Under the pieces are notes generated by a model. It worked only from the letters and a program-made list of their open reading frames with translations. It did not search any database and had not been told where the DNA came from. A program made the translations under genes and the position numbers. Shown here one piece after another: positions 1 to 64,000 of a DNA stretch of 64,000 nucleotides (position 1 is its first letter; each line of letters begins with the position of its first letter). This DNA comes from Nemertoderma westbladi. Its lineage: Eukaryota > Animalia > Xenacoelomorpha. Location: contig JAUCBJ010007063.1 of NCBI GenBank assembly GCA_032718475.1, positions 1-64,000 on the forward strand, written 5' to 3'.

Positions 1-1554
1 CCCTATTAGTACCGGGCTATAAAATGTTGTACAAATACCGGGAGGGGGTCATATTGACCCCCCCCTCTAAAATCTACAAATATTTACGAAAACGTCTGAT
101 TTTTTGTTTGTACGTAGGTATCACTTGTCTGGATCCGACCGAAAAAAAAATTTTCGAAAAAATGTACTGGGGTGGTTTTATTGCAGCACCAAAATTACAA
201 GTAGTGCACAATTTTCACAAAATTTGAAAGTTACATTTTCGGCTAATTATTTTTCAATACAGGTTTTCTGGGGTGCAAAATACATTGGAAAATATTTAAA
301 AATGATATGATTACTATAAATGGCTGTTTAGTCCTCTCTGCGTAGGAAAAAAATGAAAAAAACAAGTAACCAGCACTTTTCAGTTAGAACACAAAATTTT
401 TAATTCACTTATACGATGCTATAAATTCACATTTTCAGGTTTTCGAGGGCGCTGATTCTAATGGAATACATTTCTAATATGCCAGATCATTGCTACTTGT
501 ATTTTTCGGCGTAATTTTCAAATTTTGGTGATAGCACCAAATTTCGTACTCATCACCAAAAAGTACAAGTTTGCGATGTCCAGTGCTGTTTTTATTGATT
601 CCATCGGATTCAGGACCCTCATAAACCCGTATAACGCAAGAAACAAGGTGATACTATCTACTTATCAATTTGCATATTTTCCAAAATTTGGTGCTGGCAC
701 AACAATTTTCACCCACCGGCGAAAAATACAAGTTTGAGAACTCTTATGAAATTTTTACTGATTCCATTGAATTCAGAACCATCACAAACCCGTATAACGC
801 AAGAAACAAGGTGACACAATCAATTGATATATTTGATGGTTTTCAAAATTTGGTGCTAGCACCACATTTTGCACCCACATCCGAAAAATACAAGTTTGAG
901 ATGTCTAGTTCGATAATTATATTTTCCATTGAATTCAGAACAGCCATAAACCTCTTAAAACGCAAGAAATAAATTGTCACAAGCAATTTTGTATATTGAA
1001 TGGATTTTCAAAATTTCGTGCTAGCACCAAAATTTACACACAGCACCGAAAAATACAAGTTTGATACGCCTGGTGTAACTCGTATATATTTCATCGAATC
1101 CAGAACCCCAAAAAACCCCAATTGCGTAAAAAACAAGTTTCAAACAATCAATTTACAAAATTGACTTATTTCAAAATTTGGTGCTGGCACCAAAATTTGG
1201 CACCCATCGAAAAAAACAAGTTTGAAATTTCTAAATCAATTTATATGAATTCCATCCAATTTCTAACACCAAAAAACCGGTGTAAATCAAAAGTAGAGAT
1301 GTTACAATTCATATTTAATGAAATGTAATTTTCAAAAAACGACTCAAAAAAAGTGCCAAAAGTAGGGTTAAAAAATGGTGCTATAACTCGAAAAGTACCC
1401 AATATTTTTGAAAACGGTTTTCACTACCATGAAGACAATGGATTTTTAGGAAAAGTCATAAAATTTCAGATTCCCAACTGCGTTTGTTTCAGAATTATAA
1501 TAAAAAAACCACGGGAGGGGTCATATTGAACCCCCCCCCCCGGGTTTAATAGGG
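1..1554. mobile_element. Non-autonomous piggyBac-like DNA transposon (TIR element)
   Basis: Starts CCCTATTAGTACCGGG and ends CCCGGGTTTAATAGGG, followed by TTAA (1555-1558). The terminal CCCTATTA/TAATAGGG inverted repeat plus TTAA fits piggyBac. A subterminal motif CGGGAGGGG(G)TCATATTGA(A)CCCCCC lies near both ends (~39-66, ~1512-1541). No transposase ORF. The left TTAA would be outside the window. Confidence 0.7.
515..1290. repeat. Diverged ~163-bp tandem repeat (about 5 copies) inside the piggyBac-like element
   Basis: The block TTTCAAAATTT(T)GGTGCT(G/A)GCACCAAAATTT...GAAAAATACAAGTTTGA recurs at ~516, 679, 841, 1007 and 1169. Its core is palindromic. Confidence 0.8.
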
Positions 1555-1781
1555 TTAACTATAACTTTTTATTACAATACACTAGACCCAGTATCACACG
1601 GCTTGACAATTATTTAGATATAACATATTTATTCATTTAAGGGGGGGGTACACCCCCCCTCAGGTCAAAATTTTCATTTTTTGTTTTTTTATTTCATCTA
1701 GAGTAGAATTTAATGCGGATTTCAAATCTGGAAACGGATTAGCGAGATCTCTTTTACTTCTCGAGTAATGGCTGGTTTTCC

Positions 1782-1983
1782 GTCTGTATGTCTGTCTGTC
1801 TGTCCATCGAAATATTAAAAAGGGCATAAAATAAGCAATCTGAAATGTTTACTGTTAGGATTTTTCTTAATGTCGATGTCTGTTTTAATATTTGGAATTA
1901 TCTAATCACTATGTCTGTATCTCAGTCTGTCTCTCAGTTTGTCTGTCTGTTTGTATGTCTGTCTGTCTGTCAACATGTCCGTC
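1782..1983. repeat. Degenerate (TCTG)n microsatellite patches
   Basis: GTCTGTATGTCTGTCTGTCTGTCC at ~1782-1805 and TCTGTCTGTTTGTATGTCTGTCTGTCTGTC at ~1910-1971. Confidence 0.7.
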
Positions 1984-2171
1984 AAATTTTAATTAATATA
2001 TATTTAATAGATATTTGTGAGTTTTGTATTACATATTGAACAGTTGTCTAATGGACTAGTTGTCTACTAGTAATAACAAATGTGAACCATCATATAACAA
2101 TAGCTAGTAATAATTATTCTGGGAAACAACCATAAACTTATTTTTTTTAATTCCGCAGGCTCTGAGAATAA

Positions 2172-2392
2172 TTCACGTGCTGCGCGAAGTCTTCATGTGC
2201 AGCATGAACTTTTCATGTGTCGCGTGAAGGCTTCTCATTCTGATCAAAAAGCTTCCCGAGGTGCTCGATTAATTAACGTGCTTTATGAAGAATTTAAGTG
2301 CTACGTGAAACCTTCACCTGCTGCGCAAATGTCTCACGTGCTGCGCGAAGGTTTCACGTGCTGCGCAAAGCTTAATGTTCTGTGTAAAGGCT
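2172..2392. repeat. Degenerate 20-bp tandem repeat (~11 copies), consensus TTCACGTGCTGCGCGAAGNN
   Basis: Best copies at 2172, ~2313, ~2333 and ~2353, with an isolated copy at ~2524. The unit is an imperfect dyad. Confidence 0.7.
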
Positions 2393-3785
2393 TATTATAA
2401 AATTATGTGGACATTTTTATATAATTTTGAATGTTTCTTAAGGTTATCTCATTATTCCATGACTATTTATTACTAAATGACGAAATAGTATGCGATCAAA
2501 TCAATACGCCAAAATGTAATTTGTTCACGTGCTGCGCGAAGTGTTTTTTGGCAAGCTCTCTAAAATTATTTTAACAGGTTGTTAAAAGTGGGTAGGGGTT
2601 TTTTTGAACCAAATTCAAAAAAAAATGAAAAAAAAAATGAAAAAAAAAAAAAAAAAAAATGTCATGCTATTTTGTATCTATTTTTGCGTTTTTCTCGACT
2701 TTTTATTTTTCAGGCTTTCCTCATCTCCAAAACCTTATAACTCAGTCAATCTTCCACCTTTTTGTCTGAAATTTGGTTTCAGTCTTCTAGACATGTTACT
2801 TTTCATAAGTTGTAGACAGATTTTCGAAATTTCGATTCTATCCCAAGTTATAAGGTGCCAATCACAAAATCGACGAAATATTGGAAAATATGTGATATTA
2901 ATTTCCAATAGTGGTGTAATTATGCCAATAAAATTTTAACTGGACCAAATTTCGGAAATCTGTCTACAAGTTTTACACATATAGGCGGCTGCTTTAAAAA
3001 TAAAAAAAAACTTTTCAAAAATATGCATGTGGTAAAATGTTATAAGCATTTAAGTAATCAATCAATAAATCAATCGATATTTCCAATCAATCAATCAATA
3101 TCATAGTCTGATTATCAAATATCTGAAATTTTTTTATCATGATATTGAAGACACACATGTCCTTGGTTAACATGCAAAAAATTGGAGAAAATGGATGATG
3201 TGGGAACATCAGGCATCCGATATGCCGATTCCTCTCCAAGGGGGGTGAACCCCCCCCTTAATTATATTAGACCCAGCATCGCACGACTTGACAGTTAATT
3301 AGAGATGTACTCATAAGTAGGTACTTTTATTGTGCTATTTCTGTTCGGAATTTAAATATTTAATTTTTTCTGGTAAATCTCTTTATATTATGGTCGGCAC
3401 TACCGCTTCAATCATGTATACTGTTAATTATTGTGCAAGTATTGAACTGTATAGAGAAGTGTATATAAATGCCCGTATCCCTTATACTGTATTGTATACC
3501 AAATTTGTTTACATTATTGGCCTTGTTAATTTCCTTTATATTACGCCACCTAGCGAGGTATGGCAATACTGCTTTTTACCGAAATGTATATATAGTGCAA
3601 TTTCAATCATAATTATCAGACTCGGTATTATTTTACACACCCCACGTTGGGTTGCTAATAGGCCATACTTTTCAGCACTACAACACTACACTACACTACA
3701 CTACCGGTACATTTACGCTTACACGCCAGCTCTCATTCGCACTCACGTTGGTTATTCTACTATTCTGTTTGACAGTCAGGGAAAA

Positions 3786-4232
3786 CATCCCCGTGGGGAT
3801 ATGTCAAATTTAGGCTTAATTTTTCAACCTATCCTAGTGAGGATAGATGACATATCCCCACCAGGATAGATGGCACATTTTCCATTTTTCCGGTTTGCGC
3901 AAAAATTGGTTGGATGGCTATGTATTTCTTCGGTATTACAATGATCAATAGGCTACAAAAATTGTAAAATTTCACGCCCTTGTCATTGGCAAGATTTATA
4001 AGAAGATTATAGGGGTTTTCAATTCACATTGATTTCTATCCTGCTGGGGATATTATCAACATATCCCCAGCGGGATATGTTTCACGATAAAGTTCATTCA
4101 TGTTTATTTATATCCTGATGGGGATATTTTGGACATTTCCAGTCTTAGGATATGTTTTAGAATAATGTACCAGTCTGCCAGTCAGCCTGTAGCTTGTTTT
4201 ATGTAAGTTTTGTGGCATATCCCCAGAAGGAT
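3786..4232. repeat. Cluster of seven (T)ATCC-N6-GGAT(A) dyad motifs
   Basis: Copies at 3787, 3830, 3853, 4037, 4062, 4111 and 4218, each with a 6-nt spacer. Confidence 0.7.
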
Positions 4233-4527
4233 TGCCTCTAAGCTTACATGTACCGTACACGTAGATGTAAGTTGGTAGCCTTAATGCTGTAATGCCTTCT
4301 GTGCGAAAGTAATATAACAACCGGTATAATAGGTAGTCTACTTCGGTACCGGTACCTCAGTACCTGGCTGACAGAACTGCAGAAGGGTAGTCCTGTAGTC
4401 TGGTAGTCCCTCAACAACTCAGTCTGTACAGTACACTGATACCGGTATATCTGTCTACAGTAGAGTTGTACAGTATATACAGTAAACATACTAAACTTCA
4501 GACAAATTGACTGATTGAACTTAACTG

Positions 4528-5036
4528 GATAGATGGATATAGATGGACACGGACAGGAGATGTTGGAGTGGGTGGAGAGGCGATATCCAATATCGGAGGT
4601 AGATGGAGTGGGTGGACAGGAGGTGTTGGAGGTAGATGGCAGATGGAGTGGGTGGACAGGGGATGTCGGAGAGAGATGGAGTTGGTGGAGAGTCGATATC
4701 GGAGGTAGATGGAGTGGGTGGACAGGGGATGTCGGAGATATATGGAGTGGGTGGAGTGGCGATATCGGAGGTAGATGGAGTGGATGGACAGGAGGTGTTG
4801 GAAGTAGATGGAGTGGGTGGAGAGGGGATGTCGGAGATATATGGAGTGGGTGGAGAGGCGATATCGGAAGTAGATGGAGAGGATATGTTGGAGGTAGATG
4901 GAGTGGGTGGAGAGGCGATATCGGAAGTAGATGGAGAGGATATGTTGGAGGTAGATGAAATGGGTGGACAGGGGTGCTGGAGGTAGATGGAGTGGATGGA
5001 CAGATGATGTCAGAGATAGATGGAGTAAGTGGACAA
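4528..5036 (+). repeat. Purine-rich ~33-bp minisatellite (GGAGGTAGATGGAGTGGGTGGA[C/G]AGG[G/C]GAT[G/A]TC)
   Basis: About 15 diverged tandem copies are directly visible. The overlapping low-complexity ORFs derive from it. Confidence 0.85.
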
Positions 5037-5361
5037 CACGAACTACAGCCAGATGAATCATCAGCCACTGCTAGTGCTAGAAAGAAACGGGTTTATCACC
5101 CCCAGTCATTACTGAAGGCAAAGGGGAGTGTCCTCCAGAAGAAGGGACAACTTAGTTCACTCGTTAGTAGGCACCTTTAGTTTCAGTTTACTTTATTTTT
5201 GGGTTCTTTAATTATTATGCCTTTGGGGATAGTTGCATTATATATTTTGACACCAGTACAGACTTAATATTATATATTTTAAATATTGTTACGTTATGTC
5301 AGTATGTTAAATTTAACATAAACAATGTTACAATCAATTCAATTTCAATAAAGGCCTCCAC

Positions 5362-8300
5362 TCACTCGGCTACATCCAATCCAGTTAGGTCAATGAACTG
5401 AATTGGGTGCCTTTGAATTAATAAATCCTGACAATTAGGTATGCTGATCACTGAGCAAACCTTGCTTATTGGTACACCCTTATTGAAAAGGCGGTAGGTT
5501 TTGCCTACAAATTTAAAGTTATTTATCGCAATACATATATCTTTAGACGGCGACACTTCAGGGAAGTCTACAGAAGATGTCTGTATGATTGTCTGTTGAG
5601 TGTGGTAAGATGCTGCAGGCGAAGTGGCAGCTCTAACCATGACACCAAATGCAGATACTGGTGTTCCAGTAGGGTCTTGTTGGAACAGCTTAAGGGCTTC
5701 TCGAGATGTAAGCAGCGGCTTGTTGTTATCAATACCAGACAGAGTGTCAGCCTCATTATTCCTTACACCATAGACATAGGCTGAGATTCCTGACACACTT
5801 TGTAACAATGACCTCCTCCTTCTGCCTGAAACATCCAACCTCATGTAGTGAGAAAGAGCTGCACGTCCCGTAGGGTACTGTGTTTGAATGATGTTTGTAA
5901 GATGGCTGATAAAATTATTTAAATTAGCATTGTTTATGAAGTCGTCTTCATTCGAAGCCACAGTCATTCGCACAAGATGTTGACTAGCAACAAAAGTGTC
6001 AATTCTAATCACGCATTCACTCGCTCGTGTTGGAGCTGCATTATCGAATGCCCCTATAGAAAGTCTATATCGTTGGTATGGTAACAATGATTTCTCCACT
6101 TGTAATCGAATATTTCCTGTAACTTGATCTAACTCAAAAACATCGCTTTTCTCAGTTGGAGATACCATCTTATAAATAACACGTCCATATAGCCCAGAGT
6201 CAGCATCCAATGCTTCAACTTTACCAACTGGTGTTCCATCTGATAAATCGTACACGAATTCCAAACTGTAGAAGTTGGCACTCTGAGTATTAATCCATAC
6301 AGGGTCGTTATCATTAATGTCTGTAACAAATATATGAAGTAGTGCAAACGAATGCCGCGATGGTGCACCACTATCTTCAGCCTTTATATAAAATGTATAT
6401 TTGCTCTTTTTTTCGTAGTCCAAAACATTATTAGTTAGAATGATGCCAGTTACTGAACTAAGTGAAAACATGTTAACATTATTAGGAACCACTCCATCTT
6501 CCCTCGTTGTATCAATAGAATATGAGACAAGTGCATTACCATCTTTATCTTGATCTGTTGCCAAAACTGTCATTATGGATGTCCCAACAGGTGAGAGTTC
6601 CTTTACCACAGCTTCGTATTTGGAATTCTGAAATATTGGATCATTATCATTCTCATCAACTACGTCAATATGAACTGTTACTGATGTTGTATGTTGCCCC
6701 GGGTCAACGCCTTTATCTTTTACTTCAACCAATAATGTATACTCAGTTGCTTCTTCTCTGTCGAGTTTAACAAGTGATGTTATTTCCCCTGTCTCTGAAT
6801 CAATAGAGAATCGTTCTTTTCCAACTCCAGCTTTAATCTCAAATAGGAAGTCTGTGTTTACAGTACCCGGCTCATCTGCATCAGTTCCTTGCTGACCATA
6901 ATCCAATGAGAGAGGCATAGCTGTTTGAGGGGCCGGTCTGATTTCCGTGATCTCTAATGTTATGGTATTTAGTGGAACGGAGAATGTAGGTGGATTGTCG
7001 TTGCAATCTGTTATAGTGATTGTGAGAGTCTGTGAGTTAGTGTACTTTCCATCGGTGGCTGCTATAACAAAGGTATATGACTGCCGAGAGAGATTCTCAC
7101 GGTCTAGAGCAACTTGGGTTACAAACTCTCCTGTGGCTGTATTGAAAATAAAATCGGATTGTGGACCAGGTCCAGTCGATGAAGTGATGCCGTATGTAAT
7201 TTTTGCATTAATACCTATATCATCATCTGTTGCTGTTACCTTTGTAGCCACTGAACCAATGGGAGTACATTCCTTAACATCAGTATTCAGTGAATTGCTT
7301 GTAAAAACTGGGGGATTGTCATTCACATCTTGGATAACAATATGAATGGTTGCTGTGCCAGTTAGTTGACCTGGAACACCTAGTGTTGTACTCAGATCAA
7401 CTCCAAGAACTTCTAGTTCAAATGATGGGTATGTTTCTCTGTCAACCACATTTACTAACTCAATCCGAACCATATCACCACCAATAAGAGTAACTGTAAA
7501 TGGGTTAACTGGATTTGGTGTTGGAGTTAATTTTCCTTGGATTGCAGTTTTTACTTGATTGTTAGGGCTTGTTCCATCTGCATCTGTCCATTTAATTTCT
7601 TTCAATGTGGTGGTTCCAGCAACATTTTCCATTACAGATACATAAGTTTCAGCTGGTTCAAATACCGGGGAATTATCATTCTCATCAATAACTTTAAAGT
7701 AGACATCAGAGCGACTTTCAAGGTTTCTTTGATCTCTGACTGTGACTGTCAGCCAGTGTTGCTCTCTTAACTCGTAATCAAGATCTTGGCGTAATGTAAC
7801 AATTCCAGTTGATTCTTCCAAATCAAAGAAGTCACGATCTGAAGCTGCATCTATCTTAAACATTAGTCTTGCTGTATCACCTTCATCAGCATCTTTACAA
7901 AATGTTTTCAGATTAGCAACAATATAATCCTTAGTTGCACTTTCAGAAACATCAACAATTACTCGACCATTAGCATCAGTTGCTGTACATTTGGGAGCAT
8001 TATCATTGACGTCTCTAACATAAATATGAAGTAACAGTGTGTCAGAAGCTGAATGTGGAGCAGGGTCAACCACCTTCAGGGTCACATCCCACCGGGATAC
8101 ACTTTCAGCATCTAAGGGTGCAGTGGTAACAACAACAGCTGTCTTGATATTACCAACATCAGACCATGGACAACAGTATATTGAAAAGGGGGGATCAATA
8201 GGTGTGGCTAGCGAAGCTGTGCTTGATGGAGGCCTCTGGCCAATCACAGTACTATCAATGTAATATTCCAATACCTTAGTTGGGTCATTCTCATCAGCAT

Positions 8301-11300
8301 CATCAGCTAGGAATTGACTATACACTGCGGATATAGTTGAACCAACAGCTATCGATTCTAAAACCTCAATGCGTCGTATGCCATTACCATCCTGAAAAAC
8401 TGGAGCCTTGTTAGCTGTTGTTATTATGTCAATGATAACAATGGCACTGGTAGAAAGTGGTATAGCTCCATTATCAGTAACTTTAATAGATAGTTCATAG
8501 TAAGGAATCGTATCTTTATTGAGAAGTGAAGCGCTGTTGAGTAAGATATTTCCTCCTTTATCTACAGTAAATGTATCACCAGTATTACCTGAACTAATCA
8601 AGTATGTTAGAATTGCATTAGGAGTAAGAACTTCATCATCATCGGTACATGACAAGGTTGCGATTTTATTTCCATCTGTTGCCCCTGAAACATCTATAGA
8701 ACTATGATATACCTGTGGATCACATCTTGGATACTGATCATTAACATCACCGACAGTTATGCGCAGCTGTTTAATGGCCACTTTTTGATTGGTTGGGATT
8801 GGCATTATTGCCTGATCATGGACTGTGATCTCTAACTCATAACTCTGAACAGTTTCTCTATCCAAGGCAGATCCTAGATAAATGTAACCTGTTATTGGAT
8901 CGATATTAAATTTTGTATTTACAATAAGTACTGGTGTTCCACTTGAAAGATCTTTAAGACTGGTAATATCAAATCTTAAAATACCATCATAACCATAATC
9001 ACTATCGAAGGCAGAAACGAGTGCAATTTTAGTGTTTACAGTAGTATCTTCTGGTAATGGGTTAATGAATGTGGCATAGTATCCACTTGCTGGAACATTA
9101 GTGAACACTGGTGTGAATTCATTGACAGGTTGAACATAAATTAAAACCTTGGTTATTGTAGACATACCGACACTATCTTCTATTTGGATATCCAAGGACC
9201 ATATTGGGGGATAGCTAGCAAGAACAAGGTCGTATTCGAGGAAGTTTTTTCCACCTGTACTTACAATAATCGTACCATCATTGACACCACTGTTTAAGAA
9301 CTCGAAAATACTTGCTCCAGTTCCTCCAGTGATGGTGAATGTTAATGTATCAGAGAGGTCAGCATCATTGCATGTAGGAGATCCTAATGCAAATACAGTT
9401 GATCCATCAACTGTGCCTTCCAAAATGTCAACCTCAAACTGTTCAGATGAACATACTGGCACTGTGTCCTTTATATCCTCTATAACTAACTCGATATCTA
9501 ATGTATTAGTCTTTCCGCCATCTGTAGCTTTTATAGTAATTCCAGTATATAAATCTTTTGTCTCTCTATCGATACTTTGAGTTAGAATTAAATTATTACC
9601 AACATCATCTATTGATACAATTTTATCTGGATTAGAAGTAAACTCAAAATTGATATCGCCATGAGAGCCCATGTCTTTATCATCAACATCACCAGCACTA
9701 AAAGTGTGAATAATGGTACCAGCTACAATATTTTCGGATATATAGAACTTGTATGGATTGTTTAATATCCAAACAGGTGCAAATTCATTTAATGGCAATA
9801 CCTCAACTGTAACAAAAACCTCTGTACTGAGATAGGGTGCAATGCCATTATGATCTCTCACATCTACGGTGAGTTCATAAAGTCTTTGGTCCACAATTTC
9901 GTAGTCCATTTCAAAACCTGCTGGGTTATTGCTGACAGCAATATATTTACCATTTGCCAAAGTAAAATGAGGTGTAAGCGTGATATCTGTCCTGGTATCA
10001 GGTGTAGTAGTAGTATCAATTTTTACCTGCTTAATTATCTCATAAACAAGTGAGTTTGTTCCAAAGACTGCCGTGACATCAGCATCAGTGCAACCTGCAA
10101 TCTCTGCAACTGCAGAACCTGCAGTATTTGTATTTGCAAACACCTTGCCTTCCATCACTGATGCTGCAATATATTGAACGGGGCAAGTTGGATAATTATC
10201 ATTGACATCCTGTATAATAATCTGCAATGATGTGGGAGATGTAGATTGTACAGATTTCTTTGTAGAGGTGCTTTGATCACTGCAATCCACAATTAGAGTG
10301 ATAGTACCAGGATTAGCTTCAGCATCTAGTTCTTTGGCTACCTTAACTTCTCCACTGAGGGGATGAATGCTAAACCAATTATTGAAGTTACCAGAACTGA
10401 AAGTCATAATTACATTACCATCCAATCCACCATCCTTATCAGTGCAAGACATTGTTGCCAAATGTGTTAATCTGGTTGTATCTTCTGGCAAGGGGATTGG
10501 AGATGTTGAATAAGGGGCATTATATGAACTAATAGCCAAGACTGGAGCATCATTATTTACACTTGTAATGTCGATTTGAATAGTAATATCCCTGTATAAT
10601 GGTCCTGGAGTTAGCCCTTGGTCTTGAACCCTAACTACCCTCTTGTACGATCTAGGACCAGTATCATAATCAACTGTGAGACTACTTGTCAGTTGAATAA
10701 TCACCCCAGCTGCATTCAATTTAAATGGGTTCCACAGTCCAACTTTAGAGTAAGTGATAGCATTGTTTGGAGATGTTTTATCTCTGTCAGCGCAGTTAAG
10801 CAATGTTAAGTCAAACACGTTAATATCACTTGCTGCTGTTTGTTCTGCTAGTGTTACAACTTTATGGTAAACATCACAATGAGGATAAACATCATTAACA
10901 TCGACTATAGTCACATCAATATCCTGTTGAATAGACTTCGCTCCTGAATCTGTAGCTTTTACAGTCAGTGTGTAAGTGGGCAGAGTTGCTGCTGTTTCTA
11001 AGTCAATGGGTGAAACATTATAGATAGTTCCAGCCAGTGGATCTATAGAAAATACTGCACTAGCGGGGTCTATACTGTATGTAACATCTCCATCAACACC
11101 TTGATCATTATCCGTTGCTGCTATGGTGAGGACAGTAGTTCCTTGAGCCTTTGTCTCTGGAAAATTAACACCAGTGGGAATTGGATTCCAAACGGGAGGA
11201 TACTCATTAGAAGGATTCACACAGATATATACTAGAGCAGTTCCAGTGAGATCAGGAGAGCCACCATCTTTCACTTCTATAGTAAGATTATAAAATTTGG

Positions 11301-14300
11301 TTGCGCTCTCATAGTCAAATTTTGGTGAGCCAACAATTGATATAGTATTACCAGAAATCCCAAAGTTTCCATCAGCATTACCAGCAACAATTTGATGATT
11401 TGGTGCAAATGGACTTGTGTCTATATCAGTTGCTGTTAGAGTTATTCCAGGGACCACTACACCTGCACCCACTTCATTGACACATGATTCATATCGTGCT
11501 GGATTATATACTGGTGGTTCATCATTTACGTTCTTCAGAGTCACTGCAACAGCATGATCAACAAAGGCAACAACCCCAGTCTTCTGGTCTCTGCCTGTAA
11601 CATCCGCCAATTTCACTGTCAATGTTGTTGTTTTAGAAGCCATAGTTTCAAAGTCAATAAGTTGTGCAACTCTGATTTCACCTGTCAAACGGTCAATTTT
11701 AAATTTAGAATTGAAATTGACATCACTCACAGCCAGTGAATACTCATATGTTGGCAGACAACTACTTGAACTGCTTGCTAAACATTTTCTCCATTCAGTC
11801 TCATATGTAGCTGGAGCTGAATCAGCATCTAATATGATGGTATTTACTGGAGTATTTTCATCAAGGTTGAATACAGAAACAATATTAGCAATGGATGGTG
11901 TACTGTCTATTACATCAGTAATGAAGACATTAACTGTTGCATAGGAGGTTAACTCTCCGGATGAACCCCCATCATCATCAATGAACCCAATAACAACATC
12001 ATAGTTGTTTTTGGTGTCATAGTTAAATGGTCCTGCGGCAGTGAGTATACCTTTACCAGGTGTGGTAGCAATTGTAAATAAACTGCCACCAGCAACACCA
12101 TCCACTGACTTTATTTGGTATGCATTTACACCACCATCTGCTGTCTCTTCATCACTGCAGAAAATATCTATTGTATCAGTAGTTGAATCTTCGCGAGTTA
12201 ACAACACATAACCATCAGGAACACAAGTTGGGTTAACATCATTGGTATTTGTAACACTGATAACCACATTCATTGGGGTTGCATATTTTGGTGGATTGGC
12301 AATGTCTCTCGCTATAACCTTTACTGTATGGGATGTGTCTGTCTCATAGTCTAATTCTTTTGATAACTTTAGTTCACCAGTAAAAGGATGGATTGAAAAG
12401 TATAGAGATGTAGGAGATACTGGCTCAAGTGAAAACATGACTTTCCCATGCCACGGAGATGCATCAGAAGGTAAGTCTGGATCACTGGCTACAACTTTTA
12501 CAATTGTGGTTCCAGCTGCAGCATTCTCTGCTACAGTTGGTGTTCCTGGATTAATAATAGTTGGTGGATCTTCATTAACAGGTAACACTCTTACATTGAC
12601 AACTATATCTGTTTGTAGTGCTCCTGATGTACCTCCATCCTTAGCTCTTATTGTAATTGAATATTCTTTTGGGTCTGTTTCATAATTGAAAGCATTTTGT
12701 GGTGATAGTTGGTAATTGGATAAACCAGTCATTGAAAACTGGGGTGCTGAAAGGGCTGAAAAGGATATAACATTATTACTGTTGGTGTTATCATCTGCAT
12801 CGGAAGCTGCAAACTTATGAAATACAGCTTTTGTTGCTTCCAGAACTTCTAAATTATAAGAGTTTTCACTGAAAACAGGAGCATTGTCATTTTTATCAGT
12901 TACGGTAATGATCAAACCAATAGTAGCTGACTTGTGTACTGGCGATGAATTATCCTCAACCTGGAGGGTTAGTTTGTATGATGACTGGCTTTCACGGTCT
13001 AGTTCTACACTTGTATATACTTTCCCATTGCCGCTGTCAATATAAAAGCTATCAGAAGGAACAGGTTGTATTATACTAAATATGAGACTCCCTTCAGGTG
13101 TTCCTGCAGCATCGGAATCTGTAGCTGTTATTAATGATCCTGTTACATCAGTACCCGGTTTCTGGTTTTCATCACAATTGACTGTATAATCAGCAGTTTG
13201 AACCTTACCAGAGCCATCTTCAAATCGAGGAGTAGACTCTGGCAAGGGATTCACGTCAATAGTTACAGGTATTTTTATTGTATGAGCTGTACCTGAGCCA
13301 ATTGCATCTGTAACATCAATATTGAACACATACTGTGTTTTTGTTTCATAGTCTAAAGGAGCACCCGCTTTTAGCATGAGAGCACCTCCAATAACTTCAA
13401 ACTTAGTATTAGCACCATCAGTTGTGGGGATGCTGTATATAAATCCAGTCTTATCAACATCACCATCTAAATCTGTGCAGCTCAAATCAATAATGTTGCT
13501 TTGAGTATTAATATTCTCATCAACAGTGGCATGTACATAATTGATGCAGTTCGGAATGACATCATTGACATTTTTAATATTGACAGTATGGATTACAGAT
13601 ACTGATGATCCTCCACCATCTGTAGCCACTAAATTAAATTTTGCTGTGGTGCCAACTTCATAGTCTAAAGGTTTATCTAATGTTATTTTCCCATTATTAC
13701 AGTTTACAGCAAATTGATTTGCTGGATTTTGACTTGCAATGGAGTATACAATATTTCCATGATCACCATCATCATTATCATTTCCTGAGATAGAAAAACC
13801 ACTAAGATCGGTATGCAAAGGTTCATTTTCAGGTAAATTTATAGAAGTAGTTGAGGTAATAGCCGGGGTATCTTCATTACTAGCTATTACATTAATGATA
13901 ACAGGCATATTGAAAATCTTCACACCATCATTTACAGTAACAGAGGCTGTGATTTGACGGGCTGCAGATGCCTCATAATCAAGTTGTTTTATTAATTCTA
14001 ATTTTCCGGTTGAAGGATTGTTTGAAACCTGTAGGTAGCCAGCAGGACTCTCAGATGTAATTGAATATGTTAGAGTAGCTGCACTTTGGTCAGGATCAAC
14101 ACAACGTAAATCCGCAAATAATACCATTGGCACTGAAGTTGTAGAAGCCTCCTCTATATCTATTTCGATTGAAGAAGGATCACAGGTTGGTGCAAATTCA
14201 TTGGTGTCTACTATTGTTACAGTAAACGAATGACCAACATCAGGGTTATCGTCATCTTTCGCAACTAAGACAAGATTGTAACTAGATGTTGTTTCACAAT

Positions 14301-16543
14301 CAAGAACTTCTGGATTTATAACTACTACATCTACATTCACATCATGGGTAGACCATGTTTCGCGAATACCAAATATATCATAATCATCTTTCAGAAAGAC
14401 ATTGTTGATGAAATCAGGTGGAAGATCTGAGTCTGTTGCAGTTGCTTGGTAAACTAAAAATCCATATGTGCTATCTTCAGGTACATTATTAAGGGTCCCA
14501 CCAGTCCAGGTTGGAGGACCGTCATCTCTGGGAAGTAATGAAATGTAGGATTTTACTAAGACATAATTATTATTGTTTGACGTTTCCTTGACTACAATGA
14601 CATCTGTAAATGACATCACTCCTAAGTCCCAGTCCATAGCAGCAGCAACAACTCCAGTTTTGACGATCATTTCATTTGAGTTACTCCCTCCAAGCTGAAA
14701 CTGGGTTCCCCCAGTTGGAATAGTTAATGTGTAGGTCCATTGAGCACCTTCGCTGCATGGTATTTTGCCATTTGTCACAATAGTGCCATCTCCAGAATCT
14801 TCTGGAAGGTATCCATACACACTAAATGTGCTACATGTTGGCAAGGTTTCCAGTTCATTTGTAATAGTAATAGATATAATTTTCTCAACAGACTTTTCTC
14901 CATCTGAGAGAAGTACCTTTAGTGGTATAGGATTTACTGACAAGTCTTCAGCCACTATAGGTTTCTTCAAAGTTATTTGCCCAGATATTTCATTAATTGC
15001 AAAGAATGCCGTGGGATCACCACCAATAATTCTAAATGTTAACTCCTTTAAACCAAAACCTCCATTGTCATTATCTGATACAATGGTGTTCATTGCCGAA
15101 ACTATTTCATCACCAACAGTCTTTGCATGTTCCCCTATCGTAGGATTAGAAGGGGATGAAGTAAAAGATGGTATGAATTCATTATATGGAACAACTTCAA
15201 CTACAACGTTAGTCTGGGCTGTGTTGACAGTATCGGAAACTTGAACAACTAAGGTGTAGGTTGTGGGATTTGGAGAGGGATCATCAATATCCAATGGTAC
15301 ACTGGTTCGCAATACACCCGCAGTGGTAACTTCGAAATTAGACTTACCAGTTCCAGTTGTGGTATATGTCAATGTTCCTGGGGTTATATCGAGGTCTGTT
15401 ACTTTTAGATCAATGATATCTGTTATGAGACCTTCTCGTACTGTTCCATAGTAATAGTTCAGTTGAAAAGCTGGTGCATTATCATTTTTATCATTTAAAT
15501 TGACATTGGCAGATACAGAAGCGCTTTGATCCCCAGTGGGATTGTGACAAGTCAATGTAAGTGTGTAAGAATCAATTGTTTCTCTATCTAATGGGGCTGT
15601 AGTTGAAACCTTTCCGGTGTTATAATTTATTGAGAATTGGTCATTGCCAGCAGCAGGATCCGATGTAAGTGTCCAGTATATTTCCTTGTGTGGGGTGTAA
15701 AGGTCTGCATCAGAACAAGAAGGATTCCATGAAAGGACAGTACCAATAATGGTATCCTCATCTATTGCAACATCAGTTAGAGCAGTTGGTATGGGGGTAT
15801 TATCATTAATTGGTGCAACCACAATGTTAAGAGTAGCTGTACTTGTGAGACCTCCATCAGACACCTGGATGGTTAAATCGTAATGGAAATTTTTGGCTGA
15901 CAACTTATCATAGTCAAGCCCTGTCCGAGTAATTATCTCTGAGCCTGATATATCAAATTTGGTATCTGGAGGTATGTCATCTCCACTAATTATGGTATAG
16001 GTGAGTGGGGATCCCTCGGGATCACTGCATCTGCTATTCATATTAAATATTGTTGTACTTGAAGCCAACAAACTAGATTCGGGAAAGCCCCCCACTGCGG
16101 CAACAATATAGGCAGGAATGCATACAGGAACCTGTGTATTTCCATCTTGCCAAGTTACTTCTAATCTACGTTTATCATCATTTCCATCAGCATCAGTAAC
16201 AGTTATGGTGTATACTTGAACTGTGCCTAATGGTGCAGTAGTTGACACATCTTCCACCAAATATATATTACCACCCACAGGGTCTATTGTCAACCATTGT
16301 TTAGCTGCTGTATCCAAAGCGAAATATGCTTGATCGAATGATCCATATAGTTTCTCATCATCCGTCATCGATATTGCTGGTGTTATTGTAATCTTTGTTC
16401 CAGATAATTGACCTTCGCTAATAGTAGCTTTATATGTATTTCCATCTGATATTCCAAATACTGGTTCCTCGTCAATAATATTTTGTAAACGAATTATCAC
16501 GTTTTTAGTTGAATCAGCTTTCATCCCGGCTTCGTCTTCGACT
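5362..16543 (-). CDS. Giant exon of a very large non-classical cadherin (about 30 EC repeats; Fat/CDH23/CDHR-like)
   Basis: The 3720-aa open frame has recurring cadherin Ca-binding motifs (DxNDNxPxF, LDYE/LDRE, AxDxD, DxG). The splice acceptor TTTTTAACTATTTAG sits at 16544-16558, and the exon starts A|GTC GAA GAC GAA GCC GGG ATG, so the ORF-track Met is internal. The 3' boundary is uncertain: the last ~90 codons may not be genuine and no TM segment is present. Confidence 0.9.
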
Positions 16544-16813
16544 CTAAATAGTTAAAAATTCAAAAAATTATATTAATATTAGAGACATTGCCCTGCATAG
16601 CACACAGCACAATATTTAGTATCTCTATAGTACAGAACAGAAAAGTTGGTTTAAAAAAATAGAGAAAAGAAGGAGCCCTCTTTGAATTTGAGGAATTTTC
16701 ACGAGAATATATCTTAGTTTTGAAAATTAAGTTGAGGGAGAGTCCTTTTTTTTTTCTTTGTTGATTAAAACAAATACAGGAACTAAATCAAAACAATAAA
16801 TCCTACTGGTTTG

Positions 16814-16965
16814 CATAGGTACTAACTCAATGGTGATTGTGTAGTCTGGTCCTGCCTCTGTATCCACACCATTACTATCATAGTAAACTACATAGGTACT
16901 AACTCAATGGTGATTGTGTAGTCTGGTCCTGCCTCTGTATCCACACCATTACTATCATAGTAAAC
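16814..16965. repeat. Perfect 75-bp tandem duplication of the exon 3' end including its splice donor
   Basis: 16814-16888 equals 16891-16965, and the two copies are separated by TA. Confidence 0.9.
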
Positions 16966-17108
16966 CTTTCCAGATGATTTATCTATACGAAATGGAACAC
17001 CGGGAGTTGTAATGGAATAAACCAAAGTTTTCCACGTTGGATCAACAGCATAAATATCGGGATCCGATATAAATTGTGATACATCGAGCAATGCATTACT
17101 AGTATCAC
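16904..17108 (-). CDS. Upstream 205-bp exon of the same cadherin gene
   Basis: Acceptor TTTGTGTTACAG at 17109-17120. Encodes DTSNALLDVSQFISDPD...FRIDKSSGKVY...DTEAGPDYTITI, a partial EC repeat. Donor GA|GTTAGT at 16903. A phase-2 join with the giant exon gives YTITIE-VEDEAG, completing the EC repeat. Confidence 0.85.
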
Positions 17109-17212
17109 CTGTAACACAAACGATAAATCTAATTACTAATTATTATTAAAATTAGATAAATGATAATGATGTGAGTGATAATATTAAACCAATGATATAA
17201 CCGAGGATGCCA

Positions 17213-19368
17213 TATGATGAGTATAGGAAGGTGTGGCCATACAGGGTGTGTAGAGTGAGAGAATGGTGTCGTATGATGAGTATAGGAAGGTGTGGCCATA
17301 CAGGGTGTGTAGAGTGAGAGAATGGTGTGGTATGATGAGTATAGGAAGCTGTGGCCATACAGGGTGTGTAGAGTGAGAGAATGGTGTGGTATGATGAGTA
17401 TAGGAAGGTGTGGCCATACAGGGTGTGTAGAGTGAGAGAATGGCGTGGTATGATGAGTATAGGAAGGTGTGGCTATACAGGGTGTGTAGAGTGAGAGAAT
17501 GGTGTGGTATGATGAGTATAGGAAGGTGTGGCCATACAGGGTGTGTAGAGTGAGAGAATGGCGTGGTATGATGAGTATAGGAAGGTGTGGCCATACAGGG
17601 TGTGTATAGAGTGAGAGAATGGTGTGGTATGATGAGTATAGGAAGGTGTAGCCATACAGGGTGTGTAGAGTGAGAGAATGGCGTGGTATGATGAGTATAG
17701 GAAGGTGTGGCCATACAGGGTGTGTAGAGTGAGAGATTGGCGTGGTATGATGAGTATAGGAAGGTGTGGCCATACAGGGTGTGTAGAGTGAGAGAATGGC
17801 GTGGTATGATGAGTATAGGAAGGTGTGGCCATACAGGGTGTGTAGAGTGAGAGAATGGTGTGCTATGATGAGTATAGGAAGGTGTGGCCATACAGGGTGT
17901 GTAGAGTGAGAGAATGGTGTGGTATGATGAGTATAGGAAGGTGTGGCCATACAGGGTGTGTAGAGTGAGAGAATGGCGTGGTATGATGAGTATAGGAAGG
18001 TGTGGCCATACAGGGTGTGTAGAGTGAGAGAATGGTGTGGTATGATGAGTATAGGAAGATGTGGCCATACAGGGTGTGTAGAGTGAGAGAATGGTGTGGT
18101 ATGATGAGTATAGGAAGGTGTGGCCATACAGGGTGTGTAGAGTGAGATAATGGCGTGGTATGATGAGTATAGGAAGGTGTGGCCATACAGGGTGTGTAGA
18201 GTGAGAGAATGGCGTGGTATGATGAGTATAGGAAGGTGTGGCCATACAGGGTGTGTAGAGTGAGAGAATGGTGTGGTATGATGAGTATAGGAAGGTGTGG
18301 CCATACAGGGTGTGTAGAGTGAGAGAATGGTGTGGTATGATGAGTATAGGAAGCTGTGGCCATACAGGGTGTGTAGAGTGAGAGAATGGCGTGGTATGAT
18401 GAGTATAGGAAGGTGTGGCCATACAGGGTGTATAGAGTGAGAGAATGGCGTGGTATCATGAGTATAGGAAGGTGTGGCCATACAGGGTGTGTAGAGTGAG
18501 AGAATGGTGTGGTATGATGAGTATAGGAAGCTGTGGCCATACAGGGTGTGTAGAGTGAGAGAATGGCGTGGTATGATGAGTATAGGAAGGTGTGGCTATA
18601 CAGGGTGTGTAGAGTGAGAGAATGGCGTGGTATGATGAGTATAGGAAGGTGTGGCCATACAGGGTGTGTAGAGTGAGAGAATGGCGTGGTATGATGAGTA
18701 TAGGAAGGTGTGGCCATACAGGGTGTGTAGAGTGAGAGAATGGTGTGGTATGATGAGTATAGGAAGGTGTGGCCATACAGGGTGTGTAGAGTGAGAGAAT
18801 GGCGTGGTATGATGAGTATAGGAAGGTGTGGCCATACAGGGTGTGTAGAGTGAGAGAATGGCGTGGTATGATGAGTATAGGAAGGTGTGGCCATACAGGG
18901 TGTATAGAGTGAGAGAATGGTGTGGTATGATGAGTATAGGAAGGTGTGGCCATACAGGGTGTGTAGAGTGAGAGAATGGTGTGGTATGATGAGTATAGGA
19001 AGGTGTGGCCATACAGGGTGTGTAGAGTGAGAGAATGGCGTGGTATGATGAGTATAGGAAGGTGTGGCCATACAGGGTGTGTAGAGTGAGAGAATGGCGT
19101 GGTATGATGAGTATAGGAAGGTGTGGCCATACAGGGTGTGTAGAGTGAGAGAATGGCGTGGTATGATGAGTATAGGAAGGTGTGGCCATACAGGGTGTGT
19201 AGAGTGAGAGAATGGTGTGGTATGATGAGTATAGGAAGGTGTGGCCATACAGGGTGTGTAGAGTGAGAGAATGGTGTGGTATGATGAGTATAGGAAGGTG
19301 TGGCCATACAGGGTGTGTAGAGTGAGAGAATGGTGTGGTATGATGAGTATAGGAAGGTGTGGCCATAC
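17213..19368 (+). repeat. 59-bp satellite, left arm (~36 units)
   Basis: Unit CATACAGGGTGTGTAGAGTGAGAGAATGGYGTGGTATGATGAGTATAGGAAGGTGTGGC, in near-identical tandem copies. Confidence 0.98.
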
Positions 19369-20648
19369 TGTAAAAGCTTCTGTGGGATATAACTGGCCCC
19401 TTTGCTTCGCAATCCAGTTTCCCCCTAGGCGCTGGAATACTCTAAAAGGGTTCTCTAACTGTATATATATTCCCCTCGCCCGCAAGGTACCGTTACAGGT
19501 GTTTTTAACGGACATAAAAGTCATTCTTCTATATACGTGTTTTAGCGGACATGGTAAGGCAAAAAACCCGCAATACGGCAAATACTTTTACACAGCTTAG
19601 CCGTGATGATTCAGATTACGACATCTAACAGCTGGTTGCTTAAATGGAAACAGCCATTGGACGCATGGTTCTTTGTTTGGCTTCAGCCAATCAGAGCGAT
19701 TTTCTCTGTCGATGTGGAGCTTTGAGCCGATCATACTGGGAGTGTTCAGTCTTACTGTTTTTTACTGATACTTTGTTGTTATTGCTGTCTAAGCCAGAAA
19801 CACCGGCTCTAGAGTTAATTGTTTTCATACTTTAAAAGAAACATTAGTAGGCTTAAATTATAGAGCGTATGACTGTTATCAGTTCAACTCAGTGCATAAC
19901 AGTGCATATCACTGTACATATCGGTTCATATCATATCTTAACCTACCGTCTTAACGTTTTGCTGTTGTCATATTTTATATCAGTTGATTGAATATTATCT
20001 GGAGAACATTTATAAAGAACCCAAATTTCCCAATTTTCTTGATACACTACAGGTTAGAGAGGCGGGTTATATATATAGCGATTGCGACTTATATTATTGT
20101 GGTGTGTATTGAATTTAATGCTATTTGATAAGCACTACATTGGTCCGTTGCTATTTTCTTTATATATGATAAAATTCATTGACGGTCGGCAAGTTAGTGA
20201 GCAGTATTGTGTGTTACCGGTAGTGTGCATGATTGTGACGGATAACTAAGCATTTCCTAAAGAATGCGCCTCATACGTGAATCTTAAGCCTTACCGACTT
20301 ACCGTTGTGATTAGTGTAAGTCATATCTCTGTTTACCTAGATAGAGCGCCACGTCCTAAAGGAACTGTTAATATTTCCCGAAAGTAAATAATATTAGTCA
20401 GAAATTAATTATTAACGATCAATCGAATAATACAATACAGTAAGCTTCACTGCAATAATAATTTAAGCCCTCAGAATCCAGTCTCCCGGGATTATCCAGC
20501 GGGTGAATGGACGCGCACTAGGCTGGCTTCTGCTAATGTTGTGTTTATTGGTATTAAATATTTGTCATCTTCTAAAGTATATTTATAAACCAAAAGACAT
20601 ATAAATTTTGGCAGGTTAAACTGCTAAAGGTCTTCAAAAGCGCGTACA
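19369..20648 (+). repeat. BEL/Pao 5' LTR
   Basis: TGTAAAAGCTTC...CGCGTACA. By eye it differs from the 3' LTR by one substitution (CCCCTCGCC vs CCCCTTGCC) and one 3-bp indel (TTTGATAAGCAC vs TTTGAGCAC). Confidence 0.97.
19685..19879 (+). promoter_or_regulatory. Candidate LTR promoter: CCAAT box, TATA-like TTTAAAAG and putative start near 19869
   Basis: AGCCAATCAG at ~19685, and TTTAAAAG at 19831-19838, about 30 nt upstream of the 11-mer complementary to the PBS position. The transcription start is inferred. Confidence 0.4.
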
Positions 20649-20659
20649 ATAACAGTCAT
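20649..20659 (+). promoter_or_regulatory. Non-tRNA primer-binding position, complementary to LTR 19869-19879 (candidate self-priming PBS)
   Basis: ATAACAGTCAT directly follows the LTR CA, with no TGG. Its reverse complement ATGACTGTTAT occurs at 19869-19879 and 34702-34712. Confidence 0.65.
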
Positions 20660-20714
20660 TGACTTTATTGCAGTAAGCAATAAAGTTGAAAGTACCGGTC
20701 AACCGGTAAACCTG

Positions 20715-20840
20715 AACCGGTACTTCTGTAGGTCAGTAGGCCCAACTGCCAGAACCGGTACTGCTGTAGGTCCGTAGGTCCAACTGCCAGAACCGGTACT
20801 TCTGTAGGTCCGTAGGCCCAACTGTCCTAACCGGTACTTC
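20715..20840 (+). repeat. ~38-bp tandem repeat (3+ copies) in the BEL leader
   Basis: AACCGGTACTTCTGTAGGTC(A/C)GTAGG(C/T)CCAACTGCCAG repeated. Confidence 0.85.
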
Positions 20841-21009
20841 CAGTATAAGTACATTAGTATTATTCGATTTTGATTATTGTATACTGGTAGGTCTTAGTAT
20901 TTAATCAGGGACTGCAGCCCTGGTTTTTTATTGAGATTTTACTCATTTCTGTCGGTTTTATTTACATGTAAGTTAATATTGAGCTGAAGACGTGTAAGTC
21001 TGCTCAGAT

Positions 21010-21590
21010 TGTTCAGATAATTGTAGGCTGAGCTGCTGTCTGACTGTTGTTGGGTTTGGAGAGATTACGGCGTGTGTAGAGTTTGTCTGATAAAGTGCCG
21101 TTAGTAAGTTGGGGCAGCCATATGCTGTAAGGTCAATCCCCTCTTAAAGAATAAGTCGTACTACCGTGTTAGAACGCATACTAACTAACTATTTCAGAAT
21201 CTGCATATACTGTAGTTTATTTAGGCTTGATCGTAGTCTGCCAGCGTTTTAGCCTGTGTTTGTTTGTGTGGTCTGTTCAGGTACCGTAATAGTTATTACT
21301 CAGATATTTTGTAGGCTGGATTGTTGTCTAGCTATTATTAGGTCTGAAGAGATTGCTGCTTGTGTAGAGTTTGTCTGATAAAGTGCCAGTTAGTAAGTTG
21401 GGGCAGTCATAACTGTAAGGTCAATCCCCTCTTAAAGAATAAGTCGTACTACCGTGTTAGAACGCATACTAACTAACCGTTTTGGAATCTGCACATACAG
21501 TAGTTTATTTAGGCTTGGTGGTAGTCTGCCAGCGTTTGGTTTGTATTTTGTTTGAGTATTCTGTACGGGTAGCGTAATATTTATTATTCA
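21010..21590 (+). repeat. ~288-bp direct duplication in the BEL leader
   Basis: TGTGTAGAGTTTGTCTGATAAAGTGCC at 21073 and 21361. Shared block CTGTAAGGTCAATCCCCTCTTAAAGAATAAGTCGTACTACCGTGTTAGAACGCATACTAACTAAC. Confidence 0.9.
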
Positions 21591-22873
21591 GAGTTTATGC
21601 GATTATTCGCAACATTCATGTCCCCAAGTTTATTCCTACAGTAATTGTGCTTGTTATACATACCGTTATAGTTAAATTAACCCCGGTACTACACGGGCTG
21701 CTTGGCGTAGGACAAGACTGGTGACTTTGTGCTCTGGTCACTCCAGCAGATGCCGTGGTTCTTTTAACTGTTCAAGTATATTTAACTACTGATTATTTGT
21801 TGTACCAGTACTTGTACCTAATTTAGGGTTTAGTGTACAGTGCTTTCCGAGAGTAATTAGTGTGTAGGCAGTATATTTGTGTTGTAAAGTGGTTGATAGG
21901 CACATTCGTTAGCTCTATTAACTTCCAGGTAGGAACACTCCGTGATACATAACGTAGTACCTATAGAGATACGGCTATAGGTCGTCAGGCGGTGGTATTT
22001 TCTTATCTGGACAGTGCAATATATTTACTACTACTTATTATTTTCAAATACCGTAGTACCCTGTCCGTTGTAATAACCAGAAATTCTAACCCTTTGTTAG
22101 ACTGGTTTGTAGACTTCCTGTAAAATTACCCTAAAAATCTCGTACGTAATATTTTGTTGTGTTTAATAAGAGATTTAATCTCACCCATATCGTAAGTAAT
22201 TTGTAGTATTAAGTAACTTAGGTAAATTAGAATTATCAGTTTTAGTGTCCCATAAATAGCACTTCACTGAGAGCGCACAGCTTCTGTGTAGTGACCCCCA
22301 GAAATAATAACATTTATTTCAAATATTGACAAAACCCATTTTAAACGGGTATATAAATATTATAAATCAACTCAAACGATTTATAAATAGTAGGCCTGCC
22401 ATACAACAACTAGGTCTCAATATCAGTTGGACTACTGCTTAAATAACGGTAATAAAGTAAGTTAAAGTAACCAAGTAACCCTAAAATATTCAGAAATTCA
22501 ATTATTCTAAAATAATTGACATACCGGTGTTTACCATAGGCTTATTATATTTATTTCTATAAATTTGAGCTGAAATCATACCGGTACTCTGTAATTAATT
22601 CTAGTTCATAATTATACTTATATATACTATCAGTGTAAGCTGTATACCGGTATTCACGATAGGCCTATTATATATTTATATATATCTGTGCTAAATTTAT
22701 ATACCGGTACTCTGTGACAAACCTAGTTTACAATACTTATATATACTATAAGTGTATACCAGTATTCTAATATACTGTAATAAATTAACGGTACTAGGCC
22801 AACGGTTATACTGAATTACTAGACTTGCTTTAACTGAAACTATAGCAGTAGACATTCAACTGTATAGCTAAAC

Positions 22874-25800
22874 ATGTCTGACACTCAGCAAAACCTGTCA
22901 GACAGTCTAATCGATACAACCATCTGTGACACAGATAGGAGTGTAGAGCGATTAAGAAAGGAGTTCAGTTCACCTCCTACTGCAAGAAAGGTCATCCCTC
23001 CAGTAGTATCAGACCCTAGGCTAATTCAACACCGTAGGTCTATCATAGGTACTCGAGCCCAAGTCAAACGGAACCAGGAAGCAGCTGTCCCACAGCAGCA
23101 ACAGCCTAGTCAAGAAACTTGTTCCCAGCGATCAGATAGCTCCAGTAGTTCGGATACTGTCGAGCTGACCCCCGAACGCGGAGTGCAGATGGCGGCTACA
23201 GCCTACTCGGACCCCCTTCTCACCCTTCCTGCCGCAGTGCTAACTACTATATTGATTGCGGTGGAGGAACATCAAGCTGATTGGGCGAGAAATAAGCGAG
23301 CGACCCAAGATAATTACGCGGGATACGCCAGGGAGGAATTGATGTCTATTGTCGAGTCACAATGGAACTTTCCCGGACCCGGACTCCCGTTAGATCTGTC
23401 CGAGGCTACTTGGGAAGATATACATAGGATGGGAGTGGCTAAAGATACGATGGATCCAGCTGTTTGGAAGAGGTCGGCAGCAGGATATGTGCAAGGGTTC
23501 TTCGGCTCTTTAGAGCGATTAGAAGAACAACTGTTTCGACAACCCCAAGGACCTCAAGAGCCGGAAGAGCTGCTTTATCAAGTACGCGAAAGAACCCTAC
23601 GTATTAGAATAATCCTATCAGCCTTTGAGGAAACTTCCAAAAGAAGACAGGACACGTCGCTGCAGGTTTCTGTTAAGACTTGGTTCCAGCGAGTAGGTCG
23701 CAAAGTGCAAGAAACGGACCAGTGGAAATCCCAGCTGTCTGAGAGACTAACTTATGAAGAACCAACCGATGCCACCCTTTCTGGAGTGGAAGGCGAAGAG
23801 ACCGCAGAGAGACCACGAACGAGAGACGCCATCGACATTTACCTATCCGACTATCAGCGATTCCTGGGAGACGAAGAGTTGAGGAGACGACTGTCTGGAC
23901 TTTCCCCCAATAGTGAAGGAACCCAGCGTGTGTTAGACTCAATCGATGCTGAGATGTTGGCGGCTAATCAAGCTGAATTTGATGAAAAACTCCGCCTCAC
24001 TAGAGTCCAAGAAGAACTAGTAAAGAAAAAACGGATAGAGGACAAAAAGGCAGTGGCAGCGGCGAAAGCGGCAGCGTCAGTAGAAGAGGCAAAAGCGGCA
24101 GCGGCAGTGGAAGCGGCAAAGGCAGTAGCAGCGGCAAAAGCAGCAGCGGCAGTGGAAAAGGCAGAAGCAAAAGCGGCAGCGGCAGCGAAAGCGGCAGCGG
24201 CAGCGAAAGCGAAAGCGGCAGAGGCAGTAGCAGAAGCAAATGCTGCAGCGACAGTGGAAGCAGCCAAAGCAGCAGCAGCAATAGCATTGGCAGATGCGGA
24301 ACAGAGAGCGTCTGAAGAGACCACCCAACTAGAGTTGGAGAATCTGCAAGAGACGCAAGACAACATAAATAAACAGTTAACTGCTAGTCACATGCAGATG
24401 ATGAGAAAATCTACTCCCAAACGCCAGGGCTATACTTCATCGGAGGAAAGCGAAACCACCGATCCTGAAGGCGGAGGAAATAGATCTCGTCTAAGCAGGC
24501 GTAGAAAAACATCTTACCGTCATAAATTGCCTGATTTGCCTCCAGCTGTTAGAAGACAACTAGCTAACACAGACTTAAGTAGTATAGAACCTACAGACCA
24601 AACTATTCATGTCAAAAGACTACCTACAATAGTTGATGAGCCTGAAATAATTAGGCCTGTCGTTCCCAAAGTCACTTCTGTGCTAGAGACCCCTGTACTT
24701 CCAGAGCTTAACTCTAAATTCCCTTTACACAGTACTACACTGCCTGTACCCAGTGGCACAGTCCATGCGAATATCCCTGTCCTGAGCATTGAGGGAGGAG
24801 TCAAAGATTTGTCTCCCGTCGTCCCGCGTCAGCCCGCTACAATGTTGGCGACTCCCGCTTCGGCGGTTGAGTGGGTAGATGAGGGACGGCGGGGGATGAA
24901 CCTCCTGCTCGGACAGATGCAGGAGACTGTCCACCAGCTTAAGGGAACAGTAAGGGAAGGTAGGGCAGAATTGCAAGAAGTGCAGCAAAGTATCGCGCTG
25001 GAATGCGACAAATTAGTCAATATACAAAAGGGCATACCAATACCCCCTGTAACATTGTGTCAACCTGTTAGGTCTGAAGTATTACATGCGCAAGGTGTGG
25101 AGCCTACACGCATCTATACTGCTAGTGAAGTAGAAACTCCTATAGCCAACCCTATTAAGGGTGATTATAAACCTGTTGTTAATGATATTCCCTATAGACC
25201 TGATAATGATCCGAGAAATTTATATACCGATAATTCGATATTAAATAACACGATGGCCCAAGAAAGCTTTACGCGTCAGATGGCTAGAACAGAAGCCCGC
25301 CAAGCGGTTAAAGTAGGAGAGATCGTCAAATTCAATGGAGACGAAATGAAATGGTTACCTTTCAACGAATATTACAAAGACAGCATACAGAACTCTGTGC
25401 TATCTAACGGAGAGAAACTTAGGTTCCTCATCAAGTGTTTGGAAGGACCTCCTAAGATAATGGCGTTAAAGTTTATTGGACATCCAGATGGATTAAGACA
25501 AGTTTGGGATACATTAAACATCAGGTATGGTAACAAAGATAACATAGCTAAGTATTTGTATGCAAAATTAGTAGCCCCCCGACACTTCCTTAGTAGCGGG
25601 ATTATAGAGTTTTCCGATGAAATTCAGGAAATCTGTAGACAATTGGACTGGTTAGGTAAGTCTCATGAATATCAGAGTTCCATGGTTATTGGAGCCGTAG
25701 TCTCTACTTTACCAAAGGGTGGAGTATGTACACGCTGGGACAAGAAAGTGTTGTACATGAATGAACAACAACGACGAAGTCCTACCATGGCGGATCTCAT

Positions 25801-28800
25801 GTCCTTCTTAGATGGTGAGGTAAAACTACAACTCATCAAGCAGTCCAGAGAGAAAACATCGGAAAATAAGGTAAGTGAGAAACCCGCTTCTAGGAGAAGA
25901 GTAACACCGGTGTGTTACACAGACGACGGCGAAAGCCAAGCTTCTCAAGAAGAAGACAGCGGGAAAGACACCGAACGATCTTACTACGTTGACAAAACCT
26001 CAAAAGATGTAAGTAAATACAAGGCTCGAAACAACGATAGGAGAGAACAGGTTGCTAAGACCCCTCCTCAGTCTCCTAACAGAATGCACCGAAGAAAACC
26101 CGAAGAAAGAACGAGAGTGCATCAAGTTACCCAAGGTAAAGTAAGTAACATAAAACTGAACTGTGCGCTGTGCGACGGGACCCACCGTTTGAGTGCGTGT
26201 GCGGAATTTCTAAAGAAATCCCTTGTAGACAGACGTACAGTTGTGTGGGACAAGCGGTTATGCTGTAATTGCCTCAGACCAGGACACCAACGGCGAACCT
26301 GTTACTCCGACATAAAGTGTGCAAAGTGTGGCGCGAAACATCACATCTTGTTACACAGTGAGTTCGAACGAGACAAACAGAGTCAGGTAAGTGAGCCCGA
26401 ACTACATGTCCAATTCAGTGATGTAAACGACACTGATCAGGAGTCTGAGATGGAAGGATTCTATACTGACGAATTCTCCGACGCCAACGAATCCTGTTAT
26501 CTAATCAATACCGCAGTGTATCGAGCACTTACTTATGAAAAGGACACCACCAATGAGTTCCCCCCAACAACTTTTGCCAAACAACCCTCTTGGAAAGCTC
26601 CAACTTCCAACGTAGGAATCAGAGAATTTCCTGTAGTGCAAGTAAGAATTCATGGTACTCACCACAGTTACATAGTGAACGCACTCCTTGATTCCGGCAG
26701 CACAGGAACATTCATAGATCAAGAATTAGCCGAAGACATCTTTGCTGGACAACCCAAATTCCGGACAAAATTGAATATGTCAGGAATTATGCAGGTTTGG
26801 AAATCTACCCTAACGGCAGATTACTACGTAGGTGTGTTGTCCACTCCCCAGGATAAGTTAGGAGTACAAGGAATAAGGTCGGTAAAAATGGTGGCTATAA
26901 AGAACTTCGCTACTACTCAAGCAGACCTTTATAATTGGGACGAGGATGAGAGCATCCAACATCTTAAGATACCTCGGTTCCAGACAGATTATCCTGGAGT
27001 GCAAATACTCATCGGCCAAAACGCGCACGAGGCGCTCGAAACATTGGAGAAACGGCCTGCTCAACCGCAGCCACTGCAAACCTATGCGGTAAGAACTAGA
27101 GTAGGTTGGTACTTTACTGGCCCTTCCCGCAGGACTCTCGAAGAGAGAATGCCACAAGAACGAGTAGATCATGTGAGCGATTGGAGCGAGGAGAGCAGTG
27201 AGGTGGACGAACTAACTGAGGGAACACCATACTCCTCAGATAACGATGACACTTATCAACTCTTCGATGAGGATAACACCATAGACTTACTTACAGAAAA
27301 CCAAACTTGGAAAGATCAGGTGAACCTATGTCAACTGATTCACCCATCGGAACCCATCGCTTACAATGACGAACTCAACGATGAGATAGAGCGCTGCAAC
27401 GCTAGAACTCGGGACGAACTAGCCGTACGATTCTTTACTCAGGAACTGGTAGAGCCCAATTCGTATGATAAGGCTCTATCGATAGAAGAAGAAAGAGCCA
27501 AGCAAATCCAGGAAACAACTACACGTTTTTTAAAAGACCAAGGTAGGTATGAAATCGGCCTCCCATTTCGAAAACGAGAACCTAGATTTATAAATAACAG
27601 ACCCTTGGCAGAGAAAAGAATCGCTCAATTACATCGACGCCTTACAGCTAATGCTTCAGCGAAAGAAATGTACCAAACTCAGCTGAAGAAATTTATAACA
27701 AAGGGATACGCGGAGCGAGTACCGGAAGGAACACCAGTGACTGAGAGAACGTATTACTTAACACATCATTACGTTCCCAAACCCGGTAAGCCCCATGAAG
27801 TACGAGTCGTATTCGATGGCTCTGCTCTATATATGGGCCAATCCCTTAATTCCGAGTTGTTACCAGGACCCAATTTACTCCAATCTTTGTTGGGAATACT
27901 TTTGAGATTAAGACAATATTCCATCGCGTTCGCTTCCGATATCGAAGGAATGTTCTTACAAGTCAAGGCGCTGGAGAGAGATAGAGACAGCCTGAGATTT
28001 CTGTGGTGGCCTGAAGGAGACCTCAACCAGAAACCGGTAGAGTACTGGATGACCATCCAGGCTTTTGGGATCATATCTAGCCCTTCCAACGCCTGCTCCG
28101 TAGTGCGAACCACTGCGAATGACAACAGAGACTCCTTCTCAAAGGAAGTGATAGACAATATAAAACGTAATATATACATGGACGACAATTTAAGCTCCCT
28201 TCCATCAGTAGAAGAAGCCATAGCTGTCGCGAAAGGAACGGTAGAGTGTTTGAAAAGAGGTGGATTTCGACTAACGAAATTCACTAGCAACTCCCGTGAG
28301 TTTCTGGAAGCCATACCGGTAGAAGACCGCGGAGCGAAAGATCTAGACTTAATAAAGGATGATCTTCCTGAAACCAAGACGCTAGGCTTGAAGTGGGACA
28401 CTGAAAGAGACATCCTGTTTTTTCAGTTAAAACAGCGAGATAATCCAGTTCGGACCAAACGGATTTGTTTAAGTATCCTGAGCACTTATTTCGACCCATT
28501 GGGATTTATTAGCCCAGTTATATTGATTGCTCGGAGTTTAGTACAACAGATGTGGCTTGAAAACCACTCATGGGACGATCCGCTTAAGGGAGAATTGTTG
28601 AAGAAATGGATGAAATGGGAAGATTCTCTACCTGCCATCGAGAACTTTATAATTTCCCGTGCATATTTTGGCCATGTTCTTCCTACGTATTCCTATCAAC
28701 TCCATGTGTTTGGAGACGCCAGCGACATGGGAATAGGTATAGTAGCATATCTGCGAGTCGAAACTCCGGATGGAATCAAGGTCGCCTTGGTTACCTCTAA

Positions 28801-29923
28801 GGCACTGATTAACAACAAGTTAAAGGTTCCTCGAGCGGAGTTAAAAGCGGCTTTATACGCTACAGCCATCGGCCGGAACGTAACGGAACAAATCGATTAC
28901 CCACTGGAGAAAACGGTTTATTGGACCGACGCTTTACTGGTGTTGGAATATCTAACCAATGAAGTCTGTCAGTTCAGCGTTTTTGTTACTAACAGGGTAG
29001 CTATTATTCTTAGTCGCACAAAGATAGATCAATGGAGACATTGCCCTGGTACGATTAATCCAGCCGATATCGCCTCCAGGGGAGCAACTCCACAGGAACT
29101 GATAGATACTCCAGATTGGTTGGGTGGACCCGACTTCCTGAGCAAGGAAGAGGACGAATGGCCTCCTCACCTTACTACGGCGGAAATTAGACAAGCCAAG
29201 GGAGCGGAGACCGTCAAACCAAAAACCCGGGCGAGTAAATCGAAGTTATTTAAACCGACTATCGATCTATCTGTATTACATGTTTCCGGAAACGATGATT
29301 TGGATCCACAATCCCTCGCTATAAATAAGTCTGTTGCGGAAATTCGAGATAGAGATTGGAAATCTGGAATACCAGACGTCTCGCAAGGAATCTCACCCCT
29401 GCTGCAGAGAGCGATGCATCACTACAGTTCCTGGAATCGGCTCTGTAAAGCCGTCACATATTTAAAGAGATGCTTTCATCATCAATACTCCAGGGCGAAG
29501 ACCACTAGTGATAACGCTCCATTGACATCTGCACAAGTTCATGTTATTAAAAACTTACCTAAATATAAGGTATCTGACAGTTTTCTAAAGGAGAAAATTA
29601 GTCACCAGGAGCATGAAGAGACCAATAAACAGATACTGAGACTCCTGCAATGCTATGAGGATTCCGAAAAGTATTTCCTGTTGTTGAGAAATCCGCAGAT
29701 GCGCTTAAGGGATCGATTCTCTAGCACAATGATAGATGGGTTAATACGTGTTGGAGGAAGGCTCACCAATGCACCCTTATCCTTTGACACTAAATTCCCC
29801 ATACTCATTAGAAATCTTGAAGTACAAATCAAGATGATTGTAGATGTTCACAGTAAGCTTTATCATGCTGGAAGAGAACGAGTTCTTAGCGAAATTCGAA
29901 CTCGCTATTATTTTGATAAGTAG
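22874..29923 (+). CDS. gag-pol: BEL/Pao Gag-Pol polyprotein (gag, protease, RT, RNase H, integrase N-terminus)
   Basis: Gag core KFNGDEMKWLPF...KLRFLIKCLEG; three knuckles CALCDGTHRLSAC, CCNCLRPGHQRRTC, CAKCGAKHHILLH; protease LLDSGS; RT SDIEGMFLQV and YMDD; RNase H LHVFGDAS, PRAELKAA, YWTDA; integrase HSKLYH. The frame breaks at ~29911-29914. Confidence 0.95.
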   Translation: MSDTQQNLSDSLIDTTICDTDRSVERLRKEFSSPPTARKVIPPVVSDPRLIQHRRSIIGTRAQVKRNQEAAVPQQQQPSQETCSQRSDSSSSSDTVELTPERGVQMAATAYSDPLLTLPAAVLTTILIAVEEHQADWARNKRATQDNYAGYAREELMSIVESQWNFPGPGLPLDLSEATWEDIHRMGVAKDTMDPAVWKRSAAGYVQGFFGSLERLEEQLFRQPQGPQEPEELLYQVRERTLRIRIILSAFEETSKRRQDTSLQVSVKTWFQRVGRKVQETDQWKSQLSERLTYEEPTDATLSGVEGEETAERPRTRDAIDIYLSDYQRFLGDEELRRRLSGLSPNSEGTQRVLDSIDAEMLAANQAEFDEKLRLTRVQEELVKKKRIEDKKAVAAAKAAASVEEAKAAAAVEAAKAVAAAKAAAAVEKAEAKAAAAAKAAAAAKAKAAEAVAEANAAATVEAAKAAAAIALADAEQRASEETTQLELENLQETQDNINKQLTASHMQMMRKSTPKRQGYTSSEESETTDPEGGGNRSRLSRRRKTSYRHKLPDLPPAVRRQLANTDLSSIEPTDQTIHVKRLPTIVDEPEIIRPVVPKVTSVLETPVLPELNSKFPLHSTTLPVPSGTVHANIPVLSIEGGVKDLSPVVPRQPATMLATPASAVEWVDEGRRGMNLLLGQMQETVHQLKGTVREGRAELQEVQQSIALECDKLVNIQKGIPIPPVTLCQPVRSEVLHAQGVEPTRIYTASEVETPIANPIKGDYKPVVNDIPYRPDNDPRNLYTDNSILNNTMAQESFTRQMARTEARQAVKVGEIVKFNGDEMKWLPFNEYYKDSIQNSVLSNGEKLRFLIKCLEGPPKIMALKFIGHPDGLRQVWDTLNIRYGNKDNIAKYLYAKLVAPRHFLSSGIIEFSDEIQEICRQLDWLGKSHEYQSSMVIGAVVSTLPKGGVCTRWDKKVLYMNEQQRRSPTMADLMSFLDGEVKLQLIKQSREKTSENKVSEKPASRRRVTPVCYTDDGESQASQEEDSGKDTERSYYVDKTSKDVSKYKARNNDRREQVAKTPPQSPNRMHRRKPEERTRVHQVTQGKVSNIKLNCALCDGTHRLSACAEFLKKSLVDRRTVVWDKRLCCNCLRPGHQRRTCYSDIKCAKCGAKHHILLHSEFERDKQSQVSEPELHVQFSDVNDTDQESEMEGFYTDEFSDANESCYLINTAVYRALTYEKDTTNEFPPTTFAKQPSWKAPTSNVGIREFPVVQVRIHGTHHSYIVNALLDSGSTGTFIDQELAEDIFAGQPKFRTKLNMSGIMQVWKSTLTADYYVGVLSTPQDKLGVQGIRSVKMVAIKNFATTQADLYNWDEDESIQHLKIPRFQTDYPGVQILIGQNAHEALETLEKRPAQPQPLQTYAVRTRVGWYFTGPSRRTLEERMPQERVDHVSDWSEESSEVDELTEGTPYSSDNDDTYQLFDEDNTIDLLTENQTWKDQVNLCQLIHPSEPIAYNDELNDEIERCNARTRDELAVRFFTQELVEPNSYDKALSIEEERAKQIQETTTRFLKDQGRYEIGLPFRKREPRFINNRPLAEKRIAQLHRRLTANASAKEMYQTQLKKFITKGYAERVPEGTPVTERTYYLTHHYVPKPGKPHEVRVVFDGSALYMGQSLNSELLPGPNLLQSLLGILLRLRQYSIAFASDIEGMFLQVKALERDRDSLRFLWWPEGDLNQKPVEYWMTIQAFGIISSPSNACSVVRTTANDNRDSFSKEVIDNIKRNIYMDDNLSSLPSVEEAIAVAKGTVECLKRGGFRLTKFTSNSREFLEAIPVEDRGAKDLDLIKDDLPETKTLGLKWDTERDILFFQLKQRDNPVRTKRICLSILSTYFDPLGFISPVILIARSLVQQMWLENHSWDDPLKGELLKKWMKWEDSLPAIENFIISRAYFGHVLPTYSYQLHVFGDASDMGIGIVAYLRVETPDGIKVALVTSKALINNKLKVPRAELKAALYATAIGRNVTEQIDYPLEKTVYWTDALLVLEYLTNEVCQFSVFVTNRVAIILSRTKIDQWRHCPGTINPADIASRGATPQELIDTPDWLGGPDFLSKEEDEWPPHLTTAEIRQAKGAETVKPKTRASKSKLFKPTIDLSVLHVSGNDDLDPQSLAINKSVAEIRDRDWKSGIPDVSQGISPLLQRAMHHYSSWNRLCKAVTYLKRCFHHQYSRAKTTSDNAPLTSAQVHVIKNLPKYKVSDSFLKEKISHQEHEETNKQILRLLQCYEDSEKYFLLLRNPQMRLRDRFSSTMIDGLIRVGGRLTNAPLSFDTKFPILIRNLEVQIKMIVDVHSKLYHAGRERVLSEIRTRYYFDK

Positions 29924-31055
29924 AGCTCTGAACCAAGTTCTTAGGAACTGCATACCCTGTAGGAAAGCATTCAGTAGGCCTTTAACACAGCGAGAGGCAG
30001 AATTACCTAGGGAACGAGTAAGCTTCTATGAACCACCTTTTACTAATACTGGTGTAGATTTATTTGGCCCTATTGAAGTATATTGTGCGAGGACTATAGT
30101 CAAGAGATGGTGTGTCATCTTCGTGTGCATGACTTGCAGAGCCATCCATCTCGATATGGTGAACGATCTATCTACCAACAGTTTCGTCTTAAGTTTACGA
30201 CGACAGATCGCTCGCTTCGGTACGAGTAATACCATGAGATCGGACAAGGGAACGAACTTCATTGGTGCCAACAACGAAATACAGGCTTACGTAAAGGACT
30301 GGAACCAAAGACAGGTGGATGACCAGCTAAGGATAACAGCGTCTAGCTGGACCTTCAACGCCGCCGACGCCCCTTGGTGGGGAGGAAGTTGGGAGAGATT
30401 AATTAGAAGTGTTAAGACCGCATTTCACTTTATAGTGCCATGCCGTGCATATCTCACCGACGAACTTTTGCGGACGTTAATGGAGGAAATAGCTGCCTAT
30501 CTCAACGAGAGACCGCTTATGCCAGTCTCATCGAGTCCCGATTCCCTGGAAGCGCTAACACCTGCGCACTTCCTACTGAAGAAACCGGTAGCCATGCTCC
30601 CACGATCGGAGATTGCCGACGGAGACGAATACTGCCGTCGAACTTGGCAACTTATGCAGTTGCTATCCCGTCGTTTCGCTGACCATTTCGAGAAACATTA
30701 CCTGCCCACACTACAACTTCGAACTAAGTGGTTTGCGCAGCAAGAAAACGTCAGCGCCGGAGATATGGTACTTATTGTAGATCCAGACCTCCCACGTAAA
30801 CGGTGGCAGACAGGTCGTATCATCAAGACCCATATCTCGGAGGATGGTTTAGTGCGTTCAGTAGAACTCATCGTTATGCGGCGTAACTTCAAGAAGCCCG
30901 GCATAATCTTTGAGACGCAACAACTCAACCGCCCAGTTGGTCGTTTATGTTTACTGGAAAGAGACAGAGAACTCTCTGGAAACTATGGAAGACAAGACAC
31001 TCTTCCCACGACCACCTCCCTAATTCCTCAAACATCTAGGGACTCCCAAACGTGA
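29912..31055 (+). CDS. pol: BEL/Pao integrase core and C-terminus (frameshifted continuation of pol)
   Basis: CIPC completes the HHCC motif; GVDLFGP, SDKGTNF and GGSWERLI form the DDE triad; GLVRSVEL and RPVGRLC are typical BEL C-terminal motifs. Confidence 0.93.
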
Positions 31056-31570
31056 TACGTCTGGAGTGGGTGTATGACTATGTTATTTATCTATTTTATT
31101 ACATTTTATATGCGAACTTTATTATGTACTTTATTATAATCGTTTTTATTCAATTTTTATTTAGTAGAATGTTATTTTAGGGATTATTTAGTAGATTAGT
31201 GCAATATATTAGTGTTTATTACGTACGTAATTACTTGCAATATATATTTAGTGCGACGGCGAGAAATAATTTTTCTCTTTCCTTACTGTCCGTAACATAT
31301 TATAAATACGTGACTACAGTAAGATGAAATACCCGTACTTCTTAAAGTACCATAAAGCCACTACTATATTCAAGTATTATTGGTAGGCAGAGTATTAGGA
31401 ATGCAAAGTTCAGATCCTCGTGTCTCGGCTAAACCAAGCTCTGGGTAGACCTTGGAAACGACTTGCCTCTTCACACTGACATTGCTTCGTGCGATATTGC
31501 TCTTCTACCTTATAACAAATAATACATATAGTAGCGTGATGTCCCTCTAACAGTAGCGTAAATCGCAAAT

Positions 31571-31860
31571 AAATCTGTTAAACTTTTTGACCATCTGTAA
31601 TTCTAGTCGATTAAGATATCGTGGCACCCACCGATATACTTGAAAGACAAATTCTAGAATCAGTGGTTAACGTCCCCAGACAAGTTCTGGAATAAATCGG
31701 TGCTCATCCTAAATATTAATTTAATATTTATTAAAATCTGTAAAATCCCGATCCTTTAAAATTTCTATTCAATTAAGATATCGCAGTATTTACCGATATT
31801 CTTAGAAGGACTATTTTATAGAATTAAGGATCCTAAGTCCCCAGATATGCTCTGGAATAA
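31571..31860 (+). ncRNA. Duplicated structured-RNA module (two ~125-nt copies) with covarying stems
   Basis: Copy 1 pairs TTGACCA/TGGTTAA, TTCTAG/CTAGAA, ATATCG/CGATAT and CCAGA/TCTGG. Copy 2 pairs GATCCTT/AAGGATC, TTCTAT/ATAGAA, ATATCG/CGATAT and CCAGA/TCTGG. Function unknown. Confidence 0.55.
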
Positions 31861-32673
31861 AATTTGTGTCAATTTAACATCAAATAATAAAATTCACGGG
31901 AATAAATTTAAATTCATATTCAAATGAATTTCATAAATTGTCATTTTGTGTAATTTATAACATTCCCAAAATTCCAGTAATTAATAGATCATGGGAGCGG
32001 AGATTCATATTGAGTGTACTAGAGTGCGAGAATCTCCAACATATAGTCAATAGCCGATAAAATTTATAAAATCATGCATAAAGAGGATATTGACAATTAA
32101 AGAATTACTATTAAATAACATCCCAGATCTGTATGCATGAGAATTACCCTAATTCTACCGCTAGTTTTCCATAATGTCACCATGGCAACACCCACGCTAG
32201 AATTAGAAGCAAGTTAAAAGAACAATAGAAAGCTTGTCCCATTGCATAGCATAGAGAATATAGCACACTGTTAGTATCCAAGGATACACAGTAATAAAGT
32301 GACATTCTGGAAGGCACTGACTAACGGACAAATGGCCTGTATGTGTACAATTGGTGACAGTTGTGTGGAATTTGTGCGTTTGTAGGTGAATGTTACTGCT
32401 AAGGTGTGTTTACAGTAGCTAGTCGCAATTGTGAAAGTAACCCAACTCTCCTATAGAAAGAACCTAAAGTGGATTCAAGCCTTTGGGACGGACAGTGGAG
32501 TGACTTGTGCCGGTTATCGTTGTCGTACTGTTGCTACATGTTGGCGTAAACACCGCGACAACGGTACATCGGCGCTGAGGATCCCACTGTCCGGGGGCAA
32601 AGAGAGGTGGGCAGCGACGTCTGCTCGCCTAAACATAAACTCATTTCGATATTAACAAACTCAGATAGCAGAT

Positions 32674-33072
32674 ATGACGGAGTTGATAGAAGATGATCTT
32701 GGTATCAAGGAGCGATATACTCTACCTTTGCAAGCATTTGTGGATAGCTTAATACGCGGTGAAGCCGATCCAACCATTACGGAGGACGATGGTCGTTATA
32801 TCGAACCGCCGATGTCCCAAGAGCAACTTGCGCGTGAATTGGACTATCGAAAATCCACCGCGCGCTATACGCATCGTAATAGTACGTATATGGACTTCCT
32901 AACTACCGGCCATCCTATCGATTTACATGATACGGACGATGTAGACACCGAAAGGGAAATGGTTCTATTTAAATATCATACCCAGCGGAGTCGGAACGAT
33001 AAACCGAGAATAGATCATGAAAATTCTATTCGTAACAGACTGGGAAGACGAACCAATATGCCTAGAATCTGA
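32674..33072 (+). CDS. BEL accessory ORF A (132 aa, acidic then basic, unknown function)
   Basis: ATG-initiated, coding-like composition, and overlaps ORF B by 56 nt. No motif recognised. Confidence 0.5.
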   Translation: MTELIEDDLGIKERYTLPLQAFVDSLIRGEADPTITEDDGRYIEPPMSQEQLARELDYRKSTARYTHRNSTYMDFLTTGHPIDLHDTDDVDTEREMVLFKYHTQRSRNDKPRIDHENSIRNRLGRRTNMPRI

Positions 33073-34123
33073 GGAGATTCAGCCTATCACGCCCCGGAAC
33101 AGCGACAACGACTATATCATCGAATGGTATCAAGGTCCACAGTGTCTCACTGCGTACGATTATCGACACGCCAACTATGTTTCTAGGCAACGTTGTCGAT
33201 TATGCGCATCGAGAGACCACGATACGCCCATGGACACCAATGTCCGCTGTTCCTATTTCCAAGAACAACCAACTATGGAAATTTATTGCGCATATTGCAG
33301 ACTCAATAACTTGCATATCTTTGCTGTTTGCCCTCAATTTATGACTCAATGTCACCATTGTCAACTAAAGGGACATGCCAGTTTCGATTGCCCTTTTAAT
33401 CACGACTTGGAAAGCGTAGATGAAATGATCACACTACGTTACATCAGAGCTTGGGAAGCGAACGCTGATTTACATTGTGATTCGCGCCATCGCTATTATC
33501 CCGGACGCGCTTATGAAGGAGTTTATGCGTTCCATCCTTATCTCTTCGCCTCGGTCGAACAGAAATCACGCATATCGAGTTACGAGCTAATAAAGCGCGT
33601 CGGAGAATGTATTTCAACCAAATTCGTACGCAAATTTCTCAGGAGTGTTAATCCTAGCGACCTTCATTCCTATAACTTAATCAATTATATCCGTCAGGAT
33701 CCGGACTATGGAGACTTATTTGTTAACTCACACTCAGAGTTACAGGAAGTATATCGGCGGCCTTACGAATACCGAGCCCGCGAACGCGAGTTAGAAAGAA
33801 CCATTAAACTCCGGAGGTTTCTAACCGCCTATGGTCCACCCACGGCCCTTGTTCAGACCACGCGTAAAGGACCCGTCAGAGCGGCTGTCTTGAAACGAGC
33901 TCTCAAAGCCGTTAGACCCCTCTCACCTGATGTCGATGTCAATCAACCCGGTACTTCGACTGGCGGATACACCGACCATAATCCTACACCCTCTGATGCA
34001 ATCATATTGCACCCTTCACCTCGGAGTTATAGCCCTCCTTGTAAAGTGGCTCGCCCCAAAGAGAAAAGGACTCTGGCTAGCTTTAAAAAATTGCGTAAAC
34101 GCCGTCCGCGCAAGAAAGACTAA
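33017..34123 (+). CDS. BEL accessory ORF B (368 aa): zinc-knuckle protein with basic C-terminus
   Basis: CRLCASRDH, CAYCRLNNLHIFAVC and a canonical CX2CX4HX4C (CHHCQLKGHASFDC, 33350-33391); C-terminal KKLRKRRPRKKD. No signal peptide or TM helix, so it is not env. Confidence 0.8.
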   Translation: MKILFVTDWEDEPICLESEEIQPITPRNSDNDYIIEWYQGPQCLTAYDYRHANYVSRQRCRLCASRDHDTPMDTNVRCSYFQEQPTMEIYCAYCRLNNLHIFAVCPQFMTQCHHCQLKGHASFDCPFNHDLESVDEMITLRYIRAWEANADLHCDSRHRYYPGRAYEGVYAFHPYLFASVEQKSRISSYELIKRVGECISTKFVRKFLRSVNPSDLHSYNLINYIRQDPDYGDLFVNSHSELQEVYRRPYEYRARERELERTIKLRRFLTAYGPPTALVQTTRKGPVRAAVLKRALKAVRPLSPDVDVNQPGTSTGGYTDHNPTPSDAIILHPSPRSYSPPCKVARPKEKRTLASFKKLRKRRPRKKD

Positions 34124-34190
34124 CTGTTTAGAGTATTTACGTATATTAGAAACTGTGATTTTTGTATATTAATAGACTCAAATCCCATTT

Positions 34191-34201
34191 TCTGGGAGCG
34201 G
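34191..34201 (+). promoter_or_regulatory. Putative polypurine tract of the BEL element (weak)
   Basis: TCTGGGAGCGG immediately precedes the TG of the 3' LTR. Confidence 0.5.
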
Positions 34202-35478
34202 TGTAAAAGCTTCTGTGGGATATAACTGGCCCCTTTGCTTCGCAATCCAGTTTCCCCCTAGGCGCTGGAATACTCTAAAAGGGTTCTCTAACTGTATATA
34301 TATTCCCCTTGCCCGCAAGGTACCGTTACAGGTGTTTTTAACGGACATAAAAGTCATTCTTCTATATACGTGTTTTAGCGGACATGGTAAGGCAAAAAAC
34401 CCGCAATACGGCAAATACTTTTACACAGCTTAGCCGTGATGATTCAGATTACGACATCTAACAGCTGGTTGCTTAAATGGAAACAGCCATTGGACGCATG
34501 GTTCTTTGTTTGGCTTCAGCCAATCAGAGCGATTTTCTCTGTCGATGTGGAGCTTTGAGCCGATCATACTGGGAGTGTTCAGTCTTACTGTTTTTTACTG
34601 ATACTTTGTTGTTATTGCTGTCTAAGCCAGAAACACCGGCTCTAGAGTTAATTGTTTTCATACTTTAAAAGAAACATTAGTAGGCTTAAATTATAGAGCG
34701 TATGACTGTTATCAGTTCAACTCAGTGCATAACAGTGCATATCACTGTACATATCGGTTCATATCATATCTTAACCTACCGTCTTAACGTTTTGCTGTTG
34801 TCATATTTTATATCAGTTGATTGAATATTATCTGGAGAACATTTATAAAGAACCCAAATTTCCCAATTTTCTTGATACACTACAGGTTAGAGAGGCGGGT
34901 TATATATATAGCGATTGCGACTTATATTATTGTGGTGTGTATTGAATTTAATGCTATTTGAGCACTACATTGGTCCGTTGCTATTTTCTTTATATATGAT
35001 AAAATTCATTGACGGTCGGCAAGTTAGTGAGCAGTATTGTGTGTTACCGGTAGTGTGCATGATTGTGACGGATAACTAAGCATTTCCTAAAGAATGCGCC
35101 TCATACGTGAATCTTAAGCCTTACCGACTTACCGTTGTGATTAGTGTAAGTCATATCTCTGTTTACCTAGATAGAGCGCCACGTCCTAAAGGAACTGTTA
35201 ATATTTCCCGAAAGTAAATAATATTAGTCAGAAATTAATTATTAACGATCAATCGAATAATACAATACAGTAAGCTTCACTGCAATAATAATTTAAGCCC
35301 TCAGAATCCAGTCTCCCGGGATTATCCAGCGGGTGAATGGACGCGCACTAGGCTGGCTTCTGCTAATGTTGTGTTTATTGGTATTAAATATTTGTCATCT
35401 TCTAAAGTATATTTATAAACCAAAAGACATATAAATTTTGGCAGGTTAAACTGCTAAAGGTCTTCAAAAGCGCGTACA
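34202..35478 (+). repeat. BEL/Pao 3' LTR
   Basis: Near-identical copy of 19369-20648, followed by the TSD CATAC. Confidence 0.97.
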
Positions 35479-38400
35479 CATACAGGGTGTATATAGTGAG
35501 AGAATGGCGTGGTATGATGAGTATAGGAAGGTGTGGCCATACAGGGTGTGTAGAGTGAGAGAATGGCGTGGTATGATGAGTATAGGAAGGTGTGGCCATA
35601 CAGGGTGTGTAGAGTGAGAGAATGGCGTGGTATGATGAGTATAGGAAGATGTGGCCATACAGGGTGTGTAGAGTGAGAGAATGGCGTGGTATGATGAGTA
35701 TAGGAAGGTGTGGCCATACAGGGTGTGTAGAGTGAGAGAATGGCGTGGTATGATGAGTATAGGAAGATGTGGCCATACAGGGTGTGTAGAGTGAGAGAAT
35801 GGCGTGGTATGATGAGTATAGGAAGCTGTGGCCATACAGGGTGTGTAGAGTGAGAGAATGGTGTGGTATGATGAGTATAGGAAGGTGTGGCCATACAGGG
35901 TGTGTAGAATGAGAGAATGGCGTGGTATGATGAGTATAGGAAGATGTGGCCATACAGGGTGTGTAGAGTGAGAGAATGGCGTGGTATGATGAGTATAGGA
36001 AGGTGTGGCCATACAGGGTGTGTAGAGTGAGAGAATGGCGTGGTATGATGAGTATAGGAAGGTGTGGCCATACAGGGTGTGTAGAGTGAGAGAATGGCGT
36101 GGTATGATGAGTATAGGAAGATGTGGCCATACAGGGTGTGTAGAGTGAGAGAATGGCGTGGTATGATGAGTATAGGAAGGTGTGGCCATACAGGGTGTGT
36201 AGAGTGAGAGAATGGTGTGGTATGATGAGTATAGGAAGGTGTGGCCATACAGGGTGTGTAGAGTGAGAGAATGGCGTGGTATGATGAGTATAGGAAGATG
36301 TGGCCATACAGGGTGTGTAGAGTGAGAGAATGGTGTGGTATGATGAGTATAGGAAGGTGTGGCCATACAGGGTGTGTAGAGTGAGAGAATGGCGTGGTAT
36401 GATGAGTATAGGAAGATGTGGCCATACAGGGTGTGTAGAGTGAGAGAATGGCGTGGTATGATGAGTATAGGAAGGTGTGGCCATACAGGGTGTGTAGAGT
36501 GAGAGAATGGCGTGGTATGATGAGTATAGGAAGGTGTGGCCATACAGGGTGTATAGAGTGAGAGAATGGTGTGGTATGATGAGTATAGGAAGGTGTGGCC
36601 ATACAGGGTGTGTAGAGTGAGAGAATGGCGTGGTATGATGAGTATAGGAAGGTGTGGCCTTACAGGGTGTGTAGAGTGAGAGAATGGCGTGGTATGATGA
36701 GTATAGGAAGGTGTGGCCATACAGGGTGTGTAGAGTGAGAGAATGGTGTGGTATGATGAGTATAGGAAGGTGTGGCCATACAGGGTGTGTAGAGTGAGAG
36801 AATGGCGTGGTATGATGAGTATAGGAAGGTGTGGCCATACAGGGTGTGTAGAGTGAGAGAATGGCGTGGTATGATGAGTATAGGAAGGTGTGGCCATACA
36901 GGGTGTGTAGAGTGAGAGAATGGTGTGGTATGATGAGTATAGGAAGGTGTGGCCATACAGGGTGTGTAGAGTGAGAGAATGGCGTGGTATCATGAGTATA
37001 GGAAGGTGTGGCCATACAGGGTGTATAGAGTGAGAGAATGGCGTGGTATGATGAGTATAGGAAGGTGTGGCCATACAGGGTGTGTAGAGTGAGAGAATGG
37101 CGTGGTATGATGAGTATAGGAAGGTGTGGCCATACAGGGTGTATAGAGTGAGAGAATGGCGTGGTATGATGAGTATAGGAAGGTGTGGCCATACAGGGTG
37201 TGTAGAGTGAGAGAATGGTGTGGTATGATAAGTATAGGAAGGTGTGGCCATACAGGGTGTGTAGAGTGAGAGAATGGTGTGGTATGATGAGTATAGGAAG
37301 GTGTGGCCATACAGGGTGTGTAGAGTGAGAGAATGGCGTGGTATGATGAGTATAGGAAGGTGTGGCCATACAGGGTGTGTAGAGTGAGAGAATGGCGTGG
37401 TATGATGAGTATAGGAAGGTGTGGCCATACAGGGTGTGTAGAGTGAGAGAATGGTGTGGTATGATAAGTATAGGAAGGTGTGGCCATACAGGGTGTGTAG
37501 AGTGAGAGAATGGTGTGCTATGATGAGTATAGGAAGCTGTGGCCATACAGGGTGTGTAGAGTGAGAGAATGGCGTGGTATGATGAGTATAGGAAGGTGTG
37601 GCCATACAGGGTGTGTAGAGTGAGAGAATGGTGTGGTATGATGAGTATAGGAAGGTGTGGCCATACAGGGTGTGTAGAGTGAGAGAATGGCGTGGTATGA
37701 TGAGTATAGGAAGGTGTGGCCATACAGGGTGTGTAGAGTGAGAGAATGGTGTGGTATGATGAGTATAGGAAGGTGTGACCATACAGGGTGTGTAGAGTGA
37801 GAGAATGGCGTGGTATGATGAGTATAGGAAGGTGTGGCCATACAGGGTGTGTAGAGTGAGAGAATGGTGTGGTATGATGAGTATAGGAAGGTGTAGCCAT
37901 ACAGGGTGTGTAGAGTGAGAGAATGGTGTGGTATGATGAGTATAGGAAGGTGTGGCCATACAGGGTGTGTAGAGTGAGAGAATGGTGTGGTATGATGAGT
38001 ATAGGAAGGTGTGGCCATACAGGGTGTGTAGAGTGAGAGAATGGTGTGGTATGATGAGTATAGGAAGGTGTGGCCATACAGGGTGTGTAGAGTGAGAGAA
38101 TGGTGTGGTATGATGAGTATAGGAAGGTGTGGCCATACAGAGTGTGTAGAGTGAGAGAATGGCGTGGTATGATGAGTATAGGAAGGTGTGGCCATACAGG
38201 GTGTGTAGAGTGAGAGAATGGCGTGGTATGATGAGTATAGGAAGGTGTGGCTATACAGGGTGTGTAGAGTGAGAGAATGGTGTGGTATGATGAGTATAGG
38301 AAGGTGTGGCCATACAGGGTGTGTAGAGTGAGAGAATGGCGTGGTATGATGAGTATAGGAAGGTGTGGCCATACAGGGTGTGTAGAGTGAGAGAATGGCG

Positions 38401-41400
38401 TGGTATGATGAGTATAGGAAGGTGTGGCCATACAGGGTGTGTAGAGTGAGAGAATGGCGTGGTATGATGAGTATAGGAAGGTGTGGCCATACAGGGTGTG
38501 TAGAGTGAGAGAATGGCGTGGTATGATGAGTATAGGAAGGTGTGGCCATACAGGGTGTGTAGAGTGAGAGAATGGCGTGGTATGATGAGTATAGGAAGGT
38601 GTGGCCATACAGGGTGTGTAGAGTGAGAGAATGGTGTGGTATGATGAGTATAGGAAGGTGTGGCCATACAGAGTGTGTAGAGTGAGAGAATGGCGTGGTA
38701 TGATGAGTATAGGAAGGTGTGGCCATACAGGGTGTGTAGAGTGAGATAATGGCGTGGTATGATGAGTATAGGAAGGTGTGGCCATACAGGGTGTGTAGAG
38801 TGAGAGAATGGCGTGGTATGATGAGTATAGGAAGGTGTGGCTATACAGGGTGTGTAGAGTGAGAGAATGGTGTGGTATGATGAGTATAGGAAGGTGTGGC
38901 CATACAGGGTGTGTAGAGTGAGAGAATGGCGTGGTATGATGAGTATAGGAAGGTGTGGCCATACAGGGTGTGTAGAGTGAGAGAATGGCGTGGTATGATG
39001 AGTATAGGAAGGTGTGGCCATACAGGGTGTGTAGAGTGAGAGAATGGCGTGGTATGATGAGTATAGGAAGGTGTGGCCATACAGGGTGTGTAGAGTGAGA
39101 GAATGGCGTGGTATGATGAGTATAGGAAGGTGTGGCCATACAGGGTGTGTAGAGTGAGAGAATGGCGTGGTATGATGAGTATAGGAAGGTGTGGCCATAC
39201 AGGGTGTGTAGAGTGAGAGAATGGTGTGGTATGATGAGTATAGGAAGGTGTGGCCATACAGAGTGTGTAGAGTGAGAGAATGGCGTGGTATGATGAGTAT
39301 AGGAAGGTGTGGCCATACAGGGTGTGTAGAGTGAGAGAATGGCGTGGTATGATGAGTATAGGAAGGTGTGGCTATACAGGGTGTGTAGAGTGAGAGAATG
39401 GTGTGGTATGATGAGTATAGGAAGGTGTGGCCATACAGGGTGTGTAGAGTGAGAGAATGGCGTGGTATGATGAGTATAGGAAGGTGTGGCCATACAGGGT
39501 GTGTAGAGTGAGAGAATGGTGTGGTATGATGAGTATAGGAAGCTGTGGCCATACAGGGTGTGTATAGAGTGAGAGAATGGCGTGGTATGATGAGTATAGG
39601 AAGGTGTGGCCATACAGGGTGTGTAGAGTGAGATAATGGCGTGGTATGATGAGTATAGGAAGGTGTGGCCATACAGGGTGTGTAGAGTGAGAGAATGGCG
39701 TGGTATGATGAGTATAGGAAGGTGTGGCTATACAGGGTGTGTAGAGTGAGAGAATGGTGTGGTATGATGAGTATAGGAAGGTGTGGCCATACAGGGTGTG
39801 TAGAGTGAGAGAATGGCGTGGTATGATGAGTATAGGAAGGTGTGGCCATACAGGGTGTGTAGAGTGAGAGAATGGCGTGGTATGATGAGTATAGGAAGGT
39901 GTGGCCATACAGGGTGTGTAGAGTGAGAGAATGGCGTGGTATGATGAGTATAGGAAGGTGTGGCCATACAGGGTGTGTAGAGTGAGAGAATGGTGTGGTA
40001 TGATGAGTATAGGAAGGTGTGGCCATACAGGGTGTGTAGAGTGAGAGAATGGTGTGGTATGATGAGTATAGGAAGGTGTGGCCATACAGGGTGTGTAGAG
40101 TGAGAGAATGGCGTGGTATGATGAGTATAGGAAGGTGTGGCCATACAGGGTGTGTAGAGTGAGAGAATGGCGTGGTATGATGAGTATAGGAAGGTGTGGC
40201 CATACAGGGTGTGTAGAGTGAGAGAATGGTGTGGTATGATGAGTATAGGAAGGTGTGGCCATACAGGGTGTGTAGAGTGAGAGAATGGTGTGGTATGATG
40301 AGTATAGGAAGGTGTGGCCATACAGGGTGTGTAGAGTGAGATAATGGCGTGGTATGATGAGTATAGGAAGGTGTGGCCATACAGGGTGTGTAGAGTGAGA
40401 GAATGGCGTGGTATGATGAGTATAGGAAGGTGTGGCCATACAGGGTGTGTAGAGTGAGAGAATGGTGTGGTATGATGAGTATAGGAAGGTGTGGCCATAC
40501 AGGGTGTGTAGAGTGAGAGAATGGTGTGGTATGATGAGTATAGGAAGGTGTAGCCATACAGGGTGTATAGAGTGAGAGAATGGTGTGGTATGATGAGTAT
40601 AGGAAGGTGTGGCCATACAGGGTGTGTAGAGTGAGAGAATGGTGTGGTATGATGAGTATAGGAAGGTGTGGCCATACAGGGTGTGTAGAGTGAGAGAATG
40701 GTGTGGTATGATGAGTATAGGAAGGTGTGGCCATACAGGGTGTGTAGAGTGAGAGAATGGCGTGGTATGATGAGTATAGGAAGGTGTGGCCATACAGGGT
40801 GTGTAGAGTGAGAGAATGGTGTGCTATGATGAGTATAGGAAGGTGTGGCCATACAGGGTGTGTAGAGTGAGAGAATGGTGTGGTATGATGAGTATAGGAA
40901 GGTGTGGCCATACAGGGTGTGTAGAGTGAGAGAATGGTGTGCTATGATGAGTATAGGAAGGTGTGGCCATACAGGGTGTGTAGAGTGAGAGAATGGTGTG
41001 GTATGATGAGTATAGGAAGGTGTGGCCATACAGGGTGTGTAGAGTGAGAGAATGGTGTGGTATGATGAGTATAGGAAGGTGTGGCCATACAGGGTGTGTA
41101 GAGTGAGAGAATGGTGTGGTATGATGAGTATAGGAAGGTGTGGCCATACAGGGTGTGTAGAGTGAGATAATGGCGTGGTATGATGAGTATAGGAAGGTGT
41201 GGCCATACAGGGTGTGTAGAGTGAGAGAATGGCGTGGTATGATGAGTATAGGAAGGTGTGGCCATACAGGGTGTGTAGAGTGAGAGAATGGTGTGGTATG
41301 ATGAGTATAGGAAGGTGTGGCCATACAGGGTGTGTAGAGTGAGAGAATGGTGTGGTATGATGAGTATAGGAAGGTGTGGCCATACAGGGTGTGTAGAGTG

Positions 41401-44083
41401 AGAGAATGGCGTGGTATGATGAGTATAGGAAGGTGTGGCCATACAGGGTGTGTATAGTGAGAGAATGGTGTGCTATGATGAGTATAGGAAGGTGTGGCCA
41501 TACAGGGTGTGTAGAGTGAGAGAATGGCGTGGTATGATGAGTATAGGAAGGTGTGGCCATACAGGGTGTGTAGAGTGAGAGAATGGCGTGGTATGATGAG
41601 TATAGGAAGGTGTGGCCATACAGGGTGTGTAGAGTGAGAGAATGGCGTGGTATGATGAGTATAGGAAGGTGTGGCCATACAGGGTGTATAGAGTGAGAGA
41701 ATGGTGTGGTATGATGAGTATAGGAAGGTGTGGCCATACAGGGTGTGTAGAGTGAGAGAATGGCGTGGTATGATGAGTATAGGAAGGTGTGGCCATACAG
41801 GGTGTGTAGAGTGAGAGAATGGCGTGGTATGATGAGTATAGGAAGGTGTGGCCATACAGGGTGTGTAGAGTGAGAGAATGGTGTGGTATGATGAGTATAG
41901 GAAGGTGTGGCCATACAGGGTGTGTAGAGTGAGAGAATGGTGTGGTATGATGAGTATAGGAAGGTGTGGCCATACAGGGTGTGTAGAGTGAGAGAATGGC
42001 GTGGTATGATGAGTATAGGAAGGTGTGGCCATACAGGGTGTGTAGAGTGAGAGAATGGCGTGGTATGATGAGTATAGGAAGGTGTGGCCATACAGGGTGT
42101 GTAGAGTGAGAGAATGGTGTGGTATGATGAGTATAGGAAGGTGTGGCCATACAGGGTGTGTAGAGTGAGAGAATGGCGTGGTATGATGAGTATAGGAAGG
42201 TGTGGCCATACAGGGTGTGTAGAGTGAGAGAATGGCGTGGTATGATGAGTATAGGAAGGTGTGGCCATACAGGGTGTGTAGAGTGAGAGAATGGCGTGGT
42301 ATGATGAGTATAGGAAGGTGTGGCCATACAGGGTGTGTAGAGTGAGAGAATGGTGTGGTATGATGAGTATAGGAAGGTGTGGCCATACAGGGTGTGTAGA
42401 GTGAGAGAATGGCGTGGTATGATGAGTATAGGAAGGTGTGGCCATACAGGGTGTGTAGAGTGAGAGTATGGCGTGGTATGATGAGTATAGGAAGCTGTGG
42501 CCATACAGGGTGTGTAGAGTGAGAGAATGGCGTGGTATGATGAGTATAGGAAGGTGTGGCCATACAGGGTGTGTAGAGTGAGAGAATGGTGTGGTATGAT
42601 GAGTATAGGAAGGTGTGGCCATACAGGGTGTGTAGAGTGAGAGTATGGCGTGGTATGATGAGTATAGGAAGCTGTGGCCATACAGGGTGTGTAGAGTGAG
42701 AGAATGGCGTGGTATGATGAGTATAGGAAGGTGTGGCCATACAGGGTGTGTAGAGTGAGAGAATGGTGTGGTATGATGAGTATAGGAAGGTGTGGCCATA
42801 CAGGGTGTGTAGAGTGAGAGAATGGTGTGGTATGATGAGTATAGGAAGGTGTGGCCATACAGGGTGTGTAGAGTGAGAGAATGGTGTGGTATGATGAGTA
42901 TAGGAAGGTGTGGCCATACAGGGTGTGTAGAGTGAGAGAATGGTGTGGTATGATGAGTATAGGAAGGTGTGGCCATACAGGGTGTGTAGAGTGAGAGAAT
43001 GGCGTGGTATGATGAGTATAGGAAGCTGTGGCCATACAGGGTGTGTAGAGTGAGAGAATGGCGTGGTATGATGAGTATAGGAAGCTGTGGCCATACAGGG
43101 TGTGTAGAGTGAGAGAATGGTGTGGTATGATGAGTATAGGAAGGTGTGGCCATACAGGGTGTGTAGAGTGAGATAATGGCGTGGTATGATGAGTATAGGA
43201 AGGTGTGGCCATACAGGGTGTGTAGAGTGAGAGTATGGCGTGGTATGATGAGTATAGGAAGCTGTGGCCATACAGGGTGTGTAGAGTGAGAGAATGGCGT
43301 GGTATGATGAGTATAGGAAGGTGTGGCCATACAGGGTGTGTAGAGTGAGAGAATGGTGTGGTATGATGAGTATAGGAAGGTGTGGCCATACAGGGTGTGT
43401 AGAGTGAGAGTATGGCGTGGTATGATGAGTATAGGAAGCTGTGGCCATACAGGGTGTGTAGAGTGAGAGAATGGCGTGGTATGATGAGTATAAGAAGGTG
43501 TGGCCATACAGGGTGTGTAGAGTGAGAGAATGGTGTGGTATGATGAGTATAGGAAGGTGTGGCCATACAGGGTGTGTAGAGTGAGAGAATGGTGTGGTAT
43601 GATGAGTATAGGAAGGTGTGGCCATACAGGGTGTGTAGAGTGAGAGAATGGTGTGGTATGATGAGTATAGGAAGGTGTGGCCATACAGGGTGTGTAGAGT
43701 GAGAGAATGGTGTGGTATGATGAGTATAGGAAGGTGTGGCCATACAGGGTGTGTAGAGTGAGAGAATGGCGTGGTATGATGAGTATAGGAAGGTGTGGCC
43801 ATACAGGGTGTGTAGAGTGAGAGAATGGCGTGGTATGATGAGTATAGGAAGGTGTGGCCATACAGGGTGTGTAGAGTGAGAGAATGGCGTGGTATGATGA
43901 GTATAGGAAGGTGTGGCCATACAGGGTGTGTAGAGTGAGATAATGGCGTGGTATGATGAGTATAGGAAGGTGTGGCCATACAGGGTGTATAGAGTGAGAG
44001 AATGGTGTGGTATGATGAGTATAGGAAGGTGTGGCCATACAGGGTGTGTAGAGTGAGAGAATGGCGTGGTATGATGAGTATAG
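35479..44083 (+). repeat. 59-bp satellite, right arm (~146 units)
   Basis: Same unit as 17213-19368. It resumes in register after the TSD. Confidence 0.98.
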
Positions 44084-44088
44084 TAGTA

Positions 44089-47000
44089 TTCTGTATGAGG
44101 GTATAGATCGGCAGAGAGACGCTCATACCTGGTAAAGTATGAGGGTATAGATCGGTGGAGAGACGCTCATAGCTGGTAAAGTATGAGGGTATAGATCGGC
44201 GGAGAGACGCTCATACCTGGTAAAGTATGATGGTATAGATCGGTGGAGAGACGCTCATACCTGGTTCTGTATGAGGGTATAGATTGGTGGAGAGACGCTC
44301 ATAGCTGGTAAAGTATGAGGGTATAGATCGGTGGAGAGACGCTCATACCTGGTAAAGTATGATGGTATAGATCGGTGGAGAGACGCTCATACCTGGTTCT
44401 GTATGAGGGTATAGATCGGTGGAGAGACGCTCATAGCTGGTAAAGTATGAGGGTATAGATCGGTGGAGAGACGCTCATACCTGGTTCTGTATAGATCGGT
44501 GGAGAGACGCTCATAGCTGGTTCTGTATGAGGGTATAGATCGGTGGAGAGACACTCATACCTGGTAAAGTATGAGGGTATAGATCGGTGGAGAGACGCTC
44601 ATACCTGGTAAAGTATGAGGGTATAGATCGGTGGAGAGACACTCATACCTGGTAAAGTATGAGGGTATAGATCGGTGGAGAGACACTCATACATGGTAAA
44701 GTATGAGGGTATAGATCGATGGAGAGACGCTCATACCTGGTAAAGTATGAGGGTATAGATTGGTGGAGAGACGTCATACCTGGTTCTGTATGATGGTATA
44801 GATCGGTGGAGAGACGCTCATACCTGGTTCTGTATGAGGGTACAGATCGGTGGAGAGACGCTCATACCTGGTTCAGTATGAGGGTATAGATCGGTGGGCT
44901 CATACCTGGTTCTGTATGAGGGTATAGATCGGTGGAGAGAAGCTCATACCTGGTTCAGTATGAGTGTATAGATCGGTGGAGAGACGCTCATAGCTGGTAA
45001 AGTATGATGGTATAGATCGGTGGAGAGACGCTCATACCTGGTTTTGTATGAGGGTATAGATCGGTGGAGAGACGCTCATACATGGTTCTGTATGAGGGTA
45101 TAGATCGGTGGAGAGACGCTCATACCTGGTTCTGTATGAGGGTATAGATCGGTGGAGAGACGCTCATACCTGATAAAGTATGAGGGTATAGATCGGTGGA
45201 GAGACGCTCATACCTGGTTCTGTATGAGGGTATAGATCGGTGGAGAGACGCTCATAGCTGGTAAAGTATGAGGGTATAGATCGGTGGAGAGACGCTCATA
45301 GCTGGTAAAGTATGAGGGTATAGATCGGTGGAGAGACGCTCATACCTGGTTCTGTATGAGGGTATAGATCGGTGGAGAGACGCTCATACCTGGTTCTATA
45401 TGAGGGTATAGATCGGTGGAGAGACACTCATAGCTGGTAAAGTATGAGGGTATAGATCGGTGGAGAGACGCTCATAGCTGGTAAAGTATGAGGGTATAGA
45501 TCGGTGGAGAGACGCTCATACCTGGTAAAGTATGATGGTATAGATTGGTGGAGAGACGCTCATACCTGGTTCTGTATGATGGTATAGATCGGTGGAGAGA
45601 CGCTCATACCTGGTAAAGTATGAGGGTATAGATTGGTGGAGAGACGCTCATACCTGGTAAAGTATGAGGGTATAGATTGGTGGAGAGACGCTCATACCTG
45701 GTAAAGTATGAGGGTATAGATCGGTGGAGAGACGCTCATACCTGGTTCTGTATGAGGGTATAGATTGGTGGAGAGACGCTCATACCTGGTTCTGTATGAG
45801 GGTATAGATCGGTGGAGAGACACTCATACCTGGTTCTGTATGATGGTATAGATCGGTGGAGAGACGCTCATACCTGGTAAAGTATGAGGGTATAGATCGG
45901 TGGAGAGACGCTCATACCTGGTAAAGTATGAGGGTATAGATCGGTGGAGAGACGCTCATAGCTGGTAAAGTATGAGGGTATAGATCGGTGGAGAGACGCT
46001 CATAGCTGGTAAATTATGAGGGTATAGATCGGTGGAGAGACGCTCATACCTGGTAAAGTATGAGGGTATAGATTGGTGGAGAGACGCTCATACCTGGTTC
46101 TGTATGAGGGTATAGATCGGTGGAGAGACGCTCATACCTGGTAAAGTATGAGGGTATAGATTGGTGGAGAGACGCTCATACCTGGTTCTGTATGAGGGTA
46201 TAGATCGGTGGAGAGACGCCCATACCTGGTTCTGTATGAGGGTATAGATCGGTGGAGAGACACTCATACCTGGTAAAGTATGAGGGTATAGATTGGTGGA
46301 GAGACGCTCATACCTGGTAAAGTATGAGGGTATAGATCGGTGGAGAGACGCTCATGCCTGGTAAAGTATGAGGGTATAGATCGGTGGAGAGACGCTCATA
46401 GCTGGTAAAGTATGAGGGTATAGATCGTTGGAGAGACGCTCATACCTGGTAAAGTATGAGGGTATAGATCGGTGGAGAGACGCTCATAGCTGGTAAAGTA
46501 TGAGGGTATAGATCGGTGGAGAGACGCTCATAGCTGGTAAAGTATGAGGGTATACATCGGTGGAGAGACGCTCATACCTGGTAAAGTATGAGGGTATAGA
46601 TTGGTGGAGAGACGCTCATACCTGGTTCTGTATGAGGGTATAGATCGGTGGAGAGACGCTCATACCTGGTTCTAGTATGAGGGTATAGATCGGTGGAGAG
46701 ACGCCCATACCTGGTTCTGTATGAGGGTATAGATCGGTGGAGAGACACTCATACCTGGTAAAGTATGAGGGTATAGATCGGTGGAGAGACGCTCATACCT
46801 GGTAAAGTATGAGGGTATAGATCGGTGGAGAGACGCTCATACCTGGTTCTGTATGAGGGTATAGATCGGTGGAGAGACGCTCATAGCTGGTAAAGTATGA
46901 GGGTATAGATTGGTGGTGAGACGCTCATAGCTGGTAAAGTATGAGGGTATAGATCGGTGGAGAGACGCTCATACCTGGTAAAGTATGAGGGTATAGATCG

Positions 47001-50000
47001 GTGGAGAGACGCTCATACCTGGTAAAGTATGAGGGTATAGATCGGTGGGGAGACGCTCATACCTGGTAAAGTATGAGGGTATAGATCGGTGGAGAGACGC
47101 TCATACCTGGTAAAGTATGAGGGTATAGATTGGTGGAGAGACGCTCATACCTGGTTCTGTATGAGGGTATAGATCGGTGGAGAGACGCTCATACCTGGTA
47201 AAGTATGTGGGTATAGATCGGTGGAGAGACGCTCATACCTGGTTCTGTATGAGGGTATAGATCGGTGGAGAGACACTCATACCTGGTTCTGTATGAGGGT
47301 ATAGATCGGTGGAGAGACGCTCATACCTGGTAAAGTATGATGGTATAGATCGGTGGAGAGACGCTCATACCTGGTAAAGTATGAGGGTATAGATCGGTGG
47401 AGAGACGCTCATACCTGGTTCTGTATGAGGGTATAGATCGGTGGAGAGACGCTCATACCTGGTAAAGTATGAGGGTATAGATCGGTGGAGAGACGCTCAT
47501 ACCTGGTTCTGTATGAGGGTATAGATCGGTGGAGAGACGCTCATACCTGGTAAAGTATGTGGGTATAGATCGGTGGAGAGACGCTCATACCTGGTTCTGT
47601 ATGAGGGTATAGATCGGTGGAGAGACACTCATACCTGGTTCTGTATGATGGTATAGATCGGTGGAGAGACGCTCATACCTGGTAAAGTATGTGGGTATAG
47701 ATCGGTGGAGAGACGCTCATACCTGGTAAAGTATGAGGGTATAGATTGGTGGAGAGACGCTCATACCTGGTAAAGTATGAGGGTATAGATCGGTGGAGAG
47801 ACGCTCATACCTGGTAAAGTATGAGGGTATAGATCGGTGGAGAGACGCTCATACCTGGTAAAGTATGAGGGTATAGATCGGTGGAGAGACGCTCATACCT
47901 GGTAAAGTATGTGGGTATAGATCGGTGGAGAGACGCTCATACCTGGTTCTGTATGAGGGTATAGATCGGTGGAGAGACGCTCATACCTGGTAAAGTATGT
48001 GGGTATAGATCGGTGGAGAGACGCTCATACCTGGTTCTGTATGAGGGTATAGATCGGTGGAGAGACACTCATACCTGGTTCTGTATGATGGTATAGATCG
48101 GTGGAGAGACGCTCATACCTGGTAAAGTATGTGGGTATAGATCGGTGGAGAGACGCTCATACCTGGTTCTGTATGATGGTATAGATCGGTGGAGAGACGC
48201 TCATACCTGGTAAAGTATGTGGGTATAGATCGGTGGAGAGACGCTCATACCTGGTTCTGTATGAGGGTATAGATCGGTGGAGAGACGCTCATACCTGGTA
48301 AAGTATGTGGGTATAGATCGGTGGAGAGACGCTCATACCTGGTTCTGTATGAGGGTATAGATCGGTGGAGAGACACTCATACCTGGTTCTGTATGATGGT
48401 ATAGATCGGTGGAGAGACGCTCATACCTGGTAAAGTATGTGGGTATAGATCGGTGGAGAGACGCTCATACCTGGTTCTGTATGAGGGTATAGATCGGTGG
48501 AGAGACACTCATACCTGGTTCTGTATGATGGTATAGATCGGTGGAGAGACGTTCATACCTGGTAAAGTATGAGGGTATAGATCGGCGGAGAGACGCTCAT
48601 ACCTGGTTCTGTATGAGGGTATAGATCGGTGGAGAGACGCTCATACCTGGTAAAGTATGTGGGTATAGATCGGTGGAGAGACGCTCATACCTGGTTCTGT
48701 ATGAGGGTATAGATCGGTGGAGAGACACTCATACCTGGTTCTGTATGATGGTATAGATCGGTGGAGAGACGCTCATACCTGGTAAAGTATGTGGGTATAG
48801 ATTGGTGGAGAGACGCTCATACCTGGTTCTGTATGAGGGTATAGATCGGTGGAGAGACGCTCATACCTGGTAAAGTATGAGGGTATAGATCGGTGGAGAG
48901 ACGCTCATACCTGGTTCTGTATGAGGGTATAGATCGGTGGAGAGACGCTCATACCTGGTAAAGTATGAGGGTATAGATCGGTGGAGAGACGCTCATACCT
49001 GGTTCTGTATGAGGGTATAGATCGGTGGAGAGACGCTCATACCTGGTAAAGTATGATGGTATAGATCGGTGGAGAGACGCTCATAGCTGGTAAAGTATGA
49101 GGGTATAGATCGGTGGAGAGACGCTCATACCTGGTAAAGTATGAGGGTATAGATCGGTGGAGAGACGCTCATACCTGGTTCTGTATGAGGGTATAGATCG
49201 GTGGAGAGATGCTCATACCTGGTAAAGTATGAGGGTATAGATCGGTGGAGAGACGCTCATAGCTGGTAAAGTATGTGCGTATAGATCGGTGGAGAGACGC
49301 TCATACCTGGTTCTGTATGAGGGTATAGATCGGTGGAGAGACGCCCATACCTGGTAAAGTATGATGGTATAGATCGGTGGAGAGACGCTCATAGCTGGTA
49401 AAGTATGTGGGTATAGATCGGTGGAGAGACGCTCATAGCTGGTAAAGTATGTGGGTATAGATCGGTGGAGAGACGCTCATACCTGGTTCTGTATGATGGT
49501 ATAGATCGGTGGAGAGACGCTCATACCTGGTAAAGTATGAGGGTATAGATCGGTGGAGAGACGCTCATAGCTGGTAAAGTATGTGGGTATAGATCGGTGG
49601 AGAGACGCTCATACCTGGTTCTGTATGAGGGTATAGATCGGTGGAGAGACGCTCATACCTGGTAAAGTATGAGGGTATAGATCGGTGGAGAGACGCTCAT
49701 AGCTGGTAAAGTATGTGGGTATAGATCGGTGGAGAGACGCTCATACCTGGTTCTGTATGAGGGTATAGATCGGTGGAGAGACGCTCATACTTGGTAAAGT
49801 ATGATGTTATAGATCGGTGGAGAGACGCTCATAGCTGGTAAAGTATGAGGGTATAGATCGGTGGAGAGACGCTCATACCTGGTTCTGTATGAGGGTATAG
49901 ATCGGTGGAGAGACGCTCATACCTGGTAAAGTATGAGGGTATAGATCGGTGGAGAGACGCTCATAGCTGGTAAAGTATGTGGGTATAGATCGGTGGAGAG

Positions 50001-53000
50001 ACGCTCATACCTGGTTCTGTATGAGGGTATAGATCGGTGGAGAGACGCCCATACCTGGTAAAGTATGATGGTATAGATCGGTGGAGAGACGCTCATAGCT
50101 GGTAAAGTATGTGGGTATAGATCGGTGGAGAGACGCTCATAGCTGGTAAAGTATGTGGGTATAGATCGGTGGAGAGACGCTCATACCTGGTTCTGTATGA
50201 TGGTATAGATCGGTGGAGAGACGCTCATACCTGGTAAAGTATGAGGGTATAGATCGGTGGAGAGACGCTCATAGCTGGTAAAGTATGTGGGTATAGATCG
50301 GTGGAGAGACGCTCATAGCTGGTAAAGTATGTGGGTATATATCGGTGGAGAGACGCTCATAGCTGGTAAAGTATGTGGGTATAGATCGGTGGAGAGACGC
50401 TCATACCTGGTTCTGTATGAGGGTATAGATCGGTGGAGAGACACTCATACCTGGTAAAGTATGAGGGTATAGATCGGTGGAGAGACGCTCATACCTGGTT
50501 CTGTATGAGGGTATAGATCGGTGGAGAGAGGCTCATACCTGGTTCTGTATGAGGGTATAGATCGGTGGAGAGACGCCCATACCTGGTTCTGTATGAGGGT
50601 ATAGATCGGTGGAGAGACGCTCATACCTGGTTCTGTATGAGGGTATAGATCGGTGGAGAGACGCTCATACCTGGTTCTGTATGAGGGTATAGATCGGTGG
50701 AGAGACGCTCATACCTGGTAAAGTATTAGGGTATAGATCGGTGGAGAGACGCTCATACCTGGTTCTGTATGAGGGTATAGATCGGTGGAGAGACGCTCAT
50801 ACCTGGTTCTGTATGAGGGTATAGATCGGTGGAGAGACGCTCATACCTGGTTCTGTATGAGGGTATAGATCGGTGGAGAGACACTCATACCTGGTAAAGT
50901 ATGAGGGTATAGATCGGTGGAGAGACACTCATACCTGGTTCTGTATGAGGGTATAGATCGGTGGAGAGACGCTCATACCTGGTTCTGTATGAGGGTATAG
51001 ATCGGTGGAGAGACGCTCATACCTGGTTCTGTATGAGGGTATAGATCGGTGGAGAGACGCTCATACCTGGTTCTGTATGAGGGTATAGATCGGTGGAGAG
51101 ACGCTCATACCTGGTTCTGTATGAGGGTATAGATCGGTGGAGAGACGCTCATACCTGGTAAAGTATTAGGGTATAGATCGGTGGAGAGACGCTCATACCT
51201 GGTTCTGTATGAGGGTATAGATCGGTGGAGAGACGCCCATACCTGGTTCTGTATGAGGGTATAGATCGGTGGAGAGACGCTCATACCTGGTTCTGTATGA
51301 GGGTATAGATCGGTGGAGAGACACTCATACCTGGTAAAGTATGAGGGTATAGATCGGTGGAGAGACACTCATACCTGGTTCTGTATGAGGGTATAGATCG
51401 GTGGAGAGAGGCTCATACCTGGTTCTGTATGAGGGTATAGATCGGTGGAGAGAGGCTCATACCTGGTTCTGTATGAGGGTATAGATCGGTGGAGAGACGC
51501 TCATACCTGGTTCTGTATGAGGGTATAGATCGGTGGAGAGACGCTCATACCTGGTTCTGTATGAGGGTATAGATCGGTGGAGAGACGCTCATACCTGGTT
51601 CTGTATGAGGGTATAGATCGGTGGAGAGACGCTCATACCTGGTAAAGTATGAGGGTATAGATCGGTGGAGAGACGCTCATACCTGGTAAAGTATGAGGGT
51701 ATAGATCGGTGGATAGACGCTCATACTTGGTAAAGTATGAGGGTATAGATCGGTGGAGAGACGCTCATACCTGGTTCTGTATGAGGGTATAGATCGGTGG
51801 AGAGACGCTCATACCTGGTAAAGTATGAGGGTATAGATCGGTGGAGAGACGCTCATACCTGGTTCTGTATGAGGGTATAGATCGGTGGAGAGACGCTCAT
51901 ACCTGGTAAAGTATGAGGGTATAGATCGGTGGAGAGACGCTCATACCTGGTTCTGTATGAGGGTATAGATCGGTGGAGAGAGGCTCATACCTGGTTCTGT
52001 ATGAGGGTATAGATCGGTGGAGAGACGCTCATACCTGGTAAAGTATGAGGGTATAGATCGGTGGAGAGACGCTCATAGCTGGTAAAGTATGAGGGTATAG
52101 ATCGGTGGAGAGATGCTCATAGCTGGTAAAGTATGAGGGTATAGATCGGTGGAGAGACGCTCATACCTGGTTCTGTATGAGGGTATAGATCGGTGGAGAG
52201 AGGCTCATACCTGGTTCTGTATGAGGGTATAGATCGGTGGAGAGACGCTCATACCTGGTAAAGTGTGAGGGTATAGATCGGTGGAGAGACGCTCATAGCT
52301 GGTAAAGTATGTGGGTATAGATCGGTGGAGAGACGCTCATAGCTGGTAAAGTATGTGGGTATAGATCGGTGGAGAGACGCTCATAGCTGGTAAAGTATGT
52401 GGGTATAGATCGGTGGAGAGACGTTCATACCTGGTTCTGTATGAGGGTATAGATCGGTGGAGAGACACTCATACCTGGTAAAGTATGAGGGTATAGATCG
52501 GTGGAGAGACGCTCATAGCTGGTAAAGTATGTGGGTATAGATCGGTGGAGAGACGCTCATAGCTGGTAAAGTATGTGGGTATAGATCGGTGGAGAGACGC
52601 TCATAGCTGGTAAAGTATGTGGGTATAGATCGGTGGAGAGACGCTCATACCTGGTTCTGTATGAGGGTATAGATCGGTGGAGAGACACTCATACCTGGTA
52701 AAGTATGAGGGTATAGATCGGTGGAGAGACGCTCATACCTGGTTCTGTATGAGGGTATAGATCGGTGGAGAGAGGCTCATACCTGGTTCTGTATGAGGGT
52801 ATAGATCGGTGGAGAGAAGCCCATACCTGGTTCTGTATGAGGGTATAGATCGGTGGAGAGACGCTCATACCTGGTTCTGTATGAGGGTATAGATCGGTGG
52901 AGAGACGCTCATACCTGGTTCTGTATGAGGGTATAGATCGGTGGAGAGACGCTCATACCTGGTAAAGTATGAGGGTATAGATCGGTGGAGAGACGCTCAT

Positions 53001-54827
53001 ACCTGGTTCTGTATGAGGGTATAGATCGGTGGAGAGACGCTCATACCTGGTTCTGTATGAGGGTATAGATCGGTGGAGAGACGCTCATGCCTGGTTCTGT
53101 ATGAGGGTATAGATCGGTGGAGAGACGCTCATACCTGGTAAAGTAGGAGGGTATAGATCGGTGGAGAGACGCTCATACCTGGTTCTGTATGAGGGTATAG
53201 ATCGGTGGAGAGACGCTCATACCTGGTAAAGTATGAGGGTATAGATCGGTGGAGAGACGCTCATACCTGGTTCTGTATGAGGGTATAGATCGGTGGAGAG
53301 ACGCTCATACCTGGTAAAGTATGAGGGTATAGATCGGTGGAGAGACGCTCATACCTGGTTCTGTATGAGGGTATAGATCGGTGGAGAGAGGCTCATACCT
53401 GGTTCTGTATGAGGGTATAGATCGGTGGAGAGACGCTCATACCTGGTAAAGTATGAGGGTATAGATCGGTGGAGAGACGCTCATACCTGGTTCTGTATGA
53501 GGGTATAGATCGGTGGAGAGACGCTCATAGCTGGTAAAGTATGAGGGTATAGATCGGTGGTGAGACGCTCATAGCTGGTAAAGTATGAGGGTATAGATCG
53601 GTGGAGAGACGCTCATACCTGGTAAAGTATGAGGGTATAGATCTGTGGAGAGACGCTCATACCTGGTAAAGTATGAGGGTATAGATCGGTGGGGAGACGC
53701 TCATACCTGGTAAAGTATGAGGGTATAGATCGGTGGAGAGACGCTCATACCTGGTAAAGTATGAGGGTATAGATTGGTGGAGAGACGCTCATACCTGGTT
53801 CTGTATGAGGGTATAGATCGGTGGAGAGACGCTCATACCTGGTAAAGTATGTGGGTATAGATCGGTGGAGAGACGCTCATACCTGGTTCTGTATGAGGGT
53901 ATAGATCGGTGGAGAGACACTCATACCTGGTTCTGTATGAGGGTATAGATCGGTGGAGAGACGCTCATACCTGGTAAAGTATGATGGTATAGATCGGTGG
54001 AGAGACGCTCATACCTGGTAAAGTATGAGGGTATAGATTGGTGGAGAGACGCTCATACCTGGTTCTGTATGAGGGTATAGATCGGTGGAGAGACGCTCAT
54101 ACCTGGTAAAGTATGATGGTATAGATCGGTGGAGAGACGCTCATACCTGGTTCTGTATGAGGGTATAGATCGGTGGAGAGACGCTCATACCTGGTAAAGT
54201 ATGTGGGTATAGATCGGTGGAGAGACGCTCATACCTGGTTCTGTATGAGGGTATAGATCGGTGGAGAGACACTCATACCTGGTTCTGTATGATGGTATAG
54301 ATCGGTGGAGAGACGCTCATACCTGGTAAAGTATGTGGGTATAGATCGGTGGAGAGACGCTCATACCTGGTAAAGTATGAGGGTATAGATTGGTGGAGAG
54401 ACGCTCATACCTGGTAAAGTATGAGGGTATAGATCGGTGGAGAGACGCTCATACCTGGTAAAGTATGAGGGTATAGATTGGTGGAGAGACGCTCATACCT
54501 GGTAAAGTATGAGGGTATAGATCGGTGGAGAGACGCTCATACCTGGTAAAGTATGTGGGTATAGATCGGTGGAGAGACGCTCATACCTGGTAAAGTATGA
54601 GGGTATAGATCGGTGGAGAGACGCTCATACCTGGTAAAGTATGTGGGTATAGATCGGTGGAGAGACGCTCATACCTGGTTCTGTATGAGGGTATAGATCG
54701 GTGGAGAGACACTCATACCTGGTTCTGTATGATGGTATAGATCGGTGGAGAGACGCTCATACCTGGTAAAGTATGTGGGTATAGATCGGTGGAGAGACGC
54801 TCATACCTGGTTCTGTATGATGGTATA
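44089..54827 (+). repeat. 44-bp satellite, left arm (~244 units)
   Basis: Unit GTATGAGGGTATAGATCGGTGGAGAGACGCTCATACCTGGT(AAA/TCT). Confidence 0.98.
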
Positions 54828-55159
54828 TGGAGTATCCCGGACATTATCTACCACCATTACTTATTATATTATAATTGGTGTTAATCGGTGTATTGGTGCT
54901 GGGTTGTTATTTTATATGAGATAACCTACGCGTAGCTACTATAACAATCTACGTGTAGCTGCTAGAATACATATATAGGGTACTGACTCTGGTACATTCA
55001 AACTTTGCTGCATTGTGCAGTTGTGCCCTATACAGCCATAACAGTACTGCAGTATACAGCTGCAGTACCGGTATGCTTTACCAATATTACTTTATTACAA
55101 TCTACACACTGGCGTTCTTTTTACTCTTAATATTATTATGTAAAGTTAAGAACGATACA
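54828..55159 (+). repeat. Gypsy 5' LTR
   Basis: TGGAGTATCCCGG...AACGATACA, 332 bp. Confidence 0.97.
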
Positions 55160-55168
55160 TGGCGCAGT
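55160..55168 (+). promoter_or_regulatory. Primer-binding site, probably tRNA-Ser
   Basis: TGGCGCAGT directly after the LTR is complementary to a tRNA 3' end ...ACUGCG-CCA, as in invertebrate tRNA-Ser. Confidence 0.75.
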
Positions 55169-55278
55169 TATATTTCGGTAGCGACGTTCGCTAGCTGGAA
55201 CCTATGATACGGAACTCAACACTGCAACCGGTAGGCCTACACGGATAGGGGTACCGGTACCGGCGGTTGGATTACACA

Positions 55279-58200
55279 ATGGCTACCGTTGGTGGCAAAC
55301 CCAACTTGGACGACACGACCGAGTTGGAGGAGGATGACGTGGCGACGATGGATCGCGCATCCCTCTTGCGGCATTGCGAAAATGTGAATATCCATGCGAA
55401 TCCAAAGGATTCAACTGTTTCCCTGCGGCGTAAGTTACTCCGTTACATCGAGGGAGACAATACAGATACACCTGCGGCACCGACCCAGGGTACAACAGAT
55501 CTCGTACAACTCCTTGAGCGTCTCGAGATACAACGCCGTGCGGATGACGAGGAACGCGAAGAACGCAGATGCGAGGAACGCGAGGAGTTTATCCGCCTCT
55601 TCAACCACAACCCAGCTGCCCCAACACAGGGAACCGGCGGGCGCACACAACACAACGCCCCTATTGTAAAACTCCAGGTCCGCACACCGGATAAACTGGA
55701 GCGGAACATAAAGCTGGCTACATTCCAGCACTGGCGTACCGCCTGGCAGAATTACCAGACGATAACGCGCTTAATGGATAAACCTCGAGAGGAGCAGGTG
55801 GCGACCTTCTTTGCGTACTGTAATACGGAGCTACTAACGGACTTACACCACCTAATGGGAATACCCGCGGATACCGATCTCGATGTTGAGGCAATCTTGG
55901 ACCGGATCCAAGAACATATAAGAGCCCAACACAATATACTGGTGGACCGGTACCAGCTACTTAAAAACCGGCAGTCTGAGCGGCAGACTTTTAACGAATA
56001 TTGGGTTAAACTCCAGGAAGCTTTTGACGACGCCCAGATTAACGAAATGACTCAGGAGGAATGGAAACTTACCCTCCTGGTCTGTGGTTTAACCGACGAG
56101 AAGACCAGAGAGGAAGTGTTTGCGAAGAAGCCGAGACTTGACCTCGCCGGCACTGTAGAATTTTGCCAGGCTAGAGAGGTCGCTGCAAAGGAAACCCAGC
56201 GACTCCAACGCAGCGTACAGGCGGTCTCCCGCGACGAGCAACCGCCACAACGCAACCGTCCCCAGCACCATGCTAAAAGCCGATATCAGCGCTATAAATC
56301 CGGAGGCAGCCAAGATCGCAGACGTTCTGCGACGGCAACCGGCACAAGGCGCGGAAGTTCAGTTACTCGCGAGGACTATAGTCGTGCCAGAGACATGGAG
56401 AAAGAGTCAGGACGATGTATGAAATGTGGAGATAAACTCCCGCATTCCGGCGTATGTAAGGCGGTCGACATCAACTGCAATGCCTGTGGCCGGAAGGGCC
56501 ACCTCGGGCGCTTCTGTCTCGCTAAAACAACGACTAAACCGTCGAAAAATAGCGGGGCTATAAATATCGGACGTCTAATTGCTGACATAGAACAGCACTG
56601 CGAGGACCGGCGGCGGCCACTGATTCCGGTAGACTTCTATCTTCCACCTCGCAGCACAGGAGGAACCAGATATTATCTGACCAACCTCGCGTGCGTGGCG
56701 GATACCGGTGCGCAGGTCACCCTCGCGAGCACCGAAATCCAGGAGGAATGGGACTTTCCAACTGGAGCAGTTTACCGTGACCCGGATTACCAACTCACAG
56801 GCGCAAACGGTGATATAATTCAATGTGACGGCTGCATCGACCTGCAGTTGGTTACAGGAGGCCGCACCTACACGGAGTGTATATACCTCTGTCCGGATCT
56901 CAAATACAACACGATTTTCCTTTCCCTCAATGCCTGTATCGGACTCAACATTGTCCACCCCGATTTCCCCATACCACTACATCAAGTAGCCTCTATCGAC
57001 GGAGAGGCGCGCCTTAGGGTTAGTCGCGAGATCAACACTCTACAGGACGATAACATAGAGGACGTCGCGACCTCACACCAAACTAGTGCAGTGGAAACAT
57101 ATCACAGCCGGGAGAAAGAATCAATAATACAGGAATATCATGACGTTTTCGATTGCAAGGGGCCCCTTAAAATTATGGTAGGCCCCCCCATGAAAATCGA
57201 ACTCAAAGATGGAGCAACACCATTCTGCCTAAATGCGCCACGTGCCATTCCCATCCCGTATCGTGAGAAAGCAAAACTGGAGATTGAGGAAATGCTAAAA
57301 AAGGGGATAATCGAGCGTATCGGGGATAGACCCGTGGCGTGGAGCCACCCTATTGTGGTTTGCGGTAAACCAGGGCGCCCAGGGGATATCCGAATGACAG
57401 TAGACCTGACCAAGCTAAACAGTCAGGTCAAGCGGACCATCCACACCGCACCGCCACCCCACAATCTTGTATTTGACAGATCCCCTGGAGCGAAAATTTT
57501 CAGTGTCCTAGATGCAAAATCAGGATACTGGCAGGTCGCACTTGATGAAGAGTCGCGCGATTTTACGACTTTCATTACGCCTTGGGGCCGATACCGCTAT
57601 TGCCGGGCTCCCATGGGCTTCATCAGCTCCGGCGATAGCTACAACTACCGTGGAGATCTCGCACTCAACGGGCTGGACCGAGTTAAAAAGATAGTCGATG
57701 ATGTTCTCGTGGAGGATACCGACATCGACACCCACCGCACACACATCCGGGAGGTTCTAAACCGTTGTCGTGACAACGGTATCACCTTAAATCCAAATAA
57801 ATTCCAGTATGCCCAATCGAGCGTTCGCTTCGCCGGATACATACTCAGTGGCGAGGGAGTAGCAGCAGACCCAAATAAAGTCCGCGCTATCGGGGAATAC
57901 CCCACGCCGCAGAATATCACCGACCTTAGAAGCTTCATGGGGTTGGTGAACCAGTTGGGTTATTTTTCGAGTGGAATCTCAACCACTGCATCTCCCCTGC
58001 GCGACCTACTACGAGCTCGCAACACTTTTATATGGACTCCAAACCATGAGGATGCCTTCAATGCGACCAAGGCGGCGCTCGTGAGTCCTCCAATTCTAGC
58101 ACCGTTCGACGCCAGCCTTACAACGCGTCTTGAAACGGATGCGAGTCGCCTCCATGGGCTGGGATACGACTTACTCCAGCAACACGGCGAGGATTGGAGA

Positions 58201-59931
58201 CTTGTGGCTTGCGGAAGCCGTTTCCTCACGGACCCGGAGAGCCGTTACGCCACCATTGAATTGGAATGTATCGCAATTAAATATGCGATAACAAAGTGTC
58301 GCATTTACTTGGCCGGTCTGCCGACATTTTCCGTGGTCACGGACCACCGGCCACTATTAGCGATTTTTAACTCTTATAACCTGGACCAGGTTGAAAATAA
58401 AAAAATACAGAAACTGAAAGCAGACTTACAGTCAACCTACCAGTTCACCCTTGCCTGGCAGAAGGGCAAGCGCCACCGGATTGCTGACGCACTCAGCCGG
58501 GCACCCCTTGATCCCGCACCGGGTGACCCAGACGAAGAGACGCCTTTACTCATAGCGGCGATTTCGGAGACACTCTGTTTCGAAGAACAGGACTGTCCCA
58601 CGGCGGCCAAAGATATACACGCCAATCCACCCGCGCCGGACTCGCGCGATGAACTCATCGAGGAGTTGCGACTCGCCGCGCGAATAGACCCGGACTACAA
58701 AAAACTCGTGGAGTGTGTGAGAGCAGGAGACCTCACCACCCTTACGTCGATATCCGCGCTAACCCCGTACCGATCCATCATCGACCAGTTATCCATTTAT
58801 TTCGACTTGGTTTTATACGGTGACAGGCTGGTCGTACCAGCCGCCTGCCGCGATGACACCCTTCGTCGCCTACACGCACCCCACTTGGGCGTCACTCGGA
58901 CTAAACAACGGGCGCGCAGCACAGTATACTGGCCGGGTATTAACGGCGACATCGAGCGAGTTGTTGAACAGTGCGATGCGTGCCAGGGTCTACTCCCCAG
59001 TCTACCTAAAGAGACCCTGATGGCAGACCCCATCCCTACGCGTCCATTCGAATCCGCATCCTCAGATTTATTTACCCTAGCAGGTAAACATTTCCTCGTA
59101 TACGCGGACAGGTTATCCGGTTACCCACTAGTAACCGAATGGCGTAACGATCCGTCGGCACAGCAGTGTGTTAACGCACTACGGCAATATTTCGTGGACC
59201 TTGGAGTCCCAAACATCTTACGCACGGATGGTGGCCCACAATACGCCGCCGAGGTATCCCAGAAATTCCTTAAAGAATGGGGTGTACGCTGGGAGCCAAG
59301 CACCCCACATTTCCCAAGCAGTAATGGCCATGCGGAGGCCAGTGTAAAACAAATAAAAATGCTGCTGAGAAAGGTGCGGATCCCAGACGTGCGCTCCGAG
59401 GAGTTTCAGCGAGGGCTACTCGAGCTCCGGAACACGCCTCGTTCTAACGGGCGATCCCCAAACGAGACCGTTTTCGGACGTCGCTTGCGGGCTACACTCC
59501 CCGCTCACCACTCCCACTACAAACAGCAGTGGCAGTCAGCAGCAGATGCTGCAGACCAACGCGCAGCGACCCAGCGTAGCACCGCCATAGCGCGTTACAA
59601 CCACACCGCACATGATCTCCCACCTATCAAAGTTGGGGAGGCTGTACGAGTACAAGACTCCAAATCAAAGCAATGGACCCATATAGGCGTCGTTGTTGAG
59701 ACTGGCCGACGACGTGATTACAGAGTGAAGCTAGAATCGGGCCGAACCTGGTGGCGAAACCGCCGTTTCCTACGCCACCACCATTCCCAACCGCCAGGAG
59801 GCGCTCCCGAACCGCCTGCGGCGACGAAACCTAAGGTCGAACCTAAACCGGCTACCCGCGCTGCTTACCCCATGCGTCCGAGCACACTAGCCCAGCGCAG
59901 GGTGCACTGGGACCTTCCCGATCGAAACTGA
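55279..59931 (+). CDS. gag-pol: Gypsy Gag-Pol polyprotein (single ORF)
   Basis: First ATG at 55279. Knuckles CMKCGDKLPHSGVC and CNACGRKGHLGRFC; protease ADTGAQ; RT LDAKSGYWQV and IVDD; RNase H ETDAS and YATIELE; integrase HAPHLG..CDAC, SDLF, TDGGPQY, SNGHAE. The RT-RH-IN order is Gypsy. Confidence 0.96.
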   Translation: MATVGGKPNLDDTTELEEDDVATMDRASLLRHCENVNIHANPKDSTVSLRRKLLRYIEGDNTDTPAAPTQGTTDLVQLLERLEIQRRADDEEREERRCEEREEFIRLFNHNPAAPTQGTGGRTQHNAPIVKLQVRTPDKLERNIKLATFQHWRTAWQNYQTITRLMDKPREEQVATFFAYCNTELLTDLHHLMGIPADTDLDVEAILDRIQEHIRAQHNILVDRYQLLKNRQSERQTFNEYWVKLQEAFDDAQINEMTQEEWKLTLLVCGLTDEKTREEVFAKKPRLDLAGTVEFCQAREVAAKETQRLQRSVQAVSRDEQPPQRNRPQHHAKSRYQRYKSGGSQDRRRSATATGTRRGSSVTREDYSRARDMEKESGRCMKCGDKLPHSGVCKAVDINCNACGRKGHLGRFCLAKTTTKPSKNSGAINIGRLIADIEQHCEDRRRPLIPVDFYLPPRSTGGTRYYLTNLACVADTGAQVTLASTEIQEEWDFPTGAVYRDPDYQLTGANGDIIQCDGCIDLQLVTGGRTYTECIYLCPDLKYNTIFLSLNACIGLNIVHPDFPIPLHQVASIDGEARLRVSREINTLQDDNIEDVATSHQTSAVETYHSREKESIIQEYHDVFDCKGPLKIMVGPPMKIELKDGATPFCLNAPRAIPIPYREKAKLEIEEMLKKGIIERIGDRPVAWSHPIVVCGKPGRPGDIRMTVDLTKLNSQVKRTIHTAPPPHNLVFDRSPGAKIFSVLDAKSGYWQVALDEESRDFTTFITPWGRYRYCRAPMGFISSGDSYNYRGDLALNGLDRVKKIVDDVLVEDTDIDTHRTHIREVLNRCRDNGITLNPNKFQYAQSSVRFAGYILSGEGVAADPNKVRAIGEYPTPQNITDLRSFMGLVNQLGYFSSGISTTASPLRDLLRARNTFIWTPNHEDAFNATKAALVSPPILAPFDASLTTRLETDASRLHGLGYDLLQQHGEDWRLVACGSRFLTDPESRYATIELECIAIKYAITKCRIYLAGLPTFSVVTDHRPLLAIFNSYNLDQVENKKIQKLKADLQSTYQFTLAWQKGKRHRIADALSRAPLDPAPGDPDEETPLLIAAISETLCFEEQDCPTAAKDIHANPPAPDSRDELIEELRLAARIDPDYKKLVECVRAGDLTTLTSISALTPYRSIIDQLSIYFDLVLYGDRLVVPAACRDDTLRRLHAPHLGVTRTKQRARSTVYWPGINGDIERVVEQCDACQGLLPSLPKETLMADPIPTRPFESASSDLFTLAGKHFLVYADRLSGYPLVTEWRNDPSAQQCVNALRQYFVDLGVPNILRTDGGPQYAAEVSQKFLKEWGVRWEPSTPHFPSSNGHAEASVKQIKMLLRKVRIPDVRSEEFQRGLLELRNTPRSNGRSPNETVFGRRLRATLPAHHSHYKQQWQSAADAADQRAATQRSTAIARYNHTAHDLPPIKVGEAVRVQDSKSKQWTHIGVVVETGRRRDYRVKLESGRTWWRNRRFLRHHHSQPPGGAPEPPAATKPKVEPKPATRAAYPMRPSTLAQRRVHWDLPDRN

Positions 59932-59947
59932 AAGTAATTTCGATCGC

Positions 59948-59961
59948 AGAGGAAAGGGGGA
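59948..59961 (+). promoter_or_regulatory. Gypsy polypurine tract
   Basis: AGAGGAAAGGGGGA abuts the 3' LTR. Confidence 0.9.
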
Positions 59962-60293
59962 TGGAGTATCCCGGACATTATCTACCACCATTACTTATTA
60001 TATTATAATTGGTGTTAATCGGTGTATTGGTGCTGGGTTGTTATTTTATATGAGATAACCTACGCGTAGCTACTATAACAATCTACGTGTAGCTGCTAGA
60101 ATACATATATAGGGTACTGACTCTGGTACATTCAAACTTTGCTGCATTGTGCAGTTGTGCCCTATACAGCCATAACAGTACTGCAGTATACAGCTGCAGT
60201 ACCGGTATGCTTTACCAATATTACTTTATTACAATCTACACACTGGCGTTCTTTTTACTCTTAATATTATTATGTAAAGTTAAGAACGATACA
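59962..60293 (+). repeat. Gypsy 3' LTR
   Basis: Copy of 54828-55159. Confidence 0.97.
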
Positions 60294-63200
60294 GTATAGA
60301 TCGGTGGAGAGACGCTCATACCTGGTAAAGTATGTGGGTATAGATCGGTGGAGAGACGCTCATACCTGGTTCTGTATGAGGGTATAGATCGGTGGAGAGA
60401 CGCTCATACCTGGTAAAGTATGTGGGTATAGATCGGTGGAGAGACGCTCATACCTGGTTCTGTATGAGGGTATAGATCGGTGGAGAGACACTCATACCTG
60501 GTTCTGTATGATGGTATAGATCGGTGGAGAGACGCTCATACCTGGTAAAGTATGTGGGTATAGATCGGTGGAGAGACGCTCATACCTGGTTCTGTATGAG
60601 GGTATAGATCGGTGGAGAGACACTCATACCTGGTTCTGTATGATGGTATAGATCGGTGGAGAGACGTTCATACCTGGTAAAGTATGAGGGTATAGATCGG
60701 CGGAGAGACGCTCATACCTGGTTCTGTATGAGGGTATAGATCGGTGGAGAGACGCTCATACCTGGTAAAGTATGTGGGTATAGATCGGTGGAGAGACGCT
60801 CATACCTGGTTCTGTATGAGGGTATAGATCGGTGGAGAGACACTCATACCTGGTTCTGTATGATGGTATAGATCGGTGGAGAGACGCTCATACCTGGTAA
60901 AGTATGTGGGTATAGATTGGTGGAGAGACGCTCATACCTGGTTCTGTATGAGGGTATAGATCGGTGGAGAGACGCTCATACCTGGTAAAGTATGAGGGTA
61001 TAGATCGGTGGAGAGACGCTCATACCTGGTTCTGTATGAGGGTATAGATCGGTGGAGAGACGCTCATACCTGGTTCTGTATGAGGGTATAGATCGGTGGA
61101 GAGACACTCATACCTGGTTCTGTATGAGGGTATAGATCGGTGGAGAGACGCTCATACCTGGTAAAGTATGAGGGTATAGATCGGTGGAGAGACGCTCATA
61201 CTTGGTAAAGTATGATGGTATAGATCGGTGGAGAGACGCTCATACCTGGTAAAGTATGTGGGTATAGATCGGTGGAGAGACGCTCATACCTGGTTCTGTA
61301 TGAGGGTATAGATCGGTGGAGAGACACTCATACCTGGTTCTGTATGATGGTATAGATTGGTGGAGAGACGCTCATACCTGGTTCTGTATGAGGGTATAGA
61401 TCGGTGGAGAGACGCTCATACTTGGTAAAGTATGATGGTATAGATCGGTGGAGAGACGCTCATAGCTGGTAAAGTATGAGGGTATAGATCGGTGGAGAGA
61501 CGCTCATACCTGGTTCTGTATGAGGGTATAGATCGGTGGAGAGACGCTCATACCTGGTAAAGTATGAGGGTATAGATCGGTGGAGAGACGCTCATAGCTG
61601 GTAAAGTATGTGGGTATAGATCGGTGGAGAGACGCTCATACCTGGTTCTGTATGAGGGTATAGATCGGTGGAGAGACGCCCATACCTGGTAAAGTATGAT
61701 GGTATAGATCGGTGGAGAGACGCTCATAGCTGGTAAAGTATGTGGGTATAGATCGGTGGAGAGACGCTCATACCTGGTTCTGTATGATGGTATAGATTGG
61801 TGGAGAGACGCTCATACCTGGTTCTGTATGAGGGTATAGATCGGTGGAGAGACGCTCATACTTGGTAAAGTATGATGGTATAGATCGGTGGAGAGACGCT
61901 CATAGCTGGTAAAGTATGTGGGTATAGATCGGTGGAGAGACGCTCATACCTGCTTCTGTATGATGGTATAGATCGGTGGAGAGATGCTCATACCTGGTAA
62001 AGTATGAGGGTATAGATCGGTGGAGAGACGCTCATAGCTGGTTCTGTATGAGGGTATAGATCGGTGGAGAGACACTCATACCTGGTTCTGTATGATGGTA
62101 TAGATCGGTGGAGAGACGCTCATACCTGGTAAAGTATGAGGGTATAGATCGGTGGAGAGACGCTCATAGCTGGTAAAGTATGAGGGTATAGATCGGTGGA
62201 GAGACACTCATACCTGGTTCTGTATGAGGGTATAGATTGGTGGAGAGACGCTCATACCTGGTAAAGTATGAGGGTATAGATTGGTGGAGAGACGCTCATA
62301 GCTGGTAAAGTATGAGGGTATAGATCGGTGGAGAGACACTCATAGCTGGTTCTGTATGAGGGTATAGATCGGTGGAGAGACACTCATACCTGGTTCTGTA
62401 TGAGGGTATAGATTGGTGGAGAGACGCTCATACCTGGTTCTGTATGAGGGTATAGATCGGTGGAGAGACGCTCATAGCTGGTAAAGTATGTGGGTATAGA
62501 TCGGTGGAGAGACGCTCATACCTGGTTCTGTATGAGGGTATAGATCGGTGGAGAGACACTCATACCTGGTTCTGTATGATGGTATAGATCGGTGGAGAGA
62601 CGTTCATACCTGGTAAAGTATGAGGGTATAGATCGGCGGAGAGACGCCCATACCTGGTTCTGTATGAGGGTATAGATCGGTGGAGAGACGCTCATACCTG
62701 GTAAAGTATGTGGGTATAGATCGGTGGAGAGACGCTCATACCTGGTTCTGTATGAGGGTATAGATCGGTGGAGAGACACTCATACCTGGTTCTGTATGAT
62801 GGTATAGATCGGTGGAGAGACGCTCATACCTGGTAAAGTATGAGGGTATAGATTGGTGGAGAGACGCTCATACCTGGTTCTGTATGAGGGTATAGATCGG
62901 TGGAGAGACGCTCATACCTGGTAAAGTATGAGGGTATAGATCGGTGGAGAGACGCTCATACCTGGTAAAGTATGAGGGTATAGATCGGTGGAGAGACGCT
63001 CTTACTTGGTAAAGTATGATGGTATAGATCGGTGGAGAGACGCTCATACCTGGTAAAGTATGTGGGTATAGATCGGTGGAGAGACGCTCATACCTGGTTC
63101 TGTATGAGGGTATAGATCGGTGGAGAGACACTCATACCTGGTTCTGTATGATGGTATAGATTGGTGGAGAGACGCTCATACCTGGTTCTGTATGAGGGTA

Positions 63201-64000
63201 TAGATCGGTGGAGAGACGCTCATACTTGGTAAAGTATGATGGTATAGATCGGTGGAGAGACGCTCATAGCTGGTAAAGTATGAGGGTATAGATCGGTGGA
63301 GAGACGCTCATACCTGGTAAAGTATGAGGGTATAGATCGGTGGAGAGACGCTCATACCTGGTAAAGTATGAGGGTATAGATCGGTGGAGAGACGCTCATA
63401 GCTGGTAAAGTATGTGGGTATAGATCGGTGGAGAGACGCTCATACCTGGTTCTGTATGAGGGTATAGATCGGTGGAGAGACGCTCATACCTGGTAAAGTA
63501 TGTGGGTATAGATCGGTGGAGAGACGCTCATACCTGGTTCTGTATGAGGGTATAGATCGGTGGAGAGACACTCATACCTGGTTCTGTATGATGGTATAGA
63601 TCGGTGGAGAGACGCTCATACCTGGTAAAGTATGAGGGTATAGATTGGTGGAGAGACGCTCATACCTGGTTCTGTATGAGGGTATAGATCGGTGGAGAGA
63701 CGCTCATACCTGGTAAAGTATGAGGGTATAGATCGGTGGAGAGACGCTCATACCTGGTTCTGTATGAGGGTATAGATCGGTGGAGAGACGCTCATACCTG
63801 GTTCTGTATGAGGGTATAGATCGGTTGAGAGACACTCATACCTGGTTCTGTATGATGGTATAGATTGGTGGAGAGACGCTCATACCTGATTCTGTATGAG
63901 GGTATAGATCGGTGGAGAGACGCTCATACTTGGTAAAGTATGATGGTATAGATCGGTGGAGAGACGCTCATACCTGGTTCTGTATGAGGGTATAGATCGG
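60294..64000 (+). repeat. 44-bp satellite, right arm (continues past the window end)
   Basis: Same unit, resuming in register after the TSD. Confidence 0.98.

Follow-up and report, generated by a model that had tools for sequence, protein, structure and literature searches.

The window analysed here, a 64-kb stretch of DNA, carries a BEL/Pao LTR element of 16,110 bp on the forward strand, inserted in a 59-bp satellite array. Homogeneous satellite arrays of 59-bp and 44-bp units occupy positions 17213-19368, 35479-44083 and 44093-64000, each with a young LTR insertion. A Fat-like cadherin with 21 cadherin repeats, encoded by a single open frame of 3729 aa (5362-16551, reverse strand), adjoins the satellite, and this exon together with the long 59-bp and 44-bp satellites identifies the window as animal DNA. 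The window also contains a Gypsy element (54827-60293) that sits in the 44-bp satellite and has identical 333-bp LTRs and an intact 1560-aa ORF.

The edges of the BEL/Pao element were set by its LTR pair, with CATAC at both flanks. The left target-site copy (19364-19368) lies within the 59-bp array and the satellite resumes beyond the right copy (35479-35483); this 5-bp duplication is also part of the surrounding satellite unit. By blastn of the LTR pair, the 5' LTR (TG...CA) extends over 1280 nt (19369-20648) and the 3' LTR over 1277 nt (34202-35478), the latter immediately preceded by the polypurine tract GGGAGCGG (34194-34201). A single substitution and a 3-nt indel are all that separate the two LTRs, and we therefore conclude that this copy was made recently, with its present primer-binding site (PBS) in place. 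Pfam searches identified DUF1759 and Peptidase_A17 (4e-36) in a gag-pol ORF of 2349 aa (22874-29923), and an integrase core and DUF5641 in an overlapping frame (29844-31055) positioned after the RT-RNase H region, as expected of BEL/Pao. Among the 120 matches listed, nearly all carried PF05380 plus DUF1759 and/or DUF5641. The pol frame is broken within the integrase zinc-binding region. By Pol homology, we assign the element to BEL/Pao (Belpaoviridae). An extra ORF of 368 aa precedes the 3' LTR (33017-34123), with CCHC-like motifs (CX2CX4-5HX4C) and a basic tail; Pfam found no match in it, none of envelope type, and Atlas gave weak leads to zf-CCHC proteins (score at most 0.85). Its start is overlapped by a 132-aa ORF (within 32674-33072). 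Both the non-coding leader (20649-22873, 2.2 kb) and the 3' spacer (31056-33016, 2 kb) are unusually long; the leader contains repeats of 38 bp and 288 bp as well as many splice-like sites.

The ICTV profile describes Belpaoviridae as elements of 4.2-10 kb with LTRs of 0.2-1.2 kb and poorly understood replication, and gives an 18-nt PBS for tRNA-Arg or tRNA-Gly (PMC8742986), which bears out the original statement that BEL/Pao elements are normally tRNA-primed. Like these elements, the window element has LTRs, a gag-pol with PR-RT-RH-IN order, a polypurine tract and an animal host; it differs in its 16.1-kb size, its 1.28-kb LTRs, its extra ORF without envelope match and its lack of a tRNA site (PMC8742986). 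We treated the 18-nt PBS as a descriptive trait, the family being delimited by Pol homology.

The candidate PBS, ATAACAGTCAT (20649-20659, forward strand), directly follows the terminal CA of the 5' LTR and occurs once. We found that it is the exact reverse complement of an 11-mer inside the LTR, ATGACTGTTAT (19869-19879, forward strand), just as noted at the first inspection of this DNA. This candidate self-primer is preceded by T and followed by C, and its copies lie at 19869 in the 5' LTR and at 34702-34712 in the 3' LTR. The stop of the complementarity at the LTR edge was also confirmed: the match is exactly 11 nt long and shrinks to at most 7-8 nt when begun one base earlier. Likewise, a tRNA-type TGG is absent after the 5' LTR, the first TGG occurring at 20885, 236 nt on. 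As a control, the Gypsy element of the same window has a TGG primer site and a self-complement of at most 6 nt. A putative self-primer has been defined, in the available text of PMC6317226, as at least 10 bp that start 0-5 bp after the LTR and are complementary to the element's own 5' LTR; by that definition the window element has a putative self-primer of 11 nt at offset 0.

We then considered how often such a match would arise by chance, for which the original estimate was about 3e-4. The figures obtained are somewhat higher: a match of at least 11 nt was found in 16 of 20,000 dinucleotide-shuffled LTRs at offset 0 (8e-4) and in 44 of 20,000 at offsets 0-5 (2e-3). Moreover, perfect inverted repeats are enriched in the LTR-leader region (19369-21000), with three of at least 11 nt versus 0.4 expected from shuffles and eight of at least 10 nt versus 1.6 expected. 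Because of this enrichment, the probability of a chance match may be up to about seven times higher than the shuffles indicate, and a realistic figure is nearer 1% than 0.03%. The same enrichment is what one would expect if the helix were a structural pairing of the leader, involved in packaging, dimerisation or translation control, or a coincidence, with priming left to some other small RNA such as a fragment of a host tRNA. The anticodon loop of tRNA-Asn, which we take to be CUGUUAA, has six bases in common with the 11-mer. Some Copia lineages are primed by half-tRNAs, according to the available text of PMC6317226. The exact register at the LTR edge argues against a structural or fortuitous helix, and the relatives described below lead us to judge this explanation unlikely.

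Other copies of the element were compared in sequencing run X1 (contigs only), in which many diverged copies span the whole element. A single PBS change was present, 20657 C>T in two contigs, and a G-U pair with the primer would remain; the comparison covered the PBS side, as no contig lay over 19780-19911 and the primer-side partner base was unread. Contigs of other copies bridge the LTR-PBS junction with few changes (20603-20688, 20615-20692). This result, together with the recent origin indicated by the near-identical LTRs, makes it highly improbable that the PBS is a decayed or rearranged site in a dead copy, for instance one derived from a stretch of the LTR that resembles it (19897-19908), even though the pol frame is broken and that stretch, ATAACAGTGCAT, is one base longer than the PBS.

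Relatives of the element were collected as 79 loci from a metagenome scan, with RT identities to the window element of about 36-45%; with 45% as the best RT identity, no close protein relative was found. Named proteins falling among them belong to cnidarians, echinoderms, molluscs, a nemertean and a fish. At the DNA level, nothing in these loci meaningfully matched the LTR of the window element, and 43 pattern matches in viral contigs included no relative. ARAGORN detected no tRNA in the 64-kb window or in the 38 loci scanned of the 79. The LTR end appeared to be fixed by an LTR pair in 15 relatives, and dropping L044, whose end was misplaced, left 14. We left out of the counts L011 and L043, which belong to the families of L015 and L040, and L006, L027, L028, L050 and L066, which duplicate counted families. 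The family counts rest on loci with a readable PBS, more than half of the 79 being unreadable and counted neither way. L027 and L028 are tandem BEL elements with a common LTR, and both units show the spliced-primer signature described below.

In 27 of the 29 families with a readable primer site (RT identity 40-45%), the PBS is complementary to the element's own LTR, whereas L045 and L069 have TGG sites of the tRNA type. In the proposed comparison of the two 11-mers among related families, complementarity was thus kept with differing letters in 27 of 29 distant families, the other two having TGG. The 27 self-complementary families comprise 25 distinct PBS 10-mers, with matches mostly of 11-12 nt (modal length 11) at offsets 0-5; for 15 of them the LTR end was set by blind scan or by eye, without an LTR pair. 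Six are contiguous, as in the window element. In the other 21, the complement exists only across a predicted GT-AG splice junction inside the LTR.

Among the 14 relatives with fixed ends, the PBS of ten matched a GTAAG...YAG junction at 10-15 nt, each equalled by 0 of 2000 random internal sites, and the corresponding introns span 71-164 nt within the LTR (for example, CAAA^TTCGAAC in L005 and CACAGTTTT^TTGAAT in L015). L033 showed a 10-nt match to a junction with a weaker donor, and L059 a contiguous 11-nt match (0 of 200 random sites). A blind scan of 62 loci gave spliced matches in 16, compared with one on the reverse strand and none in coding DNA. Where both LTRs could be read (L015, L019 and L036), the intron was present in both. 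L002, in which the LTR end was set by eye, has an apparent contiguous 10-nt match at offset 0, and its RT frame matches L001, one of the nearest rows to the window element. We also looked for a spliced primer in the window element's own LTR and rejected it, the best candidate being 7 nt long and equalled by 145 of 200 random sites. Without a usable intron, the window element groups with the contiguous kind.

The relatives also agree on how the primer is bounded. Across 26 families (L057 was left out, having the same PBS as L041), A stands at position -2 from the primer end in 25 and C is the next base in 21, while a YA dinucleotide marks the duplex start in 21, versus 9.4 expected (0 of 2000). 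A primer end of AC, AT or CT had been imposed in the blind-scan families; among the 12 self-complementary families whose LTR end was fixed and whose primer end was left free, 11 end in AC or AT. The window element has all three marks, with a T-A start and an AT|C end, and the conserved AY|C boundary hints at a possible RNase H cut where the duplex ends. This agreement of length and both boundary marks with 26 families speaks against a structural or fortuitous helix. Moreover, the 25 different PBS of the relatives cannot all be tRNA fragments, and they mostly match only their own splice junctions. Together, these comparisons make self-priming a well-supported property, as judged from sequence, of a wide BEL/Pao group.

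The window element differs from its relatives in some respects. The distance from primer to LTR end is 769 nt, versus 38-348 nt in the relatives; GT precedes the duplex, versus the common AC; and a 13-bp hairpin after its PBS is not common to the relatives. Repeated CAGT motifs follow the primer directly both in the window (19880-19910) and in L068 (93-200), and the two elements, although not close in the tree, have the 10-mer TAACAGTGCA in common.

We next examined promoter-like motifs around the primer. A putative CCAAT box lies at 19687-19691, further upstream, as originally noted. A TATA-like motif about 30 nt upstream of the 11-mer had also been claimed; the motif is there (TTTAAAAG, 19831-19838), but its first T is 38 nt before 19869. 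With the usual TATA-to-start spacing of -30, this putative box would set the start near 19861, about 8 nt 5' of 19869. The YA at the duplex start favours a start at 19869 itself. Directly at the end of the primer, TCAGTT (19879-19884) resembles the Initiator consensus, and RNA initiated there would lack the primer. Transcription of Tf2 begins at more than one site, and RNA from one of these sites does not contain the primer, according to the available text of PMC5341516, so a downstream Initiator need not be fatal to self-priming in the window element. We infer that the RNA starts at or a few bases before 19869, at about 19855-19869. No clear peak for a conserved TATA or AT-rich box was found 5' of the relatives' primers. 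The sole AATAAA/ATTAAA in the LTR, a candidate poly(A) signal ATTAAA at 20553-20558, lies 3' of the primer. A location of the primer at the poly(A) site was considered and rejected: in the window and in 18 of the 27 relatives the signals are found 3' of it, and the other nine showed no signal after it.

Predicted folding depended strongly on the RNA start. Pairing of primer with PBS was predicted at 0.78-0.83 for RNAs starting at 19861-19870, at about 0.5 for starts at 19855-19858 and at no more than 0.01 once the RNA began at 19852 or earlier, because the 12-bp helix that crosses it then forms; these values come from nested-only folding over 850 nt, which is unreliable and cannot hold both crossing helices. 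Three perfect inverted repeats cross the primer:PBS helix, of 12 bp (19850-19861/20458-20469), 13 bp (20421-20433/20857-20869) and 10 bp (20449-20458/20665-20674). One possibility is that they build a competing fold, which would hide the primer when the RNA is longer or when it lies in the 3' LTR. The PBS itself is predicted to lie open between a U5 stem-loop (20595-20633; z -1.9, 9 of 200 shuffles as good) and the 13-bp hairpin, which begins at the PBS 3' edge (20659-20689; z -4.8, 0 of 200 shuffles). A U5-IR-like stem-loop beside the PBS is associated with Tf1-type self-priming. Hairpins flanking the PBS were not consistently present across the 27 relatives.

These helices raise the question of which molecule supplies the primer. 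The 11-mer could prime from a short LTR transcript, a second packaged genome or the 3' LTR copy rather than being the 5' end of the very RNA that is copied; the crossing helices, the long loop of about 770 nt and the Initiator-like motif right after the primer would all fit such an arrangement, and the two LTR copies are indistinguishable at the DNA level. However, the prevalence of YA at the duplex start in the relatives suggests that the RNA starts there. The intron kept in both LTRs of relatives would be hard to reconcile with routine splicing of the 3' copy. No AATAAA or ATTAAA lies upstream of the primer. We consider a primer from another molecule or from the 3' LTR quite unlikely.

We therefore favour priming of the window element by the 5' end of its own RNA, with a probability of roughly 0.75. 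What the sequence shows is the complement of 11 nt, its position flush with the LTR edge, the absence of TGG and the same arrangement in 27 families; the start, the pairing in cells, the cleavage and the priming are inferred from Tf1 (PMC7175516) as follows. Transcription would begin at about 19855-19869, the 5' end of the RNA would loop back over about 770 nt, and its 11-mer would anneal to the PBS. A cut by the element's own RNase H behind ...UAU, just ahead of C19880, would leave a 3'-OH that primes minus-strand DNA at the LTR end, the first added base copying the terminal A of the LTR. The RNA piece expected on minus-strand strong-stop DNA would be AUGACUGUUAU, and RNA 5' ends would be expected at about 19855-19869 and at C19880; in relatives, spliced LTR junctions would be expected. 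In most relatives the LTR intron splits the primer, and splicing would assemble it. Thus, the original prediction of Tf1-style self-priming is strengthened by a wide BEL/Pao group of 27 families with complementarity in different letters, whereas its detail that the RNA begins with the primer did not fare as well, the TATA spacing pointing about 8 nt upstream. Assembly of the primer by splicing, as proposed for most relatives, is also foreign to Tf1.

Phylogenetic trees, in which the window element is a long branch, gave conflicting placements. The RT tree put it on the self-priming side, apart from the tRNA-type rows (99/98), but an AU test did not reject its grouping with the tRNA-type clade (p 0.585) and the integrase tree placed it outside the self-priming rows (90/78). 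The trees took in only two tRNA-type elements and were built without named Sailor/Sinbad, Suzu, Dan, Flow, Tas, BEL and Pao references. Given these conflicting results, shared ancestry of the self-priming trait does not follow, and this conflict counts in favour of a structural or fortuitous helix. The window element would be either an intron-less form of the relatives' system or a case of separate origin. On balance, we find it probable that a large, widespread animal BEL/Pao branch has given up tRNA priming and is self-primed, mostly after the spliceosome removes an intron from the 5' LTR, and that the window element, as an intron-less derivative or of independent origin, has its primer ready-made and possibly gated by the start-dependent crossing helices.

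The closest known parallel is Tf1, in which the first 11 bases pair with the PBS before RNase H separates base 11 from base 12, as described in the available text of PMC7175516 and PMC4600332. Tf1 and Tf2 of S. pombe, Tj1 of S. japonicus and the Tf1/sushi and Tcn1 Ty3/gypsy elements likewise have no tRNA site and an 11-nt PBS complementary to their own LTR, as far as the available accounts describe them. We regard the feature of the window element as real and as working like Tf1 self-priming, outside the Tf1 group. In contrast to that group, the element has the domains of another superfamily, BEL/Pao, and Pfam found no chromodomain match in it, so it is not a Tf1/sushi (Ty3/gypsy chromovirus) member. 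Its loop of about 770 nt also sets it apart from Tf1, and its start and cleavage would be as reconstructed above. A primer that spans a splice junction, as in 21 of 27 relatives, has no counterpart in the available parts of the Tf1-group literature examined. Self-priming was likewise predicted from LTR-PBS complementarity alone in the TAR lineage of plant Ty1/copia (Houba, Osr-1); that lineage belongs to the Copia superfamily of plants, and no intron is described in the available text (PMC6317226).

The original prediction had suggested that self-priming might be undescribed in BEL/Pao, and our literature search agrees, in that only Gypsy and Copia cases were found in the text available, while supplements or Repbase/GyDB entries might already note such sites. 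Self-priming is placed there in Tf1/sushi, Tcn1 and the Copia TAR lineage (PMC3601003, PMC4600332, PMC6317226, PMC7175516, PMC5341516, PMC13524379, PMC8556966, PMC8220671, PMC6934838, PMC5006619). The available text of the Sinbad paper (PMC554778) makes no mention of a PBS or tRNA, and that of a BEL/Pao survey (PMC3118150) none of a PBS, primer, tRNA or intron. No report of a splice-built primer in BEL/Pao was found in the openly available main text of the literature searched. If our reading is true, Tf1-type priming would extend to a third LTR superfamily. The splice-built primer of the relatives is the more surprising part, the window element being the plain intron-less form: in the relatives, pre-mRNA splicing and reverse transcription would be linked, for which the literature searched gave no precedent, and splicing would license reverse transcription in most families. 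Self-priming would also explain why PBS finders fail on many BEL elements of aquatic animals, and self-primed elements would escape control by tRNA fragments. A different arrangement is reported for the C. elegans BEL element Cer7, which is said to encode its own tRNA-like primer.

Both 11-mers of the window element (19869-19879 and 20649-20659) are nearly palindromic. With the X1 variant 20657 C>T, the PBS becomes a perfect palindrome around one base, and it could double as a dimerisation signal.

Follow-up and report, generated by a model that had tools for sequence, protein, structure and literature searches.

The question raised by this locus is why a retroelement should carry, between pol and its downstream ORFs, two diverged copies of a hairpin-forming unit, and whether the pairing within each copy is a structure maintained by selection. 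An initial annotation of the window (the whole 64-kb stretch of DNA analysed here) had proposed that selection acts on an RNA structure at this place, and had named as candidates an export or response element bound by the accessory knuckle protein, a packaging signal, a pre-miRNA pair, and an uncharacterised ribozyme. Judged from its sequence, this duplicated module of a BEL/Pao retrotransposon is real and under structural constraint; what the module may do is a matter of graded probabilities, which are weighed below.

The pair is hosted by a complete BEL/Pao LTR retrotransposon of 16,110 bp (19369-35478, + strand), recognised from its LTR pair, its target-site duplication (TSD), and its Pfam domains. 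Over 1280 columns with 3 gaps, the two LTRs (19369-20648 and 34202-35478) share 99.7% identity; they begin with TG and finish with CA, and the duplicated target site CATAC is present at both flanks. With this LTR identity and this TSD the element is intact and young. Its insertion site is a 59-bp satellite. The assignment to the BEL/Pao group follows from three domains in the long ORFs, all above the Pfam cut-offs: Peptidase_A17 (E 4e-36), DUF1759 (E 8.7e-12), and DUF5641 (E 1.7e-20). According to the ORF list and Pfam, gag-pol is encoded on the + strand by two overlapping ORFs in different frames (22874-29923 and 29844-31055). They are followed by a non-coding, AT-rich spacer of 1618 nt (31056-32673, + strand, 64% A+T) that holds no + strand ORF of at least 40 aa and that is contiguous with the end of pol in other copies too, as seen in the run contigs crossing 31055. 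Next come two overlapping ORFs (32674-34123, + strand, from the ORF list) of 132 aa (32674-33072) and 368 aa (33017-34123). Pfam assigns neither of them to a family at E 0.001. In the 368-aa ORF there is one canonical C-x2-C-x4-H-x4-C knuckle, with two further variants of it, for which Pfam returned zf-CCHC through sub-threshold matches alone (E 0.19 and 3.7); a comparison with 763 candidates of similar length yielded no homologue, and the best score in the protein atlas (0.86) is too low to be taken as a match. A single literature search on extra ORFs and repeats in BEL/Pao elements brought up no paper that mentions BEL/Pao.

The module lies within the spacer on the sense strand, starting 515 nt past the pol stop and ending about 800 nt short of the two downstream ORFs. 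Each unit of about 163 nt is predicted to form a bulged hairpin of about 84 nt and a 5-bp hairpin, and carries the hexamer AATAAA. Unit A (31568-31732, + strand) and unit B (31733-31897, + strand), whose borders are approximate, were delimited by pairwise alignment and, for unit B, also by a covariance model of unit A. The long hairpin of unit A (31587-31670, + strand) holds the motif AAGACA (31644-31649), and its small hairpin (CCAGA-CAAGT-TCTGG) runs into AATAAA at 31691-31696 (together 31676-31696, + strand). The long hairpin of unit B (31750-31832, + strand) is weaker and variable within the family, and reads AAGGAC where unit A has AAGACA; its small hairpin (CCAGA-TATGC-TCTGG) runs into AATAAA at 31856-31861 (together 31841-31861, + strand). 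The long hairpins were placed by their predicted folds and the small ones by motif and fold. The segments 31601-31696 and 31763-31861 are 75% identical over 100 nt (E 1.6e-10), and the 64-kb window contains no further copies of the unit beyond A and B. Tandem Repeats Finder does not list the pair because the units are too diverged. The two diverged copies at a distance of about 163 nt, with every motif that had been named for them, were thus found exactly where the initial annotation had placed them.

That annotation had based its case for selection on three stems. For the outer stem it had claimed that the sequence differs between the copies and pairs in both: TTGACCA (31587) with TGGTTAA (31664) in unit A, and GATCCTT (31750) with AAGGATC (31826) in unit B. 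The blocks that contain these arms are only about 30% identical between the units, which is the level of unrelated sequence, and have conserved flanks (5' arms 31584-31599 and 31746-31762; 3' arms 31661-31672 and 31825-31837). In an alignment-free test, the duplex formed by the two arms within a unit amounts to -10.1 kcal/mol in A and -9.2 kcal/mol in B, and for each of these values 31 of 5000 shuffles did as well. Duplexes between arms of different units come to just -2.3 and -2.1 kcal/mol. The claim for the outer stem therefore holds above chance, with the arms pairing inside their own unit and not across units. For the inner stem ATATCG/CGATAT invariance had been claimed, and it is indeed identical in A and B. 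Since the same is true of its extension, this part of the hairpin is uninformative on covariation. The middle stem, the third example, is taken up below with the variation among the copies of the family.

The homology of the two folds was also approached with a covariance model built from unit A alone and its MFE structure. This model recovers unit B over its full length at 61.8 bits (E 7e-15), compared with 41.9 bits and the loss of the 5' outer arm when unit A is modelled by sequence only. In the model-fitted A/B alignment, standard pairs occupy 73 of 76 cells and both partners differ in 9 of 38 pairs, counts that come from two sequences only and that are biased towards the fold because the alignment was fitted to a structure derived from unit A. 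None of 500 shuffles matched these counts, and sliding the partner by 1-3 columns left 33-45% of the cells paired, with 0-2 pairs changed on both sides. The placement of the A/B substitutions points the same way: in the well-aligned inner and middle part they affect 6 of 46 paired positions vs 8 of 15 unpaired ones (Fisher p 0.003), and in the small hairpin the loop differs at 3 of 5 positions and the stem with its flanks at none of 20 (p 0.004). RNAalifold, proposed as a check on the two copies, retained just the inner hairpin and the small hairpin on the MAFFT alignment, because MAFFT shifts the outer arms.

Folding energies better than those of shuffled controls had been expected of both copies, and this expectation was borne out for unit A and only marginally for unit B. 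On the + strand, unit A (121 nt) folds at -33.3 kcal/mol (z -4.1, with none of 200 shuffles as good) and unit B (123 nt) at -22.2 kcal/mol (z -1.56, 16 of 200 shuffles as good). For the long hairpins alone the + strand values are -26.8 kcal/mol for A (z -5.24, 0 of 200 shuffles) and -15.1 kcal/mol for B (z -2.28, 4 of 200). When 8518 windows of 121 nt from the same 64 kb were ranked by GC-regressed energy, unit A fell in the 5th percentile and unit B in the 29th, so that in this background stability by itself is unremarkable. The two strands differ clearly for hairpin A (-26.8 on the + strand vs -20.0 on the - strand) and hardly for hairpin B (-15.1 vs -15.7). The fold of the long hairpin includes a 6-nt bulge, a 2x2 internal loop, and several 1-nt bulges.

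Variation across the copies of the family was read from a pool of eight public sequencing runs, none of them recorded as RNA, with contigs placed at 80% likeness and variant sites counted from at least 15% of the depth upwards. Contigs from X1, X3, X4, and X5 fell on 30900-32800, and contigs from X1, X4, X5, and X7 on 31575-31870. The run contigs give no linkage between sites, so they report per-site variation and not covariation across copies. The family is present in extremely high numbers, with 21,968 X1 contigs on just the 1.9 kb of 30900-32800. Other copies and other species are 96-98% identical to the window, a degree of identity that allows no deep comparison.

These data alter the account of the middle stem, which the initial annotation had described as changing in concert from TTCTAG (31601) with CTAGAA (31654) in unit A to TTCTAT (31763) with ATAGAA (31818) in unit B. 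At 31768, G replaces the T of the window in 100% of the depth in all four runs (X1, X4, X5, and X7), and no variant at 15% of the depth or more is listed at 31818, its claimed partner. The pair T31768-A31818 is therefore private to the window copy. In addition, position 31654 of unit A shows C>A in 15% of X1 depth, the very change that had been claimed for the middle stem of unit B. What looked like one concerted change thus resolves into a widespread 3' change and a 5' change private to the window copy, and this example is not upheld at the level of the family. With G at 31768, unit B would form a short GTC/GAC helix as in the MFE structure of unit A. Of the three examples of compensatory change that had been claimed, one is thus private.

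The distribution of the remaining variants is uneven along the module. In the 110-nt core of unit A (31587-31696) only two sites vary (31622 T>C and 31654 C>A), compared with 7 in the 53-nt linker (31697-31749) and 18 in the 83 nt of hairpin B. Within hairpin B the variable sites take up 5 of 52 paired vs 13 of 31 unpaired MFE positions (p 0.0009). Pairing, standard or wobble, is retained in three of the five paired-site variants (31770 C>T, 31796 A>G, and 31805 G>A); of the other two, 31755 T>G breaks its pair and the second is 31768 itself. In hairpin A, 31622 T>C (45% of X1 depth) breaks the apical T-A pair without a compensating change. A diverged sublineage adds to this picture. It is represented by a contig of X5 (organism B) over 31372-31708 with 11 other letters, and by a contig of X4 over 31373-31708 with 8 other letters and 1 gap; since the two have a variant set in common they count as one lineage, not two. 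The differences listed for it (31504, 31505, 31510, 31515, 31516, 31547, 31561, 31563, 31584, 31585, and 31704) include none inside the core 31587-31696, for which the probability in the X5 contig is (227/337)^11, or about 0.013.

Two further uses of the run data were tried and set aside. An asymmetry of wobble pairs between the strands might have told which strand folds; the G.U-making changes (31770 and 31796) are offset by C.A-making ones (31622, 31799, and 31757), and as C.A-creating transitions are as frequent as G.U-creating ones, the folding strand is not called by the variants. The lower depth on unit B than on unit A was considered as a sign of copies with a single unit and was dropped, since a diverged unit B may fall below the 80% threshold.

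On these grounds the module is constrained, as far as comparison of the copies can tell: in unit A the sequence itself is kept, and in both units a closing helix stays paired with its letters free to change. Conserved pairing combined with free helix sequence is the usual signature of a structured nucleic-acid element. Four tests consistently favour constraint, namely the pairing of the arms within units, the pair counts, the placement of the A/B substitutions, and the family variants in unit B. The claim that selection acts on RNA structure is partly supported; the tests do not separate an RNA fold from an inverted repeat in DNA. The manner in which A and B differ suggests that the fold is kept by selection; the same signal also fits template-switch mutation, so that selection is not told apart from mutation by it.

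Because the module has a sense-strand place in an element that must be transcribed over its whole length, and because hairpin A is stabler on the + strand, we read the module as a cis-acting RNA structure. Its 3' position upstream of accessory ORFs and its repeated architecture recall retroviral export elements. Our preferred, tentative reading, to which we give a probability of roughly 0.38, is that the units form a selected cis-acting RNA structure on the full-length transcript, likely resembling a CTE or the direct repeats (DR) of RSV, with unit A as the working copy. The sense-strand RNA would fold, in each unit, into a bulged hairpin of about 84 nt and a 5-bp hairpin; the fold would recruit a protein of the host or of the element; and the recruited protein would promote the export or the cytoplasmic use of unspliced genomic RNA. 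The copy that does the work would be unit A, which hardly varies within the family, and unit B would be a partly redundant, drifting duplicate in which the closing helix is still kept.

The known systems that come nearest to this reading are retroviral. The CTE of MPMV and SRV-1 is described as a stem-loop of 150-175 nt with two internal loops in two-fold symmetry, each containing AAGACA and each binding one NXF1/Tap-p15 (PMC7551171, PMC4330393), AAGACA being the NXF1/Tap-binding loop motif of CTEs (PMC4174252, PMC4330393). For MLV, a CTE-like stem-loop of about 100 nt with an AAGACA loop has been described in pol, which works better in tandem copies (PMC4174252), and the direct repeats of RSV are reported to bind NXF1 and DDX5 for the export of unspliced RNA (PMC7551171). 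The module resembles the CTE and MLV elements in being a predicted bulged stem-loop in cis in the 3' part of a retroelement RNA, in its repeated units, and, at most as a hint, in the AAGACA of unit A. It differs from the CTE in several respects: instead of one stem with two-fold symmetric loops it has two distinct 84-nt hairpins, one behind the other, each with a single asymmetric loop region, AAGACA occurs in unit A alone in the window copy, no similarity of sequence or to an Rfam family is seen, and the host element is a BEL/Pao element of an animal and not a retrovirus. The motif itself lies in the internal loop or bulge region of hairpin A, partly in a predicted 3-bp helix between loops. 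The + strand of the 16-kb element contains it 15 times, which puts the chance of finding it in an 84-nt hairpin at about 8%; as a pointer to a CTE-like role it is a weak hint. Lacking a symmetric loop pair, lacking AAGACA in unit B, and with this 8% chance, the module is not a member of the CTE family, and at most it may function like one. The likeness to the RSV repeats consists in two diverged direct copies in the 3' region beside an accessory gene; the RSV repeats flank src, whereas those described here are arranged head to tail, with the accessory ORFs downstream of both, and no sequence relation between the two was found. A more specific version of our reading holds that this highly amplified, invertebrate-type BEL/Pao family with its orphan accessory ORFs has its own CTE-like element, in which tandem AAGACA hairpins would recruit host NXF1 to unspliced RNA. 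Such an element would have evolved independently and would be the first beyond retroviruses and their close relatives. This version is a speculation to which we attach low odds.

The alternative that survives best is a functionless hypervariable tandem repeat, whose inverted repeats were made and kept complementary by template switching of reverse transcriptase or during DNA replication. Precedents exist for both parts of it. In plant Retand elements, tandem repeats that neighbour extra ORFs in the interval from pol to the 3' LTR are described as common and unexplained (PMC11963269). The A/B pair likewise consists of head-to-tail repeats between pol and the 3' LTR with variation in copy number, and it shares with the Retand repeats, as characterised in that source, the neighbourhood of additional ORFs and the restriction of the repeat to its own family. 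The Retand elements, by the same account, are Ty3/gypsy elements of plants with arrays of at least three units and mostly antisense ORFs (PMC11963269), whereas the present module belongs to an animal BEL/Pao element and shows two units at 75% identity, sense ORFs, and evidence of constraint on its hairpins. Template-switch mutation, for its part, is described as creating, repairing, or replacing both arms of a stem in one event with complementarity preserved (PMC8794818); multi-base 'compensatory' changes can arise in this way at a single stroke, and the joint replacement of the outer arms observed here has just this appearance. The copy number does vary among genomic copies: unit-loss joints (31650>31813, 31712>31882, and 31713>31885) and unit-gain back-joints (31746>31599 and 31754>31599) were seen, all at low depth. 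Inverted repeats are moreover frequent in the AT-rich spacer (25 pairs in 1.7 kb), and unit B folds weakly. Against a neutral repeat speak the avoidance of paired positions by the variation, both between units and among family copies, the near constancy of the unit A core in comparison with the linker, and the sparing of that core by all 11 differences of the sublineage. Template switching is a mutational mechanism and not a function; it accounts for complementarity and not for variable loops beside constant stems, and the loop-biased variation seen here is not among its predictions. We consider the neutral repeat doubtful, and of real weight nonetheless.

The AATAAA that closes each unit invites a different explanation, that of an internal 3'-end module in which the hairpins would be upstream elements for AAUAAA and some sense transcripts would undergo cleavage and polyadenylation past pol, giving a gag-pol mRNA that lacks the accessory ORFs. 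The hexamer occurs five times in 31568-31906 (at 31568, 31691, 31856, 31886, and 31901), when about 2.0 would be expected in the whole 1618-nt spacer, and the LTRs have none. Both units finish with GGAATAAA followed by GTG/T-rich sequence, and the hexamer of unit A shows no variant at 15% of the depth or more. That of unit B, however, is destroyed by 31859 A>C, a change that makes up 97% of the depth in X4 and 77% in X5. AT-rich DNA also makes hexamers readily, the mirror sequence TTTATT being enriched too (7 in the spacer), and transposition needs a full-length RNA that reads through these sites. Such a module strikes us as unlikely.

The constant half-sites and variable spacers of the small hairpins (0 of 20 vs 3 of 5 positions, as given above) would equally suit a module acting at the level of DNA. 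Palindromic half-sites (CCAGA-N5-TCTGG, TTCTAGAA, and GATATC) would then bind dimeric host factors, and the pair would serve as a duplicated enhancer acting on an internal promoter of the downstream ORFs. The duplicated units precede the ORF start at 32674 by about 0.8-1.1 kb and unit B folds equally on both strands, which accords with this; the outer arms do not accord with it, as they are wholly changed in sequence with complementarity kept, which is unlike a sequence-specific binding site, and neither does the clearly greater stability of hairpin A on the + strand. We regard control at the DNA level as improbable.

The same low standing is given to a packaging or dimerisation signal bound by a protein of the element itself, either Gag or the 368-aa CCHC-like ORF, although it would draw on the same structural constraint as the cis-acting RNA structure we prefer. 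The one canonical knuckle and two variants of that ORF would fit a nucleic-acid binding partner of this kind, and the 3' arm of hairpin A contains a perfect 10-nt palindrome, ATTCTAGAAT (31651-31660). Retroelement packaging signals usually lie near the 5' end, however. The knuckle ORF is without detectable relatives, its zf-CCHC matches stay below threshold, and nothing ties its protein to the RNA of the units. Binding of the structures by the knuckle protein, part of the original proposal, is pure conjecture.

Precursors of small RNAs, whether a pre-miRNA or an siRNA pair, are very improbable: the hairpin has the size of a pre-miRNA (84 nt) and hairpin A a z of -5.24, and against this stand the bulges and internal loop of the fold, the mere -15.1 kcal/mol of hairpin B, and the absence of any Rfam miRNA family at E up to 10. 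An uncharacterised self-cleaving ribozyme, for which the conserved fold is the only point in favour, can practically be discarded, as the Infernal search against Rfam found no family in the units at E up to 10.

That search (cmscan on 30900-32800, E up to 10) gave nothing inside units A or B and two weak matches elsewhere in the interval, to unrelated sRNA families and far below the gathering scores. ARAGORN found no tRNA genes in 30900-32800, and no unit is tRNA-shaped. Relatives outside the sequencing runs of the host were sought with a DNA pattern of the core comprising 19 specified bases, and none were found among viral, metagenome, and genome contigs. The pattern had no match in the viral contigs. 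Its two matches in metagenome contigs (L001 and L002) have unrelated flanks and no blastn similarity to the element and were rejected as chance, and its two matches in genome contigs, both in bacterial MAGs, were likewise taken as chance. The integrase ORF, used as a query against the viral contigs, gave 12 pattern matches, none of which was confirmed.

Should the fold prove to be a functioning RNA signal, it would mean that a BEL/Pao element regulates its transcripts by a structured 3' element together with accessory genes, an arrangement otherwise known from retroviruses, in a group of elements that is poorly studied. The core of unit A would then offer a 110-nt candidate through which RNA export or the control of 3' ends could be studied in a non-model animal, from a family that is extremely abundant in the runs of its host. 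If the pair is merely a drifting tandem repeat, it adds another case of a common feature of LTR retrotransposons, and serves as a warning that 'compensatory' differences between two copies may be private or mutational in origin. Contigs of X5, a run guessed to be RNA, also cover parts of the spacer, an observation that has no bearing on expression, transcript ends, or strand. Elsewhere, the same 64-kb window encodes a 3719-aa cadherin in an ORF of one exon, and it contains a Ty3/gypsy pol.

The AT-rich non-coding spacer that separates pol from the two downstream ORFs of the BEL/Pao element (132 and 368 aa) also carries, besides the tandem hairpin units A and B, a GC-rich hairpin at window positions 32476-32610 (+), the 3' end of which lies 64 nt upstream of the ATG of the 132-aa ORF (32674). 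Its predicted folding is much stronger than that of the tandem units: the + strand folds at -63.2 kcal/mol (z -5.07), a value equalled by none of 200 shuffled sequences, and is far more stable than the - strand (-63.2 versus -46.4 kcal/mol). The hairpin might serve the downstream ORFs as a signal for translation or for packaging.

Poly(A)-signal hexamers form two clusters in the spacer that point in opposite directions: TTTATT, the minus-strand reading of AATAAA, occurs six times inside 31095-31215, and AATAAA itself occurs five times on the + strand inside 31568-31906. This arrangement resembles a two-way 3'-end region. The linker 3' of unit A contains a perfect palindrome made up of A and T alone (TAAATATTAA-T-TTAATATTTA, 31710-31730) that is not present at the corresponding spot 3' of unit B.

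Tandem repeats are also found in the 2.2-kb leader of the element, at 20714-20840 (38 bp, 3.3 copies) and at 21013-21592 (288 bp, 2.0 copies). The reading frame switches twice along the coding part: in pol within an 80-nt overlap (29844-29923), and between the 132-aa and 368-aa ORFs within a 56-nt overlap (33017-33072). Changes of frame at both overlaps are notable given the 99.7% LTR identity of this copy; possible causes are programmed frameshifting, introns and mutations.

The family to which this element belongs is enormously abundant in organism A, the source of public sequencing runs X1 and X3, in which 21,968 and 4,948 contigs, respectively, were placed on the 1.9 kb of 30900-32800. It was found as well, at 96-98% identity, in sequencing runs whose labels name two other organisms.

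The insertion site of the element is a 59-bp satellite that runs on both flanks (18500-19368 and from 35479 onward), and a second satellite, with a 44-bp unit in about 320 copies, begins near 43960. The long ‘ORFs’ over both arrays are repeat artefacts and show no meaningful Pfam matches. Elsewhere in the window, a single uninterrupted ORF of 3719 aa on the - strand (5362-16524) encodes a protein in which a FAT4-like domain at the N-terminus is combined with 21 cadherin repeats; it is a giant intronless gene of protocadherin type, adjoining the repeats. A 1554-aa ORF for Ty3/gypsy pol occupies 55267-59931 (+) and comprises RVT_1, RNase H and integrase domains.

Follow-up and report, generated by a model that had tools for sequence, protein, structure and literature searches.

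The BEL/Pao elements are the least studied superfamily of LTR retrotransposons and have been described with gag and pol and, beyond these, no more than an env-like gene. In an element of this kind from Nemertoderma westbladi, two overlapping sense ORFs lie between the integrase part (DUF5641) and the 3' LTR (start 34202), that is, in the env position, which raises the question of what these ORFs are and whether they serve the element. The window, meaning the whole stretch of DNA analysed, comprises 64,000 nt of contig JAUCBJ010007063.1 (assembly GCA_032718475.1, forward strand), and all coordinates refer to it. The analysis identified the ORFs as a real, selected and orphan pair of accessory genes; accessory 3' genes as a kind were already known.

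The retrotransposon carrying these ORFs spans 19369-35481 (16113 nt) and is inserted in a 59-bp satellite. Outside the two ORFs, the following features were identified:

19364-19368, + strand: left copy of the 5-bp target-site duplication CATAC, with the right copy at 35482-35486 (direct reading)
19369-20648, + strand: 5' LTR, 1280 nt, with TG...CA ends (self-blast; exact ends by alignment)
20649-22873, + strand: leader, about 2.2 kb long, that contains tandem repeats and has no long ORF in the ORF list
22874-29923, + strand: gag-pol open frame (ORF list and Pfam)
29844-31055, + strand: integrase part (DUF5641, E=1.7e-20), in a frame differing from that of pol (Pfam)
31056-32673, + strand: AT-rich spacer (GC 0.34) without a long open frame (three-frame translation)
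34194-34201, + strand: purine-rich run GGGAGCGG, which adjoins the 3' LTR and, by its position, is likely the polypurine tract
34202-35481, + strand: 3' LTR, 1280 nt (self-blast; alignment)

The element belongs to BEL/Pao (Belpaoviridae) by its Pfam domains, its LTRs with TG...CA ends and its target duplication. Pfam analysis of gag-pol showed DUF1759 (gag) at residues 822-950 (E=8.7e-12) and the Pao Peptidase_A17 at residues 1863-2021 (E=4e-36); these and the DUF5641 match are all above the curated cut-offs, and the same Pfam set occurs in 351 BEL/Pao-type polyproteins that match pol at E<=1e-20. Gag possesses knuckles of its own at residues 1099 and 1132. The leader repeats consist of 38-nt units (20714-20840) and 288-nt units (21013-21592), and the two LTRs are approximately 99.5% identical (99.5-99.7%, self-blast). 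The break between the pol and integrase frames, within 29844-29923, is private to the studied copy: each of the four runs described below (4/4) contributes one listed contig that spans this site and differs in length by a number of nucleotides not divisible by three. The primer-binding site of BEL/Pao elements is complementary to tRNA-Arg or tRNA-Gly; no tRNA genes were found in the 64-kb window. At 16113 nt (16.1 kb) with 1280-nt (1.28-kb) LTRs, the element differs from published BEL/Pao elements in exceeding their size range, given in PMC8742986 and PMC3118150 as 4.2-10 kb for the genome and 0.2-1.2 kb for the LTRs, but its membership stands because this range is not a defining character.

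The two ORFs and their parts were located as follows:

32674-33072, + strand: ORF A, 132 aa from the first ATG (stop-to-stop frame 32656-33072; translation)
33014-34123, + strand: ORF B open frame, 369 codons stop to stop (368 aa from ATG 33017, 33017-34123)
33014-33072, + strand: overlap of ORF A and ORF B, 59 nt, frame B being +1 to frame A (ORF list)
33194-33391, + strand: three Cys/His knuckles of ORF B (regular-expression scan; weak Pfam zf-CCHC and zf-CCHC_3 matches)
34085-34120, + strand: basic tail KKLRKRRPRKKD, ORF B residues 357-368 (translation)

This layout is the one that an earlier note on this DNA had described, namely two overlapping sense ORFs (132 and 368 aa) between the integrase and the 3' LTR, the second with an Arg/Lys tail. 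ORF A encodes an acidic protein (pI 5.35) that lacks Cys, and a stop immediately precedes its ATG; ORF B stops 78 nt upstream of the 3' LTR. The first knuckle of ORF B (residues 60-78) has the spacing CX2CX4HX9C, the second (residues 91-105) is CX2CX5HX4C, and the third (residues 112-125) has the canonical spacing CX2CX4HX4C. The note's reading of three Cys/His clusters, one of them a canonical CCHC, holds for the spacing. The Pfam scores are below the cut-offs both for zf-CCHC (PF00098; 8.3 against 20.8 bits) and for zf-CCHC_3 (12.1 against 27). C-terminal to the knuckles lies a helical region of approximately 170 residues (131-300). The basic tail may act as an NLS-like or arginine-rich RNA-binding motif.

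Several explanations for an additional gene in this position were rejected. An env-like glycoprotein is ruled out, as neither ORF showed a transmembrane- or signal-like segment or, in Pfam at E<=10, a match to an env family. The maximal 19-residue Kyte-Doolittle mean was 0.83 for ORF B, which is therefore without a TM-like segment, as had been noted from the letters, and 0.49 for ORF A. A decayed or nested copy of the element's own gag was ruled out for the ORFs by blastp and Pfam. The best blastp match of the ORFs to gag-pol (E=0.04, 58 residues) falls at 1436-1488, outside the gag domain and knuckles, and the match near the gag knuckles had an E-value of 1.2; ORF B showed no similarity to the gag knuckles, in agreement with the earlier note. 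No Pfam capsid families were found in ORF A or ORF B, and, against 120 BEL/Pao polyproteins, ORF B had no match at E<=10 while the best for ORF A was E=0.22. A nested insertion of another element over the ORF A/B region was likewise rejected: neither terminal repeats nor joints that would bypass the region were seen, and the depth of coverage runs through it without a break.

Searches for relatives gave little. ORF B had no match in a word search of 5.8 billion proteins, in metagenome contigs or in viral contigs, only the two sub-threshold knuckle matches in Pfam at E<=10, and no homologue in the PDB (best E 0.79). Two matches among 1.84 billion representative proteins were short stretches of long repetitive proteins and were judged spurious; a donor gene, which would have spoken against an accessory gene, was not found in this set. 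ORF A had no match in the protein word search, a best E of 1.1 in the PDB, and a sole, sub-threshold Pfam match to HTH_20 (E 0.08). The nearest neighbours of ORF B in the Atlas feature space carry zf-CCHC or AIR2-like domains, with scores of 0.79-0.86 that, being below 0.9, serve as leads only; no usable match was obtained with residues 131-300, which make up the helical part. Single-sequence AlphaFold2 models were unusable, with mean pLDDT values of 36 (ORF B) and 52 (ORF A). For a fast-evolving accessory protein, such a blank homology search is weak evidence of uniqueness, because even for pol the closest relatives among the collected proteins reach just 31-42% identity; as no homologue was found, no function can be transferred. 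With approximately 170 helical residues that match nothing, ORF B may contain a nucleic-acid-binding fold of a new type.

Copies of the element were compared as contigs, rather than as whole copies, from four public runs of four studies (X1, X3, X4 and X5). The family of repeats that includes the ORF A/B region is very abundant: all 30 depth bins of 32541-34201 are covered in 4/4 runs, by 12017 (X1), 3547 (X3), 67 (X4) and 291 (X5) contigs, and the ORFs are accordingly not private to the studied copy. The copies compared diverge by up to about 20%. Selection across copies, which the earlier note had left as a point to check, is apparent in the 40 best-supported of 412 variable places. Among these, 17 of the 23 differences in ORF B outside the overlap are synonymous (P=1.2e-6; codon positions 5/2/16), as are 7/11 in ORF A (P=0.0076), against a neutral expectation for the synonymous share of approximately 25%. 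In gag-pol and the integrase, used as a positive control, 18/27 best-supported differences are synonymous; as a negative control, the same 23 sites of ORF B read in the other two frames gave 6 and 4. By this measure, both ORFs are under purifying selection as strong as that on gag-pol. The 21 listed pieces that lie wholly in ORF B (4996 nt) contain 767 substitutions and two gap letters, a nearby compensating pair. ORF A is less clean, with 161 substitutions and four gap letters in seven listed pieces (1077 nt), and a 209-nt deletion inside it was seen in X3 and X4 contigs. The pair is very probably a selected, element-serving, non-env accessory gene.

How frame B is entered is a separate matter. 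The ATG at 33017, from which ORF B had been read as 368 aa, is present in the studied copy but private to it, nearly all others having ACG. By contig depth, C at 33018 accounts for 334069/337880 in X1, 258522/261848 in X3, 24.2/24.2 in X4 and 3018/3018 in X5. In the sequence before this ACG, position -3 is an A. Frame B keeps its +1 position relative to frame A throughout the family, with no listed indel of at least 10% share at 32951-33092 (12 of 13 places). Because the ATG is private and the offset family-wide, translation of ORF B probably either relies on ORF A, by way of recoding or splicing, or begins at a non-AUG codon. The next ATG in frame B is residue 72 (Met72), and synonymous differences at 33112 and 33185 both lie upstream of it; frame B is thus constrained upstream of Met72, and the probable route into it is from ORF A, through +1 recoding or a splice within approximately 33014-33112. 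The predicted entry must lie within 33014-33072 or shortly after. The proposal that ORF A and ORF B are a single frameshifted or spliced gene gains weight from the mostly absent ATG and the constraint upstream of the next one, and a single product of both ORFs is plausible, with a likelihood that we place slightly below even.

No known +1 slippery motif or shift heptamer was recognised by eye in 33014-33072, no stimulatory RNA fold around the overlap was better than those of shuffles (z -0.49 to +0.76), and Rfam gave two chance-level matches only, both elsewhere, with no match to a frameshift signal. As for splicing, the acceptor-like strings reported upstream are present in the spacer, GTTTGTAG at 32378-32385 and GTTTACAG at 32408-32415. 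Both lie within 32347-32539, and contigs have loose ends at 32346 and 32540, so that other subfamilies have a different sequence in this interval. None of the runs recorded as RNA contains the stretch. Run X4, which is only guessed to be RNA, also covers the LTR and the spacer, and its listed joints all recur in the DNA runs, so that no joint specific to RNA was seen.

Alternatively, the locus could encode two separate proteins, ORF A from the AUG at 32674 and ORF B from a non-AUG codon (ACG 33017) or by reinitiation, with the function either the same or split between them. ORF A having its own ATG directly after a stop, ACG heading frame B in most copies and the failure to find either a slippery motif or a stimulatory fold are consistent with this arrangement, and the indels and 209-nt deletion in ORF A beside a clean ORF B point to units under different constraint. 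However, ACG start codons are inefficient as a rule, and the change at 33018 is uninformative about selection for a start in frame B because it is synonymous in frame A. We consider two separate proteins unlikely, though still to be reckoned with.

If ORF A and ORF B are instead joined, they would make one soluble zinc-knuckle protein of approximately 480 aa with an acidic head, three knuckles, the helical region and the basic tail, presumably from a subgenomic RNA. To judge from the motifs, the knuckles and the Arg/Lys tail would confer single-stranded nucleic-acid binding and nuclear import. This explanation as a whole is put forward tentatively, at not quite an even chance. The protein would most likely assist the RNA of the element itself after transcription, in export, stabilisation or the choice of RNA for packaging; such an RNA-binding nuclear helper is possible rather than probable. 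The Rev/Tat-like or anti-silencing nuclear regulator put forward in the earlier note might be read from the same motifs. A doubtful extension of this is a 'complex' BEL/Pao element with a bipartite accessory gene, the zinc-knuckle part of which would lack a start codon and be reached by +1 recoding or splicing; its product would regulate in the nucleus by binding RNA and would have an origin separate from that of the Rev/Tat-type proteins of complex retroviruses. If true, a regulator of this kind may help to explain the enormous copy number of the family. Through the absent start of ORF B, recoding, splicing or initiation at a non-AUG codon becomes concretely testable in a retrotransposon.

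The knuckles could also belong to a second nucleocapsid-like structural protein, packaged or acting as a chaperone of reverse transcription, instead of a nuclear regulator. CCHC-type knuckles are a hallmark of retroelement nucleocapsids, and the zf-CCHC and AIR2-like Atlas neighbours lead in the same direction (scores 0.79-0.86, leads only), but gag already carries knuckles of its own, to which ORF B showed no likeness by blastp, and the basic tail would seem more like an import signal. We regard this as improbable.

The base composition of the ORFs bears on their origin. Of their Arg codons, 36/48 are CGN, against 102/205 in gag-pol (Fisher P=0.002), and the CpG observed/expected ratio is 1.58 in ORF A and 1.29 in ORF B, the rest of the element having 0.76-1.0. 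These figures would suit a captured fragment of a host or foreign gene, carried as a passenger without a role for the element, its frame still open simply on account of the youth of the family, and rotifer LTR elements are documented to have captured additional ORFs (PMC5408684). A passenger would, however, decay, whereas the ORFs show a synonymous excess equal to that of gag-pol and ORF B is nearly free of indels in copies up to about 20% diverged; nor was a donor gene found among the 1.84 billion representatives, and a passenger is very unlikely. Chance open frames or an assembly artefact, to which the private pol/integrase frame break and the private ATG at 33017 of the studied copy might point, are effectively refuted, the 369-codon frame being longer than any in 2000 shuffles of 31056-34201 (maximum 191, mean 90), the frames recurring in four runs from four studies and their differences having a strong third-position bias.

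An accessory gene pair of this kind can be compared with several known systems. Programmed +1 frameshifting is used by gag-pol of Ty1 and Ty3, by antizyme and by prfB. Like these genes, the ORF pair has a downstream frame at +1, a short overlap that ends at the upstream stop and, in most copies, no AUG of its own for the downstream frame; unlike them, it showed no known shift heptamer or stimulatory fold, and its product is only predicted. With nucleocapsid and cellular CCHC proteins, ORF B shares one exact CX2CX4HX4C knuckle and two near-canonical ones, but its Pfam scores are far below the cut-offs and its knuckles are followed by the unmatched helical region of approximately 170 residues. 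Rev, Rex, Tat and foamy-virus Tas/Bel1 are accessory regulators of complex retroviruses and, like ORF A/B, are encoded 3' of pol and are small, non-structural, soluble and Arg/Lys-rich. This is a likeness of layout only: these regulators are without CCHC knuckles, no sequence similarity between them and ORF A/B was found, and their multiply spliced mRNAs and RNA targets have been demonstrated, whereas any of ORF A/B would be hypothetical.

Among BEL/Pao elements, Tas of Ascaris and Cer7 of C. elegans carry a third gene; the element described here is of the same superfamily by Pfam and likewise has its extra gene between the integrase and the 3' LTR. An env-like gene is carried by some members of the Belpaoviridae, as PMC8742986 states. 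In contrast to that of env-bearing elements, the extra gene here is without a transmembrane or signal segment or an env family match and is made up of two frames that overlap. In the literature outside subscription journals and Repbase, no account was found of a BEL/Pao element whose third gene is not env-like. In other LTR retrotransposons such genes have been described: bdelloid rotifer elements possess non-env ORF3s, sometimes captured and typically expressed from spliced messages (PMC5408684), additional ORFs occur in plant elements (PMC7264820), and ORF0 of Retrosat2 is a further extra ORF (PMC3485330). Like the rotifer and plant extra ORFs, which are family-specific, located downstream of pol and often orphan, ORF A/B follows pol and has no detectable relative; those systems are Ty3/gypsy-like or plant elements, whereas this one is BEL/Pao, and the rotifer ORF3s have recognisable domains (GDSL, DEDDy, env), whereas the gene here is a zinc-knuckle orphan. 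If the accessory reading is true, BEL/Pao elements would also evolve accessory functions, as complex retroviruses and the elements of rotifers and plants do.

Positions 19369-35481 of the window hold a single LTR retrotransposon. Its LTRs are 1280-nt direct repeats (99.5-99.7% identity on self-comparison), and a 5-bp duplication, CATAC, lies on both sides of the element. Pfam analysis identified DUF1759 (gag), Pao peptidase A17 and DUF5641 (integrase C-terminus), each above its curated cut-off, and 351 BEL/Pao-type polyproteins match the pol at E<=1e-20. The closest pol relatives in protein collections show only 31-42% identity; the named ones among the 351 include sequences of sea cucumber, fishes, corals, sea urchins, barnacle and schistosomes. 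With its 16.1 kb the element far exceeds the family's size range of 4.2-10 kb in the relevant passages of PMC8742986 and PMC3118150.

Features of the BEL/Pao element (window coordinates, forward strand)
19369-20648, 5' LTR, TG...CA ends (self-comparison)
22868-29923, gag-pol frame
29844-31055, integrase frame, offset from the gag-pol frame in the window copy
32674-33072, ORF A, 132 aa
33014-34123, ORF B, open frame; 368 aa from an ATG at 33017
34202-35481, 3' LTR, TG...CA ends (self-comparison)

The gag-pol frame alone (2351 aa) is longer than all 120 listed BEL/Pao relatives (median 1874 aa, maximum 2312 aa). An extension of ~800 residues precedes the DUF1759 capsid domain (window 22868-25300) and includes an Ala/Lys-rich repeat at ~24046-24279. 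The leader from the 5' LTR to gag (20649-22873) is unusually long at 2.2 kb, with tandem repeats of 38-nt units (20714-20840) and 288-nt units (21013-21592). The break between the pol and integrase frames is private to the window copy, since at 29844-29923 four contigs on the list, each belonging to a different public sequencing run (X1, X3, X4 and X5), have a length difference not divisible by three. The element breaks a 59-bp satellite array (17213-19368 and 35479-44083; units match at 97%) and therefore sits in satellite DNA, which is probably heterochromatic. A second long satellite array, of 44-bp units, occupies 44093-54827 and 60294-64000.

ORF A and ORF B lie where the earlier note had placed them, between the integrase and the 3' LTR. 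Frame B is +1 to frame A, the two overlap by 59 nt, and ORF B ends 78 nt from the 3' LTR. The open frame of ORF B, 369 codons, is unmatched in 2000 shuffles of the 3' region, where the longest reached 191. With a pI of 5.35, ORF A is acidic; ORF B starts acidic (pI 4.05 at the head) and becomes basic towards its C-terminus (pI 10.35), with the tail KKLRKRRPRKKD. ORF B possesses three knuckles (residues 60-78, 91-105 and 112-125), the last with the exact spacing CX2CX4HX4C. No hydrophobic stretch was found in either ORF (maximal 19-residue hydropathy 0.83 for ORF B, 0.49 for ORF A), supporting their description as non-env genes. The CpG observed/expected ratio reaches 1.58 for ORF A and 1.29 for ORF B, against 0.76-1.0 in the remaining element and 0.48 in the flank to its left, and arginine is encoded by CGN in 36/48 codons of the two ORFs versus 102/205 in gag-pol (P=0.002); together these could point to a separate origin of the pair.

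Copies were compared using contigs of the four runs, which come from four studies, three sharing one organism label and one carrying another. Both across the element and within 32541-34201, every bin is covered by contigs of all four. In X1 alone, 122553 contigs match the element and 12017 the ORF region, with 80-100% likeness: the family is very abundant and the ORF region belongs to it. The ORFs are thus not a feature of the window copy only. Nor are they a decayed gag confined to one copy, a possibility raised in the earlier note, given this coverage and the lack of resemblance to gag-pol of the element itself (best E 0.04 across 58 residues). A comparison with 120 other BEL/Pao polyproteins yielded nothing at E<=10 for ORF B and weak matches only for ORF A (best E=0.22). 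Internally deleted forms, which may be non-autonomous derivatives, also occur among the DNA contigs: one lacks ~1.78 kb of pol (27243-29025; X1, X4, X5), another ~1.71 kb (29210-30920; X4, X5), and in one X5 contig the 5' LTR is joined to just upstream of ORF A (20052-32476), so that gag-pol is lost and ORF A/B kept.

Selection was assessed on the best-supported 40 of 412 variable places in 32541-34201, read from contigs and not whole copies, against a synonymous expectation of 25% (transition:transversion weight 2). Outside the overlap, 17 of the 23 ORF B sites are synonymous (codon positions 1/2/3, 5/2/16; P=1.2e-6), as are 7 of 11 in ORF A (3/2/6; P=0.0076). The positive control, gag-pol plus integrase, gave 18 of 27 (6/4/17; P=6e-6); as a negative control, shifting the reading of the 23 ORF B sites into each alternative frame left 6 and 4 synonymous. 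As the synonymous excess is like that of gag-pol, the two ORFs look equally constrained; their conservation is supported. The indel pattern of ORF B agrees: among the longest pieces, 21 listed wholly inside it (4996 nt) carry 767 substitutions and 2 gap letters, and these two, six bases from each other, compensate. ORF A is not as clean (7 listed pieces among the longest, 1077 nt, 161 substitutions, 4 gap letters), and one X3 and one X4 contig have a 209-nt deletion within it. Between copies, the + strand of 32541-34201 shows more pyrimidine than purine transitions (in X1, 77 changes of C>T or T>C versus 40 of A>G or G>A), which may be an effect of codon degeneracy; across the complete element the two classes are balanced (448 vs 434).

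The ATG of ORF B at 33017 was rejected as a family-wide start: it is private to the window copy, and position 33018 is C in nearly all depth of all four runs, giving mostly ACG. The T of the window would be the type of change expected from CpG decay, and in frame A it alters no amino acid. Frame B has its next ATG at residue 72, within the knuckle region; it is constrained upstream of that codon, because the differences at 33112 and 33185 are both synonymous. A private frameshift as the source of the +1 offset was likewise rejected, as no indel of at least 10% share lies between 32951 and 33092 among the 12 indel places listed of 13. A minority one-letter length difference soon after the ORF A stop (one high-depth X5, two X1 and one X4 contig) would put downstream B into frame A. 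The ACG head, the family-wide offset and the constraint upstream of residue 72 therefore place entry into frame B between 33014 and ~33112, with no AUG in most copies. Splicing, a non-AUG start or +1 recoding out of ORF A could each provide that entry. At the overlap, no recognised shift heptamer or Rfam match was found, and nearby RNA folds were not better than shuffles. The two acceptor-like strings reported earlier are present upstream of ORF A. With the ACG head in most copies and the family-wide offset, A and B are probably a single gene, an alternative raised in the earlier note.

No relatives of ORF B were identified in billion-scale protein collections, metagenome contigs, viral contigs, Pfam or PDB, nor of ORF A by protein word search, Pfam or PDB. 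Atlas neighbours were sub-threshold only, with CCHC or AIR2-like domains. This orphan status may partly reflect sampling, since protein collections lack close members of the family (nearest pol 31-42% identical). Single-sequence structure models of both ORFs were too poor to use; they suggest short strands across the knuckles and helices at residues 134-297. Residues 44-65 of ORF A (window 32800-32870) gave a weak match to the helix-turn-helix profile HTH_20 (E 0.08, 13.4 bits vs a cut-off of 27) and are modelled as a long low-confidence helix. Going by motifs only, the product is best read as a soluble protein that would bind single-stranded nucleic acid, its tail a putative nuclear-import or arginine-rich segment.

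Complex retroviruses encode regulators at the corresponding position, and a nuclear regulator role is putative for the ORF A/B product. The earlier observation is confirmed, and its interpretation is partly supported. ORF A/B is a genuine pair of accessory genes, orphan and under selection, whose mode of expression is of interest. No description of a non-env third gene in BEL/Pao was found in full-text literature searches, and the gene content described in the relevant passages of PMC8742986 and PMC3118150 is gag, pol and an env-like gene only. Non-env ORFs downstream of pol are known, from the portions of the sources consulted, in rotifer Ty3/gypsy-like elements (PMC5408684) and in plants (PMC7264820, PMC3485330); the extra ORFs here are likewise non-env, whereas their host element is a giant BEL/Pao.
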